A stretch of DNA of 50,550 nt from IMG/VR virus record IMGVR_UViG_3300027719_000008, positions 1-50,550 of that record. One strand, written 5' to 3'. The position numbers were made by a program, and so were the translations under genes. Shown one piece after another: positions 1-50,550 of the stretch (position 1 is the first letter of the stretch; each line of letters opens with the position of its first letter). The stretch is from a virus (lineage: Duplodnaviria; Caudoviricetes). The notes under the pieces are model-generated. The model was not told the DNA's origin. It saw only the letters and a list, made by a program, of their open reading frames with translations, and did no database searches.

Positions 1-73
1 CCGACCTGAGTTACGCAAACCTGAGTTCCGCCAACCTGCGTTCCGCCAACCTGCGTTCCGCCAACCTGCGTTA
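1..73. repeat. Terminal overlap identical to 50478-50550 (circular assembly)
   Basis: First 73 nt match last 73 nt exactly; reading frame continues across the junction. Confidence 0.9.
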
Positions 74-431
74 CGCCGACCTGAGTTCCGCCAACCTGCG
101 TTCCGCCAACCTGCGTTACGCCGACCTGAGTTCCGCCAACCTGCGTTACGCAAACCTGAGTTACGCAAACCTGAGTTTCGCCAAAGACGGATCAATCTGC
201 CGTATGGATTTCGGCGGATGGAGTATCTGCATCCGAGCCACATACACATCTATCGGATGCCAGACGCACGAAAATGAGAAATGGCTTGCATGGGGGTACA
301 GAGCAAATGCGATCATCAAGATGGAGCCACGAGCGTCGGCATGGTGGAGAATGCATGGCGATGCCATCAAAGCCGCTATCGTCGTCGTGATGAAGAAAGC
401 CAAACAGGAGAAACAGAATGGCAAAGCGTGA
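1..431 (+). CDS. Pentapeptide-repeat protein, 3' part with C-terminal domain
   Basis: Frame 3 [14 protein letters not shown]... leads into the 204..431 ORF (IGCQTHENEKW...WWRMHG). Confidence 0.85.
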   Translation, partial: DLSYANLSSANLRSANLRSANLRYADLSSANLRSANLRYADLSSANLRYANLSYANLSFAKDGSICRMDFGGWSICIRATYTSIGCQTHENEKWLAWGYRANAIIKMEPRASAWWRMHGDAIKAAIVVVMKKAKQEKQNGKA

Positions 432-567
432 CCTCTGGGAGGCAATGCTGGAGCGCAAGCGTCCGCTGGACATCGCGCTCGTGACGGACTGGATGGTAGG
501 CGCGGCGGTCGCGCTCGGGTGTTTGGCTGTGGTGCTGGCTTTGCTGGCAACGATTGGAGGCGAGTGA
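418..567 (+). CDS. Small membrane protein (49 aa)
   Basis: AGGAG SD; MAKRDLWEAML...VGAAVALGCLAVVLALLATIGGE hydrophobic stretch; stop overlaps next ATG. Confidence 0.6.
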   Translation: MAKRDLWEAMLERKRPLDIALVTDWMVGAAVALGCLAVVLALLATIGGE

Positions 568-1166
568 TGGTTCAGCTTCGCGACGGCGGACGGTATCGGT
601 TGAGGAATGGAAGAGTAATTACGTTGAGTACCCGTACTGACGTATACCCGTGGGTGGGAAGCAATGGTGAGACGTATACGGAAAGTGGCAGTTACAGCGT
701 TATGTCCGACGAAAACAATATGGACATCATCGCCGAAGTGCCCGAAGAAAAGGAGGAACCGATGGATATGGTTTGGGTGTTGGGTAAATACTACACCGCG
801 AGCAATGGATGCAAAGCCCGTTGTCTGTGCATACATGACGGCTACGCGTTTATGCATGTTGACGATAATCGCGGCCCAAGAGAGGCCCATTACATTGCCT
901 GCACCGATGGACGGTGCAAGAACGGCGATACGGCTTACGACATCACAGGCCCATGGGTCGAGCCGCTGAAGATCAAGTGGGAGATGGTGCCTGGCGCGTT
1001 TTATAAGATGATTATTAATGACAATGACGGCGTTCAGATTATCGGAGATGGTGGCATGTGGCAGTATGTCACTAACCTTTGGATGGATCACATTGCCAAT
1101 GGTTGGAGTGGTCATCTTGGTGAGACGAACTACCGGGATGGGCGGATTGAAAGGAGTAAGCCGTGA
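567..1166 (+). CDS. Hypothetical protein with two related G-x-Y-x-x-x-NG...G...DI modules
   Basis: GGAGG SD; GGRYRLRNG..MDII and LGKYYTASNG..YDIT. Confidence 0.7.
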   Translation: MVQLRDGGRYRLRNGRVITLSTRTDVYPWVGSNGETYTESGSYSVMSDENNMDIIAEVPEEKEEPMDMVWVLGKYYTASNGCKARCLCIHDGYAFMHVDDNRGPREAHYIACTDGRCKNGDTAYDITGPWVEPLKIKWEMVPGAFYKMIINDNDGVQIIGDGGMWQYVTNLWMDHIANGWSGHLGETNYRDGRIERSKP

Positions 1167-2107
1167 GAGATCGCACAACGTACATCGGTGGCACTGATGT
1201 GTCAGCCATCTTCGGAAAGAACAAGTGGAAAACCGCGTTCACGGTCTGGCGCGAGAAGATCGGCGAAGGCGAGGAGACGCCGGACAATCCGAGCATGGAG
1301 TGGGGTCGCAGGTCGGAACAGATGATCGCTGAGAAGTTCTGCGAAGATCACGATCTTCTGATCGACATGACAAAGCCCCAAGACCTCGTGCATCCGCAGT
1401 TCCAGTTCATCGGCGGCACCGTGGATCGCTGGCTTGTGGATTCGACCGGTAAGACGTTCGGGTTGGAGATCAAAACGGCGCACAGCCGAACCGACTGGAC
1501 AGACAACGAGGTTCCGCTGCATTACTGGATGCAATGCCAGTGGTATTGTGGCATCGCCAAGGCGCTTGGTTACGATGTGGACGGCTGGTATCTTGCCGTG
1601 CTGTTCGACGGACGCGACTATGTTGAATACTGGATTCCGTTCGATGACATCTGGTTTGACGGCGCTGTGCGGGACATCGCAACATGGTGGGTGGCACATG
1701 TCATCAACAAAGACCCCGTTGACGTTGACGGATCGGACGCGGCGAAAGCCTACCAGACGGAACGCTTCGCTGTAACAGAGAAGCAAGCAATCCTGCCGAG
1801 CAGCATGATCTCCGCAGCTGACCGCACGCTTCTGGCGGAATACCTCACGATGAAGCGGAACATGGAGCTGCAAGAGACAACACTTGACATCCTCGAAACG
1901 CAAATCATGGGCATCATCGGAACGAACAAGGGCGTGGCGCTGGACAATGGGGCTACCGTGACATGGGTGCGCTCCAAGCCCACCGAAAGCGTCAAGTGGA
2001 AAGATGTCGCCAAGGCTGCGCAGGTTCCGGACGACATCATCAAGCAGCATACAACGGTCGGCGCTGGCCGGTCGTATCTGAAAGTGGCTGGACTGGAACA
2101 GGAGTAG
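1163..2107 (+). CDS. YqaJ-like viral recombinase exonuclease
   Basis: RTTYIGGTDVSAIFG, WGRRSE, GGTVDR, LEIKT, QCQWY motifs; adjacent to recT. Confidence 0.93.
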   Translation: MRDRTTYIGGTDVSAIFGKNKWKTAFTVWREKIGEGEETPDNPSMEWGRRSEQMIAEKFCEDHDLLIDMTKPQDLVHPQFQFIGGTVDRWLVDSTGKTFGLEIKTAHSRTDWTDNEVPLHYWMQCQWYCGIAKALGYDVDGWYLAVLFDGRDYVEYWIPFDDIWFDGAVRDIATWWVAHVINKDPVDVDGSDAAKAYQTERFAVTEKQAILPSSMISAADRTLLAEYLTMKRNMELQETTLDILETQIMGIIGTNKGVALDNGATVTWVRSKPTESVKWKDVAKAAQVPDDIIKQHTTVGAGRSYLKVAGLEQE

Positions 2108-2111
2108 GAAC

Positions 2112-3134
2112 ATGGCGAACGATGTTGCGACCAAGATGAAGGAAATCAGTGGTTGGCTGGAGACGCCGGGGATTCAGGCGAGCATCACCAAGGCGTGCGC
2201 GAAGCATCTCACCGGGGAGCGCCTGACGCGCATCGTCATGTCGGCGATCTCCCGCAACCAAGGTCTGCTGGAATGCACGAAGGAAAGCCTGTACAGCGCC
2301 GTCCTGTGCTGCGGCCAGTTGGGGCTGGAGCCGTCGCTCCTCGGCGAAGCGTACCTCGTGCCCTACAACAACAGTAAGATGGGACGCAAGGAGGTGCAAT
2401 TCCAAGTCGGCTACAAGGGACTGGTTGCCCTTGCGCGCCGGTCGGGAGATATCTCCACGATAACGGCGGAATGCGTTCACGAGAAGGACACATTCTCCTA
2501 CCGCCTCGGCGACGATCCCAAGATCGAACACATCCCGGCGCTGGACGATGAACCCGGATCATGCACACACGTCTACGCTATCGCCAAGCTGAAAGATGGC
2601 GGCATTCAGCGCGTCGTCATGACCAAGGGCGCGATTGAGAAGATTCGCACACGCAGCAAGGCCGGATCGTCCGGCCCGTGGGTGACGGACTGGGAGGAGA
2701 TGGCCAAGAAAACCGCCATCAAGCGACTCTGCAAGCTCCTCCCCATGAGCATCGAACTGGCCGATGCCATCGACACCGATACGAGCGCCGAGTCGGATGT
2801 TCCGATGCAGCTCAAGGATGTGCCTGCCGAAGTCGTGGACACCACCGCCCCGAAGTCCCGCAATAGCGCCAAGGCCCGTGCCGCGATCTCCAAGCCGGAG
2901 CCGGAAGTCGTTCCCGTCGAGGCCGAACCCCTGGCCGAGAAGGACGAGCCGGAGTCCTATCTGACGTTCTTTACGAGCCTGTTGCAGCGCAATCCGGACC
3001 TGTTCGCCAAGACGATTGCCAAGGCGTCGGAAGCGGACCCGAACTTCATGGGCGTCAAGACGGAGGATGACCTGGCGCGCTTCGACGAAGCCGACCTGTC
3101 GTTCCTGATGACGCAGTATCAACTCGTGATCTAA
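2112..3134 (+). CDS. recT: RecT family single-strand annealing protein
   Basis: QLGLEP, GEAYLVPY, QFQVGYKGLVALARRSG, PWVTDWEEMAKKTAIKRLCKLLP. Confidence 0.95.
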   Translation: MANDVATKMKEISGWLETPGIQASITKACAKHLTGERLTRIVMSAISRNQGLLECTKESLYSAVLCCGQLGLEPSLLGEAYLVPYNNSKMGRKEVQFQVGYKGLVALARRSGDISTITAECVHEKDTFSYRLGDDPKIEHIPALDDEPGSCTHVYAIAKLKDGGIQRVVMTKGAIEKIRTRSKAGSSGPWVTDWEEMAKKTAIKRLCKLLPMSIELADAIDTDTSAESDVPMQLKDVPAEVVDTTAPKSRNSAKARAAISKPEPEVVPVEAEPLAEKDEPESYLTFFTSLLQRNPDLFAKTIAKASEADPNFMGVKTEDDLARFDEADLSFLMTQYQLVI

Positions 3135-3140
3135 AACCCT

Positions 3141-3320
3141 ATGCGGGCGCTCCTGCCATCGTGCAGGGTGCGGCGACTAGAGCCACCCGCCCGTCGCGCG
3201 CCGAAACCATTGCCCGGTCCTCAGCCGGTCGGCATAACGAGATAACCCGTCGCCCGCATCTTTGAACACTACCGCCGCCCCCGTCGAGCGTACCAAGGGG
3301 GGAACGTTCCGGGGGCGGTT
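3141..3320 (+). ncRNA. Candidate structured non-coding RNA between recT and ssb
   Basis: ATGCGGGCG (3141) / CGCCCGCAT (3251) closing stem with internal hairpins; second stem CCGCCCCCG (3275) / CGGGGGCGG (3310). Confidence 0.4.
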
Positions 3321-3341
3321 ACTCTGAATGAAAGGACTACC

Positions 3342-3782
3342 ATGCAATACGAAAAAGCTCCGTTCCTGAATATGGCCGTCGTGACCGGTCGCCTGTTGAA
3401 TGACCCGCAGGTACATGACAACAACCGCGTTACGGTGTTCTTCCACATCAACGGCTACTTCGACAAGACCACCAAGCGCGAGAAGAACTACGTGCATATC
3501 GGCGTCACCTGCTTCGGTAAGGCAGCGGCATTCCTCGCAAAGCGCAGCAAGGGAGACATCCTAACATTCACGGGCCGCATGGGTGGTTACGAGCAGGACG
3601 TTGGCGGCAAGAAGGTGTGGCGGCATGAGATATGCGCTGACAAGGTTTGCCTCTATGGCTCCGTCAAGGGATTCGATGAAGTGGACGACGCCGAGCCAAC
3701 CGCAGACAACAATCCCACTCCGCCAGAGCAGAAGGCCCAAGGCGAGGCCGAAGAATACGACGACGAAGGAGCGCCGTTCTAA
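3342..3782 (+). CDS. ssb: Single-stranded DNA-binding protein (divergent)
   Basis: N..VVTGRL..DP, V.CFGKAA..L....KG....TGR, acidic tail ending PF. Confidence 0.85.
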   Translation: MQYEKAPFLNMAVVTGRLLNDPQVHDNNRVTVFFHINGYFDKTTKREKNYVHIGVTCFGKAAAFLAKRSKGDILTFTGRMGGYEQDVGGKKVWRHEICADKVCLYGSVKGFDEVDDAEPTADNNPTPPEQKAQGEAEEYDDEGAPF

Positions 3783-4155
3783 TGCGTGCCGTCACACAGC
3801 CAAGCCATAGGGCGATCAAAGTAGCATCCGCCATTCACGCAATGAACGCGCTCGAAAACCCCTGCAAGTATTGCCCGTATCAGAATACCCATGCGCATTG
3901 CCCGGAGAACTACTGCCACAAGGTCGCTATGATCATCGACTCCATGTTAAAGGAGAAGCCATGACATGTAAGATCGCGGTTGAAATCAACCCCATGAATG
4001 AGAAGTGGTGCGGCATGTGCAGAAAATTGTCAAGCTATCTGGGATGCCGGTTCTATTGCAGTATTCTCGGAAACGAAGAACTCAATTACGATCTGGATGG
4101 AAATATCATGCGTCATCCCGATTGCATCAAGGCCGAAAAGGAGGCGATGAAATGA
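3782..4155 (+). CDS. Two small Cys-rich hypothetical proteins (3782..3964; 3961..4155)
   Basis: Coupled ORFs with SD sequences and CxxC motifs. Confidence 0.6.
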
Positions 4156-4469
4156 CCGACGAACTCAAGCCGTGCCCTTGGTGCAATGGTAATGCTCACG
4201 TTAGGATATACATGCGAGATGCAACGTCGAAAATCATTGACGGGTATTCTATCGAGTGTGATGACTGCCACATCGATCCTGATATTTATGACGCTCACGA
4301 GGAAGAGGCTATTAAGCAATGGAACACCCGCCCCATCGAGGACGCGCTGGTGAAGGCGCTGGAAGCCATGATCGATCTTGTGAATGCTGATCGTCAAGAC
4401 GCGGTTGAATGCGACAAGATGGCCCGTGCCGCCCTTGCGCTGGCGAAAGGAGGGAACGATGCACAATGA
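4152..4469 (+). CDS. Lar-family restriction alleviation-like zinc-finger protein
   Basis: MTDELKPCPWCNG...IECDDC...EEEAIKQWNTR. Confidence 0.8.
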   Translation: MTDELKPCPWCNGNAHVRIYMRDATSKIIDGYSIECDDCHIDPDIYDAHEEEAIKQWNTRPIEDALVKALEAMIDLVNADRQDAVECDKMARAALALAKGGNDAQ

Positions 4470-4917
4470 CATTATGAGTCGATTGCGTAAAGCCGGTGTG
4501 CACGCAAGCATCTATGGCAGATTCGCGTATGATCCGATTAACGCAACAGACATCGACATCGCTATTGCGGATGACAAAGATCACACGTATCTCAGCGCCA
4601 TAGAGGGAATGACATACGATCATCCGTATAACGAGGAATATGACGGAGAATGCGTTGTTGACTTCATCGAATGGAAAGACAAACAAACAAAAAAAACCAT
4701 CCAAGGAGTCGTTTTTAGCCCGCAATGGTTCCCTGTTGCGATTGCAGCAAACAATACAATAGGCAGCATCTATATGAATACTAACGTTGAGTTTGAGTCG
4801 GCACGGAGTCTGCATTCGCTCACCCACACCAAAGAAGGTCGGCATGCCATCTTCGCTACTATTGAGTGTGCCATGAAAAACTACATGGACGAGCTGGCGA
4901 AAGGAGGGGCAAAGTGA
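4459..4917 (+). CDS. Hypothetical protein flanked by 16-bp direct repeats
   Basis: AGGAGG SD, ATG 4459; GCTGGCGAAAGGAGGG at 4439 and 4893. Confidence 0.7.
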   Translation: MHNDIMSRLRKAGVHASIYGRFAYDPINATDIDIAIADDKDHTYLSAIEGMTYDHPYNEEYDGECVVDFIEWKDKQTKKTIQGVVFSPQWFPVAIAANNTIGSIYMNTNVEFESARSLHSLTHTKEGRHAIFATIECAMKNYMDELAKGGAK

Positions 4918-6380
4918 GTGATAATGATAAAAACAACGGCTTTGAATGCGGAACAATCGCATCAGTAGTAAGAACGGCACGGGAACATAGCGCCGAACTT
5001 GAAAGCGAACTGGCGACGGCGCGCAACGAAATCGCACGGCTGCGGGAACTGGTGGAGGATGCCTATAACGAGGGAGTCAATGATACATTTGACTTCGGCG
5101 TGACGGATGGAAATCGCGGGTGGCTTGATTCCGACGCCAAGGCTGCGCTCGATGGGGAGGGGAAACATGAGCTTTAATCACAAGAGCGATCTGTGCGAAA
5201 CATGCGTCTGGGATGCGTGCGTCAACAAATTCTGCGCGAAGTGCGACGGGAATACCTACTACAGGGCGGCAACCGCAACCTCCCGCATCGCCGAACTGGA
5301 GGCGGAGAATCGGCGGTTGAAGGAGGCGCTGAACGTTATCTGCGCGCTCAATACTGCGGAAACGATGAAGCGCGCGGCATGGAAAGCCCTCGCCAGCGGA
5401 AAGGACGGTGACGCATGACGGAGTCATTCTCCATCGACGGCGGAAAAACGTGGATTCCGTGCGAGTTCGTAACGTTGACCGTGAAGAAGAAAAGGCATCC
5501 CAGAAAGACGCTCCGGAAGATAACAAAGGGGCCGATGAAGTTGACAGCAACCATAACGGAAGAACAGCGTATGCAGCTTGCTATTCTTGCTGCGATGACG
5601 GAATGACGGTGACGCATGACTCGGATTGAGTTTGTTGGAAGGTATGCGAAGCGATTTGCGCAACTGACTGGATGCGACTACGAGATTGCGTTCCAAACGG
5701 CAGAAGCGTGCGCAGATGCAATTTGGGATTGTTTTTGCGAACAAGAGACGCCTGAGGAATGTGCGGAATCGGAGGTTGATGCACAATCACAAGAAGAAGC
5801 AAAGGACGGTGACGCATGACCAAGGCGAAAGAACCGAGTAAGGCGACGATAAGGGCATGGTATGACGCCGTAAGCAAATGGGCGCATCCGGACCCGTTTG
5901 ACGATAACCGGAACACCGATAGCAATGTTGACGCCGCTCGCATCATCCAGCGCCACGTTGACCGCGAAGTGCGCAGGGCGGTGCGGCGGCACAACAAAGT
6001 AGCGATGTGCTCCGACAGATTCGTCAAATCACTTTTTTGTGGAAGTTATATTAATACTCTATCAGCGCAGAAGAACCTTGTCGCCGCAGTCAACGCCATG
6101 AAGGATGGGAAGAAAACATGAGTGGATACGGGCCGACAGGATGGAAGGGCTGCATCACATTCGCATTGCTTGCGCCGTTCATGATCGTGGCCATGATTTT
6201 CAGGGCGATTCGCGAAAGGATTTCTAAATGAGCTTTTACGACATTGAAAACATCAGTTGGTTGAATCGTTACGACCGCCTGTCATTCGTTCTTGTTGCGC
6301 CGATGTTTATCGCCGCGACCATTTACATGACGCCTGTTTTTCTTGTCGGTTGGATTGCGCGAAAGGTATGCAAACCATGA
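4914..6380 (+). CDS. Cluster of small coupled hypothetical genes (4914..5177, 5167..5418, 5415..5606, 5616..5819, 5816..6121, 6118..6231, 6228..6380)
   Basis: Consecutive ORFs, mostly with start/stop overlaps; last two are hydrophobic. Confidence 0.65.
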
Positions 6381-8000
6381 CCGCCCTATCCGACGTATAC
6401 GCCGAAGCACTGGACCCGCGCAACTGGACTGAGCCGGAGGGCGGGGAAATTGAGTATGACCGGAGCGATGACTGTGACGAACCGGATGAAGATGAAAGCG
6501 AGGACGACCATGCCACGGAAGATCACGGTTGAATTGACGATAGATGAAGAATGGTTTGAAGATAATGTGAGCGATGATTTGACCATTCGCGACATCTTTG
6601 AAGATGTCGTTGGCGTCGGATTCAGAATAATTACGGAAAGCGAGGACGACGATGAGCAAGACACGACCGTTTGCAATCAGTGAGCGCATTCTTGGTGTTG
6701 TCGTCGGAATGATTGGAATGCCGTTCTTTGCAATCACAACGTTTTCGCCGGTATTCATTCACCCAGATATGGATAACGCGCTTGGGTTTTTGGCTGCCGT
6801 TCCGTTCATGGTGATCGTGTCAATCGGATCGCTTGCTGCATTGATGGTGAGCGTCAGTACGTTTATGGCGTGTGCGTTTGGCTCTGTAACTGTTACTGAA
6901 GGCGAGGATAAAGAATGAGCGACCAGACCCTATTCAAATCCATCGAGAACAACCCCACCGACATCGGCCAGCTTGCGGAGATTCTCACAAAGATCGAAGT
7001 CATGAGCGGACTTTTGCAGCGTACCGCCGAAAACTGTGAGCGTCAACACAAAGAGCTTGGCAACCTTCGGGCATCCATGCAGCCGAGCGCCAACTGAAAG
7101 GAGTGGTCGTGAAACGCATGTGCGAAAAGTGCCACGAGTACCCGAAGCACCGGGACACGAAGTATTGCCGCAAGTGCCTCGCAGCAGTCCGATCAACGAT
7201 GGAACAGCATGACCGCGAGGAAGCCTACTATGACCATGTGCAGTCGATCAGGACGCACAACCGGAGAGCAGGGAGGGATGTATGAGTGCCATCAAAGAAC
7301 TGATTGATATCCTCGTTGACGCAAACACCGATCTTGGCAATGACCACACATACGAGGACCGCGTTGATAACCATAGCCACGGATTCAGTGACACGACTAT
7401 AGCCAACCTCAAGCACCTGCAAAGCAGGATAGCTCCCATTCAGAACACTACTCGCACTCAACGAGAGCAAGGAGCCGAGCGCATCCTATTCATGGTGCGC
7501 CAGTGCATCAACTACGCCAAGCGCGAAGGCACGCTGCCGGACGTGTTTGATGAACAACTGTGCGAAGGTATCGAGACGTTTTTTAGAGGACGTGGATAAT
7601 ATGGAACCCGACGACATCGAACAATACCGCAACGCCGACAACACCAGGATGCAGGAGTACCCAACCGAGATCGAAATCCGGATGGCCAAAGCAGGGACAA
7701 CGAACTGGAGGCAGAAAACCGATGGACACCGATACAAACAGGATCGCCACGCTTACAAGCCCCGTGATGGAGGATTCCATTGCAAGCCTCGAAAGGGCAA
7801 AGGTGGAAGTGTGCCACCTGCCGCGCGGGGTGACGGTATTCTATAAGCAATCGAACACCATCATCGACAACGACGGCACGCTCTACGATGACTCGGCGCT
7901 GGAACTTGTGGACGCATTCAAGGACGGCCAGCGCATTGCCTGTGATGACTACCGCCTCTTGGAAGAGGTCGTGAGTGAACTCAACTGGAATACCATCTAA
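6377..8000 (+). CDS. Cluster of small hypothetical genes (6377..6532, 6510..6683, 6652..6918 membrane, 6915..7097, 7103..7285 Zn-finger, 7282..7599, 7601..7846, 7722..8000)
   Basis: Tightly packed ORFs with SD motifs. Confidence 0.6.
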
Positions 8001-8013
8001 TAGGAGATGAACA

Positions 8014-8523
8014 ATGAACATGAAACAAGCAATGAAGCTCTACGGCTGGAAAATGCGCGAGGAGCGCCGCTCTAAGAAGCTGCAACAGGATGAAGTCGGC
8101 CAGATGGTTGGCGTTACCGGAACGACAATCTCGTACTATGAGAACGGAACCGGCGGCAACCCGTACTCCGAAGGATTTCAAAAGTTGTTCAAGCTATTCG
8201 GTGGCCTCGGGGTGTTCGACGGATCACTGAATATCATCTACAAAGAGCAGGCATCAGCGCCCGGGATTGAGCCGGTCGCCGTCCAGTCCGATCCGCTCCA
8301 GCAGGGCCACTTCAAGATACTCCGCATCAACCTGGACACAGGGGCCACCGAGGTCATCACCCATGACGAACTCATCCAGCGCGCCGTGCGCGCCGAAGAA
8401 GCTTTTGCTGCAACACGGAAGCGATACCAAAGCCTGAAAGCATCCATAAACGACCTCGCCAAATCACTGGAGGATACAGCCGCACTATTCCGCAAGGCGA
8501 CCGACGACATCACCAACGCATGA
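8014..8523 (+). CDS. XRE-family HTH transcriptional regulator with C-terminal coiled coil
   Basis: MREERRSKKLQQDEVGQMVGVTGTTISYYENGTGGNP. Confidence 0.85.
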   Translation: MNMKQAMKLYGWKMREERRSKKLQQDEVGQMVGVTGTTISYYENGTGGNPYSEGFQKLFKLFGGLGVFDGSLNIIYKEQASAPGIEPVAVQSDPLQQGHFKILRINLDTGATEVITHDELIQRAVRAEEAFAATRKRYQSLKASINDLAKSLEDTAALFRKATDDITNA

Positions 8524-8541
8524 GCCGTCCGAAAAAAGTTG

Positions 8542-8569
8542 TTGACATGACAACCCGCATACGTATAGT
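8542..8569 (+). promoter_or_regulatory. Sigma70-type promoter for replication genes
   Basis: TTGACA-N16-TATAGT in intergenic gap. Confidence 0.7.
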
Positions 8570-8595
8570 TAATAACTATACACAAGGAGACGCGA

Positions 8596-8751
8596 ATGAA
8601 GCTGAATACCACGCAATTCAATATCCGCATTCCGCGCCGTATGCGTGATGATCTCGTTCGAGAGGCAACAGCCCTTGGGTTGAACGTATCGGAATACGTC
8701 CGGAGGATCATTGATGCGCGGCGCGCAGAAGCGGCACGGAAGGAGTCGTGA
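8596..8751 (+). CDS. Ribbon-helix-helix (Arc/CopG-like) protein, 51 aa, not in ORF track
   Basis: AAGGAG SD; MKLNTTQFNIRIPRRMRDDLVREATALGLNVSEYVRRIID. Confidence 0.8.
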   Translation: MKLNTTQFNIRIPRRMRDDLVREATALGLNVSEYVRRIIDARRAEAARKES

Positions 8752-8752
8752 C

Positions 8753-9814
8753 ATGAAATGGTTCAAGCACATGACGGACGCCTTTGATGACGAGAAGCTC
8801 GCGGCGGTGGTGGCCGAGAAGGGCATGGGCGGATATGGATTCTACTGGCGAACGCTGGAGATTCTTGCCGACCAACTCGACATCGGCAAAGGAAAAACGT
8901 CTGCTATGGTGCGCTATCCGATCAAGAAGTGGGCCGACAATTATGGCATGCAGCCCCGAACATTCCTTGATTTTATCGGATGCCTGCACCGCAATTCCTT
9001 AGTGAATCTCTCGCAAATCGGAAAATATTTTGCGATCTCGGAAGGAATTGGACGCTTGACCAAAGAAGATGTTTTAGAAATTGATTGTCCTAACTTGTTG
9101 AAAATAAAGGATAATCACACTTCGAACTTGCAAGCGACTAACAAGAAACTTGCAAGCAAAGAAGGAGATGTAGAGCTAGATGGAGAAGGAGAAACAACTA
9201 CCCCCCCTAAGAAAGCTAACGCTTTCTCCCCCCAAGGGGGATCGTCATTGCCCGAACAGCCGGAGAAAACTGCAACCGCCACCCCGGTCACGGCATTTTC
9301 CGAGAAAACGCCTACAAGCCCCGTAGACGATTCGGAAGCAGGAGATAAGGCAATCGCCTTACCTGCCCCATCCAAAGCGACTGGCGGGGCGCGCAAGCGG
9401 GTAAAAAGGGCATACCCAGAGAAGATCGCCGCGCTACTCGACCGGTTCGCGGAAATCAGGAAATCAGACGATAGCCGTGATGTTGCATCGAGGAGTATTG
9501 CAAAGCGAATCAAAGAAGGCCATAGTCATGAAGAACTCATGCGCTGCATCGAGAGATATCATAGGACTATAGAAAACCCCTGCTATCCATTCAAGGTTGG
9601 AAACTTCTTCGGGAACGACAAGCGATTCGTTGCCTACCTTGACGAAAACTTTACCGAACCAGAGCCGACGTTTAACCCGAACGTGCCAAGCATCTGGGAT
9701 ATGCTCCGCGAACAGGGCTGCGATGTGCCCACCAAGTACAGCGACGAGGACATCAAGTGGATCGAGGATCAGGAACGCGAGTTCCGTAAACCAAAGGAGG
9801 CCGCTGTTGGATGA
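8753..9814 (+). CDS. Phage replication initiator (DUF4373/Lin1244-like N-terminus)
   Basis: MKWFKHMTDAFDDEKL...GYGFYWRTLE; low-complexity linker; precedes helicase. Confidence 0.8.
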   Translation: MKWFKHMTDAFDDEKLAAVVAEKGMGGYGFYWRTLEILADQLDIGKGKTSAMVRYPIKKWADNYGMQPRTFLDFIGCLHRNSLVNLSQIGKYFAISEGIGRLTKEDVLEIDCPNLLKIKDNHTSNLQATNKKLASKEGDVELDGEGETTTPPKKANAFSPQGGSSLPEQPEKTATATPVTAFSEKTPTSPVDDSEAGDKAIALPAPSKATGGARKRVKRAYPEKIAALLDRFAEIRKSDDSRDVASRSIAKRIKEGHSHEELMRCIERYHRTIENPCYPFKVGNFFGNDKRFVAYLDENFTEPEPTFNPNVPSIWDMLREQGCDVPTKYSDEDIKWIEDQEREFRKPKEAAVG

Positions 9815-10715
9815 AAAGCCAAGTACCCTCCTGAGTGAAGCCTACATGGATATCGTGGAGGGCCGCGTCAAACCCGTCCCGTCACCGTTGGGCCGGTTCA
9901 ATACCAGCATCGGTGGTGGGTTTCGGGAGGGCCAAGTGACTGTTGTGGCCGGAACAGCTGGGAGCGGGAAGTCGTATTTCTTGGTGCAGCACATGCTTGA
10001 CTGGACGAAAGCCGACATCCCGTGGAAGTACAAGCCGCTGGAGGATAGCAAAATCGACGTACTCCAACGTATGCTGGCGATCAACACGCATTCATGGGAC
10101 CCCGTAACGCAGACCGAGGAAGCCGCATTGAACGCCACCGAGCTGAGTCTGGACCCGAACAACATCACCGTGATGAAGCGCGCCGGACGGTGCATCGAGG
10201 AAAACACCATGGTCGAAGGCGTCGATGTGAACAACTGGGGCATGGTTGAGTCGTGGATGCGCCAACAGGCTGATGCAGGCCAGCGCGTGATTGTCGTGGA
10301 CCCTGTCAGCCAGATCAACTTCGTGCAGGAGTTCAAGCGATCCTTCGATTTGGAAAACAAGTTCATGCAGAACATTACCGGATGGGTGAAAAACTACCCG
10401 TGCCATATCATCCTCGTTTGCCATATGACAAAGGGCGACGGCGGCAATGGAAGCATCCGGGGGAGCGCAGCATTCACGAACCTCGCCCACAACGACATCC
10501 GCATCATGGGCCACGAGCAACGCGAAAGCCCAATCTTTATTCCCGAAGGTGGGAGGGATTCCGTGACGCACAACAAGACGATCTACATCTCCAAGGCGCG
10601 CAATGGACATACCGGGAAATCCATCGCGTGTCGAGTCGGCAATAATGGACCGGAGTTCATGGAGCTTGGGTATATCGCTCCGGAGGAAAAGAAGGGGAAA
10701 TATGGACGCAATTGA
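9807..10715 (+). CDS. DnaB-like (SF4) helicase
   Basis: GGFREGQVTVVAGTAGSGKS Walker A, IVVDP Walker B, IRGS, KARNG; TTG start after AAGGAGG. Confidence 0.88.
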   Translation: MDEKPSTLLSEAYMDIVEGRVKPVPSPLGRFNTSIGGGFREGQVTVVAGTAGSGKSYFLVQHMLDWTKADIPWKYKPLEDSKIDVLQRMLAINTHSWDPVTQTEEAALNATELSLDPNNITVMKRAGRCIEENTMVEGVDVNNWGMVESWMRQQADAGQRVIVVDPVSQINFVQEFKRSFDLENKFMQNITGWVKNYPCHIILVCHMTKGDGGNGSIRGSAAFTNLAHNDIRIMGHEQRESPIFIPEGGRDSVTHNKTIYISKARNGHTGKSIACRVGNNGPEFMELGYIAPEEKKGKYGRN

Positions 10716-11130
10716 CCTGCAAGAAAAGATCGACCGTATTGAGCAGCATACCAAGCGACATGCCATCGAGGGGAAGCGCGACCTTGCAGCTATCGCCAAG
10801 CGCGTGGACATCATCACTGAGGACGTGCCAGACAGACGCCGCGCGCGTGCGTTCATGATTTCGGAAGCGATGGCGTGTTCCCTGCCGGGGCAAGGATCAT
10901 GGCTGACGGATGACGATCTGATTCGCCGCTGGCGGCACGAGCAGCTTTCCAGCATCATCTGCGACCCAAGCACCACGTTCCAAGAGAAATGCGCGCTCTT
11001 GGAGATCGACGAGGACGATGTGCTGGAGAAGGCCGGGATTGTCTGCGAAGGACGCAGCCCTGCCGCTGATGCGCTGGCGATGTACCTCGTTGCCACCAGT
11101 CAGGTGAGGAAAGGAGCGTGCGTTGAATGA
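10702..11130 (+). CDS. Hypothetical protein
   Basis: SD-led ORF coupled to neighbours. Confidence 0.65.
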   Translation: MDAIDLQEKIDRIEQHTKRHAIEGKRDLAAIAKRVDIITEDVPDRRRARAFMISEAMACSLPGQGSWLTDDDLIRRWRHEQLSSIICDPSTTFQEKCALLEIDEDDVLEKAGIVCEGRSPAADALAMYLVATSQVRKGACVE

Positions 11131-11848
11131 GCTGGCTCTTTTCGCAGGCGCTGGAGGCGGCATACTCGGAGGCCACTTGCTCGGATGGCGAACCGTCTGC
11201 GCCGTTGAAATCGAACCATACGCCGCAAGCGTACTTGTCGCCCGACAGAATGACGGCATTCTCCCGACTTTCCCGATTTGGGATGACGTTTGCACCTTTG
11301 ACGGAAATCCATGGCGAGGCATTGTTGACGTGGTGTCGGGTGGTTTCCCTTGCCAGGATCTCAGTTGCGCCGGAAAAGGAGCCGGACTTGACGGCGAACG
11401 AAGCGGACTGTGGCGAGAGTTTGCCCGGATCATTGGCGAGGTACGACCGCGATACGCATTCATTGAAAACTCACCAATGCTCGTTATTCGCGGACTTGAG
11501 CGCGTCCTCTGTGACCTTGCCGCGATGGGGTATAATGCACGATGGGGAGTTGTATCCGCTGCCGACGCCGGAGCGTGTCACAAGCGTGAACGATTTTGGT
11601 GTGTCGCTTCCGACTCCAAGCGGGGTATCGAATCATCGTGCGAATCATGTCATGGGAAGAATGGACGAATGGGGAGGATCGTCAAATCCTTTCCGTGGGA
11701 CAGAGATTGGGAAGGTGCGCTGTGCAACTTTCGAGGAATGGATGATGGGATGGCCTATGGGGTGGAGCGACTTGACTGTATCCGCAACGGACAGATTCCT
11801 TGTGTGGCGGCACTCGCATGGAATATCCTTACAGGAGGAATCGAATGA
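11123..11848 (+). CDS. DNA cytosine-5 methyltransferase, main (alpha-like) polypeptide
   Basis: LFAGAGG (I), GGFPCQD (IV), ENS (VI), RERFW (VIII), RLDCIRNGQIP (X-like); no motif IX in frame. Confidence 0.92.
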   Translation: MNELALFAGAGGGILGGHLLGWRTVCAVEIEPYAASVLVARQNDGILPTFPIWDDVCTFDGNPWRGIVDVVSGGFPCQDLSCAGKGAGLDGERSGLWREFARIIGEVRPRYAFIENSPMLVIRGLERVLCDLAAMGYNARWGVVSAADAGACHKRERFWCVASDSKRGIESSCESCHGKNGRMGRIVKSFPWDRDWEGALCNFRGMDDGMAYGVERLDCIRNGQIPCVAALAWNILTGGIE

Positions 11849-11855
11849 GCAATGA
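11127..11855 (+). CDS. Fully overlapping +1-frame ORF, putative beta polypeptide of the methyltransferase
   Basis: 242 aa open frame; C-terminal FEEWMMGWPMGWSD resembles motif IX; ATG overlaps stop of upstream gene. Confidence 0.7.
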   Translation: MSWLFSQALEAAYSEATCSDGEPSAPLKSNHTPQAYLSPDRMTAFSRLSRFGMTFAPLTEIHGEALLTWCRVVSLARISVAPEKEPDLTANEADCGESLPGSLARYDRDTHSLKTHQCSLFADLSASSVTLPRWGIMHDGELYPLPTPERVTSVNDFGVSLPTPSGVSNHRANHVMGRMDEWGGSSNPFRGTEIGKVRCATFEEWMMGWPMGWSDLTVSATDRFLVWRHSHGISLQEESNEQ

Positions 11856-12495
11856 CGACCTGATTTTCCAGAGCGACAACGTGGGCATCCGGCGCGACGG
11901 CCAGGTGGCGTTCCTTCGCCCGAAGTGTGAGATCGCAGCCCTGCGTGACATCGCCAATGAAATCAAACGGCTCCATGAGGAGCAGGAATCCAAGGAGGAT
12001 GACGGGAAATGAATCACACCTGTATGGCGCTGTATGCCAAAGAGCAGCTTGATAGTATCTACACCAAACTCGCAAAGCTCGACATGGCTATCGCCGTCTA
12101 TGCCATCAAGCATCAAGACATGGATGATGAATTGCGCACCATCCTTCGGGATATTTCAAGCGTGCGCAGGAAATCCTCGGAGGCGTGCAAGACAGCATGG
12201 AACCCCATTCCGGCAGTATGGAAGGAGCGAAGGCATGATTAGCATCTGTTGCGAGATATGCGGACGGACGCTCGACCAGAGACACACGCACACATCCGTC
12301 TGCGCATGGGATTCCATTTTGACGCTGGCATTGCAGCGCGAGGCACATGTGATGTGCGCGCAATGCGAACATGACATCATGCAGATACTTTCTATCCGCG
12401 CTCGTGGTGCCGCTGATCTACATAAGGAGCGGTCGGAGCAGGCGTGGATTCACGAAAGTCAGGCGCGGCATTATCCGGAAGGAGAGAAGGCGTGA
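11845..12495 (+). CDS. Three small hypothetical genes (11845..12012, 12009..12242, 12235..12495)
   Basis: Coupled ORFs with SD sequences. Confidence 0.6.
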
Positions 12496-12971
12496 TTATC
12501 ATCGGAATCGACCCAGGATTGAGCGGCGGCATTGCGCTGTATGACACCAAGTACAACACATGGATAGTGTACGTGATGCCTGTTGAAAAGAAGACCGGAA
12601 TACACGTTGCGGAGATTCACGCACGCTTCTGTAGCTATATCCACGACTGGAGCGACACGCTGGCGGTCATCGAAAAGGTGCATGCGATGCCAGGTCAGGG
12701 TGTGACCAGCATGTTCACTTTCGGCATGGGCTATGGGAAGGTCATCGGACTCCTTGAAACGCTGGAGATACCCTATCTGAACCCAACGCCGCAGCAATGG
12801 AAGAAACGCATCCTTGAAGGCACCACCAAGGACAAGGACGCAACGATTGCGTATGTGAAGCAGCGGTACCCTGCAATCAGCCTGTTGCCGACGCAGCGCT
12901 GCACAAAGCCCCACGACGGAATGGCCGATGCCATCTGTCTTTGCGAATATGGGATGAAGGAGGTGAAATAA
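12492..12971 (+). CDS. RuvC-like Holliday junction resolvase
   Basis: IIGIDPGLSGGIA, VIEKV, SMFTFG, PQQWKK, DGMADA. Confidence 0.9.
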   Translation: MIIIGIDPGLSGGIALYDTKYNTWIVYVMPVEKKTGIHVAEIHARFCSYIHDWSDTLAVIEKVHAMPGQGVTSMFTFGMGYGKVIGLLETLEIPYLNPTPQQWKKRILEGTTKDKDATIAYVKQRYPAISLLPTQRCTKPHDGMADAICLCEYGMKEVK

Positions 12972-13539
12972 TGGAAGCTGGAGAGATTGTTACGGTCAAT
13001 GGAGTCAAGTACACTATTCGCAGGATAGCAGCGCCGCTGTCGTATTGTCCGCCAAGCGATCCGCGTCCGGATTTACTGGCCGTCCTTGATCGCGTTGCGC
13101 CAAAGCCTGACATCCGGTGGGAGCGGATTCCGGATTATGTGACGCATCTATCCATCGAACCAAGCGGACTCCGTGGAGAACGTGTTCTTGTTTTTTATAA
13201 TCGAAACTACAAGGGCGATGATTGGGCGTTCCCAAACTGGCGCGATTTCATCGGGAAGACGTTCGAGAGGCCGAAGGGAGGTGAAGCGTGAAGAAAACCG
13301 ACATCCGAACACTGATCGACTCCATGCGCTTGCTTGCGCGTGACATCCAGAGCGAGGACGGAGTTGCAAACATGGCGATCCGTGAAGCCGCCGACCGCAT
13401 GGATGATATGCTGGCCTGTATTATGGCTCGCATCCCGGTGCAATGCCGGAAGGATAAGCGGTACGATAGCATCACATGCCGCGATTGTGAGAGCGCAGGA
13501 ATGTGCCAGTGTCTGGGAGGGTACGATGATGGGAAATGA
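12971..13539 (+). CDS. Two hypothetical proteins (12971..13291; 13288..13539)
   Basis: Coupled ORFs with GGAGG SDs. Confidence 0.6.
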
Positions 13540-14005
13540 TGACATCTGTGCCGTGTGCGGGAAAGAGATGTGCGGTGCATTTGTATCGCATCCGTTCTTG
13601 CGCATATGCTCGCATGATTGTTTTGATCGTCGCCAGGCTGCTGAGTTGCAGTATCTGTGGAAGATGCGGGATGATCTATTGATGCGGATGGACCAGCGAG
13701 ATGAAGTAGAAGGCATCAAGCACGACGCCGGAAAGCACCGCTACGACCTGTTGCCCCCGGATGCGCTGGAGTACATGGTGGATGTGTTCACCTATGGCGC
13801 GCGCAAGTATGAAGATCGTAATTGGGAAAAGGGTATGAAATGGGGCCGTGTGTTTGGAGCAACCATGCGGCACTTGTGGGCATTCTGGCGCGGGCAGGAT
13901 ATTGATCCTGAGAGCGGACTGCATCACATCGCGCACGCTGCCGCGAATTGCCTGTTCCTGCTGGCCTATGCCATGCGCAAAGTTGGGGAGGATGACCGGC
14001 AATGA
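13526..14005 (+). CDS. dATP/dGTP diphosphohydrolase domain protein (DUF5664-like)
   Basis: KHDAGKHRYDLLP, YGARKY..RNWEKG, RHL, DPESGLHHIAHA. Confidence 0.88.
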   Translation: MMGNDDICAVCGKEMCGAFVSHPFLRICSHDCFDRRQAAELQYLWKMRDDLLMRMDQRDEVEGIKHDAGKHRYDLLPPDALEYMVDVFTYGARKYEDRNWEKGMKWGRVFGATMRHLWAFWRGQDIDPESGLHHIAHAAANCLFLLAYAMRKVGEDDRQ

Positions 14006-14708
14006 GCCTGATCTACTTCATCCGGCAGGGAACGCCAGAGGTTGCGCCTATTACGGTATTCCCGGAGCAACTTTTCAATGACATGCTGGCAAGGTATTAT
14101 TTGATTCAACATGGTGGCCCTTCTTTTGTGCCCATTGGGAATACCGCGTTATATGTAATACGCGGAACATGTCCGAAGTGTGGTAAGCGGCGACTGAAAC
14201 GGAATCGCTGTGTTCTTTCGAGATGTCGCAAATGCAAGTGGAAGCCGATACCAAGAAAGGAATCATCATGAAGATTGAAGTCGGAGGTCAGTATTTTGGG
14301 CGCTATGTCGTATGCGCCTACATCGGCAGCAAAGTGGATTGTCCCGTCTGTGGGAAGCCTATTTTCAAGGGAGCCTACACGAAGCGCGGCATTCCGAAAC
14401 TCGTGCGCTTCGCATGGAATGAGGACGGAACCGATCATCGGTCGTGTCGCTTGGATGACAACCAGGCTATCGAGACGGGAGGGCTAGCGGAGTTGTACGA
14501 TTTCAGTCTCTGGGGCGTCGATGTCCAGATTGGATGCCGATACAAACTCCATGGATTCGGCGACAAGAACATGGCGCGCCACGAATGCACGATTGTTGAG
14601 CGGACAAACGACGGTCTTTTCGTTGACGAGGAAGGATTCCACTACTACCAAGGAGGCATGTGTACATATGGTTTGCGAAGTAACGACATCATGGAAGTGA
14701 TCGCATAA
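14002..14708 (+). CDS. Two Zn-ribbon-like hypothetical proteins (14002..14271; 14268..14708)
   Basis: CPKC / CPVC motifs; coupled starts. Confidence 0.6.
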
Positions 14709-14715
14709 GACAAAG

Positions 14716-14750
14716 AAGGGACAACCGCGAGGCTGTCCCTTTCTTCTTTG
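14716..14750. terminator. Intrinsic terminator between convergent operons
   Basis: AAGGGACA..TGTCCCTT stem followed by T-rich tract, A-rich upstream. Confidence 0.8.
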
Positions 14751-14769
14751 CGATCCTCTTTCTACCGTA

Positions 14770-15519
14770 TCAGGATGCTTTTCCCTTTCTATTCCTGACG
14801 GCATCGAACACCGAACGCACCGCCGAAAACGTCACGGGCCCACCATGCCAGCGCGTGTACCCGTACTCTTTCAATGCAGCCGTGATCTTGGGCGCTGAGT
14901 ATCCTTCGGCGTGCCACTTTTCAATCAGGCCGATGATATGCTGCTCCGACTCGCTCTTCCGGAATGCCTTGTGGCGGCGCACCCCTTTCTCGTTGACGAC
15001 GAAGCCCTGCGTCGGATCGGCCTCATAGCCGAAGGGGATCTTGTCCTCGCCGAATATGACAATCCCGTTTTCCATCGCGCGCTGATGGACAATCGACGTT
15101 CTTTCGGCAATGCGCGCGCGTTCAAACTCCGCAAAGCCCGCGAACATGGTCAGCAGCATCTTGCCGATCGGTGTTGACGTATCCAGCGGAACGCCATTGA
15201 AATCTGCCACAGCAAGAGCGCATCCCTTTTTCATCCAGAGATCGACCGTCGATAAAGCGTCAGAACACACGCGGAAGCCTCTGTCCAGCGTTGAGAGGAT
15301 CACAAGGGAACATTCACCCTTGGCGACCGCCGTGTTGATCCTTGAGCCTCCGGGACGCTTTCCGAAGGCTATTGTGCCCGATGTCGCTTCATCCTCGACG
15401 TATTCGATGGAGTCACACGCCAACCCCTTTCCAGCGGCATAGCGTGCGATGACTTCCCGTTGCGCGTCAATTGTTCTGATTTGCTTGCCGGTGGATGCGC
15501 GGATATAGGCAAAGATCAT
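14770..15519 (-). CDS. Serine recombinase (resolvase catalytic domain plus partial recombinase domain)
   Basis: AYIRAST..Q, SG...RPG, LDRGFR, FAEFERARIAERT, PFGY. Confidence 0.92.
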   Translation of the reverse strand: MIFAYIRASTGKQIRTIDAQREVIARYAAGKGLACDSIEYVEDEATSGTIAFGKRPGGSRINTAVAKGECSLVILSTLDRGFRVCSDALSTVDLWMKKGCALAVADFNGVPLDTSTPIGKMLLTMFAGFAEFERARIAERTSIVHQRAMENGIVIFGEDKIPFGYEADPTQGFVVNEKGVRRHKAFRKSESEQHIIGLIEKWHAEGYSAPKITAALKEYGYTRWHGGPVTFSAVRSVFDAVRNRKGKAS

Positions 15520-15830
15520 GCTCTTTCCCCTTTCGCTTTGGAGATTGCATCCAGCGCCATGCGATGCGCACGAGGATCATTGGGATTCGCCTGAATCTCC
15601 ATCAATGCAGCCAGCATATCCGGCGCGGCAGCAATCAGGCGAGCGTTTGACGCTTGTTCCGGAGACAGATAACGATATGCGCCCGGAGAGCTTTCTTCGT
15701 CCTGCCCGCGAGCGTATGCTATTGCGAATGTTGCGCAATCGGAAAGGCACGTATGATACTGATCAGCAGGAATAATGGCAAAAATGCCTGATCGGATATC
15801 AGCTTTCCAAGGCCCAGGTGTGTGATTCAT
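15516..15830 (-). CDS. Phage hypothetical protein (HTPGPW...ANARLIAAAP type)
   Basis: MNHTPGPW...NARLIAAAPDMLAAL. Confidence 0.8.
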   Translation of the reverse strand: MNHTPGPWKADIRSGIFAIIPADQYHTCLSDCATFAIAYARGQDEESSPGAYRYLSPEQASNARLIAAAPDMLAALMEIQANPNDPRAHRMALDAISKAKGERA

Positions 15831-15914
15831 TGCAATTCTCCCTTTCTATTTTCGCCTACCATCATCAGCATGGAGCGGCGATTCTCCATGGACGGGGATT
15901 GCTCCCTGTTTCTG

Positions 15915-16654
15915 CTACGTGTATTTCAATTCCATGAGGTTTGGGAATTGTCCCAAAATAAAGCCCGTGTAACGCAGAGGCATATCCATATCGCGGACAA
16001 TCTTTTCGATTTCTGCATTATCGACGCCGTTTGTGTGAAGTTGTTTGAGTAGCTTGCATACAAGAAAAAGGCGCTGATCTTTGTTGACTATTTTTGATAG
16101 CTTCACTTGCGTTGTCAAATCCATTTTGATCATCCTTTTCGTTTGCGGGACATTCCGCGACAGGGAATCGCTTCCCTGTTTCGACCGTTCCCAGGCGGTC
16201 CTCATCAGGCAGGTTGAGAAAAATGCAACGCGATGCAATGAAATCCGCACGGTTTCGCAGCCTGGCACAGCGCGTCAACATCGAAACTATTATACGGTGC
16301 GTACAGATAGTCTCGACAGCAAACGCCATTTATGATCGTTTCGATATAGGCATATCGCTTACTCTTTATCTTGACGATGTTGAGTGTCTTTGTGCTATCG
16401 ATAGTATAGTGTGACAGTATCGCGGTCCAGTCGTGTATTTTTTTCATGATTCACTCCCCTTTCTCTACAAAGTCGATAAGTTCCGCATTTGCTTCGTCAT
16501 GGGACATGCCGCCCATCCGCAAAGCATCGTAGCATGTTGCGCGGTTATATATCCCGCAATCCCACCCGTATACATGCCATGTCCTGTCGATGCTATCATA
16601 TGCGATATATCCGCCATCTTTGCGCCATTGCGCCATTGCTGCTGAAAAATCCAT
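15915..16654 (-). CDS. Small hypothetical genes (15915..16124, 16205..16447, 16451..16654)
   Basis: SD-led short ORFs on minus strand. Confidence 0.55.
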
Positions 16655-16800
16655 GGCCTATTCTCCTTTCAATTCCACACCGCTTCCAGTTTAATCATCA
16701 CCAGTTGCGCCGATATGGTACGTTGGCAATCCAGCACGGATACCGCCGCTTCAATGGCGTCTATCATTTCTTCAGTGGACATTGCTATTCCCTTTCCGGA

Positions 16801-17457
16801 TTACAAGAGGATACCATCGTCAACCAATTTCAAAGCGTAGCCGATACTGTTATCGGCTTTTGTGACAAGCTTTTTGAAATCATCGAGAGGCCTTCCGCCG
16901 TCAAGCCCTTCGGCTATGGCTATGCGCTGAACCTCTTTGGCGTATACTTCGGTGAGACTGCCAGTATCTAGGCGGCGGGTTAATTGTACCCTTGTCGCAC
17001 GTCGAAAAAACGGTACCAGTTCTTTCTCACTCACTCCATCGAATAATGCGCCTTCGCCATCCATTGTCGTAGTAAACGCCATATATGCCCATGCTGGCAT
17101 GTTTTCCATAATGCCTAGCATTTTCGCCACAACAGCCGCTTTCATCCTATGCGCCTCATTCACGATAATCGCTTGTGGCAACATGCTAGAATGCTTGAAT
17201 CTTTCTTCCATATCATTCATGACGCTTGCCGTGATATCATCGCCGGAACCGTATTCCATGACGATACCCGTTTCGCCACAATGCTGGCTTGCGACAATCC
17301 TTGCCAGTGTAGTTTTCCCGCACCCCGAAGGGCCAACGATGAAATGGATTGCTTTGCCCGTTCCGTTTCGTGTCGTATGTTGGATAATTCGGACGGCTTT
17401 CTCTTGACCGACCAATGCGCTAAACGCTTTCGGACGGTATTTTTCAGTCAACTGCAT
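16801..17457 (-). CDS. Clamp-loader-clade AAA+ ATPase (DnaX/RFC/RarA-like), ATPase module only
   Basis: EKYRP..F..LVGQ, GPSGCGKTT, Walker B IIVNEAH, TT sensor 1. Confidence 0.85.
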   Translation of the reverse strand: MQLTEKYRPKAFSALVGQEKAVRIIQHTTRNGTGKAIHFIVGPSGCGKTTLARIVASQHCGETGIVMEYGSGDDITASVMNDMEERFKHSSMLPQAIIVNEAHRMKAAVVAKMLGIMENMPAWAYMAFTTTMDGEGALFDGVSEKELVPFFRRATRVQLTRRLDTGSLTEVYAKEVQRIAIAEGLDGGRPLDDFKKLVTKADNSIGYALKLVDDGILL

Positions 17458-17459
17458 GG

Positions 17460-17708
17460 CTATTCCTCCGTTCCGATTGTAGAGTTATGATTGATTGCAA
17501 TCTTGTTATAGGCTTTCCAGTATTCCTGGCGCGCGTATGGCGTGTAACTTTCAGCGCCATACATTTCAAGAAAACGCGTTTGGTCATTCGCTTCCATATC
17601 TGGCGCATCTTTCCCTACGCGAACGATATCCAACGGAATCCATGAAGCGTCAACCGTGTCGTATGCATATTTCACACCCGCCTTGCGCGCAAACATGATC
17701 GCGTTCAT
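17460..17708 (-). CDS. Hypothetical protein
   Basis: SD-led ORF directly upstream of the ATPase. Confidence 0.55.
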   Translation of the reverse strand: MNAIMFARKAGVKYAYDTVDASWIPLDIVRVGKDAPDMEANDQTRFLEMYGAESYTPYARQEYWKAYNKIAINHNSTIGTEE

Positions 17709-17801
17709 TGCTGTTCCCTTTCTGTTTTACCCTTGTTTTGAGTCTGACAAACCGCTCTTGATACCCTACTGAAAGAGCGAGTAGGGTATGGAGAAAGGTT
17801 T

Positions 17802-18188
17802 TTACATCCAACTGCTTTTAAGCGCATATCCGCCAGCATAATCCGGCTCACCGTTCCGTGTCCCATGTGGTTCGGGAGTACCATCCGGCCAAACAGCCGC
17901 ACCGAGATTATAGACGCACGCAAAGCCCATATCCATGCCGCAACCGTCGACGGTCATGCCTTGCTTGTCCTGATTCCACGCCCCATAAACATCAGCAAGC
18001 GTCATGAGATATCCGATATGGCGCGGCGCGCCGTCAACGTAAATCACAAAGTCGATAACACGGCGCATTCCGCTTTTCGATACGTGCCGAAGGATGCAAA
18101 AGACTGTATCCTTCGGTTTGAGCATTGCGCGCAATTCCGCGATCGCTTCTAACTTTTCCGCCAAACGCTTTTTGGTCATCTTCGCCAT
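17802..18188 (-). CDS. Phage hypothetical protein
   Basis: MAKMTKK...LRHVSKSGMRRVI...GCGMDMGF; GAGG SD. Confidence 0.75.
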   Translation of the reverse strand: MAKMTKKRLAEKLEAIAELRAMLKPKDTVFCILRHVSKSGMRRVIDFVIYVDGAPRHIGYLMTLADVYGAWNQDKQGMTVDGCGMDMGFACVYNLGAAVWPDGTPEPHGTRNGEPDYAGGYALKSSWM

Positions 18189-18276
18189 GATTGCATCCTC
18201 TTTTCTGTTTATTGCGCTTATCCATAAGCGCTTTTTGTATGGCCATGGTGTTAGGCATGACCATAGGAAAAGCGTT

Positions 18277-18663
18277 TCAGTCGCAATAGATACGCGTACC
18301 TTTTGATTCAATCCAAAAGCAGGCCACATTTCCGATACCCTGAACGTATACCCTATACCATCGGCCTTCGCGAAAAAGCATGATATGCGACGCGCGTTTC
18401 GCGTATGGTCCTTTGTAGATATTTCGACTTGTCCATGGCGTTTCCTTTGTCCGATAATCGTGCATCCTGATTCTTTGGATTGCCATGATCTATCCCTTTC
18501 CGTTTCTGAGCGAGTGAACCAGGGTATCCGAATGCCAAATCTCCACAAGACGCTTGAGACCGGCATAGTCTTTGTTGTTGAGGTACCAAAGGGCTTTTTT
18601 CGCGTATTGCGCTTGTATGCTACTGGCAAGCGCGCGGTTTTTCACGTCCGCTAGGGTATCCAT
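18277..18663 (-). CDS. Two small genes (18277..18486; 18490..18663) heading the minus-strand block
   Basis: SD-led ORFs; TTGACA and TTGACG hexamers just upstream on the minus strand (about 18688-18703). Confidence 0.55.
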
Positions 18664-18699
18664 ATCACACCTCACCGAAAAGAATGCCGTCAAGCCTGT

Positions 18700-19790
18700 C
18701 AACTTCTTCCCATGCAATCGCTTTTTCTTCCGCCGTGAGATTGCTTTTGCGGACCAATGAACGGAACATGTATTCCGCCCACAGGGTTTCGCGCTCTGTT
18801 GTTTGCGCGATTGTGCATACGATGATTTGCATGTCTGCCTCTCCTGATTGTCCCGGCCTGATTGCCGGTCATGCTGTATATCGGCGCTAGAGGACAATAT
18901 CCGCCGGTAATTCCGGGAAATCGTAGAGAAAGGACGGAAAATAGGCGCAAAAGAGGCTGGAGATAGGCTCATATGGACCGAGAGCGAGCCGGTCCGGTGG
19001 GATTGCATTGCCAAGGTGATAGCCTGAGGTGATAGCCTGAGGCGGATAATGGGCCATGGATAGCATCGGGATAGGTATTGAGTAAGGTACGGATTGACGG
19101 TGATTAGCGGGGCAATAGGGGCATGACTGAGGTGATCTCGCGCGAGTAAGCAAGGCGACGGTGGTGTGATAGGGGAGAGAACAGGGAGAGAATAGCCAAT
19201 GGGTAGGGGGGGGGGGCTTTAAAGGGTAATAGTAGTACTGTATTATATATATAGGGTGATAGTAGTTTGGTTATGGTAAGGTATAAGAGAGAGGGGAAGA
19301 GTAGTCTTTCGGCCAATCCAAACGTTTGTATTAAGGGAAATTGAGCATATCGGCATGAGCAAGGCAGGGGCCGGATAGCATGGCAATAGGGGTGATTAAC
19401 AGCATGATCGGTTGATAGTGTTCACTATCCGCCGTCATAACTCCAATGATTTTAAGGTACTAACAGCATAAGATAGGCTATCTGGCGGGGTCCAACCATG
19501 TTGATATTGAGATTCAATCCCGATAGCACGCCAGACGACGCCCCTACCCACCCGCAGGCGCGCGGGGTATTTCTATATATGATACCTCCACCCAAAACCT
19601 ACAAAAAAAATTCTCAAAACTTTTCATAAAACTCAGCAGAAAAGGGCTTTACGACGCTATTCCAGCCAAAAGCAACCGTATCCCATCTGACAGGCGCCCG
19701 TTATTCCCCCAGAGACGCAATCCTCGATAGGCTCAAAAACGCGCGCTAAGGCACCAAGGTTGCATTTTCCCACCAACGGTAGTGTGATGA
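18700..19790. other. About 1.1 kb non-coding, strand-biased region; candidate genome terminus/packaging or origin region
   Basis: No credible ORF; purine-rich then C/A-rich + strand, poly-G run near 19206, TATATA tracts, many GATAG copies. Confidence 0.55.
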
Positions 19791-19797
19791 TACGACA

Positions 19798-19826
19798 AAG
19801 CCCCCTGAAATGCCTCCAAGGGGCTT
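19798..19826 (-). terminator. Hairpin ending the second minus-strand operon
   Basis: AAGCCCC...GGGGCTT inverted repeat just past stop at 19855. Confidence 0.45.
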
Positions 19827-19854
19827 GTAGTGTGTCGTTCGTCTCGAAAACCGG

Positions 19855-20046
19855 CTATTTCCCCGCGTTGGCATCCTTCACGGCCTGATATGCGGCATCC
19901 TCGATGGCTTTCTTGACCATCATGCCCCAGGTGGGGTCATTGGTTTGCTCCCGGAAGAATGCGAGCGTGGCCTCGTAGATGGCCTCCTTGACAGTCTCGG
20001 GGTCAATGGTGGTTCCGATAGAGTAATTCTCGTTGTCTCCGCTCAT
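19855..20046 (-). CDS. Hypothetical protein
   Basis: AAAGGA SD; 63 aa. Confidence 0.6.
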   Translation of the reverse strand: MSGDNENYSIGTTIDPETVKEAIYEATLAFFREQTNDPTWGMMVKKAIEDAAYQAVKDANAGK

Positions 20047-20067
20047 GTTATGTTCCTTTCTTGCGTC

Positions 20068-20661
20068 TCAGACGTGTTCATGGACGGTTTTCGATGATGG
20101 ATCGTACCAATAGGCTTTCTGGACCCTATCGTACCACTGTTTCTGGAGGCGCGCTTCGTTGGCGTGGCCGAACATGGGCCTGTTGTTCTCAACGCCGTCC
20201 CACGCATAACGTCGTCCTTGCTGCATATCCCTCTCTTTGAGAAAAAACGAGAGCCAATCCCCCCTCTCGACGTGTTCAATGGCATCGTGGTCCTCGCGGG
20301 AGACGATCATATCGGTGGCGTGAATGCGATCATCGACGATGACATCGTGTTCTCGCTCCGGCTCCAAGGGATAATCCATCGCCGCCATGAGGTCCGCTGT
20401 CGGGTGCATGGCCTCCAACAGTGATTGGATGCGCGTGACCTTGTGCTGGATGCCTTGCCGCGTCAGACCAAGGTGATCTGCGATGGCCTGGAGCGTCATC
20501 TGCCCGGAGGTATGGACCGCCCAGACGATGATCTGGTGGCGGAGGTGTTCCTTCCGGGACGAGTCGGCCATCCAGTCATAGTTCATGAGGCGTTGAACGC
20601 AGGCGATGATCGGTTCGAACGTCTCCGGGATGGGCAGCGTGTCGTAGCGCGATGGCGTCAT
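20068..20661 (-). CDS. Sigma70 region 4-like HTH DNA-binding protein
   Basis: MTLQAIADHLGLTRQGIQHKV. Confidence 0.7.
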   Translation of the reverse strand: MTPSRYDTLPIPETFEPIIACVQRLMNYDWMADSSRKEHLRHQIIVWAVHTSGQMTLQAIADHLGLTRQGIQHKVTRIQSLLEAMHPTADLMAAMDYPLEPEREHDVIVDDRIHATDMIVSREDHDAIEHVERGDWLSFFLKERDMQQGRRYAWDGVENNRPMFGHANEARLQKQWYDRVQKAYWYDPSSKTVHEHV

Positions 20662-22855
20662 TTTATAATCCAATAGAGTCCAAGGGCGATGACGATCAGC
20701 ACCCACAGTGGGCATTTCAGGCGAAAGATCACATTGTCGTCATTCATGGCTTCTCCCTTCACACGCCCATGCGGATGATGTCGCCCAGAAGCTTCTGTTC
20801 GCGCCACCCGCGCCACGCTTGGATGGTTTCGTAGAGTCGATGTTTCGACTCGTCGCTGAGGTTGAGGTATACAGGGAAGCAAATATGGATATGGGCCTCT
20901 GTGTCCGGCGATGCAATGGCGGCATAGGGCTCGCCGGGGGCGAAGAAGGTATCGGCGCAATCCCACAAATGGGGATACTGCTCGATCTTCTCGATGATGG
21001 CGTTTACGATCTTCGCGGTGGTGGATGTGTAGTTCATGGTGTTATCCTTTTCGAGAAAACGGTTCATGGAGTACCGCACAGAAAAACATACAGAATGATC
21101 ATGATGAATATCACAGGGATGATGGCATCGTCGTCGTTCATGGTTCATCCTCCCGCACCGCCAGCTTCACCAACTCGGCGACGATGGCTTCGGCGCACTC
21201 CAGCGCCTGACGATGCGCGTTTTCAAGACTATGCACATAGGCAGCATGGTATTCCGGAAGCGGTTGCCTCTCGGCATAGTGCAGCTCGGAGGTCAATGCT
21301 GATGCGTGCTGCATGGCGTTGGCGAGATTGATGCTCATTCCATCCCCTTCCGGTATCGGTCACACACATGCGTGATATCGGCCCATGCGCTCTGGCAATA
21401 CTGCCCGGACCGGCGCATTTGGTCCAGCACGAATTGCTTTTCAATCGACATGTCGGTAGTCACCAACGCAACCCTGTCGTATGCTTGCCGCATCCAATCC
21501 TGTTCATCTGGGGTCAATTGGCACCACGGCACCATAGCGATATGGCGAACAGGAATCAGGCTGCACATTACATAGCGGCCATCATCGTCGTCCTCGTCGA
21601 TCTTGGCATTGGCGCACGTTCCGCAGCATTGCGCGCTGCGATAGTTGTGTTCCGCGCTCATGTGTTACTCCTCCCCATAATCTCGTCGATCTCTCGTTGA
21701 TACCGTTCATCCCAATACTGCGTGCAGGCGGAACAGAACCTGGCCCCGTCCTCGCGCATGGCTATCCCACAATGGCGGCACACGTCCGGATCGTACCCAT
21801 GCTCTCGAATGCAGGCGTCGGCTTCCTCGCCGGTCATGCGGACAAACGCATCGGGTTCGCACTGGACGCAGCAGATGAGGCGATCATGATCGTCGGCACC
21901 GTGCAGATAGACGCCGTTTGCATCGCAGGTGAACCAGACACGATCCCATGCTCCATCGTCGAACAGCGCCAGGGCATCGATGGTTCCGCCAGCATTCTCC
22001 ACAGACTGGATGGGTGGGTATTCCCAATGGACATCAGTGCGTTTGATCATGCTGATCCTCCCACCGTTCCGGCTCCTGCACGCTGGCGACCGTAATGCTG
22101 GCTTGGAACCCGCAATCGCAGAGAGCTTCGTACTCGTGGCCTTGGTTGAAAAACTCAATATCGTCGCCGCAGTTGGGGCATGTGATGGTCATCGTAGTCT
22201 CTCCAATCCAGCAATGACATGACGCGGGTCTTGCTTCCCGCACAGTTGATACATCGTCCGCGACTGCAACCATCGCTTGTAGGCGCGCCAGACGAACCGC
22301 TTGTCGAACCACGAGAACGTGGTATTCAAAGGCTGATTGATATCAAACCCCCAATATCCATGTTCAGTCCATAGCTTGACTCCGCTTGCGTGATCGACGG
22401 TAAAATGTGTTTGCGTCCATGTCTCCGGTTCGACATCGAAGTGATGGACGATATCATAGGCCAGCGGCGTATGCGTGAGCCATGTCATCGCATATCCTCC
22501 GGCAGCTCATAGGCGTCCTCCATGCGAATCCACCTTTCAGCGCCTTCGACGATGCATGCAACATCGGGAGCTTTTGTGCAAGAAAGTGCTCCATTGGACT
22601 GAATCGCCAGCATTAGCTCCCGCGCGAGTTCCAGAACGCGGTCGTGGCGGTTGTAGACATCGGCTCCGGCACTCACACCATAGTCTCTCATGACTTCCTC
22701 CCGTTCAGTCGCTCGTCAATCATTGCCTCTAAAGCATCCCTACGCCGTTGCCTCGCCACGCGCCACGCGACCTCCATCGGATAGAGAATCGCAACGGCAC
22801 CACAGAGTGTCATGCCGATTGCCATTCCGCAACAGAAAGAATCCCAATGAATCAT
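20658..22855 (-). CDS. Cluster of small hypothetical genes (20658..20747, 20759..21037, 21138..21338, 21335..21661, 21658..22050, 22034..22192, 22189..22488, 22485..22691, 22688..22855)
   Basis: Minus-strand ORFs, most with ATGA overlaps; several Cys-rich. Confidence 0.6.
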
Positions 22856-23040
22856 GACTTCCTCCCATTCTCCGGGCATCCGTTGCGAATCCAGTCCATG
22901 ATCCCCTGTTGGCTCCACCGCCGCGAGCGCCCCAAGAGGATCGACTGCGGCAGCTTTCCGGCAGCGGCCATCTTTTGCACATGGCGCGCGGAGACGGAGA
23001 GCATGGCGGCAACCTGCTTCACATTGAGTAATTCCGGCAT
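22852..23040 (-). CDS. AlpA/excisionase-like HTH protein
   Basis: LLNVKQVAAMLSVSARHVQKM...GKLPQSILLGRSRRW. Confidence 0.85.
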   Translation of the reverse strand: MPELLNVKQVAAMLSVSARHVQKMAAAGKLPQSILLGRSRRWSQQGIMDWIRNGCPENGRKS

Positions 23041-23093
23041 ATCCAATCCTTTCGTCACGAAATCCAACTAAACGGTCTAGCGCACTTCTGTTC

Positions 23094-23236
23094 GTATACA
23101 CGCACGGTACGCTGCACGCAAGAACAATCCCGGAATCCAGCGAAAGTGATATTGAGACGCAGTATCAATAAGGTTGTGTTGGCGAAAATAGTCCTTGACA
23201 TGACCTTGCGGTAAGCGTATTGAGACTCAGTATCAA
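23094..23236. promoter_or_regulatory. Divergent promoter region with two operator-like near-palindromes
   Basis: + strand TTGACA (23195)-N17-TATTGA; - strand TTGCGT-N17-TATACG; TATTGAGAC(G/T)CAGTATCAA at 23150 and 23218. Confidence 0.6.
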
Positions 23237-23254
23237 CAAGAATGGGTGGACTGC

Positions 23255-23683
23255 ATGGCGCGCAGATCAGTGAAAGGCTCCGGCTCGGTCGTCAAAGTCG
23301 AGGGATGCGAAGAGATTGAACGCATTCTCCGCGACAATGAGGCCATTGAGACGATTGTCCGCAAGTGTGTGATGCTGGTGAAGCGGATCAGTGACAAGAG
23401 CCTCGATGATCCCGAGTCCATGCGGATTGCCAAGCTCGGATTGGATGCAGCCAAGGTCGTGGTGGATATCCACAAGTTCCATGTGGGCGTCAGCACCAAG
23501 ACCGTGGAAAGCGAGCGGATGTTGGAGGATGGGCTGGAAGCGGAAGATGACGAAGCTCTCCTGTCCATGATCCGCCAACTGGAGACAGCGACCGGCGAAA
23601 AGGTCATTGATGCCAAAGGGGTGATTGTTGACGGCGACACTGGAGAAGCCCACGACGAAGAAGCGGAAGAAATCGCAGGCTGA
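23255..23683 (+). CDS. Putative terminase small subunit
   Basis: Helical, acidic-tailed ORF immediately upstream of TerL. Confidence 0.6.
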   Translation: MARRSVKGSGSVVKVEGCEEIERILRDNEAIETIVRKCVMLVKRISDKSLDDPESMRIAKLGLDAAKVVVDIHKFHVGVSTKTVESERMLEDGLEAEDDEALLSMIRQLETATGEKVIDAKGVIVDGDTGEAHDEEAEEIAG

Positions 23684-25373
23684 CGAGGTTGCCCTGCGAC
23701 TGGAAGCCGCGAAGCGTGTTCTCGAACGGCGCAAGCTGCGGGAATGGGTTCTGGCGTCAACGCTCAACTTCTCACGATTCGTCGGCGTCAATCCATACCA
23801 CTTCAAGCGCCAAGAGGTGATGTACGATCCCGATACGGGGTTCTATCCGTGGTGCCCCTATGCCGAGCGCGCGGCAGCGTATTTCGACCGCCCCGGCGTG
23901 GATGAACACGGCAATGCCATCGCCAAGCCCAAGTATATCGTATTCATCGCCCGTGACCACTTCAAGACCACCATCGCCGAATGCGCTCTCGCGCGTGAAA
24001 TGCTGGCCCACCCGGAAAAGTCGTTCATGATCCTCTGCGATAAAGAGGACAAGGCCACCGCGCGGCTTGCTCGCGTGACGAGTTTGCTGCTCCACCCGAA
24101 GGTGCAAGACCTCTTTTCCGACCGTGTTTTCCCCTACTCCAAAGACTATTACACCTCCGGCGCGGTCTACATGAACCGTCCGGGCGACGGCTTGAACAGT
24201 CGCGCCCCGGCGCTCATGGCCGACGGTATCCTGTCCGGTTTGGCCGGATTGCATTTCAACGGCGTCGTCTGGATGGACGACATCGTGACGGATAAGAATT
24301 ACAAGCAGCAGGAAGTGCAGGGCCAGTTGTGGATGAAGATGCAGCAGGTGATGTCGAACGTGGCCTCTCCGGGATGCCATATCTGGGTGACAGGCACGCG
24401 CTATCAGATGGGCGATGCCTATCGGAACATCCTCGATCACGACTCCCCCATCAAAACCGACATCGTTCCGGGCCATATGGTCCTCGGATGCACCGAACCG
24501 GATGGTCATGGTGGCAAGCGCCCCCTCAACTTCCTGCGATTCTGCATTGATATTGATGACGTGAACCGCCCCGTGAAATACCGTGGCGTCAAGTTTGAGA
24601 ACATCATCCGCGAAAGCCTCCTCGTGAAGAAGCAATCCACGCGCCCCGTCAGCGAATGGTACGCGCAGATGGAGAATAACCCAACTTCCGAGGATAATGC
24701 GTTCTTTGCGGCGGATGACTTCGCGCATGATGTCAACTGTTCCGCCGAAAAGCTGGTAACGTGGCTCGGATGTCCGGAAGGCATCGCCATGATGGGTGAG
24801 AACCAGGGTGGATTGCAGATTGCCGTCCTCGGCGACCCGTCGTATGGTGGCGCGGATAGTGCCGTCCTCCTCGTCGTGGCCTGCGATAACAAGGGCCGAC
24901 TCTACCTGATGAACGGCATGGCGGCTCCGCAGAAAGACTTGCGCGCCTACTTCATGCGGGCGCTCGAATGGCGCGACAAGTATGGATGCACGAAGCCCTT
25001 TGGCATTGAGATTCACGCCAAGGAGAGCAGCCGGACGCTGTGCGAGGACATGGCGCGCGGCTTGGGTGTGCGGCCCCCGCTGTTCTTCAAGCTGACGGAC
25101 AATAGCATCAAATCGAAGGAAGCGCGCATCCAAACGCTCGCGTCCTATCTCGTGGGCGGCAAGCTCTGGTTCTGCAACGACTTCCCGGTGGAACTGCGGC
25201 GTCGGATGCAGGATGAAGCGATGACGTTCCCGAACGGCGTGCATGACGACATTATCGACACGCTGGCGAATGCAGTCCAAGTCTTTGACGTTCGGCGCGG
25301 TTCCGGCAAACCGGTGTGTCTGACCCCGGCGCTGAATCGTGTTCCCCGTGGCGTGCGGAGGTTCCTGGCATGA
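23625..25373 (+). CDS. terL: Terminase large subunit
   Basis: ARDHFKTT Walker A-like, GLHF..VWMDD Walker B, GTRY, GDPS and HDDIIDTLA nuclease motifs. Confidence 0.9.
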   Translation: MLTATLEKPTTKKRKKSQADEVALRLEAAKRVLERRKLREWVLASTLNFSRFVGVNPYHFKRQEVMYDPDTGFYPWCPYAERAAAYFDRPGVDEHGNAIAKPKYIVFIARDHFKTTIAECALAREMLAHPEKSFMILCDKEDKATARLARVTSLLLHPKVQDLFSDRVFPYSKDYYTSGAVYMNRPGDGLNSRAPALMADGILSGLAGLHFNGVVWMDDIVTDKNYKQQEVQGQLWMKMQQVMSNVASPGCHIWVTGTRYQMGDAYRNILDHDSPIKTDIVPGHMVLGCTEPDGHGGKRPLNFLRFCIDIDDVNRPVKYRGVKFENIIRESLLVKKQSTRPVSEWYAQMENNPTSEDNAFFAADDFAHDVNCSAEKLVTWLGCPEGIAMMGENQGGLQIAVLGDPSYGGADSAVLLVVACDNKGRLYLMNGMAAPQKDLRAYFMRALEWRDKYGCTKPFGIEIHAKESSRTLCEDMARGLGVRPPLFFKLTDNSIKSKEARIQTLASYLVGGKLWFCNDFPVELRRRMQDEAMTFPNGVHDDIIDTLANAVQVFDVRRGSGKPVCLTPALNRVPRGVRRFLA

Positions 25374-27631
25374 GTGGCGCGAACTACGATCTGACAGCCT
25401 ACCAGCAACAGCGCCAAGCGATTGCGGCGGAGAACCAAGCCAACACGCAAGCGTATGAGCAGAGCGCCATGATGTGGGATCAGCAGGCGGCTGCGATCAT
25501 CCGTGCCAACGAGGAGAGCGGCGGGGAGCAGATTCCCATCCCGACCGACCCCGAACCCCCGGAGATGTACGAGGAGCTTCCGGCGCTGCCCCCGGCGTTC
25601 GACCCCAAGTTGATGCCGGAGATGGAAGGCGCGAAGTCCTTTGCGGAGGTCATGGAGCGTATCGACAAGAAAGTCGAGACGATGCACACGCACCTCAAGA
25701 ACATCCGCACAACGAAATATGAGGACGACTGGACCCGCATCGAAGCGGCGTTCAACATGGACGACGGCATGCGCGAGGATTTGCTGCGCAATGCGTCCGT
25801 CAACATGATGGACGATGACCGCTCTGATGTCGAGAAGGGCCGCTGGCGTCTTGGGCAATCCCTCCCGCTCGTGTTTGAGGCGTGCGAACACATCTACAGC
25901 CGTCTCTACATGAACGTGCGCGGCAATGCGCAGGACTACTGCGACATCAAAGGCCGCGAGAAGAACGATATTCCAGGTGCCAAGCGCGCCGTGTCATTCC
26001 TGAACTACCAATACAGCCACGAAATCCAGACCGATGAAGAGCTGAGTGATTGGTGTTACGACGCGGCGAAGCTTGGCACAGGCTTTATGTTCCAGTATTG
26101 GCAGGGCAACAAGCGCATCATGGAGTCGATCTCCCCGTGGAACATCTGGATTGACAACGCCCGCAACATTGAGAAGTGCGCGTGCGCGATCATCCGCAAG
26201 ATGGCCACCGTGGGCGAACTCACCGCGATGCGTGCTGCCGGACTGGTGTGGTTTACGGATTCCGACATGGAAGCCGCTGCGAACAAGAAAGTCGATTACA
26301 CCGGCCCCGGCACGACTTATGGCGGCTACGCCTCGAAGCGGATGCTGGAGCTTTCGCAGACGACCGAGAAGAAGGCCGACATCGACCCGTACTATCAGAA
26401 GGTTGCGGTTGACACGTTCATGGACACAGCCAACAAGCGGTGGATCGTGCGCGTCAACGAGAGTATCGTGATCGCCGTCCATCCGGCCATGCTGGAAGGC
26501 CGCCTGCCGATCAGCGTCCTGACGCCGCGCCGCCGTGGGCGTGAATTGTACGGCGACAGCGACTTGATCCGCACGCTGGACTTGCAGGACATGGCGAACG
26601 CCATCATGGAAGTCGGGATCGAGAACATCAAGAAGTCCTCGAATCCTGCCTACATCGGAAGCGACGCCGATCTTGCGAATCAGCGCATCACGCCCGGATA
26701 TTACCACTATACCCAGAACCCGCGTGATGTCCAGCCTCTCATGCCGCCGAACGCCACCCAACAGATTTTCTTCGCGATTGACTGGATTCGCCAGAACGCC
26801 ATCGACCGCGCCTCCGGGGTGAACGATACCATGCGCGGACAGGCGCAATACTCCGGCATGACGGCGACGGCCACACGCGACCTCTCGATGCAGGCTGGCA
26901 ACCGGATGGCCCCGCAGGATGACATGGCGATTGCTGCAATGGTCGATGTCAACACCGTCGCGCTGGAGCTGTGCCAGATGTACCTCCAGCCCCATGAAGC
27001 GTTCCAGGTGGTCGGCGAGCAATGGCTCCCGGTGCCGATGGGCGCTGAGATGCAGAACGCCCGTCCGATCGAAGGGAATGACCTCTTTGGCATCGTCGGG
27101 AAAGACCTTGTTCCGACGGGAAGCCCCGGAACGCCGGTGGGCCTCGCCCAAGAATACCTCAATTTCGCCACTGTTGCGGCCCAAATGGGCGGCAATCCGC
27201 AGCCGATCATGCGCGAGTATGCGCGAGTCGCGTTTGAAGGTCGCATCAATCCGGACGACGTGTTCCCGGAGAACCATATCGGCAACGACCCGATGCAGGA
27301 GAACGAAAACCTGATGCAGGGTGCGCCGATCAGCCGCGATCCGGATGACAACGACGCCCGCCACCTGCAGGTTCACCAAATGCTGATGCAGGACAAAGCG
27401 TTCATGCAGATGGCGAACATGAACCCGATGCTCGGCATGGCGCTCATGGCGCATGTGCAGGAACACTTTGCGTTCGCCCAACGTCAAGCCGCGATGATGG
27501 CTGGCGCGCCGATGCCGGAAGGTCGTGGTAGCGGACAGGGTGGCGCTGGCATGGGAGCCGAGCAGCTTCTTGAGCCGGATGTCAAAGAGGACAGTGAGCG
27601 CGAAGCGCAGATGGAGGCGCAACAGTCATGA
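25370..27631 (+). CDS. Portal protein
   Basis: Follows TerL with ATGA overlap; size, GTGF, SGVND..RG...TAT, C-terminal D.D..HL.VH. Confidence 0.85.
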   Translation: MSGANYDLTAYQQQRQAIAAENQANTQAYEQSAMMWDQQAAAIIRANEESGGEQIPIPTDPEPPEMYEELPALPPAFDPKLMPEMEGAKSFAEVMERIDKKVETMHTHLKNIRTTKYEDDWTRIEAAFNMDDGMREDLLRNASVNMMDDDRSDVEKGRWRLGQSLPLVFEACEHIYSRLYMNVRGNAQDYCDIKGREKNDIPGAKRAVSFLNYQYSHEIQTDEELSDWCYDAAKLGTGFMFQYWQGNKRIMESISPWNIWIDNARNIEKCACAIIRKMATVGELTAMRAAGLVWFTDSDMEAAANKKVDYTGPGTTYGGYASKRMLELSQTTEKKADIDPYYQKVAVDTFMDTANKRWIVRVNESIVIAVHPAMLEGRLPISVLTPRRRGRELYGDSDLIRTLDLQDMANAIMEVGIENIKKSSNPAYIGSDADLANQRITPGYYHYTQNPRDVQPLMPPNATQQIFFAIDWIRQNAIDRASGVNDTMRGQAQYSGMTATATRDLSMQAGNRMAPQDDMAIAAMVDVNTVALELCQMYLQPHEAFQVVGEQWLPVPMGAEMQNARPIEGNDLFGIVGKDLVPTGSPGTPVGLAQEYLNFATVAAQMGGNPQPIMREYARVAFEGRINPDDVFPENHIGNDPMQENENLMQGAPISRDPDDNDARHLQVHQMLMQDKAFMQMANMNPMLGMALMAHVQEHFAFAQRQAAMMAGAPMPEGRGSGQGGAGMGAEQLLEPDVKEDSEREAQMEAQQS

Positions 27632-27897
27632 CGAACCGCGACCTCCAAGCGCGCCTGATGGCCGGGGTGCAAGACCTCCAACGCTTTCGCCGTGAGCTTG
27701 GCGATTGGGCGGAGGACCCGATGACCGCGCGCTTCATGGCGATGATGGGTGCCGCCGTGGAATGGCACGAGCAGAAGATGCTGCAAGCCATCAACGACGA
27801 CACGCACGCGAAGAACCACAACTTGAACTACAATCGTCGGCAGGTCTATCTGGACTTGCTGAGTGTGATTGACGGACTGCTTGAGCAGAAGGAGTAA
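27628..27897 (+). CDS. Small hypothetical head-region protein
   Basis: Between portal and scaffold, coupled. Confidence 0.65.
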   Translation: MTNRDLQARLMAGVQDLQRFRRELGDWAEDPMTARFMAMMGAAVEWHEQKMLQAINDDTHAKNHNLNYNRRQVYLDLLSVIDGLLEQKE

Positions 27898-27901
27898 GAT
27901 C

Positions 27902-28684
27902 ATGGGTGACGAAAACCTTGTGGCACCTGGTGCTGTGGTTCCGGAAACGCCTGCATCCCCTGTGGTGCAGCCGACCGAACCCGCAGCCCCTGCTTCTGGC
28001 GAGACGGTACCGGACGCCGGGAGTGCTGAATACCTGAGCCGTAGTGAGGCGGAAGCCGTCATTGCGGAACGGGAACGGCATTTCCAGAGCGTGGCCGACC
28101 GGCGCATTGCCGAGGAGCGGAGAAAGATGCAGCAGGAGTTTGAGTCCAAATACGGAGCCGCCGCGCAACCCGCAGCCGTATCGCCCCAACCGCAGGCCCA
28201 GATGCAACAGGCAATGGATGCCGGTTTCACGCAGGCCGAAGTGGTGAAGGCGATTGACGACGGCACATTCCCGCAGTTGATGACGAAGATCGCCGATGCG
28301 ACCATCGAACGTCGATTGCAGGAGCGGGAGAATCGCGAGCGTGCAGATCGTGCCGTGGCCCAATTCGGCAATGAAGTGGATCGGATGGTGAAGCAGTACG
28401 GACTGTCGCCTGCGGAGGTGCAACGCATCGCCGACGTGACGGATCGGTTCATCAACGAACGCGGATACCTGCCGAATCCTGTGGAAGCGGTCTATGCGGC
28501 AACCGGCGTCAACCAGGAGCAAATGCTCGCGGCTGCGCTGAATGCTCGCAAGACCCCTCCCGCCGCTCCAGTCCGTACCGCCCCGCCGATTGTCGGTGGT
28601 GACGGAAGCAACATCCCCAACGCAGCGCCCACGCCGTCCGCCTATCAGAGCGGAACGGTTGGCTCTCTCTGGAAGAAAGGATAA
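27902..28684 (+). CDS. Capsid scaffolding protein (putative)
   Basis: Pro/Ala-rich ends, coiled-coil core, precedes major capsid gene. Confidence 0.7.
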   Translation: MGDENLVAPGAVVPETPASPVVQPTEPAAPASGETVPDAGSAEYLSRSEAEAVIAERERHFQSVADRRIAEERRKMQQEFESKYGAAAQPAAVSPQPQAQMQQAMDAGFTQAEVVKAIDDGTFPQLMTKIADATIERRLQERENRERADRAVAQFGNEVDRMVKQYGLSPAEVQRIADVTDRFINERGYLPNPVEAVYAATGVNQEQMLAAALNARKTPPAAPVRTAPPIVGGDGSNIPNAAPTPSAYQSGTVGSLWKKG

Positions 28685-28690
28685 CCCATC

Positions 28691-29917
28691 ATGGGAACGC
28701 CCACTCTTGGTCAAAGCACCGCGTTTTCGGATACCATTCTCAGCAGGCAGATTCTCAAGCCGGATGAAGTCATTCACATGACCGGCGATCAGGACAACAC
28801 CGCTATGTACCGCCTGTTCTCCATGATCCCGATGGAGACGGCTGGCAACTCCAAGTACACATGGTACGAGGACGAGGACTATCGCGCGACCGTCCGCATC
28901 ACGACTGCCGCCAGCGATAGCGCCACGACCCTCGTGGTGGTCAGTGGCGACGAGGACATCCTCCGCAAGTATGACGCGCTCTACAACCTGCGGACGGGTG
29001 AAGTGATCCACGTCACGGCCACACCGACGACCTCCAGTATCGCCGTCACCCGTGGCTTCGGCTCGGAAGCGGCGGCTGCGATCCTCGCCGGTGACGAATT
29101 CGCCGTCATGGGCAACGTCCTGCCGGAACTCAGCAGCCCCGTGGATGTCTACAACCGCGAACCGTGGACGCAGTACAACTACGTCCAAATGATGCGCGAA
29201 GGCTGGAAGATTTCCGGCCTCGCCAAGGCCGAACAGGTCTACGGCCCGGACAAGCTGACCTACGACCGCCAGAACGCTACGCGCGAGTTCCTGCGCAAGA
29301 TCGAGCGTTCCTTCCTGTTCGGTCAGCGGTACAAGACCGGAAGCAGCACGGCGACGTATCGCCAGACCGGTGGCCTCCAGTATTTCATGACCGCCGACGG
29401 CAGCCGCACGATGAACGTGGACGTGACCGGCACCATCTTCACGGAGTCGGTGTTCAACAACCTTCTCGTCCGCTACTTCAATCAGGCGGACACGAGCGAC
29501 AGCAAGGTGGCGTTCTGCGGCACGAACCACTTCCTCGCCATGTCCTCGTGGGCGCGCGACAAGCAGCAGATCATCGTCAACAACGCTGCGGCGACCGAGA
29601 AGCTCGGCACGGCGGTCTACGACTTCCAGTGCAGCACGGGCCAGATTCTCCACTGTGTCCCGTACAAGCCGTGGAACTACAGCGGCAACGGCGGCCTCGG
29701 CCTCGATGACCAGATCTGGATTCTGGACACGAACAAGATGGCGAAGTTTGGCGTCAACGGTCGTCCGGTTGATGTGACCCTGACCACCAGCGGCACGTCC
29801 GACGGCAACCTCGCCGGTATCGGTGTTGACGGCGAACACAACGAACTCCAGCTCGAAGTCGGGTTCAAGCTGTGGAACACGGAGAACTTCGCCATCATCT
29901 CGGGTATCGGTGCCTAA
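28691..29917 (+). CDS. Major capsid protein (DUF5309/SU10-like)
   Basis: KYTWYED, NYVQMMR...ISG, IERSFLFG, TGGL; strongly biased codon use. Confidence 0.85.
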   Translation: MGTPTLGQSTAFSDTILSRQILKPDEVIHMTGDQDNTAMYRLFSMIPMETAGNSKYTWYEDEDYRATVRITTAASDSATTLVVVSGDEDILRKYDALYNLRTGEVIHVTATPTTSSIAVTRGFGSEAAAAILAGDEFAVMGNVLPELSSPVDVYNREPWTQYNYVQMMREGWKISGLAKAEQVYGPDKLTYDRQNATREFLRKIERSFLFGQRYKTGSSTATYRQTGGLQYFMTADGSRTMNVDVTGTIFTESVFNNLLVRYFNQADTSDSKVAFCGTNHFLAMSSWARDKQQIIVNNAAATEKLGTAVYDFQCSTGQILHCVPYKPWNYSGNGGLGLDDQIWILDTNKMAKFGVNGRPVDVTLTTSGTSDGNLAGIGVDGEHNELQLEVGFKLWNTENFAIISGIGA

Positions 29918-29941
29918 TCAGGCCCAGAAAGGAGTTTGATC

Positions 29942-30691
29942 ATGGGTTACGAACAGATCAACGCCATGCTGGAATCCAAGCGCGGCAACTACGTGCGCAC
30001 GGATGACACGGATGAAGTGCTGATCATCAAGTACATCGGCGCGACGGTCTCTGGCGCTGTCACGGTGGAGGTCGCTGAAACGACTGGCGATCTCACGTTC
30101 ATCGTGGACGGCGCTGCCGATACGACCGTTGTTGCCTCGACGGGTGTGATCGACGTGAGCGCGACGGCGTACAACACGCTGGCGAAGGTGGCCGCGACGA
30201 TCAACGGCAGCCCCAACTGGCGCTGCTACATCAAGGACGGTCTCGGCAGTGAAACCTCCGCCGCCGCCATGAAAACGATGGCCGCGACGAGCGCCAAGAC
30301 CGCCGAAATCGTCTGCTACGGCGACACCAGCACCAAGTTGTCCCTCGACCTCAGCTTGACGCTGGAGGCCAACACGGACGGCTACGAGCTGGACGAGTTG
30401 CTTGGGATGCTGTCCAAGGTCTACGGCATCACGGGCTACAGCACCTATGCCTCCGGCACCTCGAAGTTCCAGATTTATGCCGTGGACTGCGAGGACGGGA
30501 CCGAGACGAAGATTTACGAGTCGGCTACCGGCGCCACGACCGTCTCTGCGTCCGTGACCAGCACCCCCGGCTGGAAGCCCGGAACTCGCGAGTGCGCGTA
30601 CAAGCTCGTCGTGCGCATCATCAACAGCGCGGCGATGGCGAGTGCCAGCCTGACGGTGGACGCTGCTCTGGGCCGCGTCTCCGAAGCCTAA
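29942..30691 (+). CDS. Virion structural protein (decoration/cement-like)
   Basis: Thr/Ala-rich, capsid-like codon bias, follows MCP. Confidence 0.6.
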   Translation: MGYEQINAMLESKRGNYVRTDDTDEVLIIKYIGATVSGAVTVEVAETTGDLTFIVDGAADTTVVASTGVIDVSATAYNTLAKVAATINGSPNWRCYIKDGLGSETSAAAMKTMAATSAKTAEIVCYGDTSTKLSLDLSLTLEANTDGYELDELLGMLSKVYGITGYSTYASGTSKFQIYAVDCEDGTETKIYESATGATTVSASVTSTPGWKPGTRECAYKLVVRIINSAAMASASLTVDAALGRVSEA

Positions 30692-30700
30692 TCCTCCGCT

Positions 30701-30740
30701 CCCCGGCCTGCCGTTTGGGTGGGCCGGGGAGATGTTCTTC
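30701..30740 (+). terminator. GC-rich hairpin after capsid genes
   Basis: CCCCGGCC...GGCCGGGG stem; weak T tract. Confidence 0.55.
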
Positions 30741-30770
30741 TGACTGACTGACTGACTGATTGAAGGGACG

Positions 30771-31157
30771 ATGACCATGGCCAATGATATGCCGAAGAAC
30801 GAGATGCCAAAGAACGTGGACCAAGGGCCGGTGATCTTTGCCTACCGGACGGGCGCGAAGCATGACGTGATGGTGCGCGCGGTCCCGAAAGGCGAGATGC
30901 CGCAGCCGGACGACTTCGTGACGTTCACGCATGGCTATCTGGAGACGAGCGATCCCAAGGTGATTGCCGCGCTCCGGGCGCACAAGTCCAACGAAAAGAA
31001 CAACACGAAGAAGCCGCAGAGCCGTTGCTTCCGCGAACTGAGCGACATCGACGCGCGGATTCTGCGGGAAAAGATTCGTACCAGCCGCCTGCCGTCCCGT
31101 CTCCACCTGCGGCAGCTTGGCGTTCTCAATGGAGAGTTTCAGAGTCTGGAGGATTAA
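30771..31157 (+). CDS. Hypothetical protein
   Basis: SD-led ORF; FTHGYLETSDP. Confidence 0.65.
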   Translation: MTMANDMPKNEMPKNVDQGPVIFAYRTGAKHDVMVRAVPKGEMPQPDDFVTFTHGYLETSDPKVIAALRAHKSNEKNNTKKPQSRCFRELSDIDARILREKIRTSRLPSRLHLRQLGVLNGEFQSLED

Positions 31158-31160
31158 CCG

Positions 31161-31784
31161 ATGGCAACATTCGCGTCATTGCGTTCTCAGCTTCTGGGCA
31201 TGGAAGGACATGACCGTTCCGATATGGCCTCGCTGACGCTGGACGCGAACCTGGCGCTCAACGCCGCCTATCGGGAACTCTGCCATATGCAGCCGTGGTG
31301 GTTTACCGAACAAACTGAAACCATTACTGCGGCAGGTGGTTACCTGATTCTGTCTCCAACGACAATCCATGTCCGCGATGTCTACGATGCCGACGGCAGC
31401 CGTGTCGTGCATCGGACGCGCGGGGGGCAGATTCGATGGGCGGACAACCTGTCGTATCTGGAGACAACCTCGTGGGCGATTGCCGGATACGATACGGGCA
31501 CCAATGCCATGCGGTTACATCTTGAACCCGCGACCGCAGGTGTGTATACTGTCCTGTCAGCGTTCATGCCGACGGAGATGGCGGCAGACTCCGATGTTCC
31601 GCTCGGGCCTCCGCTGGTTGGGGATTTCATCCTGTGGTCAGCACGGCAGGATCGCTTGAAGCGGGATGAAGAGCGGCAGTATCTGGACATGACGGCGCAG
31701 CAGTACCGGCAGCAATACCTCAACGAATTGAAGCACATGCACGCGAAGTTGTCGCGAGAAGATGGGCCGTTCTTTGCGAGGTGA
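31161..31784 (+). CDS. Head-tail adaptor / tail tubular protein A-like
   Basis: MATFASLR...LNAAYRELCHMQPWWF...DSDVPL; position. Confidence 0.7.
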   Translation: MATFASLRSQLLGMEGHDRSDMASLTLDANLALNAAYRELCHMQPWWFTEQTETITAAGGYLILSPTTIHVRDVYDADGSRVVHRTRGGQIRWADNLSYLETTSWAIAGYDTGTNAMRLHLEPATAGVYTVLSAFMPTEMAADSDVPLGPPLVGDFILWSARQDRLKRDEERQYLDMTAQQYRQQYLNELKHMHAKLSREDGPFFAR

Positions 31785-31786
31785 GC

Positions 31787-34138
31787 ATGTCAACCGAAAA
31801 CCCCGAAGAACCTGACATCCGGCAAGCGCGCTTCGGTGGGATCAACAAAGCCCTGCCGATGTACAATGTTCCGTTGGGGATTTTCCCTGACGCGCGGAAC
31901 ATGGTCACGTATGCCCGTGAAGGGTATATGGAGACGCGACCGGGGTATCAGGTGGCCTCGCCACGGGTGGAGGTCGATCCCTTCGCCATGCTTGGCGGCG
32001 TGGAGGGTGGCCTCGTGATCGTCGTTCCGGGTGATCCGACCGACGAGGACTTGGAAGGCGACTTCGTGATGTCGGTGGAGGACTCCAACTCTACCATCAT
32101 GTATTACAAGACCGGCAAGTGGTATGGGTACGACCCAAGCGCCACGATGATTCAGGCGACGGGAAGCCTCCTGTTCACGACGTATGGCGGCGACGACCTC
32201 GGCATTGAAGCCGACGAGTATACATGGCACCATTACGTCCTCTGGGGCACCGGCGACCATACCACAACCACGGATGTCACCTATACCGATCAGGCGGCCT
32301 CCAAGACGCTCACCTTCATCCTGCCGCCGGACGATTCCTTGGGGTCGTATGGCACGCTCGTCTCGTCATGGGACCGGGGCGACGGCACGATTCTCAACGT
32401 CTACTACTACGGCACGGCCACCATCACAGCGTCGGGCGTCGATACGAACGACGACACACGCACCGTCTCGAAAACGTTTGCCATCCTCTACTTCCCCGGC
32501 AGCGTTGGGGGTGGTGGCGGAGGTGGCGGTGGCGGCACTGAGGAGGACGAGACGGAGCCGGAGGACGAAGAAGAGGACGACGACGATACAGACGATGGGG
32601 ATGACGGCGAGGATGGCGACGACGGGGATGATACCGACGAACCGACCATCTCGATCATCACGCCGCCGACCATTACGCCGCCCGACTCGCCGCCGATTGT
32701 CCCGCCGGACGATCCTGATGAACCCGATGAACCGGGGGGTGGCGACGACGAGGACATCAAGACCGACAAGATTCAGTTGATTGTGACGGCTCCGGAGACG
32801 GTCCAGCACAACGGCTACTTCTCCTTCACGGTGACGGCGAAGAATCTCAAGACGGGCATGATGGTGGCGCTGCCGGGCGTTCCGACATTGCGCGCCTATC
32901 TGCCGACGGATTACATGCCGGGGTTGAAAACGTCCAGCACCTATTACACCGAAGCCCGTTATCTGATCGACACCGCCGCAGCGACAGGGGTGTTCAGCAA
33001 CGGAAACACCGTCTGGACGATGACGAATGCGCGGTTCAACCTGCCGGAGACGCCGGACGATTCGTATGACCTCGTGACGAACGTGCGCGCGGTCATCTCG
33101 GCGACGATCCTTGGCAATAAGAATTACCTCCAAGGCGGCACCATGACGAATGTGGTGCGCCCGATTCCGACGCTTTCCGTCAATCTTCACACGCTGGACC
33201 TGGATGGACTGGATGGCCGCGAGTATGTCGGCTTCACCGGCACGAATGCCTACTCCTCCACGATCATGCTGTGGGTCACGCAGACGGCGATGGCAGGCGT
33301 GGGCGGAACGTTCATCCCGTTCGACATCGTGCTGTATGCCGCGTCGATGGTGGGGGCATCCGCAACGATGACGTGGGGCAAAGCCTGCCCCGGCCCGACA
33401 TGGGTGGAAGGATCGAGCGTGTCACTGGGCAGTACCGCCAGCGGATACCCGTCGATTCCGTCTGCTGTCTTTGAGTCGGGCGACGGCGTGGCCCTCGTCA
33501 AGCTGACAGTGGCATGGAGCGGCACGGCGGCAGATCCGGACAATGGCATCTGGCCGTGGTATGTCGATGACAATTGGACGGGCTTTGAAGTGTTCGCCAT
33601 GCTGCCGTCCTATCTGGAGCAGAATCGCGCAAGCCTGAGCAATGACGCCTTCAGCGTGACCAAACAGACATCCTCCGGGGTGGCGTTTGCCAGTGCGCGC
33701 CAAATCCTTCTGGGGATGCAGTATGCGAAGGTTGGCCTCCCGGACGATTACGTGAGCGTGGACGAGGATTTCTATCAGGAATACGTGTGCGCATCCGGAC
33801 AGACGTGGGCTGTGGATGCCGTCCTGTATGACCCGGATCATGAAGTCTCGCGGCGCATTACGGGCGGCTTCACCGTGGTCGGCGGCACGGACACCTATGC
33901 CATGACCGCTGGCGTCATCAATGACACGGCGACTCCGGCGATTGCGATCCCGTCCGGCGAATGGCTGCAATCTGACGACTTGGACGAGGACTTGGTAACG
34001 CCGCGCTTGGGCGACCGCGACTTGTATATCTACGGGTATGCGCCGGGGAAGTGCTTGGCGACGACCTATGACCTCTATCGCGAATGCGGTGCAACAGACG
34101 TTGACAAATACGACACGTACCGCGAGTGCGCCGGATAA
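31787..34138 (+). CDS. Tail protein with nozzle-like N-terminal peptide, acidic/Gly/Pro linker and beta-rich domains
   Basis: FGGINK...DARNM...GYMETRPG; poly-Gly and D/E tract at about 32505-32760. Confidence 0.6.
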   Translation: MSTENPEEPDIRQARFGGINKALPMYNVPLGIFPDARNMVTYAREGYMETRPGYQVASPRVEVDPFAMLGGVEGGLVIVVPGDPTDEDLEGDFVMSVEDSNSTIMYYKTGKWYGYDPSATMIQATGSLLFTTYGGDDLGIEADEYTWHHYVLWGTGDHTTTTDVTYTDQAASKTLTFILPPDDSLGSYGTLVSSWDRGDGTILNVYYYGTATITASGVDTNDDTRTVSKTFAILYFPGSVGGGGGGGGGGTEEDETEPEDEEEDDDDTDDGDDGEDGDDGDDTDEPTISIITPPTITPPDSPPIVPPDDPDEPDEPGGGDDEDIKTDKIQLIVTAPETVQHNGYFSFTVTAKNLKTGMMVALPGVPTLRAYLPTDYMPGLKTSSTYYTEARYLIDTAAATGVFSNGNTVWTMTNARFNLPETPDDSYDLVTNVRAVISATILGNKNYLQGGTMTNVVRPIPTLSVNLHTLDLDGLDGREYVGFTGTNAYSSTIMLWVTQTAMAGVGGTFIPFDIVLYAASMVGASATMTWGKACPGPTWVEGSSVSLGSTASGYPSIPSAVFESGDGVALVKLTVAWSGTAADPDNGIWPWYVDDNWTGFEVFAMLPSYLEQNRASLSNDAFSVTKQTSSGVAFASARQILLGMQYAKVGLPDDYVSVDEDFYQEYVCASGQTWAVDAVLYDPDHEVSRRITGGFTVVGGTDTYAMTAGVINDTATPAIAIPSGEWLQSDDLDEDLVTPRLGDRDLYIYGYAPGKCLATTYDLYRECGATDVDKYDTYRECAG

Positions 34139-34147
34139 GGAGCCGCC

Positions 34148-35091
34148 ATGAGTGCTGAGATAAAAATCACCGCGCAGACCACGCCTCCAGCCGTCGTCAA
34201 GGTGAACGGGAAATGCTATTCGCTGGCGCAAGCGGCGGTTCCGGGTAAGCCTGATACGGCCATTAGCGATATCACCAATACCTATGCGACGTGCGCAGCG
34301 TGTCTTGCATCGGGAAGCGTTCCCGCAACGTGTCCGTGCAGTACGTCGTGGGGCACGTTCCCGTGTGGCGGCGATGGTGAGAATATCCTTGGCGTCTATG
34401 ATATTACTATTGCGGATGCCGTCTCGACCGCCGCCTACACGCATATCTCGACCGACGTTGCAGAGATTTCGAATATCAGCTATTATGCCGCAACGCCGTG
34501 CTTCTGGTTTTTTAACGGTGTTGCTGATCTTCGCGTTCCGGATACGGATATGCGGGTTGACGAGATGGCCATCCAATTGGTCGGCTCGTCCTATTGGTTG
34601 TTTGCCATTACATCCGGCGCCACCCATGGCATATGGGTCAAGCGCGATGGTGACAATCCGGACGGAACATACACGCTCTGGCCAAACGGAACGGAAGAAC
34701 CGACGACGCATTATACGTCAACTATTATCTCCCCGACCACGATGGAGATTTCAGCGCCATGATCGACATTGATTTCGTATGCCAATTCATGCTGCGTGAT
34801 CCGAACCGCAAGACGGTCGGATGCCTGCGCCAAGTCTTTGGCCCATTCCCAAACATTGCGACGTGCGCGCGTGACTGTCGCGGCAATCCGGACGCGATGC
34901 AGGCGAAGCAAGCCAGTGCCGCGAAGATTGCAGCCCTTCCGCGATGTGAGTTTCTGGACCTCAAGACCGGCGAATGCGATGATCCAGAATTGACGACCGA
35001 GCAATGCGTCCAGTTGAAGGGCTACACATGCCGACACTTCGTGCAGAAGCAAGTCATTCCGTGCGCAGCCTGCGGCGATAAAGGAGCCTGA
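34148..35091 (+). CDS. Two Cys-rich hypothetical proteins (34148..34762; 34759..35091)
   Basis: SD-led, coupled ORFs in tail region. Confidence 0.65.
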
Positions 35092-35093
35092 GG

Positions 35094-37016
35094 ATGGCAA
35101 CTCCTGAGACGGTCTTTGAGCAGATTCCGGAAGCGTGTGTCGTGGATAACACGCTCTATCTCATTGCCAATCATGAGATGGTCAAGTCTGTCGCCGGTGC
35201 GCGCTATCCGTGGGGCGTTCCGATCAGCAAAGTCAACCTCGCCTATTCGTCTTGCACGACAGGCGGCAGCATGGTCCGGGGCCGCTATAAGCTGTGCGCC
35301 GTCCCGGAGAACATGCTTGGCCGTATCGGGAACCCGTACAAGACGGATGCCAATTTCATCCCTCTCACGGTGCAAACGCAGGTCTATACGACCGCTGCCA
35401 CCAACATCAAGATTGTCGTGACGGTGCCAACGCATCCCGATAGCCAGGTCAAACGCTGGCTCATGTACCGGACCAAGGTGGATGAACTCGGCCCGTACTA
35501 CTATGCCGGAGAGGTGGACGAGGGCACCACGACGTTCACGTTTGACGACGGGGATGACGCGCTGCCGCTCAACGACTTCCTTGATGGCCCGTACAGCGAC
35601 GACGATTCCACGTTGGCGGGACCATTCATCTATGGCCGTCCGCCTGTGCATAGCTATATGCTCCATGCCTACGGCGACACGATGTTTGTGTTCGGCGCGC
35701 GCCCGTACCGGAAGGGGCTGGCAACAGTCACGGTCGGCTCCACGCTCGTTACGTTCTCGGAAGCGATCATCGACGGTGGCGGGAATACGGCCACGGTCAC
35801 AGCCAACACGACGCTTGGTATCAAGTGGACATCCGGCCTCGTCCAGCAGCGGCCCCCGCAGATCATCACGCCGGATGTGAGCCAACGCTTTCTGGGGCAT
35901 CGCTTCAAGCTGGATGACTCCGGCCTCTCCTACACCATCGCCAGCGTCGTGAGTAAGAACAGCGTGCGCCTGAATACCGCGTACCTGGCGGAACAGAACC
36001 AAGCGGCTGGCACCACAATCACGGGCGCCTATACCATTGTTGCGAATCAGAACATCGTCTGCCCCTCGCGTCCGGGGGAGATGGAATACTTCTGCCCTGC
36101 CGAGCAATTCTCCATCGGCGAAAGCACGGGAACAACGCTCCGTGGCGGCATCAGCTATGCCGGGGATGCGCTCCTGTTCACCGAGAAAACCATCTACCGT
36201 GTCGTCAAGGGCGTCAATCCCGGCACGCACGAAGTCTACGAAACGCTCTCGAACTATGGCACCATCGCGCATCGCAGCATCTGTCAGACGCCGCGCGGCA
36301 TTGCGTTCTTCACCGGGGATCACATTGCGATCTACTCCAACCAAGTCTCCACGCTGATCTCCGAACCCTTGGGCGATCTCCTCAAGAACAGCAACCCAGA
36401 CCTCAAGGAATGGGTGATGTGTAAGGTGGTGGACAACCGCCTCTACGTGGCGTTCGCAGCCGAGGATTCCGTCTACATGGACTCCATCGTGGTGTTCGAT
36501 TTCAATACCGGCGCGTGGGACCGGTGGGACGGCTTGCAGATCGTCAACATGCAGTGCATCACGAGCAAGAAAGGACAGAACCGCCTGCACATTCAGGTGC
36601 CCGTCGGCAATGACGGCTATGCCGCGCACTACTTCACGCCGAATGCGTTCAACGACGGCTTCGGAAGCGTCTATCTGGGCGGCACCGTCCAGAATGCCAC
36701 GGCGACAACCCTGACCACGACGGGCACGTTCCCGACGGTCGGCTCGCACGGATGGGACTTGCGCGGGATGCGCGTCAAGATTCGCGAAGGCGTGGCCGCT
36801 GACGAGAAGCGCCGGATCATCGCCAACACCTCCAACAGCCTGACGGTCGGCGTGCCGTGGGATACCGTCCCGGCGGTCGGCGACGAGTATACCGTGGGCC
36901 AGATCGAAAGCTACTTCCGGACAGGGCGGCAATCGTTCCCGGACCCGCAGACCGAACATGTGATGAAGGACGCGGAGATGCGTATCTCCTACGTCTCGCT
37001 CAAAACCACGCCGTAA
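35094..37016 (+). CDS. Tail nozzle / tubular protein B (P22 gp10-like) core
   Basis: LLFTEKTIYRV, YGTIAHRSI, ISEPL, FDFNTGAW, IESYFRTG. Confidence 0.7.
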   Translation: MATPETVFEQIPEACVVDNTLYLIANHEMVKSVAGARYPWGVPISKVNLAYSSCTTGGSMVRGRYKLCAVPENMLGRIGNPYKTDANFIPLTVQTQVYTTAATNIKIVVTVPTHPDSQVKRWLMYRTKVDELGPYYYAGEVDEGTTTFTFDDGDDALPLNDFLDGPYSDDDSTLAGPFIYGRPPVHSYMLHAYGDTMFVFGARPYRKGLATVTVGSTLVTFSEAIIDGGGNTATVTANTTLGIKWTSGLVQQRPPQIITPDVSQRFLGHRFKLDDSGLSYTIASVVSKNSVRLNTAYLAEQNQAAGTTITGAYTIVANQNIVCPSRPGEMEYFCPAEQFSIGESTGTTLRGGISYAGDALLFTEKTIYRVVKGVNPGTHEVYETLSNYGTIAHRSICQTPRGIAFFTGDHIAIYSNQVSTLISEPLGDLLKNSNPDLKEWVMCKVVDNRLYVAFAAEDSVYMDSIVVFDFNTGAWDRWDGLQIVNMQCITSKKGQNRLHIQVPVGNDGYAAHYFTPNAFNDGFGSVYLGGTVQNATATTLTTTGTFPTVGSHGWDLRGMRVKIREGVAADEKRRIIANTSNSLTVGVPWDTVPAVGDEYTVGQIESYFRTGRQSFPDPQTEHVMKDAEMRISYVSLKTTP

Positions 37017-37022
37017 GAAAGG

Positions 37023-37430
37023 ATGCCTGACATGGATGCGTTGTTGAGTAACCCGAATGTGATGGACATGATTCTCAGTGTGGTGGCGATGGTCATCTCC
37101 CTTGGGTGGGCGTGGATTCGCCGGAACGAGAAACTCCAGAACGCCACGCTCCAAAAGGCGATGGACTGCATTGCGGCTGGCGTGCAGGCGTCGTATGACG
37201 ACTATGTGCGTTCCATCAAGGATGCCAGCGCCGACGGCAAGCTGACCGACGAGGAGCGCAAGACGGCCCGTGACATCGCCATGAATCGCGCCATTGCCTA
37301 TGCCAAGAATCAGGGTGTCGATCTCCTGAAAGTGATCGGGGCCGACCTCCTGCCGATGTTCATGGAACGCTACATCCTCAAAATGAAGGGTGCCAGCGCC
37401 GACGTGATCGAACCGGAAATCCTGAAATGA
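37023..37430 (+). CDS. Holin-like protein
   Basis: Single N-terminal TM (MILSVVAMVISLGWAWI), DGKLT..E...A. Confidence 0.65.
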   Translation: MPDMDALLSNPNVMDMILSVVAMVISLGWAWIRRNEKLQNATLQKAMDCIAAGVQASYDDYVRSIKDASADGKLTDEERKTARDIAMNRAIAYAKNQGVDLLKVIGADLLPMFMERYILKMKGASADVIEPEILK

Positions 37431-37564
37431 AGTGGCTCTACGGAATCCTGCAAGCGGTCATCGGAAGTCTCCTTGACTTCTGGTGGAAGAAGAAGGAGGA
37501 GAGCCATGAAGCTGTTCGTATGGCTGATAGCCGTGACACTCTTGATGACGGCGAGCGGTTGTAG
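37427..37564 (+). CDS. Short inner-spanin-like membrane protein (45 aa, not in ORF track)
   Basis: MKWLYGILQAVIGSLLDFWWKKKEES...; overlaps downstream lipoprotein. Confidence 0.45.
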   Translation: MKWLYGILQAVIGSLLDFWWKKKEESHEAVRMADSRDTLDDGERL

Positions 37565-37769
37565 TGATCTGATCGGCATGTTCCGCGCGAAGAAGCTCTA
37601 TGTCGGCGCGGGGCAGTATGCGGAGATTGCAAAGCCCATCAAGATTCCGGTATGGATCACCAACGGAGACACCGGCAAGAAGGAACACCGCATCGTCGAG
37701 GCCCAGGCAGGGTGGCTCGTCGGGCGGCAAAAAGGCGACCCGAAAACCGTTGCAAGCGGGGATCGGTAA
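37506..37769 (+). CDS. Lipoprotein, outer-spanin-like
   Basis: Signal peptide with lipobox ASG-C; GGAGGAG SD. Confidence 0.6.
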   Translation: MKLFVWLIAVTLLMTASGCSDLIGMFRAKKLYVGAGQYAEIAKPIKIPVWITNGDTGKKEHRIVEAQAGWLVGRQKGDPKTVASGDR

Positions 37770-37793
37770 TATCTCAAGGAAGGAGGCGGCATC

Positions 37794-38054
37794 ATGGCAG
37801 ACGACGGCACCTGCCCGTCACACGGGCGACTGACACAGCAGCTTGATCGCATCGAGGAGAAATTGGATTCCTTCAACGACCGGCTCACGGCTGGCTCAGT
37901 GATGTTCGAGAACCATGAAGGTCGCATCCGATCCTGTGAGGCGCGCGCAACCGCCGATGGACTCAAAGCGAACGACTGGCGCAAGGCTGGCATCGACATC
38001 ATCAAGGTCATCGGGCTGGCTGGACTCAGCATCGCGTTGGGGATGAAGTTATGA
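37794..38054 (+). CDS. Coiled-coil protein with C-terminal TM (XhlA-like)
   Basis: LDRIEEKLD...HEGRIRSCE, hydrophobic C-terminus. Confidence 0.6.
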   Translation: MADDGTCPSHGRLTQQLDRIEEKLDSFNDRLTAGSVMFENHEGRIRSCEARATADGLKANDWRKAGIDIIKVIGLAGLSIALGMKL

Positions 38055-38195
38055 TCTGCCGCAAGTGCAGCCGCCCACTGACCGCCACGGAAGTCTATCA
38101 CTACGGCGACTTGTGCGCGTCCTGCATCTTTGTCGGCTACCACCAAAATGAATGCTACTGGAAGAATAAGTATCACCATGAAAAGGAGCAGCGTG

Positions 38196-38702
38196 ATGGC
38201 ATCCGGAACGCTCACCCTGACCCAGATCACCACCACGGGCACGATCCTCGTTGAGTTTACCGGCGCGGCGACGTTTGCGACCGGCATCCTGAACGTCGAG
38301 AATACCCGCACCGGCGTCGTCGCGACTTCGGCGGTGGTCAACGGTGCCAACACCATCACGGTGGACGGTGGCACGCGCTATGCCATCTACGTCGAAAGCT
38401 ATGATGTGACACCGGCATTCCTTGGGGTGAGCAACCATCTTATTATTACGACGCCCTCTATGATGAACGGAACCGCATGGCCGGTCATTGAGACGGAATG
38501 GCGGACGGATCGCATTACCGAATGGCAGTCGGTCCTCTCGTCGCTCTCGGATGAAGATCGCGTGACGCTGGCCGTCAACAGTCGCGGCTATTGGTACCAG
38601 CAGCGAACGCGATGCACGGAACAGAATGCTCGGCTTGTGGTGCATGGCTTGAAGCTGAACATGCGCATCAAGGGACGTGGCGAGGAGGCGCGAAGTGCCT
38701 AA
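38196..38702 (+). CDS. Tail protein whose C-terminus resembles a nozzle C-terminal segment
   Basis: AAGGAG SD; RVTLAVNSRGYWYQQR...LVVHGL. Confidence 0.55.
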   Translation: MASGTLTLTQITTTGTILVEFTGAATFATGILNVENTRTGVVATSAVVNGANTITVDGGTRYAIYVESYDVTPAFLGVSNHLIITTPSMMNGTAWPVIETEWRTDRITEWQSVLSSLSDEDRVTLAVNSRGYWYQQRTRCTEQNARLVVHGLKLNMRIKGRGEEARSA

Positions 38703-38991
38703 GGGATTCAACGTCGAGAATCAACAACTGAATGATTGGCTGAATCGCATCGAGCGCGATGTGCATTCCAGCAATGCCAGCATTCAGACGATCCGGACGA
38801 CATTGACATCCGTGGAAGGCGAAGTCGGCGCGCTGGAGGAGGAGGTTGGCATCGTCTCCTCGTATCTCGGCACAGTGAATATCGACGGGGGTTCCCCGGA
38901 AGCAATCTACCTGGCGACACAGCACATTGACGGCGGCGCTCCGGATGATGTCTATACGTCCGGGCAGTCTCTTGACGGAGGAACACCATAA
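38695..38991 (+). CDS. Small tail-associated protein with DGG repeats
   Basis: LNDWLNRIE; three (I/L)DGG motifs; GAGGAGG SD. Confidence 0.6.
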   Translation: MPKGFNVENQQLNDWLNRIERDVHSSNASIQTIRTTLTSVEGEVGALEEEVGIVSSYLGTVNIDGGSPEAIYLATQHIDGGAPDDVYTSGQSLDGGTP

Positions 38992-40874
38992 TGGCCCAGC
39001 AGATTCAATGGCGTCGAGGAACTGCCGCAGCGTGGACCGCAGCCGATCCGATCCTGGCCGACGGTGAGGCAGGGTATGAAACCGACACGGCGATGTTCAA
39101 GCTCGGTGACGGCACGACCGTCTGGAGCGCGCTGCCATACTCGGCCACGAGCGGTGCGGCATCCGGCATCACGTTCAGCAATACCGCGAGCGGACTGGAA
39201 GCCGACAATGTGCAGGAAGCTATCGACGAGCTTGTTGCCGTCCCGAAGTTTTCAGCCGGATGTGTGACAGAGCCGACCTACACCAAGACAAGCGATTCGC
39301 TGATTACGGTCGATGCGGTTACGGTCTATCTGTATAAGACGACGGACTTTTCTGGTGGCATTTATCAGTATACGCTCGCATCAAAAGCCTTGGCGATGAC
39401 GGATAACGTGACGAATTATATCGTCGCCAAATACAATGCCGGGACGCCAACGCTGGCGGTAACGACATCGGTTTCCGACATCAACGAAAGCGATGTGATT
39501 CCGGTCTTTACGATCCCACGTACCGGATCATACTGGCATGTCGTTCCGTGGGATACGTTGGGGCTTGGCGCGGTGTCGAAACTGCATTACGCCGAAGTGA
39601 AAACGGATCGGTATCGTCGCGAATACGGACTGGCGTTTGCTGTCAATAGCAGCTTGCAAGTCTCTGTTGACGCCGGAAGGGTATGGATCGCAGCCAATGC
39701 GGTGACTGTTGATGCGGCATCCAGTGCAACGGATACCATGTTCTTCTGCTACCACAGCAGCAGCGCATGGACCTATAGCATTGTGACGACGCTCAATAAT
39801 ACACAATACGACAACGGAACAGGGCTGGCCACGCTGACGGCAAATCGGTATGCCGTGAACTGGATCTATCGTGGCGTCGAAACACAGAAGCACATTTATG
39901 TGACGCTTGGGACGGGTGACTACACGCTGACCGAGGCACAGGAAGCGCAGCCTCCGTCTCCGCCTGACCTTATTTCCAGCCATGCCGTATTGATTGGCAA
40001 GGTCATTTACCAGAAGTCGAGCAGCACGTATTACAGCCTCCAGTCAGCGTTTGACACGGCGTTCGTAACGGCTGGCGTGACGGATCATGGCGACTTGACG
40101 GGACTCACGGAAACAGCCGTCCATCCTGCCGCGTCGATCAGTGTCGATGCCAGCGGATTCACCGGCAACCTCTCCGCGTCGGATACGGACGTGCAGACGG
40201 CGCTCGAAACCATCGACGCGATGACATCCGGCTCATTCTCGCTCTGGGCGGATGTTGCCAGCGTGACGCGGACGGATAGCAATACGTTCGCCAAGGCTGG
40301 ACTGGAAAGCGTCCTGCCCGTCGGAACGCACGTTCGATCCTACAGCGGCACCACGCGCCCCGTTACAACGTCAACAGACTGGAAGCATCATTACGTTATT
40401 TCCGTTGGAACGGACGCCGTGGATGTGATCGGTGAAGAGATTCCGACCGGCGGGACAACGCTGTTTGTGGAGTATTCGACGGACATTGCATCGACGATGA
40501 AGTTAGAACTTAGAACGCTTGGTGGGGCGTGGGCGGCTGAAACAAGTACAGGGTTGGTAAACAATCCTGCTTTCAATGGACATACCATCGTTTGGTCGGA
40601 GCCGACTGCGCGCTTGATTGGAGCAATGCAGATTAAAAGTGTGACCGATGATACCGGGGCGGCGCAACCGACGATCATGCCAACGGCAGGCGGAACTGAT
40701 TTGCTTGGCGGCGCTGTAACTGTTGTTGATTCGTCCTATGCTAATACCGGCGTCATCGCGTCCGGGCAAGCCGTAAGTAACGGGGAAGTGATTGACGTTG
40801 ATTGTGAGTCAACCGGGACGAACGCCGTGAGTTTTGGTATGCGAATCCAATTCCTGATTGCGAGGCACATCTAA
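38991..40874 (+). CDS. Tail fibre with Mtd-type N-terminal domain
   Basis: QIQWRRGTAAAWTAADPILADGEAGYETDT..FKLGDG...WSALPY; NVQEAIDEL / DVQTALETI repeats. Confidence 0.85.
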   Translation: MAQQIQWRRGTAAAWTAADPILADGEAGYETDTAMFKLGDGTTVWSALPYSATSGAASGITFSNTASGLEADNVQEAIDELVAVPKFSAGCVTEPTYTKTSDSLITVDAVTVYLYKTTDFSGGIYQYTLASKALAMTDNVTNYIVAKYNAGTPTLAVTTSVSDINESDVIPVFTIPRTGSYWHVVPWDTLGLGAVSKLHYAEVKTDRYRREYGLAFAVNSSLQVSVDAGRVWIAANAVTVDAASSATDTMFFCYHSSSAWTYSIVTTLNNTQYDNGTGLATLTANRYAVNWIYRGVETQKHIYVTLGTGDYTLTEAQEAQPPSPPDLISSHAVLIGKVIYQKSSSTYYSLQSAFDTAFVTAGVTDHGDLTGLTETAVHPAASISVDASGFTGNLSASDTDVQTALETIDAMTSGSFSLWADVASVTRTDSNTFAKAGLESVLPVGTHVRSYSGTTRPVTTSTDWKHHYVISVGTDAVDVIGEEIPTGGTTLFVEYSTDIASTMKLELRTLGGAWAAETSTGLVNNPAFNGHTIVWSEPTARLIGAMQIKSVTDDTGAAQPTIMPTAGGTDLLGGAVTVVDSSYANTGVIASGQAVSNGEVIDVDCESTGTNAVSFGMRIQFLIARHI

Positions 40875-41584
40875 TGGCCCTATCGCATCCCAGTAGCAGA
40901 ACAACGGATCAGCGTATCCAGTGGCCAGCAGGTGGCGGGTATATCACGCTGCCGTTCTCCGCGTCGTTGTGGTTCCGCAACCCAAACGCTGTGCCATCTA
41001 GTGTCTATCACGTTGCGGTTTCTTGCGGTAATGCCACATCGACGCCGTGGCATGTGAGCGGGTATAACGCGCTCAATAAAATCGGTATCGCGGTGCGAAA
41101 TGCCGCGAATAGCGCGAACTATCGCATTGAAAGCGCAGAGGGCACGCCGTGGGATGGGGAATGGCATTTCGCGTGCGTGGTAGTCCAGACGGGCACGAAC
41201 GCCACGAAGGTTTTTCTTGATGATCTTTCGGCTGGCGTCGGCACCGTGAGTGATATTCTGTCAGTCGCATCGCCGCGTGTGGCATTGCTTGGACTGACAA
41301 ACAGCGCGACGGCGCATCAATTCGCAGGCGGCGCCGTGTCAGATGTGCGTATCTGGGATACCGCCCTGAGCGATGCAACGGTTGCGAGGATTCGGGCCGG
41401 ATATCTGCGCGATGGAATTACCGGCTTTCTTCATCGCTATGCTGTCGGCGATACAGGGCCGGGGGCGTCGGTTGCAGGAAAGAACTTGTTTGATTATGTT
41501 GCCATGACTAAGGCCGACAGCATTACGGACAATCCGTATTCGGAGCTTGACCCGTATTTCCCATGGCCCACGGAGGACACATGA
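40874..41584 (+). CDS. LamG / concanavalin A-like domain protein
   Basis: FSASLWF, DGEWHF, VSDVRIWDTALS. Confidence 0.8.
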   Translation: MALSHPSSRTTDQRIQWPAGGGYITLPFSASLWFRNPNAVPSSVYHVAVSCGNATSTPWHVSGYNALNKIGIAVRNAANSANYRIESAEGTPWDGEWHFACVVVQTGTNATKVFLDDLSAGVGTVSDILSVASPRVALLGLTNSATAHQFAGGAVSDVRIWDTALSDATVARIRAGYLRDGITGFLHRYAVGDTGPGASVAGKNLFDYVAMTKADSITDNPYSELDPYFPWPTEDT

Positions 41585-42147
41585 TGCCAGTGAATATTAT
41601 CGAATCGTATTTCATCACCGCAGAAAACATCATCGCATTGGCACGCATTGAAGGCGATCAGCGATTGCTGGCGTATTGCCCGTCCGACAGCGCGCAGAGC
41701 CACTGGAAGATCAGGACCGCGCAGATCGAAGGGACGCTGACTGGAAAGACGATTCCCGATGCCTATGTTGCGCCGATTGGCCCAACGCTGGATGATGTGA
41801 AGGCTGCAAAGATCGAGGCGATTGACGCCAGGACGCAAGAGTTGATTCGCGCAGGGTTCACATGGGGAGGGAATCAATTCTCCATGAGCGACGCCGCACA
41901 GCGGAATTGGATCGGCATGGGTACCATGCAGAGTCTTGGCATGATGCAGTATCCATTTCCGGTGAGCACGGTCAATGAAGGCGTAGCCTATCTGCAATCG
42001 GCCAACGATCTCATGACGTTCCTCGCGGCATATGCGACCTATCAGACGAATCCATCTGGGCCGCTTGGCAGCGGGCGCGCACTCAAGGCGCTTGTGACGG
42101 CATGCGAGACGGTTGATGCGGTGAACGCTATCGTGGATGCGAGATAA
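41581..42147 (+). CDS. DUF4376-like tail fibre-associated protein
   Basis: LDDVKAAKIEAID...GFTWGG..F...AQRNW...V.AI. Confidence 0.7.
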   Translation: MMPVNIIESYFITAENIIALARIEGDQRLLAYCPSDSAQSHWKIRTAQIEGTLTGKTIPDAYVAPIGPTLDDVKAAKIEAIDARTQELIRAGFTWGGNQFSMSDAAQRNWIGMGTMQSLGMMQYPFPVSTVNEGVAYLQSANDLMTFLAAYATYQTNPSGPLGSGRALKALVTACETVDAVNAIVDAR

Positions 42148-42149
42148 TC

Positions 42150-42434
42150 ATGTATTGGCCAAAGTGCCTCACCTACGGGAATTGGGGTGGTCCTGGATGG
42201 AGCGCGGGACGGTTCAACGACGATCCGGCGCAAACAGATTGGTCGGTGGAGCCGATTGACGATATGGATGCGCTCTTCCGGATGCACGATTTTATGTATC
42301 AGCATGGGGTGGGTAGGCACGCCGCCGACCTTGAACTCTGTAAGTCATTAGTGTATTGTAATGTTGTCGGCGTATGTCCGAATATCTATCGGGCCGGAGC
42401 AATCATGATTTTCGCGGTACGATCTTTTCTGTAG
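42150..42434 (+). CDS. Phospholipase A2-like protein
   Basis: YGNWGGPG Ca-loop, PIDDMDALFRMHD..Y catalytic helix, ADLEL. Confidence 0.75.
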   Translation: MYWPKCLTYGNWGGPGWSAGRFNDDPAQTDWSVEPIDDMDALFRMHDFMYQHGVGRHAADLELCKSLVYCNVVGVCPNIYRAGAIMIFAVRSFL

Positions 42435-42443
42435 GAGCATATC

Positions 42444-43220
42444 ATGGCTGTCAAGACAAGTCTCAATCCGACCGGCGGCGGATATGTGCCCTCCGGAAGC
42501 TTTGTGTGGAACCAGCAAACGTCGGGCCGGAAGATCGGAACCGGCGTCAACTCCATGCAGAACTACTACCAGCAATACCTCCAGCAGATGCAGCAGGCCC
42601 AGAGCTGGCAGCAGCAGCAGGCGGCGAACGCCCAGAAGCAGGCCGCAGGGTACATCGAACAACTCTCCCCGAAGATCGAAGGATACCTCCAGCAGATGCA
42701 GGGGAACTACGACAAGGGGCTGGAGGCCATGCAGAACGCCGGGGGCGACTCCAGCTATCTCAAGAAGGCATGGAGTATGGCCCGTCAAGGTGTGGCGAGT
42801 CCGGGGTGGGGGGATCAGACCGTCCGCCAGATGAAGAACGCGGCATCCGCCCAAGGGAGCGCGCAGCAGGCATCGGCCACGCGTCAACTGGAACGCTCGA
42901 TGTCCGGACGCGGCATGGCTGGACCGGCGGCTGACTACCTGAAAGCGTCCTTGAAGAACCGCTTCGGGATGCAGACGGCGGCTGGATTGCGGAACGTCGA
43001 TGTCAATGCGGCGACCTATGCGGCGGATTCCAAGAAGCAATATCTGGGCCTGGCGGGTCAGTACGCTGGCGACCTCGCGCGCATGGGGCAGCAGAACCAG
43101 ACGAACCTGGCGAACTATTATCAGCAGTACAACCCGCTGAATTGGCTCCAGCAGACGCAGAGTATTCTATCCCCGTTGCAGACCATCGGCTATGGCGCAG
43201 GCCAAGGCTTGGCTTGGTAA
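42444..43220 (+). CDS. Putative internal virion (ejection) protein
   Basis: Q/A/G-rich helical sequence, SGRGMAG; position before giant protein. Confidence 0.65.
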   Translation: MAVKTSLNPTGGGYVPSGSFVWNQQTSGRKIGTGVNSMQNYYQQYLQQMQQAQSWQQQQAANAQKQAAGYIEQLSPKIEGYLQQMQGNYDKGLEAMQNAGGDSSYLKKAWSMARQGVASPGWGDQTVRQMKNAASAQGSAQQASATRQLERSMSGRGMAGPAADYLKASLKNRFGMQTAAGLRNVDVNAATYAADSKKQYLGLAGQYAGDLARMGQQNQTNLANYYQQYNPLNWLQQTQSILSPLQTIGYGAGQGLAW

Positions 43221-43231
43221 GGAGGCTCCTG

Positions 43232-44425
43232 ATGAGTGCCAATTTTGCGGGTGTTCCGGCCCTGTTGGGCAACATGCAATATACGGCGGGCAATATCTCC
43301 GGCGTCAATGCCGGGATTCAGTACCGCGATGCCATGCGCATGAAGCGGTTGCAGTCGGCAATGGAGCTGGCCGCACAGCAGCAGCAGCAGATGAACGCGG
43401 ATCGCGCGCGCAGGGATTCCTTGCGCCAGTACAGCGACCAGCAGGCCCGTGCGAACCGGCAGGAACAGTACGGGATGCAGCGTGACGCGATGGCCGACCA
43501 GTGGAAGGAACGGCTCTACAAAGAGAGCTTGGGCGATAAAGCCTACGCGCGCGAACGCGACACCGTTGGCGACACACGCTATGCCGATGCGACCGCCTAT
43601 GCCCGTGGCCGTGATACCGTGCAGGACACGCGCTATGCCGACGAGATGCAGCGTGCGCTGGAGAATCAGGCGTATGGCCGTAGCCGGGACACGCTGGCTG
43701 ACACGCGCTATGACACCGGACAGCAACTGGCGCTTGAGAATCAGAATTATCAGCGTGGGCGCGACACCGTGCAGGATCAACGGTATGCCGACACGCGCGC
43801 CTACGCGATGGGCCGCGACACGCTCATGGACAAGCGGTACCAGGAAAACCAGAACTTCGTCATGGGCGACCGGTGGGCCGACAATGCCCGTCAGTGGACA
43901 TCGACGCTGCTCAATAACCCGTTCACGCAGGCCGCTGCCAGTTGGCTCCGGCAACCGCGTGATGCGAGGGCGCAGAGGCCGATGTCGGTATCGGACGCCA
44001 AGGCTCTTGCTGAGATGGAGGCACAGGCTCGCGCCGGTGGCGAAGGGTCGGATGTGGCGCGCGCGACTCTCCAGAATCTTGGGCGACCGGCTCCGCTTGA
44101 CATGACGCCAATCGAAAGCCGCAAGTCTGGATGGCTGAATCGGGCATGGAACGCATTCAGCTCGGCCAACCCCGCAGGGTCCATCCCGTATCTTGCGGAA
44201 GGACATAGCGAGAATTGGCGTCAAGCGTATACCGGGTACTCTACCGAGGATGCTACCAAGGAGCTGCAAGAGATCGACGCGCGGCTCCAACAGGTGTTGG
44301 ATCGGTATGACGCGAAGGGCAACATCCGTCCCGGCATGGAGTTGACCAAGGACGAGGAGCGGTATCTGGAGGAATTGCAGCGTCGAAAGCAGGCGATTGA
44401 AGATGGGCTTTCCGCGACCTTGTGA
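43232..44425 (+). CDS. Putative ejection protein with RDT(V/L)xDxRY repeats
   Basis: Five repeats; Q/R-rich coiled coil. Confidence 0.65.
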   Translation: MSANFAGVPALLGNMQYTAGNISGVNAGIQYRDAMRMKRLQSAMELAAQQQQQMNADRARRDSLRQYSDQQARANRQEQYGMQRDAMADQWKERLYKESLGDKAYARERDTVGDTRYADATAYARGRDTVQDTRYADEMQRALENQAYGRSRDTLADTRYDTGQQLALENQNYQRGRDTVQDQRYADTRAYAMGRDTLMDKRYQENQNFVMGDRWADNARQWTSTLLNNPFTQAAASWLRQPRDARAQRPMSVSDAKALAEMEAQARAGGEGSDVARATLQNLGRPAPLDMTPIESRKSGWLNRAWNAFSSANPAGSIPYLAEGHSENWRQAYTGYSTEDATKELQEIDARLQQVLDRYDAKGNIRPGMELTKDEERYLEELQRRKQAIEDGLSATL

Positions 44426-44437
44426 AAGGAATAACCG

Positions 44438-47400
44438 ATGCCATTGACCCCGGAAGAGGTGCTTGGATTACGCGCAAGGCTGTCCTCGAAGCCCAACTAT
44501 GCTGTTCCGGAAGCCTCATTTGGTGAGTTTATTGCCCCAATTGTGGCCCCGTTGACACTGGCCGAGCGCGCCGGTGGCCTCGTCTACAACAACCTTGGCC
44601 TTCCGCTCATGGGTGGAGCCATGCGTGCCGTCGGCATTGATGCGGATAGCGTAGCAGGGCAGGCGCAGTTGGATCGCGAGACATCGGTGAACCCAGACGT
44701 GACCTCCATGCGCGGCTGGATAGGATTGCTTGGCGTCGGGCGCGAAGGCGACACCGGATATACGAACGTCGAGACGGGCGCACCAGTGCGGGGCGCGAAC
44801 ACGCTGGAAGCGATTATGAATGCCCAAGGCGGCGATGTCGAGGGCTTCTATCGTGATTACGGAGTTCCCGGCCAAGTGGCTATGACGGTCGGCTCCATGG
44901 GGCTTGACCCTCTCAATGCAACCGCCATCGGTGGTGGCGTCAAGGCCGCATGGCAAGCCAGCAAGATTCGCGCCGGACTCCGTGGAATCAAAGGCGTGGA
45001 TGCAGCAGCCGATGCACAGCGTGCGGAATACCTGGCCGAGCAGCTTGGCAATCTCTCACCGCAGGGGCAGTCGGGCCTCGAACGCTTTGGCCGAGCCCTG
45101 ATTGGCGAGGAACAGGCCAGCGACTTCTTCCAGCAGGGCCGTGTGTTCAACCGGACGCCGGAGTTCAACATGGCTGGCGAGGTAGGGCCGGAGACGTTGC
45201 GCTCACGCATGGGCCTGAATCTCATGGACCGGCTTGCAGAGCGCATGTACCCGGATGCAAGCGCGGACTTCCTGCAACGGGCCGCTGATGCTGATGCGGA
45301 ACGCATTGCCGGGATTCGCTATGATCGCTGGCGTGATGTCCATCGCCCCGTCCCGGATCGTCTCCAGCAGATTCCGGAATGGGGAGGCATGGCCATCGAG
45401 AATGTCGATCCACGCATGATGCGCGTCATCAATGACACGATGCAGAATATGGACATGCCGAGTCAAGCGGTTGTTCCGCCGAGCCGTCAGCTTCCATTTG
45501 AGAACTCAGCAGCCGCCGACCTCTCAGCCAGGATGCAGCGCATGATGTCACCCGAAGAGCGCATGGCATGGGAGATTCCGGAATATGTTCCGGATACCAG
45601 CATGGCCGCGCGCGAGGATTTGGCCGCACGGATGCGCCGATTCCAGCAGCCTGAGCCAGAACGCACGCCGTGGGAAGCTCCTATTGAACAGACTCCAGCT
45701 CCGGTCCAAGAGGCCGTATCCGCACCCGCCCTTGACCTCGCAGCCCGGATGCGCCGCGCCATGACGCCCGCCAACGTCGAGGTGGCTCCGGTCCGACCGA
45801 CCGCGCGGACACCATGGGATGCCGCCGAGGATGTCCCGGAGCCGGTTCGCGCCGAAGTGACCATGCCGGTCGCGGAAGCGCCCAAGATCGCAGAGACGCC
45901 AACGCAGAAGCTAGCGCAACCCAAGACTGCCGAACAGCTTGCGAAAGAGGCGGAACTGGAGGCGCGCGCCAAGGCTGTAAATCCAGAAGCCAAGGCCAAG
46001 CGCGATCCGTATGCCGACATTGACGAAGCCAGTATCAAGAAGGCATCGGATGTACTGATGTCCGAACGTGGGCAGAAGAATCTCAATGCGCTCGCCCGTC
46101 AGTATGGGTTGGAGCCGGACGAGATGATGAGTGAGTTGATCATGCCGTTGGCGAAGCGTGCCGCCACGTTTGATCCGAAGCTTGGGAAGGATGAAGCGAC
46201 CTATCTTGCCAACCAGATGTCGTATGCCGCCAAGGATGTGCGCCGCAAGCAGGATGTCATTGCCGCGCGCGAGGCCAGCTACAACAAAGAGGTGGGTGAA
46301 GGCGACGACGCTATGCAGATCGTGGATACAATCGCCGACCCGACAGCCGCAACACCCGCACAGCAAGCATTGCGCGGTGAAACGGAATCCGCCTTCATGA
46401 AGCTCGTGCGATCCAGCAAGCAGCCGGAACGTGCGGAGTCGATTGTTGCCGCCCTGACGGACCAGATGGATACCAAGGGCCGGATGAATGTTGCCGCACT
46501 GAGCGAGACGACGGGCTACACGCCATCGACGATCCAGCGGGTGCTGGACGATCTCCATGCGCGCGCGATGGATGCTGGCATTGAGCCTGATGTCAAGTTC
46601 AAGACCGTCCGCAAAGCCTTTGTCCGTGGCGTGGCAAAGGATGATCTCTTGAAAGCCCCCGGCGTCAAAGGCGTCGAGGAGCTTGGAGATAATGACTTCC
46701 GAGTGACGTTCAAGAACGGCAAGACGATTGACGTGCGCACGAATGCGAACATCGAATTGCGCGCCGCTCCGGACTTGGTGGCTGGCCGCACGATCACCGT
46801 GGCCGACCCAAAGACGGGCCAACAGATCAACGTGGACTACACGCGCTTTGCGGACCAATCCACGATCAACCACGAACACGTCCATGTTGCGCGGTCGATG
46901 GGCCTGTTCACCGATTCCGAGTGGTCCAAGCTCGTCTCGACCTATGCCAAGAACATCACGGATGAAGTCCGGATGGAGGAAGCCGTCGCCAGTGGACTGG
47001 AGAAGATCGGTGGCACATTGGCACAGCGGATCAAGGAGTTCCTGGGAAAGCTCTACGAGGCCATCACAGGCGACACTTCCGCATGGTCAACGCAGGGCCG
47101 CTGGCGCAAGGGCGAGGTGTTCCGGCGCGAGAAGGTGGGCGCGGCCCGGACGGATGGTGTGCGGTATCAGACGCAGGCTCCCGACTGGCGCACAACCGGC
47201 GATGCCATCCAGAATATTGCCAAGAAGATGGAGACGGCTGGCGATGCTCGTGACATGGAACCGGCTGGAGTGCTCGCAAGCGCCAAGCGTCTCTTCACCA
47301 AGGAAGGCTTGAAGGCGATCGAGGATAAGCTGGCCCCGCAACTGTGGGATGCAGCCCATATGCTCATGACGCGCGGCTTCCGTCCGCTGGAGGATATCCT

Positions 47401-50065
47401 CTCTCCGGCCCAGAAGATCACGGGCAAGGCCGACATTACTGGACAAGGCAAGGGCGGAGCGGGACTGGCCGAAATGCTGTTCCGCACGAAGGAAGGCAAA
47501 GCAGGCCGCTTGCAGGCCGTCATGAAGGGCGAGACGCCGCTCTCTGTGTACATTGGGAACGAGAAGAAAGTCTACTATCAAGGCAACGCCGTCGAGAACA
47601 TCCTTGGTCCGGCCAAGCAGTTCCTTGGGAAGGGCGCGAGCGAGGCCGACTTCCAAGCTATCATCCAGATGGCCGATGTCGCCGGGGTGAGCCAGCGGAT
47701 TCGGCAAGAGCGCGACCTGATGCAGGCGGCGATTGCACGCATTGGTGAAGGCAAGGGAACCGATGCCGACTTCACGCGGTTGGCGAAGATGGGATACGAG
47801 AAGCCGTCGGTACTCCGCGAGGGGTTGCAGGCGGACCTGGCTGGAACCATGCAGCAGCTTCGGACGGATGCGGCGAAGTGGGAAAAGACCATGATGCTGC
47901 GTTCCGGAACGGACTACGAGGATGCCCTGAGCGCCATTGAGGAGTTCAAGGCCAAGGGGATGCTGACGGAGAACACGGACAGCCCCGGCGTGCTGGACAA
48001 GGTGCTGGAGGCCGAGCGGAAACTCAGCAAGGCGAAGCTGGAATACGCGCGCGACAAGGGGATCATCTCGCAGGAAATGGCCGACGCCTATGCTAAGACG
48101 GGTGACTATTACACCCCTCTTGAACGCGTATTCGACGACCTCGAAAAGATGTCCGGTGGCAAGGGAAGCGCCACGGGGCAGTTCACGAATCAGGCACTTG
48201 GCAGCGAACGCCTTATCAAGTCGCCGATCAGTAGCGTCTTTGAAAGCCTCAATAAGTTGGTCCGACTGGCCGACGAGAACGAAGTCTGGCGCACGCTGAC
48301 GGATGATATTGATGACGCGAAGAAGCTGGTTGCCGCGCAAAAGGAAGATGCCAAACATCTCATTGGTGCCGAGAAGGGTGTTCCTGAGAATAAAGTTCTC
48401 CCTGATGGTGCCATTGCGGAGAATGAATCGTACATCGCCGAGACGGAGAAATACATCCAGCAGGTGAGTGGCGACGAACGCATGGCGAAGGATGTGATCC
48501 CTGTCATCCGGGATGGCAAGACGACGTATTGGCGCTTCGTGGACCCGGAGGCGCGCAAGACCTATGCTGCGATGCAGATGCACGCTCCATCGGGGTGGCT
48601 GGAGAAGGCGGCACGTTGGCCGTCCCAGGTGTTGCGGAAGTGGCTGGCTGCCTCCCCGCGCTTTGCCGCGTTCAATACGACGCGCGACACCTTCATGCGT
48701 CCGATCATCTCGGAACACGAAGGCAGCAAGATGTCGGATGTGTTGATGCAATGGACCGACAAGGCCAAGTATGAGGAGATGGACGAAGCGTTCATGCGCT
48801 CCGGCGGCTCACAGCAGGCCATGCTGAATGATCTGGAGGACGCCTACAAGGACGACATGAGCGGGTTCATCCGGAAGGCCGTCGGCACAAAAGGCACGAT
48901 GGTGGGCCTCCCGCAAGACCTGATCAAGTATATGAAGGGCGGATTCGATAAGGTGACGGCGCTGACGGGCAAGGGTGAAAAGCTGAATCGCTTGGCCGAG
49001 TACAAGGACGCCTACGAATACGCGATGAAGAACATCCCGAACATCACGCAACAGGAAGCGGAGACGTATGCTGCATTCCATAGCCGTAACCTCTTGGACT
49101 TCGCGCAGGCTGGAACGTTCATCCGGGCGATTAACAAGTATGTGCCGTTCACGAACGCCGCTATCCAAGGCTCGCGCGTGATGTTCCGTGCTGCCAAGAA
49201 TCACCCGAAGCAATTCGCCAAGCAATTCGCCAAGCTGATCGTGGCCCCGTCGATTGCGACCTATGGCATTGCACAAGCGGCAGGCCGTGAAGAGGAATAC
49301 CGTGCGCTACCCGCGTACCGGCGCGACTTCTTCTGGAACATACCGATTCCCGGAACGAAGCTGTGGTTCGCCATCCCGAAGCCGTTCGAGTTGGGCGTCC
49401 TCGGCACCACGTTCGAGCGCACCGTGGACTACGCATGGAAGGGTAACTTCGACGAAGCGTTCGCCGGTCACGGTGGATCGCTCGCCAAGGGCATGATTCC
49501 AGTCGATGAAGCCGCGTTCCTTGGTGCATTCCGTCCTGTTGTCGAAGTGCTGGCGAACCGTAATCTGTTCTACGATCAGCCGATCATTCCCTATTGGGAA
49601 GAAGGCTTGGATGTCCGCCTCCGCAAGGGCGCGCAGGGTGGCAGTCGCATCGGCAAGACCATGCAAGACCTGTTCAAGGTGGATTCCCGCAACGTCGATC
49701 ATCTCATTGGCGCATTCTTTGGCGACTATGGCCGACTGGCAACAAACGTCGGGAAGATCGGGCAGGATGTCGAGAACCCCATGACATTCGGGAAGTCGAT
49801 CATGAAGGCGTCCGGATTCGTGCGCGAGACATCACCGTGGGAGATTCAACCCGCGAAAGAGGCCATGCGCACGCAACAGCGCCTCGGCGTGCAGGCCACG
49901 AAGCCGTCGAAAGCGTTCCGCGACATCCTGAAAGAGGCGCAGGCCGGGACGCGAACGATGAAGGAAGCGATTGAAGCATCGCGTGCGGAGAAAAATCGGT
50001 TGTCGCAAATCACGATTGAGCAACGCATTAAGGAGATGTTCGAGAAATCGAAAAAGAAAAAGTAG
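44438..50065 (+). CDS. Giant polyvalent/ejection protein: sigma-like domain, HExxH metallopeptidase-like motif, LPD38-like C-terminus
   Basis: FDPKLG..ATY and HTH; NHEHVH; YVPFTNAAIQG; FAIPKPFELG; EVLANRNLF..QPI. Confidence 0.8.
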   Translation: MPLTPEEVLGLRARLSSKPNYAVPEASFGEFIAPIVAPLTLAERAGGLVYNNLGLPLMGGAMRAVGIDADSVAGQAQLDRETSVNPDVTSMRGWIGLLGVGREGDTGYTNVETGAPVRGANTLEAIMNAQGGDVEGFYRDYGVPGQVAMTVGSMGLDPLNATAIGGGVKAAWQASKIRAGLRGIKGVDAAADAQRAEYLAEQLGNLSPQGQSGLERFGRALIGEEQASDFFQQGRVFNRTPEFNMAGEVGPETLRSRMGLNLMDRLAERMYPDASADFLQRAADADAERIAGIRYDRWRDVHRPVPDRLQQIPEWGGMAIENVDPRMMRVINDTMQNMDMPSQAVVPPSRQLPFENSAAADLSARMQRMMSPEERMAWEIPEYVPDTSMAAREDLAARMRRFQQPEPERTPWEAPIEQTPAPVQEAVSAPALDLAARMRRAMTPANVEVAPVRPTARTPWDAAEDVPEPVRAEVTMPVAEAPKIAETPTQKLAQPKTAEQLAKEAELEARAKAVNPEAKAKRDPYADIDEASIKKASDVLMSERGQKNLNALARQYGLEPDEMMSELIMPLAKRAATFDPKLGKDEATYLANQMSYAAKDVRRKQDVIAAREASYNKEVGEGDDAMQIVDTIADPTAATPAQQALRGETESAFMKLVRSSKQPERAESIVAALTDQMDTKGRMNVAALSETTGYTPSTIQRVLDDLHARAMDAGIEPDVKFKTVRKAFVRGVAKDDLLKAPGVKGVEELGDNDFRVTFKNGKTIDVRTNANIELRAAPDLVAGRTITVADPKTGQQINVDYTRFADQSTINHEHVHVARSMGLFTDSEWSKLVSTYAKNITDEVRMEEAVASGLEKIGGTLAQRIKEFLGKLYEAITGDTSAWSTQGRWRKGEVFRREKVGAARTDGVRYQTQAPDWRTTGDAIQNIAKKMETAGDARDMEPAGVLASAKRLFTKEGLKAIEDKLAPQLWDAAHMLMTRGFRPLEDILSPAQKITGKADITGQGKGGAGLAEMLFRTKEGKAGRLQAVMKGETPLSVYIGNEKKVYYQGNAVENILGPAKQFLGKGASEADFQAIIQMADVAGVSQRIRQERDLMQAAIARIGEGKGTDADFTRLAKMGYEKPSVLREGLQADLAGTMQQLRTDAAKWEKTMMLRSGTDYEDALSAIEEFKAKGMLTENTDSPGVLDKVLEAERKLSKAKLEYARDKGIISQEMADAYAKTGDYYTPLERVFDDLEKMSGGKGSATGQFTNQALGSERLIKSPISSVFESLNKLVRLADENEVWRTLTDDIDDAKKLVAAQKEDAKHLIGAEKGVPENKVLPDGAIAENESYIAETEKYIQQVSGDERMAKDVIPVIRDGKTTYWRFVDPEARKTYAAMQMHAPSGWLEKAARWPSQVLRKWLAASPRFAAFNTTRDTFMRPIISEHEGSKMSDVLMQWTDKAKYEEMDEAFMRSGGSQQAMLNDLEDAYKDDMSGFIRKAVGTKGTMVGLPQDLIKYMKGGFDKVTALTGKGEKLNRLAEYKDAYEYAMKNIPNITQQEAETYAAFHSRNLLDFAQAGTFIRAINKYVPFTNAAIQGSRVMFRAAKNHPKQFAKQFAKLIVAPSIATYGIAQAAGREEEYRALPAYRRDFFWNIPIPGTKLWFAIPKPFELGVLGTTFERTVDYAWKGNFDEAFAGHGGSLAKGMIPVDEAAFLGAFRPVVEVLANRNLFYDQPIIPYWEEGLDVRLRKGAQGGSRIGKTMQDLFKVDSRNVDHLIGAFFGDYGRLATNVGKIGQDVENPMTFGKSIMKASGFVRETSPWEIQPAKEAMRTQQRLGVQATKPSKAFRDILKEAQAGTRTMKEAIEASRAEKNRLSQITIEQRIKEMFEKSKKKK

Positions 50066-50182
50066 ATTTTCTGGTGGATTTTGCCGACGCGATCCGATAT
50101 AGGTGTGTTGGCAGACCAAGCAACGGCAAGGTTGTGAGGCTGCAAAGCAATCAACGCTGGTGACGGCCCGACCGTCTTTGAC

Positions 50183-50222
50183 TCCTCCTGCATGGCTTGC
50201 CCTGTGCAGGGGGATTCTTTTT
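50183..50222 (+). terminator. Hairpin plus T-tract upstream of pentapeptide gene
   Basis: CCTGCATGG...CTGTGCAGG stem followed by TTCTTTTT. Confidence 0.55.
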
Positions 50223-50236
50223 GAATGGAGCGTGCG

Positions 50237-50550
50237 ATGAATAAGATTGAGTTGGATGCGATTATTGCAAAGCACTGGAAATGGTTATGCAGTGAGGATG
50301 GCGGCGAAAGAGCCGACCTGAGTTACGCCGACCTGAGTTACGCAAACCTGAGTTCCGCCAACCTGCGTTCCGCCAACCTGCGTTACGCAAACCTGAGTTA
50401 CGCCGACCTGAGTTCCGCCGACCTGAGTTACGCAAACCTGAGTTCCGCCAACCTGCGTTACGCAAACCTGAGTTCCGCCGACCTGAGTTACGCAAACCTG
50501 AGTTCCGCCAACCTGCGTTCCGCCAACCTGCGTTCCGCCAACCTGCGTTA
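50237..50550 (+). CDS. Pentapeptide-repeat protein, 5' part (continues at 1..431)
   Basis: ATG at 50237 after GGAG: [40 protein letters not shown]..., A(D/N)L(S/R)(Y/S) repeats open to window end. Confidence 0.9.

Follow-up and report, generated by a model that had tools for sequence, protein, structure and literature searches.

The complete genome of an uncultured short-tailed phage (a podophage; 50.5 kb), called the window here and comprising the whole 50,550-nucleotide stretch that was analyzed, probably encodes a hexameric tail nozzle built from three gene products, not one. At the level of sequence, the nozzle family is matched by a set of three ORFs and by no single ORF. These plus-strand ORFs encode an N-handle protein (P0001, 31787..34138), the nozzle core (P0002, 35094..37016) and a C-handle protein (P0003, 38196..38702). 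Each is homologous to a part of the nozzle, the core lacks both of its ends, the three pieces cover the nozzle in order, and their layout is conserved in a second genome. The initial annotation had proposed that a nozzle-like protein is split over three genes, and this proposal holds, as both ends absent from P0002 are found on P0001 and P0003. By analogy with known nozzles, we infer that the three proteins would bind one another and rebuild one platform in trans.

Upstream of the tail region, the genome encodes an SU10-type portal and a capsid protein. Directly upstream of the arm-bearing P0001 gene is a 207-aa protein (31161..31784, plus strand) in the position usual for an adaptor gene. It had no match in Pfam, PHROG and PDB sequence searches, and its profile had none in the PDB. 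It shares 30% identity with the protein in the equivalent position (6554-7207) of a related viral contig, L004. By position, it is a candidate adaptor. Nozzles of the T7 gp12/P22 gp10 type are hexamers that sit on a dodecameric adaptor under the portal, and gene position alone points to such an arrangement here.

The core protein P0002 (640 aa) is predicted to combine a beta-propeller, into which further domains are inserted, with a small barrel. The motifs FTEKTIY, GTIAHRSI, ISEPL and IESYFRTG, previously assigned to a propeller-like core, all translate within this ORF, which ends 28 aa past the IESYF region. P0002 has 229 relatives at E <= 0.001. Its profile matches podophage tail proteins in the PDB, namely 8jov_A (8e-19), 9nwi_Y (~5e-13) and the "nozzle gp16" 8zkk_O (1.5e-10). 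A single-sequence PDB search returned only compositional or chance rows, and tblastn with P0002 or its relative P0033 found no match in 50,697 phage records (August 2025). The AF2 model (pLDDT 84.7, pTM 0.81) retrieves exclusively podophage tail entry chains at Foldseek ranks 1-15 and aligns with solved nozzles at Z 12.5-15.4 (VIA). Unrelated WD40 and DDB1 propellers also attain Z ~12 in the same comparison, so the fold alone is not discriminating; profile and predicted fold together indicate that P0002 is a nozzle homologue. The PHROGs labels for this core family are "internal virion protein" or "virion structural protein".

P0002 shares its propeller core fold with the single-chain nozzles or tail hubs T7 gp12, P22 gp10, Sf6 gp8, SU10 gp17, GP4 (8jov_A), VP1 gp16 (8zkk_O) and Pa223 (9nwi_Y). 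These proteins form the platform from both ends of one chain, whereas P0002 has neither end. According to the published descriptions, N- and C-terminal parts jointly form the adaptor-binding platform domain in both T7 and SU10; the T7 platform, which binds the adaptor, has a barrel to which a 45-residue N-terminus contributes three strands and the C-terminal domain all others (PMC6702177). An HMM of the N-terminal arm does not match P0002, and residue 1-7 of its model aligns at residue 52-97 in nine solved nozzles (P22, Pan3, Pam1, GP4, Pa223, VP1, Carin-1, LME-1 and A4; VIA). At the other end, the model spans P22 gp10 residues 90-377 of 471 and leaves 378-471 uncovered (VIA). With no arm, a 28-aa tail and this limited span, P0002 does not cover the full fold.

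The short tail (36930..37013, plus strand) follows the last core domain. It resembles only about the first 20 positions of the relatives' 111-position C-terminal tail model, a match to the consensus that was read by eye and has no score in HMMER, and is probably one strand. For 115 relatives, the domain before the tail could be placed; their tail lengths are bimodal, with 21-30 aa in 18 and 85-140 aa in 83. Among 150 relatives, 50 carry the N-arm in cis, 32 combine the arm motif and a C-terminal tail in a single chain, and 42 start arm-less at the core, with a tail that is long or short. Judged from these sequences, arm-less cores are common among uncultured phages.

P0001 (783 aa from the ATG at 31787, or 785 aa from a GTG at 31781) begins with a nozzle-type arm followed by ~700 aa of other domains. 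The arm HMM places the arm (FGGIN..PDARN..ETRPGY) at residues 17-56 (31829..31948, plus strand), and conserved strands continue to ~residue 87 (nt 32041). Translation reproduces the N-terminal motif FGGIN..ARN..ETRPG reported earlier, which spans residues 18-55 when the 785-aa ORF is numbered (nt 31832-31945). Among 714 stop-to-stop ORFs of the window, P0001 scores E 1.4e-7 and the runner-up 0.03 with an HMM whose seeds are N-terminal arms of other nozzle-family proteins only, picked by a pattern written after the motif had been seen. A full-length model built without the arm-pattern coordinates likewise places P0001 at positions 1-64. The arm shares 38% identity with that of L004 over 45 aa (E 2e-6).

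The remainder of P0001 contains a low-complexity linker (residues 241-335; 32501..32785, plus strand) that passes from a run of ten glycines through an acidic to a Pro-rich stretch. The PDB matches of the single sequence fall only in this linker and are compositional. The L004 arm protein has its acidic/Pro-rich linker immediately after the arm. Word-index searches with whole P0001 and with residues 1-235 returned only the protein itself, and tblastn against the 50,697 phage records (August 2025 release) found no match. In the ESM Atlas, nothing exceeded 0.77 for residues 1-238, and residues 330-785 gave only Ig-like leads (0.83-0.85). Arm-bearing proteins from five contigs have no detectable mutual similarity beyond the ~85-aa arm, which fits the earlier suggestion that the fragments act as docking handles for accessory domains. 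The SU10 nozzle, whose propeller was aligned from residue 531, was considered as a fused analogue with arm, extra domains and core in one chain. It was rejected because, according to the SU10 paper, the additional Ig-like domains interrupt the propeller between blades 2 and 3 and do not precede it.

P0003 (168 aa) has an N-terminal beta-sandwich and a C-terminal stretch homologous to the ends of single-chain nozzles. The strand set VTLAVNSRGYWYQQR..VHGL terminates this ORF, in agreement with the initial annotation. Tail HMM and hhalign place the C-terminal platform strands at residues ~92-165 (38469..38690, plus strand). An HMM built from 83 long C-terminal tails ranks P0003 first of the 714 window ORFs, yet the score is marginal (E 0.011, HMM positions 52-108), as is its domain score on the full-length nozzle model (E 0.07). 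The orthologue in L004 (11970-12458), which shares 30% identity with P0003 over the full length (blastp E 7e-17), matches the tail HMM at positions 16-107 with E 5.9e-10. When both are aligned to the tails with hhalign, the match reaches E 2.5e-6 (probability 88.8%) and places P0003 residues 121-165 on tail columns 76-121. The sequence case for tail homology of P0003, marginal for the protein alone, is thus carried by one orthologue.

The AF2 model of P0003 has a mean pLDDT of 63, with block means of 73-87 at residues 11-70 and values below 50 at residues 114-131 and 149-168. The Foldseek matches were FN3-like and weak throughout (E 3e-3 or higher), and a single-sequence PDB search returned only compositional or chance rows. 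A MAFFT alignment that placed the tail starts on the N-terminal half of P0003 was rejected, because the model folds this half as a separate sandwich. [quoted passage not shown]

Mapped on a 685-position single-chain nozzle model, the three proteins cover consecutive stretches in order and without overlap, as the split would predict. P0001 residues 3-67 correspond to positions 1-64 and P0002 to about 106-606, of which its core accounts for about 106-584. P0003 residues 113-161 weakly match positions 642-682, and the L004 orthologue matches 624-679. Both flanking ORFs thus align to nozzle termini. Positions ~65-105 are matched by none of the three.

Synteny also supports the split. L004, which is only 28-30% identical, keeps the three-gene layout: the gene in the adaptor position comes first and then, as in the window, those for the arm protein, the core, the C-handle protein and the fibre. 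The three-piece layout occurs in these two genomes only. Three contigs (L012, L013 and L015) have a long-tailed core that lacks an arm, and in all three the directly upstream ORF begins with the arm. As in the window, the ~85-aa arm there heads a separate, variable protein. In these contigs, the core retains a long C-terminal tail (tail HMM E 1.9e-15 to 5.3e-7) and its gene adjoins that of the arm, whereas in the window the tail is detached too and other genes separate all three pieces. In L014, arm, insert and core are fused in a single 1071-aa ORF. L003 has a short-tailed core and no P0003-like ORF within its 1.5 kb of downstream sequence. Locus searches of viral contigs with P0002, P0097 and P0024 and of genome contigs with A3 and A4 found no relatives, and a metagenome scan for relatives' loci returned only a 3-kb contig.

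The genes between the pieces had been described as Cys-rich genes and a lysis cassette. The former are present as two plus-strand ORFs between the arm and core genes (34148..35091) that encode proteins of 204 aa (7 Cys) and 110 aa (10 Cys); family searches gave no matches. At this place, L004 instead has a 407-aa Thr/Ser/Ala-rich ORF. The lysis cassette is only partly recovered. Three small plus-strand proteins of 135, 88 and 86 aa (37023..38054) have a single hydrophobic segment apiece, and the middle one has a lipobox-like (lipoprotein-like) signal. Family searches gave no matches for them, with zero Pfam matches at E <= 1, and an endolysin domain was not found. The trio is possibly a holin/spanin set. 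Downstream of P0003, a 627-aa tail fibre (38991..40874, plus strand) has an Mtd_N-type N-terminus (Pfam Mtd_N, 1.7e-12) and matches PHROG tail fibre families. In L004, the fibre gene (12458-15784) abuts the P0003 orthologue.

We propose that the platform, a beta-sandwich that would seat the nozzle on the adaptor, is assembled from the P0001 arm, the single strand remaining on P0002 and the C-terminal strands that P0003 carries, while P0002 would supply the channel-lining beta-propeller core. Since each handle is fused to other domains, rebuilding the platform would also fasten these domains at the adaptor-nozzle junction. P0001 would contribute ~700 aa behind a flexible linker, and P0003 a small beta-sandwich encoded next to the fibre gene. 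P0001 and P0003 thus probably attach additional tail components to the virus. Uncontrolled complex predictions for P0002 (A2) with P0003 (A5) reached scores of 0.20 and 0.24, where the mark was 0.32, and count neither for nor against binding.

It is rather unlikely that P0002 alone is a complete, reduced nozzle, with P0001 and P0003 acting independently of it as accessory or fibre-anchoring proteins. The termini of these two would then be nozzle-derived and docked elsewhere, for example on the adaptor, without a shared platform. A core without a cis arm is viable, given how common arm-less cores are (42/150); moreover, the P0003 model folds its N-terminal sandwich by itself, and P0003 stays beside the fibre gene, not the core gene. 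Against this, an arm-bearing ORF lies upstream of the arm-less core in all five loci with enough context (the window, L004, L012, L013 and L015), and a short tail and a P0003-like gene occur together in both genomes with enough context (the window and L004). Furthermore, the breakpoints fall within what is one structural domain in T7 and SU10, which would leave P0002 with an orphan platform strand.

Very improbable is that the resemblance of P0001 and P0003 to nozzle termini is due to chance or composition, with P0002 as the only nozzle-related protein. The score of P0003 alone would fit such an origin, as would hhalign searches of the single sequences against alignment A1, which found no match for P0001 and gave P0003 an E of 0.061, placed past the P0002 end. 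The arm score of P0001 speaks against it, and the same motif is N-terminal in the counterparts of L004 (arm HMM E 1.9e-7), L012, L013 and L015. The score of the L004 C-handle does so as well, and reciprocal matches of the P0003 profile, weak as they are, are confined to the extreme C-termini of three family proteins. It is scarcely credible that the pieces are joined by splicing, inteins or programmed frameshifting, or that the split reflects erroneous assembly or gene decay, and no support for these was found. The DNA in between consists of ordinary ORFs preceded by RBS-like sequences, and its genes are not the same in the window and in L004, while both retain the three pieces. Throughout the window, all Rfam families, introns among them, stay below their gathering scores, and stop codons are found 12 nt ahead of the P0002 start. 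Short-tailed cores form one well-supported tree group of 10 rows. The same tree indicates five gains or losses of the arm, a count that is indicative only because the filter, which kept 50 of 151 rows, removed most rows with the arm in cis.

A nozzle in separate parts has a precedent in the Pseudomonas podophage A1002 (PLoS Biol, November 2026; PMC13730344), which we compared by its published description. According to that description, a truncated nozzle-base (gp42) is completed by strands of a second protein, the nozzle-rope (gp39). As in the window, the core is truncated, platform and propeller strands are on a protein with long accessory, fibre-docking domains, and the split genes are non-adjacent, with fibre genes intervening in A1002. 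Like those of P0003, the complementing strands are at the C-terminus of the second protein, which has 620 aa compared to the 168 aa of P0003. The A1002 nozzle has two parts and its base retains reduced N-terminal platform strands (residues 3-43). In the window, the core is truncated at both ends and a third protein carries the arm as well, so that both platform halves are outsourced. Missing strands are found at sequence level on another protein with accessory domains in the case of P0001, and for P0003 the assignment has the marginal score and the L004 support described above. A1002 chains are absent from the PDB matches of the P0002 profile and of the tail/P0003 profile. Since the two-part split of A1002 was already published, the three-part nozzle is, set against that description, a new variant and not the first split nozzle.

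Short phage tails have the nozzle as their conserved hub, and it has been treated as a single protein, with one experimental exception from November 2026. The three-piece nozzle adds a second, more extreme design, in which both halves of the adaptor-binding domain are on other proteins. Annotation pipelines will mislabel the genes of split nozzles, as the PHROGs labels of the core family illustrate. The handles could be used as defined tags to graft domains onto the tails of laboratory podophages. More broadly, the nozzle platform may well be a divisible, three-chain beta-sandwich whose arm (~85 aa) and C-terminal strands are portable handles that have been repeatedly detached, re-fused and joined to unrelated domains. 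If so, this lineage is the furthest case, with a core left with a single platform strand. Short handles are a candidate means of swapping host-binding modules onto the tail, and portable handles would then provide a general plug-in mounting for new fibres and binding modules at the adaptor-nozzle junction.

The window spans an entire virus record (50,550 bp) and carries direct terminal repeats. Its structural module lies on the + strand and opens with a large terminase, an SU10-type portal, an SU10-type capsid protein and three small ORFs. These are followed by the arm-bearing protein P0001 (31781/31787-34138) and, after a pair of Cys-rich ORFs, by P0002 (35094-37016). Next come three small membrane proteins, the C-handle protein P0003 (38196-38702) and a 104-aa coiled-coil ORF, and the module ends with an Mtd_N-type fibre, a LamG protein and an 1875-aa LPD38-domain protein. 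The initial annotation had read this region as a nozzle apparently split over three genes, and the motifs it quoted were all found at the positions it gave.

P0002 is the nozzle core. A search of 1.84 billion representatives recovered 229 relatives at E ≤ 0.001, and a profile built from 52 of these (A1) matched solved podophage tail chains from GP4 (8jov_A, 8e-19) and Pa223 (9nwi_Y, 4.6e-13), as well as the "nozzle" of VP1 (8zkm_E/8zkk_O, about 1e-10). The AlphaFold model of P0002 is confident (pLDDT 84.7, pTM 0.81). In Foldseek, ranks 1-15 are all podophage tail-entry chains (A4, Pa223, Carin-1, E1004, PhiM1, VP1, SU10, GP4, P-SCSP1u, HRP29, LME-1 and Pan3), followed by P22, Sf6, T7, Kp7, Kp9 and the crAss001 muzzle. 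VIA gave Z of 12.5-15.4 against podophage nozzles and up to about 12 against cellular propellers, so assignment to the family draws on profile and fold jointly. About 30 residues of P0002 (228-257; 35775-35864) fall below pLDDT 50 within an insert whose full length is seen in P0002 alone; the 70%-identical P0004 has a far shorter version, and the remaining eight close relatives lack it. PHROGs names for the core relatives include "virion structural protein" (27/52), "internal virion protein" (26/52), "head closure Hc3" and "tail fiber protein"; given this inconsistency, database names for the family are unreliable.

P0002 is without either end of a normal nozzle. In VIA, a residue between 1 and 7 of its model pairs with a chain residue between 52 and 97 in nine of the solved nozzles listed, the exception being SU10, where internal insertions make the aligned range begin at residue 531. 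The model covers residues 90-377 of 471 in P22 gp10 and 74-336 of 445 in Pan3. A recognizable N-terminal arm (F-x-G-G-I/L-N ... A-x-N ... R-P-G) is present in cis in 50 of 150 relatives; P0002 and its nearest relatives begin directly with the first blade. In 115 relatives the end of the final core domain (residues 525-612 in P0002) was identifiable, which allowed the tail beyond it to be measured. Tails of 85-140 aa occur in 83 of them and still longer ones in 13; one has 47 aa, and the 18 that make up P0002's own group have 21-30 aa (28 aa in P0002). Cross-tabulation of the 150 relatives gave 32 with arm and long tail, 32 armless with a core start and long tail, ten armless with a short tail and one with arm and short tail, the remainder being fragments or other forms. 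That single protein, P0097 (602 aa), carries the arm in cis yet has a 22-aa tail.

The missing arm was located on P0001. An HMM built only from arms of nozzle-family proteins, with seeds chosen by a pattern written once the motif had been seen and expanded by search to 50 sequences, placed residues 17-56 of P0001 first, with E = 1.4e-7, out of the 714 stop-to-stop ORFs in the window (runner-up 0.03). Beyond the arm, a Gly10/acidic/Pro-rich linker precedes a beta-rich region of P0001 for which the only leads are weak Ig-like ones; no relatives were detectable past about residue 87.

The C-terminal strands were traced to P0003. An HMM of 83 long tails ranked the P0003 ORF top of the 714 ORFs at a marginal E of 0.011, and hhalign against A1 placed its residues 144-182 (190-aa reading) past the end of P0002, weakly (E = 0.061). 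The viral contig L004 encodes a 162-aa ORF with 30% identity to P0003 over the full length (blastp 7e-17) and a tail-HMM match of 5.9e-10 (positions 16-107). A two-sequence profile of both proteins aligned with the tails (probability 88.8%, E = 2.5e-6). At the level of sequence, L004 lends the decisive support to P0003 as carrier of the strands. In the reverse search, the P0003 profile gave weak matches solely to the very C-terminal ends of three family members. By eye, and with no HMMER score, the 28-aa tail of P0002 resembles the first ~20 tail-consensus positions (F-x-D-P..E..K..E-x-R). In the P0003 model, residues about 5-105 form a beta-sandwich with weak FN3-like Foldseek rows, and the C-terminal stretch homologous to nozzle tails is of low confidence.

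The pieces fall in order on a separate full-length model (685 positions) of 24 relatives of ≤800 aa, each with arm and long tail. P0001 residues 3-67 occupy positions 1-64 (E = 5e-4, 714 ORFs), followed by the L004 core at 120-584 and P0002 at 183-584, whose start extrapolates to about 106. The L004 C-handle covers 624-679 and P0003 642-682 (domain E = 0.07); positions about 65-105 are matched by none of the window's three proteins. A single product joining the pieces is unlikely, since no Rfam families, introns included, were detected in the window and stop codons delimit each piece.

Published nozzles indicate why the two ends form a pair. The adaptor-binding platform of T7 gp12 is described as a jelly-roll of the C-terminal domain plus three strands of the 45-residue N-terminus (PMC6702177). 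In the SU10 nozzle, where both chain ends likewise make up the platform, each platform touches two adaptor subunits (PMC9509320). The two pieces absent from P0002 are therefore halves of one domain. In phage A1002, a truncated nozzle-base is reported from experiment to be completed by C-terminal strands of a second, fibre-docking protein (PMC13730344); P0097 has this A1002-like topology, split at the C-terminal side only.

The three-piece form was found in two genomes only, the window and L004; sequence identity between the two is 25-30% for the capsid, the core and the giant protein. In L004 the adaptor-position gene is followed by an arm protein of 518 aa (1.9e-7 with the arm HMM; 38% identical to the arm of P0001 across 45 aa), an ORF of 407 aa, a short-tailed core, the C-handle protein and the fibre. 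Intermediate arrangements also exist: contigs L012, L013 and L015 have armless, long-tailed cores directly preceded by an ORF of 394-449 aa that opens with an arm (E 1e-6 to 4e-8). L014 encodes a single 1071-aa ORF (8810-12022) composed of an arm (28-120), a ~260-aa Gly-rich repeat insert and a core (382-1061), which is the natural fused equivalent of the two-gene arrangement. No similarity was found among the arm-bearing proteins 3' of the arm. Ten short-tailed cores formed one group with support 100 in a FastTree of 50 core segments, retained from 151 rows by a filter that dropped most arm-in-cis rows, indicating that the tail split arose once. Homology of the pieces and their order, the core's deficits and the conserved layout are shown by these data.

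Several neighbors of the three genes are also of note. The region 37023-38254 encodes three small proteins with a single hydrophobic segment each, of which one has a lipobox-like signal. It also holds a Cys/His-rich ORF of 67 aa that overlaps, at its end and in a different frame, the start of P0003. No endolysin domain was recognized in this region or in the rest of the structural module. In contig L003, a similar ORF with a coiled coil and C-terminal hydrophobic segment immediately follows the core gene. Directly 3' of the C-handle gene is a receptor-binding cluster (38991-42147) with an Mtd_N-type fibre N-terminus (1.7e-12), a LamG-type protein (1.1e-11) and a third ORF that weakly matches DUF4376 (4.3e-4, under Pfam's cut-off). 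The 1875-aa protein (44438-50065) has a C-terminal LPD38 domain (1.5e-21), matches phrog_9854 (4.9e-41), is 25-29% identical to L004 18142-21762 and probably represents an internal virion protein that is ejected.

We infer that P0001, P0002 and P0003 bind one another through a mixed sheet. P0002 hexamers would form the channel, and all three proteins would contribute to the top platform, P0001 its arm, P0002 its end strand and P0003 its C-strands. This three-source platform would seat the hub on the adaptor and also anchor the flexibly tethered body of P0001 and, beside the fibre, the sandwich of P0003. Upstream of its armless core, L012 carries tandem arm ORFs (8427-8723, 99 aa stop-to-stop, 1.5e-7; 8651-9997, 449 aa, 1e-6), an arrangement suggesting that more than one accessory protein may share or compete for one docking site.

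What the first reader, a model, noticed from the sequence alone, without database searches (positions are those of the whole stretch)
46030..46580. Sigma-70-like domain embedded in the giant putative ejection protein
Seen: residues about 535-710 of the 1875-aa ORF read ARQYGLEPDEMMSELIMPLAKRAATFDPKLGKDEATYLANQM...ASYNKEVGEGDDAMQIVDTIADP...P...MNVAALSETTGYTPSTIQRVL. Known: this ordering matches sigma region 2 (xFDPxxG..TY), region 3.2 (SLD..GEDD..L.D.I.D) and the region 4 HTH. LPD38/HExxH polyvalent proteins at this genomic position are thought to be delivered with the DNA. Inference: the virion may inject a sigma factor or sigma mimic to redirect or block host RNA polymerase before phage expression starts. 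The nearby HEHVH motif might release it by self-cleavage.
Basis: partly seen in the sequence, partly recalled or inferred. Interest (0 to 1): 0.85.

Follow-up and report, generated by a model that had tools for sequence, protein, structure and literature searches.

The report
Sigma-like module in giant phage protein
A freshwater phage carries, inside its 1875-residue cysteine-free virion-type protein, a very diverged stretch that resembles part of a bacterial sigma factor, so it may bring an RNA-polymerase-docking piece into the cell with its DNA, but this is untested and this copy is a weak example.

Summary
The quoted residues are there: aa 532-715 of the 1875-aa ORF 44438-50065 (+). The sigma likeness exceeds chance but stays below every curated cut-off. 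NCBIfam TIGR02937 gives E about 1e-4 with three different fragment boundaries. Seven of 8 and 8 of 8 family hits are sigma factors, against none in six control fragments of the same protein. A sigma profile built here scores 24.6 bits, against a maximum of 13.8 in 2000 shuffles. In the ESM Atlas, 22 of 30 neighbour clusters carry sigma families.

The firm anchor is region 3.1/3.2-4.1-4.2. The helices ahead of it fit region 2 under ECF-type models and region 3.0-3.1 under group 1-3 models. Only one such domain fits, so a complete sigma is not shown. No sequence relative of this segment was found, both AlphaFold models were poor, and Foldseek found nothing significant.

The host protein is a phage-type LPD38 polyvalent protein with no cysteine. 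Its relatives carry other cargo domains at the same place. The phage is temperate-like, has no RNA polymerase gene and has sigma-70-type promoters.

Injection, polymerase binding and HEHVH self-cleavage are all untested. This scan noted the same theme before on other DNA, in at least 8 other genomes. It was not found in print in five full-text searches.

The parts
44438..50065 (+). Giant ORF, 1875 aa, no cysteine; phage-type polyvalent (LPD38) protein, last large gene of the virion block
45473..46027 (+). aa 346-530: Pro/Glu/Ala/Gln-rich (50%), glycine-free linker ahead of the sigma-like module; it holds three ~35-aa repeats (LSARMQR / LAARMRR ... PWE/PWD) between aa 364 and 470
   Evidence: composition, repeat positions
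46058..46273 (+). aa 541-612: helical domain. ECF-type models read it as sigma region 2.1-2.4; group 1-3 models read aa 564-612 as region 3.0-3.1. The register is unresolved
   Evidence: For region 2: TIGR02937 model 18-72, E=0.0029 and PRK13919 E=0.0081 on this piece alone; Pfam Sigma70_r2 E=0.053; hhalign to region 2.1-2.2, P=0.0018. For region 3: and TIGR02393 E=7.5e-5
46274..46357 (+). aa 613-640: acidic region-3.2-like linker (SYNKEVGEGDDAMQIVDTIADP...), the best-matching element
   Evidence: Aligned to the region 3.2 columns of all group 1-3 profiles and of the PDB chain 6pfv_A
46358..46573 (+). aa 641-712: region 4.1/4.2-like helices with an HTH (MNVAALSETTGYTPSTIQRVL)
   Evidence: The hhalign alignment runs through region 4.2 and TIGR02937 reaches model position 154/165. 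On its own it matches only generic HTH families (MarR_2 E=0.0028, HTH_IclR E=0.0029). This was the most confident stretch of the AlphaFold model, with 10-residue block means of pLDDT 73-87 over aa 651-730
46871..46885 (+). HEHVH (aa 812-816), the only HExxH; it holds 3 of the protein's 13 histidines; no peptidase family match
47909..50062 (+). aa 1158-1875: conserved C-terminal module shared with other polyvalent proteins; includes LPD38 (aa 1618-1778 = 49289-49771)

Best explanation
Residues about 541-712 are a strongly diverged module derived from the sigma-70 family. It is one cargo cassette of a cysteine-free, LPD38-type polyvalent virion protein of a temperate-like short-tailed phage.

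Shown:
- The sequence likeness to sigma factors. It is anchored on regions 3.1/3.2-4.1-4.2 and preceded by a single helical domain.
- The polyvalent-protein architecture, with relatives that carry other cargo at the same place.

Inferred:
- The giant protein is packed in the capsid and leaves it with the DNA.
- The module then docks on host core RNA polymerase. It would use the beta flap and RNA-exit channel through its region 4 and 3.2 look-alikes, and the beta' clamp helices if the first domain is a true sigma-2.

Only one domain precedes the linker, and I see no counterpart of the paired tryptophans of region 2.3. The phage also has ordinary sigma-70-type promoters. I therefore think a docking, competitor or partial-sigma role is more likely than a self-sufficient promoter-melting sigma.
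For: - NCBIfam sigma hits are robust to the fragment boundaries and absent from six control fragments.
- The full-length protein also gives only sigma families: TIGR02393 E=0.0013 and NF006147 E=0.052.
- The only PDB sequence hit for the 240-aa and 196-aa fragments is a sigma factor (6pfv_A, E=0.16-0.2). For aa 535-612 the best of 2 hits is RpoH (8hkc_E, E=0.54).
- In the ESM Atlas, 22 of 30 nearest clusters carry sigma Pfam families, with scores of 0.95-0.96. The neighbouring aa 725-960 gives no family, with 30 of 30 clusters unnamed.
- My own profiles score 15.2 bits (shuffle maximum 9.2) and 24.6 bits (shuffle maximum 13.8). None of 2000 shuffles reached the query either time.
- hhalign to the 83-sequence profile aligns 134 columns, aa 563-701 onto regions 3.0-4.2, with P=1.3e-4 and probability 54%.
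- Architecture: LPD38 is present, and the 21 homologues align only to aa 1158 onward.
- Four relatives carry PBECR5, InPase, ddrB-ParB, RadC, LPD3 or a tail lysozyme ahead of LPD38.
- Cysteine: 0 in 1875 aa and 0 in 6 of 6 relatives checked. The six other structural proteins have 39 Cys in 3813 aa, so about 19 would be expected here (my arithmetic).
- Delivery: passages of PMC7824862 describe polyvalent proteins as injected with the DNA, and phi24B gp47 was found in virions by proteomics.
- No ORF over 372 aa lies among the early genes, so no phage RNA polymerase is evident.
- A diverged relative in a wastewater run changes codons 553-569 with 6 synonymous and 7 non-synonymous changes, 4 of them hydrophobic swaps.
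Against: - Every family score is below its curated cut-off.
- TIGR02937 also gives 28-34 bits to two non-sigma HTH proteins of E. coli K-12. A sub-threshold score is therefore not proof.
- The whole-genome search with TIGR02937 or TIGR02393 finds nothing in the window at E<=10.
- PHROGs lists no sigma family for the region, 0 of 9 families; the best is a transcriptional repressor at E=0.0034.
- The region-4-like part alone matches only generic HTH families.
- No sequence relative of aa 500-760 turned up in 1.84 billion representatives, apart from an HTH-repeat protein. The 5.8-billion collection (near and shorter lengths) and viral, metagenome and phage collections also gave none.
- The single-sequence AlphaFold model is poor (pLDDT 59). 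Foldseek gives 0 matches at E<=0.001 in PDB and BFVD, and the top PDB rows are mostly MarR-type regulators.
- The sub-domain register is ambiguous.
- Sigma-70-type promoters with a shared upstream word lie at 8530-8551 and 23183-23204. No phage-specific promoter word recurs in more than 3 of 26 intergenic stretches.
Confidence: 0.4

Rival explanations
1. It is a complete two-domain (ECF/SigH-like sigma2-linker-sigma4) sigma factor. It is injected with the DNA, is perhaps freed by the HEHVH domain, and directs host core polymerase to phage promoters.
For: - TIGR02937 aligns aa 553-703 end to end with model positions 18-154 of 165.
- aa 535-612 alone hits only ECF-type sigma models.
- Pfam Sigma70_r2 is the only family listed for aa 521-621.
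- The ESM Atlas neighbours are 161-195-aa phage sigma factors carrying Sigma70_r2.
- Free-standing ECF-like sigma factors are common in phages: 107 records matched E. coli RpoE.
Against: - Group 1-3 profiles place aa 564-612 in region 3.0-3.1 with equal or better scores.
- In the alignment the query has a gap opposite the tryptophan pair of RpoD, RpoS and RpoH.
- No recurrent phage-specific promoter word was found.
- Strong sigma-70-type promoters are present.
- HEHVH matches no peptidase family.
Confidence: 0.15
2. It is not sigma-derived. It is a generic helical domain plus a winged-helix/HTH DNA-binding domain, acting for example as a regulator or DNA-end binder, and its sigma likeness is convergent or chance.
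For: - Pfam's best hits are HTH_IclR and MarR_2 (E=0.003-0.005).
- The only hit among 1.84 billion representatives is a protein of repeated HTH units, aligned to aa 663-706.
- PHROGs gives a transcriptional repressor.
- Most of the top Foldseek PDB rows (12 of the first 22 listed) are MarR-family winged-helix regulators, though at E>=1.9.
- All sigma scores are sub-threshold.
Against: - The signal is strongest outside the HTH, in aa 564-662 (24.3 bits). It survives when the HTH is removed (aa 535-612).
- The three blocks stand in the canonical order and spacing.
- Control fragments and shuffles do not reproduce the signal.
- ESM Atlas agrees.
Confidence: 0.25
3. The sigma-like module acts in the producing cell rather than after injection. 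It could act in late transcription, or link polymerase or DNA to packaging, while the giant protein is made and before it is packed.
For: - The gene lies in the late virion operon, so the protein is abundant late in infection.
- No separate late sigma gene is detectable.
- The reference list of PMC6669764 cites a reported interaction of T4 terminase with the late sigma gp55 (title seen only).
Against: - Relatives carry cargo typical of early host-conflict functions (nucleases, pyrophosphatase, RadC, lysozyme).
- The absence of cysteine fits passage out of the virion (inference).
- The virion-block promoter region looks sigma-70-type with operators.
Confidence: 0.1

Closest known systems
Phage-type polyvalent proteins with a C-terminal LPD38 domain (Iyer, Burroughs, Anand, de Souza, Aravind 2017, PMC5512222), such as phi24B gp47
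   Same: - A giant single polypeptide at the end of the virion block.
- LPD38 above cut-off.
- Variable cargo ahead of a conserved C-terminal module.
- No cysteine.
- gp47 was found in virions and proposed as an ejection protein (passages).
   Different: - The cargo here is sigma-like.
- The main text of the 2017 paper has 0 occurrences of 'sigma'. Its supplements could not be seen and may list more domains.
- No recognised MPTase, LPD1 or LPD5 domain here.
Free-standing phage-encoded sigma-70-family factors, such as phiEco32 gp36 = SU10 gp32 and the ECF-like sigma genes of crAss-like phages
   Same: - Small modules of sigma regions used by phages that lack their own polymerase (passages of PMC4281155).
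- 107 phage records match RpoE.
- The ESM Atlas neighbours are such proteins.
   Different: - Those are separate genes expressed after entry and pass family cut-offs.
- This one is embedded in a virion-type protein and is sub-threshold.
- It may lack a true sigma-2 domain, and no matching promoter motif was found.
Virion-packaged RNA polymerases that are injected (N4 vRNAP; phiKZ and AR9 virion polymerases)
   Same: The idea that transcription machinery travels in the particle and acts before any phage gene is expressed (passages). The N4-like virion polymerase is listed as a phage-type polyvalent-protein domain.
   Different: Those are catalytic polymerases that do not depend on the host enzyme. 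Here only a specificity- or docking-type piece would be delivered, and it would have to use the host core enzyme.
T4 late-transcription factors gp55 and gp33 (partial sigma functions on separate proteins)
   Same: A precedent that phages use incomplete sigma pieces. Passages of PMC7824862 describe a minimal single-HTH sigma and gp33 binding the beta flap.
   Different: These are not virion-delivered. No sequence relation to them was tested here. That gp55 is sigma-2-like is recalled, not taken from a call.

Membership tests
Sigma-70 family (TIGR02937; Pfam Sigma70_r2/r3/r4) | Score at or above the curated family cut-off | tested here: not met
   TIGR02937 scores 21.6-22.5 bits against a cut-off of 42.9. 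Sigma70_r2 scores 12.3-13.8 against 24. Sigma70_r3, r4 and r4_2 are not listed at E<=10.
Sigma-70 family | Sigma-2 domain (regions 2.1-2.4: binds the beta' clamp helices, melts the -10 element) | tested here: inconclusive
   ECF-type models and hhalign put aa 541-606 in region 2. Group 1-3 profiles put aa 564-612 in region 3.0-3.1. The query is gapped opposite the tryptophan pair of RpoD, RpoS and RpoH.
Sigma-70 family | Acidic region 3.2 linker between the domains | tested here: met
   aa 613-640 align without large gaps to the region 3.2 columns.
Sigma-70 family | Sigma-4 domain (4.1 helices and 4.2 HTH) | tested here: inconclusive
   hhalign and TIGR02937 run through it. On its own, aa 640-725 matches only generic HTH families.
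Sigma-70 family | Binds core RNA polymerase and confers promoter-specific initiation | not testable with these tools
   This needs biochemistry. The search for a recurrent phage-specific promoter word found none in more than 3 of 26 intergenic stretches.
Phage-type polyvalent proteins (Iyer et al. 2017) | LPD38 domain and several unrelated domains in one giant polypeptide, with cargo that differs between relatives | tested here: met
   LPD38 has E=1.5e-21. Homologues share only aa 1158-1875. All four relatives scanned carry other cargo domains.
Phage-type polyvalent proteins | Zincin-like peptidase (MPTase) domain that could process the protein | tested here: inconclusive
   Only the HEHVH motif is present. 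No family matched in Pfam, PHROGs, PDB sequences or ESM Atlas.
Phage-type polyvalent proteins | Packaged in the virion and delivered with the DNA | not testable with these tools
   Indirect evidence only: gene position, no cysteine, phi24B gp47 proteomics.
MarR/IclR-type winged-helix regulators | Score at or above the Pfam cut-off | tested here: not met
   MarR_2 scores 18.2 against 27 and HTH_IclR 17.8 against 22. Foldseek matches have E>=1.9.

The most novel reading that the evidence does not exclude
The sigma-like module stays tethered to the ejected giant protein at the site of DNA entry. There it captures host core RNA polymerase and loads it on the incoming genome end. Transcription, and perhaps transcription-driven pulling-in of the DNA, would then start before any phage protein is made. 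This would be a delivered promoter-selection or polymerase-recruiting subunit, and together with the similar modules this scan noted in other giant virion proteins it would form a so far undescribed class.
Probability: 0.1. Interest if true: 0.85.

Novelty: new variant of a known kind. Interest (0 to 1): 0.5.

Why it matters
Phages are known to inject whole RNA polymerases (N4, phiKZ) and enzymes that modify the host polymerase (T4 Alt). A delivered sigma-like piece is not described in the papers I could search. If it is real, it would give a temperate, polymerase-less phage a way to act on host transcription at the moment of entry. It would also add a transcription module to the cargo list of polyvalent proteins.

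This copy is an orphan with sub-threshold scores. Its value is mainly as one more, more diverged, instance of a theme the scan has met repeatedly. It also flags that some such modules may be partial sigmas.

Tried and rejected
- **Complex prediction.** aa 530-725 was folded with E. coli beta' 240-335 and beta 825-945 as a stand-in host. The score was 0.09 against a mark of 0.34, so there is no verdict and it counts neither way.
- **AlphaFold of aa 501-740, no alignment.** pLDDT was 59 and pTM 0.35.
- **Foldseek on that model.** PDB gave 0 matches at E<=0.001, best E=1.9. BFVD gave 0 at E<=0.001, best E=0.19. Three of the 50 rows listed there are named sigma factors (ranks 3, 5, 11) but are not significant.
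- **AlphaFold of the C-terminal module with 12 sequences.** pLDDT was 46.4. I did not run a fold search on it because the model is too poor.
- **Searches for relatives of the segment, all empty.** These were. The representative search gave only an HTH-repeat protein.
- **Host search.** The terminase in genome contigs and the portal in phages gave nothing, so the host is unknown.
- **Check that sigma modules recur in giant ORFs.** A scan of viral contigs with an RpoS/RpoD/RpoH alignment returned 80 loci. I checked 23 of the 80 and the open frames were 19-710 aa, none giant. The best 80 are cellular-like sigmas, so this says nothing about embedded, diverged modules.
- **Sequencing runs.** No RNA holder is listed. 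Two freshwater runs beyond the two possible source samples hold the gene nearly unchanged (shares 0.97 and 0.60). Two wastewater runs hold 80-95% relatives as short contigs only. At 80% likeness neither shows depth in the bins 46318-46693 (X6 also none in 46130-46317), and that gap is no finding. I analysed only the 40 differences shown out of 363. One contig carries a compensating indel pair at 46097/46100, so codons 553-554 are uncertain.
- **Whole-genome family searches in the window.** TIGR02937 and TIGR02393 found nothing. For PF00940 the controls rang nowhere, so it is uninformative.
- **Consensus promoter scan, 14000-24000.** It found 12 sites against 9.9 +/- 3.2 expected, so there is no enrichment.
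- **My gene-calling heuristics** are crude. For example, they break the terminase gene. I used them only to list intergenic stretches.
- **Literature.** Five full-text searches and passages of six papers gave no description of a sigma domain in a virion or polyvalent protein. Supplements were closed and may list domains I could not see.
Full report
**What the window is.** The window is a whole IMG/VR virus record of 50,550 bases, classed as having direct terminal repeats and 100% complete.
- PHROG matches show a temperate-like gene set: RecE- and RecT-like proteins, SSB, a repressor, a primase/helicase, a methyltransferase, a RuvC-like resolvase and a serine recombinase.
- The virion block holds a large terminase, a portal/adaptor protein, a major head protein, an internal-virion-protein-like gene and a tail fibre with a podovirus-type N-terminus.
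- No ORF longer than 372 aa lies among the early genes, so no phage RNA polymerase is evident.
- The giant ORF 44438-50065 (+), 1875 aa, closes the virion block.

**The observation.** The coordinates 46030-46580 correspond to aa 532-715, and all quoted strings are in the translation. Pfam finds one significant domain in the whole protein, LPD38 at aa 1618-1778 (E=1.5e-21). PHROGs finds phrog_9854, of unknown function, at aa 1336-1731. HEHVH at aa 812-816 is the only HExxH and holds 3 of the 13 histidines.

**Is the sigma likeness more than chance?** NCBIfam on aa 501-740 lists 7 families, and all 7 are sigma factors. The best is TIGR02937 sigma70-ECF (E=1.3e-4, 21.6 bits, model positions 18-154 of 165). 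The full-length protein lists 2 families, both sigma (TIGR02393 E=0.0013, NF006147 E=0.052). I repeated the search with other boundaries and with controls.

| Fragment | TIGR02937 or best hit | Sigma families among those listed |
|---|---|---|
| aa 530-725 | E=9.2e-5 | 7 of 8 |
| aa 545-712 | E=6.8e-5 (and TIGR02393 E=7.5e-5) | 8 of 8 |
| aa 535-612 | E=0.0029 (and PRK13919 sigma E, E=0.0081) | 2 of 2 |
| aa 640-725 | BlaI and a CRISPR-associated HTH, E about 0.12 | 0 of 2 |
| six 240-aa control fragments | best E=0.022 | 0 of 3 (four fragments list nothing) |

Other lines of evidence agree:
- Pfam lists Sigma70_r2 as the only family for aa 521-621 (E=0.053) and generic HTH families for aa 621-721.
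- phmmer against PDB sequences returns a single chain for the 240-aa and 196-aa fragments, a sigma factor (6pfv_A, E=0.16-0.2). For aa 535-612 the best hit is RpoH (E=0.54).
- In the ESM Atlas, 22 of the 30 nearest clusters for aa 535-720 carry sigma Pfam families, with scores of 0.95-0.96. The tool states that shuffled proteins reach 0.95 about once in 100. The adjacent aa 725-960 gets 30 of 30 unnamed clusters.

**My own profiles.** A profile of the six E. coli sigma-70-family factors (fetched) scores aa 530-725 at 15.2 bits. None of 2000 shuffles reached that (maximum 9.2), and 379 windows cut from the polyvalent proteins reached at most 10.4. A profile of 83 group 1-3 sigma segments (79 from IMG/VR loci plus 4 from E. 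coli) scores it at 24.6 bits. Again none of 2000 shuffles reached it (maximum 13.8), and other windows reached at most 4.8. hhalign against that profile aligns 134 columns, aa 563-701 onto regions 3.0-3.1-3.2-4.1-4.2, with P=1.3e-4 and probability 54%.

**What speaks against it.**
- Every score is under the curated cut-off.
- In E. coli K-12, TIGR02937 also gives 34 and 28 bits to two non-sigma HTH proteins.
- The whole-genome search tool finds nothing in the window with TIGR02937 or TIGR02393.
- PHROGs lists no sigma family for the region (0 of 9).
- The AlphaFold model without an alignment is poor (pLDDT 59), and Foldseek finds nothing significant in PDB or BFVD.
- No homologue of aa 500-760 was found in any collection, so conservation cannot be used.
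- The one hit among 1.84 billion representatives is a protein of five HTH repeats that aligns only to aa 663-706.

**Which sigma regions?** The acidic stretch at aa 613-640 and the following helices align to region 3.2 and 4.1 under every profile. The 70-odd residues ahead of it are ambiguous.
- ECF-type models (TIGR02937, PRK13919, the SigH-type NF006147), Pfam Sigma70_r2 and one hhalign run (aa 541-589 onto region 2.1-2.2, P=0.0018) read them as sigma-2.
- The group 1-3 models (TIGR02393, RpoH, RpoS, FliA/WhiG), 6pfv_A, my 83-sequence profile and hhalign read aa 564-612 as region 3.0-3.1, running without a break into 3.2.
- The scores are about equal: 22.5 against 22.4 bits.
- There is room for only one of the two domains. 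The module is therefore either ECF-like (sigma-2, linker, sigma-4) or a sigma-3/sigma-4 piece without sigma-2.
- In the MAFFT alignment the query is gapped opposite the tryptophan pair that RpoD, RpoS and RpoH show in region 2.3.

**The carrier protein.**
- The 21 homologues found align only to aa 1158-1875.
- The four relatives I scanned carry PBECR5, InPase, ddrB-ParB, RadC, LPD3 or a tail lysozyme ahead of LPD38.
- The C-terminal module occurs in 50 GenBank phage records, mainly of Vibrio, Bacillus and Pelagibacter phages.
- The protein has no cysteine in 1875 aa. The two genes just upstream (427 and 258 aa) have none, and neither do the 6 relatives checked. The six other structural proteins have 39 in 3813 aa.
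- Passages of Iyer et al. [quoted passage not shown] Passages of PMC7824862 describe polyvalent proteins as injected by certain tailed phages with their DNA.
- Passages of the phi24B preprint report the LPD38-bearing gp47 in virions by proteomics.
- Delivery of this particular protein is thus inferred, not shown.
- The HEHVH region matches no peptidase family.

**Promoters.**
- Two intergenic sites share a 22-nt word containing TTGACA, at 8530-8551 and 23183-23204.
- By eye, the first has a near-consensus -10 16 nt downstream and a palindrome. The second lies between two copies of an inverted-repeat operator, ahead of the virion block.
- These look like ordinary sigma-70 promoters under repressor control.
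- An exact-word search of 26 intergenic stretches found no 7- to 9-mer in more than 3 of them.
- The phage therefore does not visibly depend on a sigma of its own.

**Occurrence.** Freshwater metagenome runs hold the gene nearly unchanged. Two wastewater runs hold 80-95% relatives as short contigs. In one such contig:
- Codons 553-569 show 6 synonymous and 7 non-synonymous changes, 4 of which exchange hydrophobic residues.
- Codons 448-478 of the linker show 11 synonymous and 2 non-synonymous changes.
- The contig also replaces 148 bases (45912-46061) with 166 others, just ahead of the module.

This is thin evidence from a single contig, and only 40 of the 363 differences were shown to me. It is consistent with a coding region under constraint.

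**Reading.** I take the segment to be a diverged sigma-family module carried as cargo by a polyvalent virion protein (about 75% for the homology, about 70% for delivery). The most likely action is docking on host core polymerase. A full promoter-selecting sigma is possible but less likely. A generic HTH domain remains a serious rival.

**Prior notes and print.** This scan noted the same theme earlier on other DNA. Eight follow-up notes shown, from 28 findings, describe sigma modules in giant virion proteins. These are unchecked AI notes. They raised my prior but are not evidence. I did not find the theme in print.

Noticed in passing
window 50225-50548 and 3-431: The gene just downstream of the giant ORF is a pentapeptide-repeat protein (A[DN]L[SR]x units, 15-nt period) that runs off the end of the record and resumes at its start. 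The 'direct terminal repeat' of the record may be only this internal tandem repeat (1-274 against 50238-50541, 61-90% identity). If so, the assembly may have broken inside the gene.
   Followed up: partly
window 42444-43220 and 43142-44425: The two ORFs directly upstream of the giant gene (258 and 427 aa) also have no cysteine, unlike the six other structural proteins with 3-13 each. They are candidate further ejection proteins. 43541-43792 holds three to four 75-nt (25-aa) repeats.
   Followed up: partly
window 45527-45847 (aa 364-470 of the giant protein): There are three ~35-aa repeats (LSARMQR / LAARMRR, then PWE/PWD) inside the glycine-free Pro/Glu/Ala/Gln-rich linker ahead of the sigma-like module. 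They could be short binding motifs.
   Followed up: no
window 8530-8600 and 23140-23230: Two sigma-70-type promoters share the word CGAAAA(A/T)AGT..TTGACATGAC. The second is flanked by two copies of an inverted-repeat operator (ATTGAGAC.CAGTATCAA). The first is followed by a TATAGTTAATAACTATA palindrome and a small ribbon-helix-helix-like gene starting at 8597 (read by eye).
   Followed up: partly
window 32546-32754: There are 9-nt tandem repeats encoding an Asp/Glu-rich tract inside the 785-aa ORF 31781-34138, which has no PHROG match.
   Followed up: no
window 45912-46061: A wastewater relative replaces these 148 bases with 166 other bases, just ahead of the sigma-like module (table 5). The junction between linker and module thus seems to be a variable spot.
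   Followed up: no
protein P0002 (not in the window): This is a 665-aa protein from the representative library with five tandem ~75-aa winged-helix-like repeats. It was the only hit of the sigma-like region.
   Followed up: no
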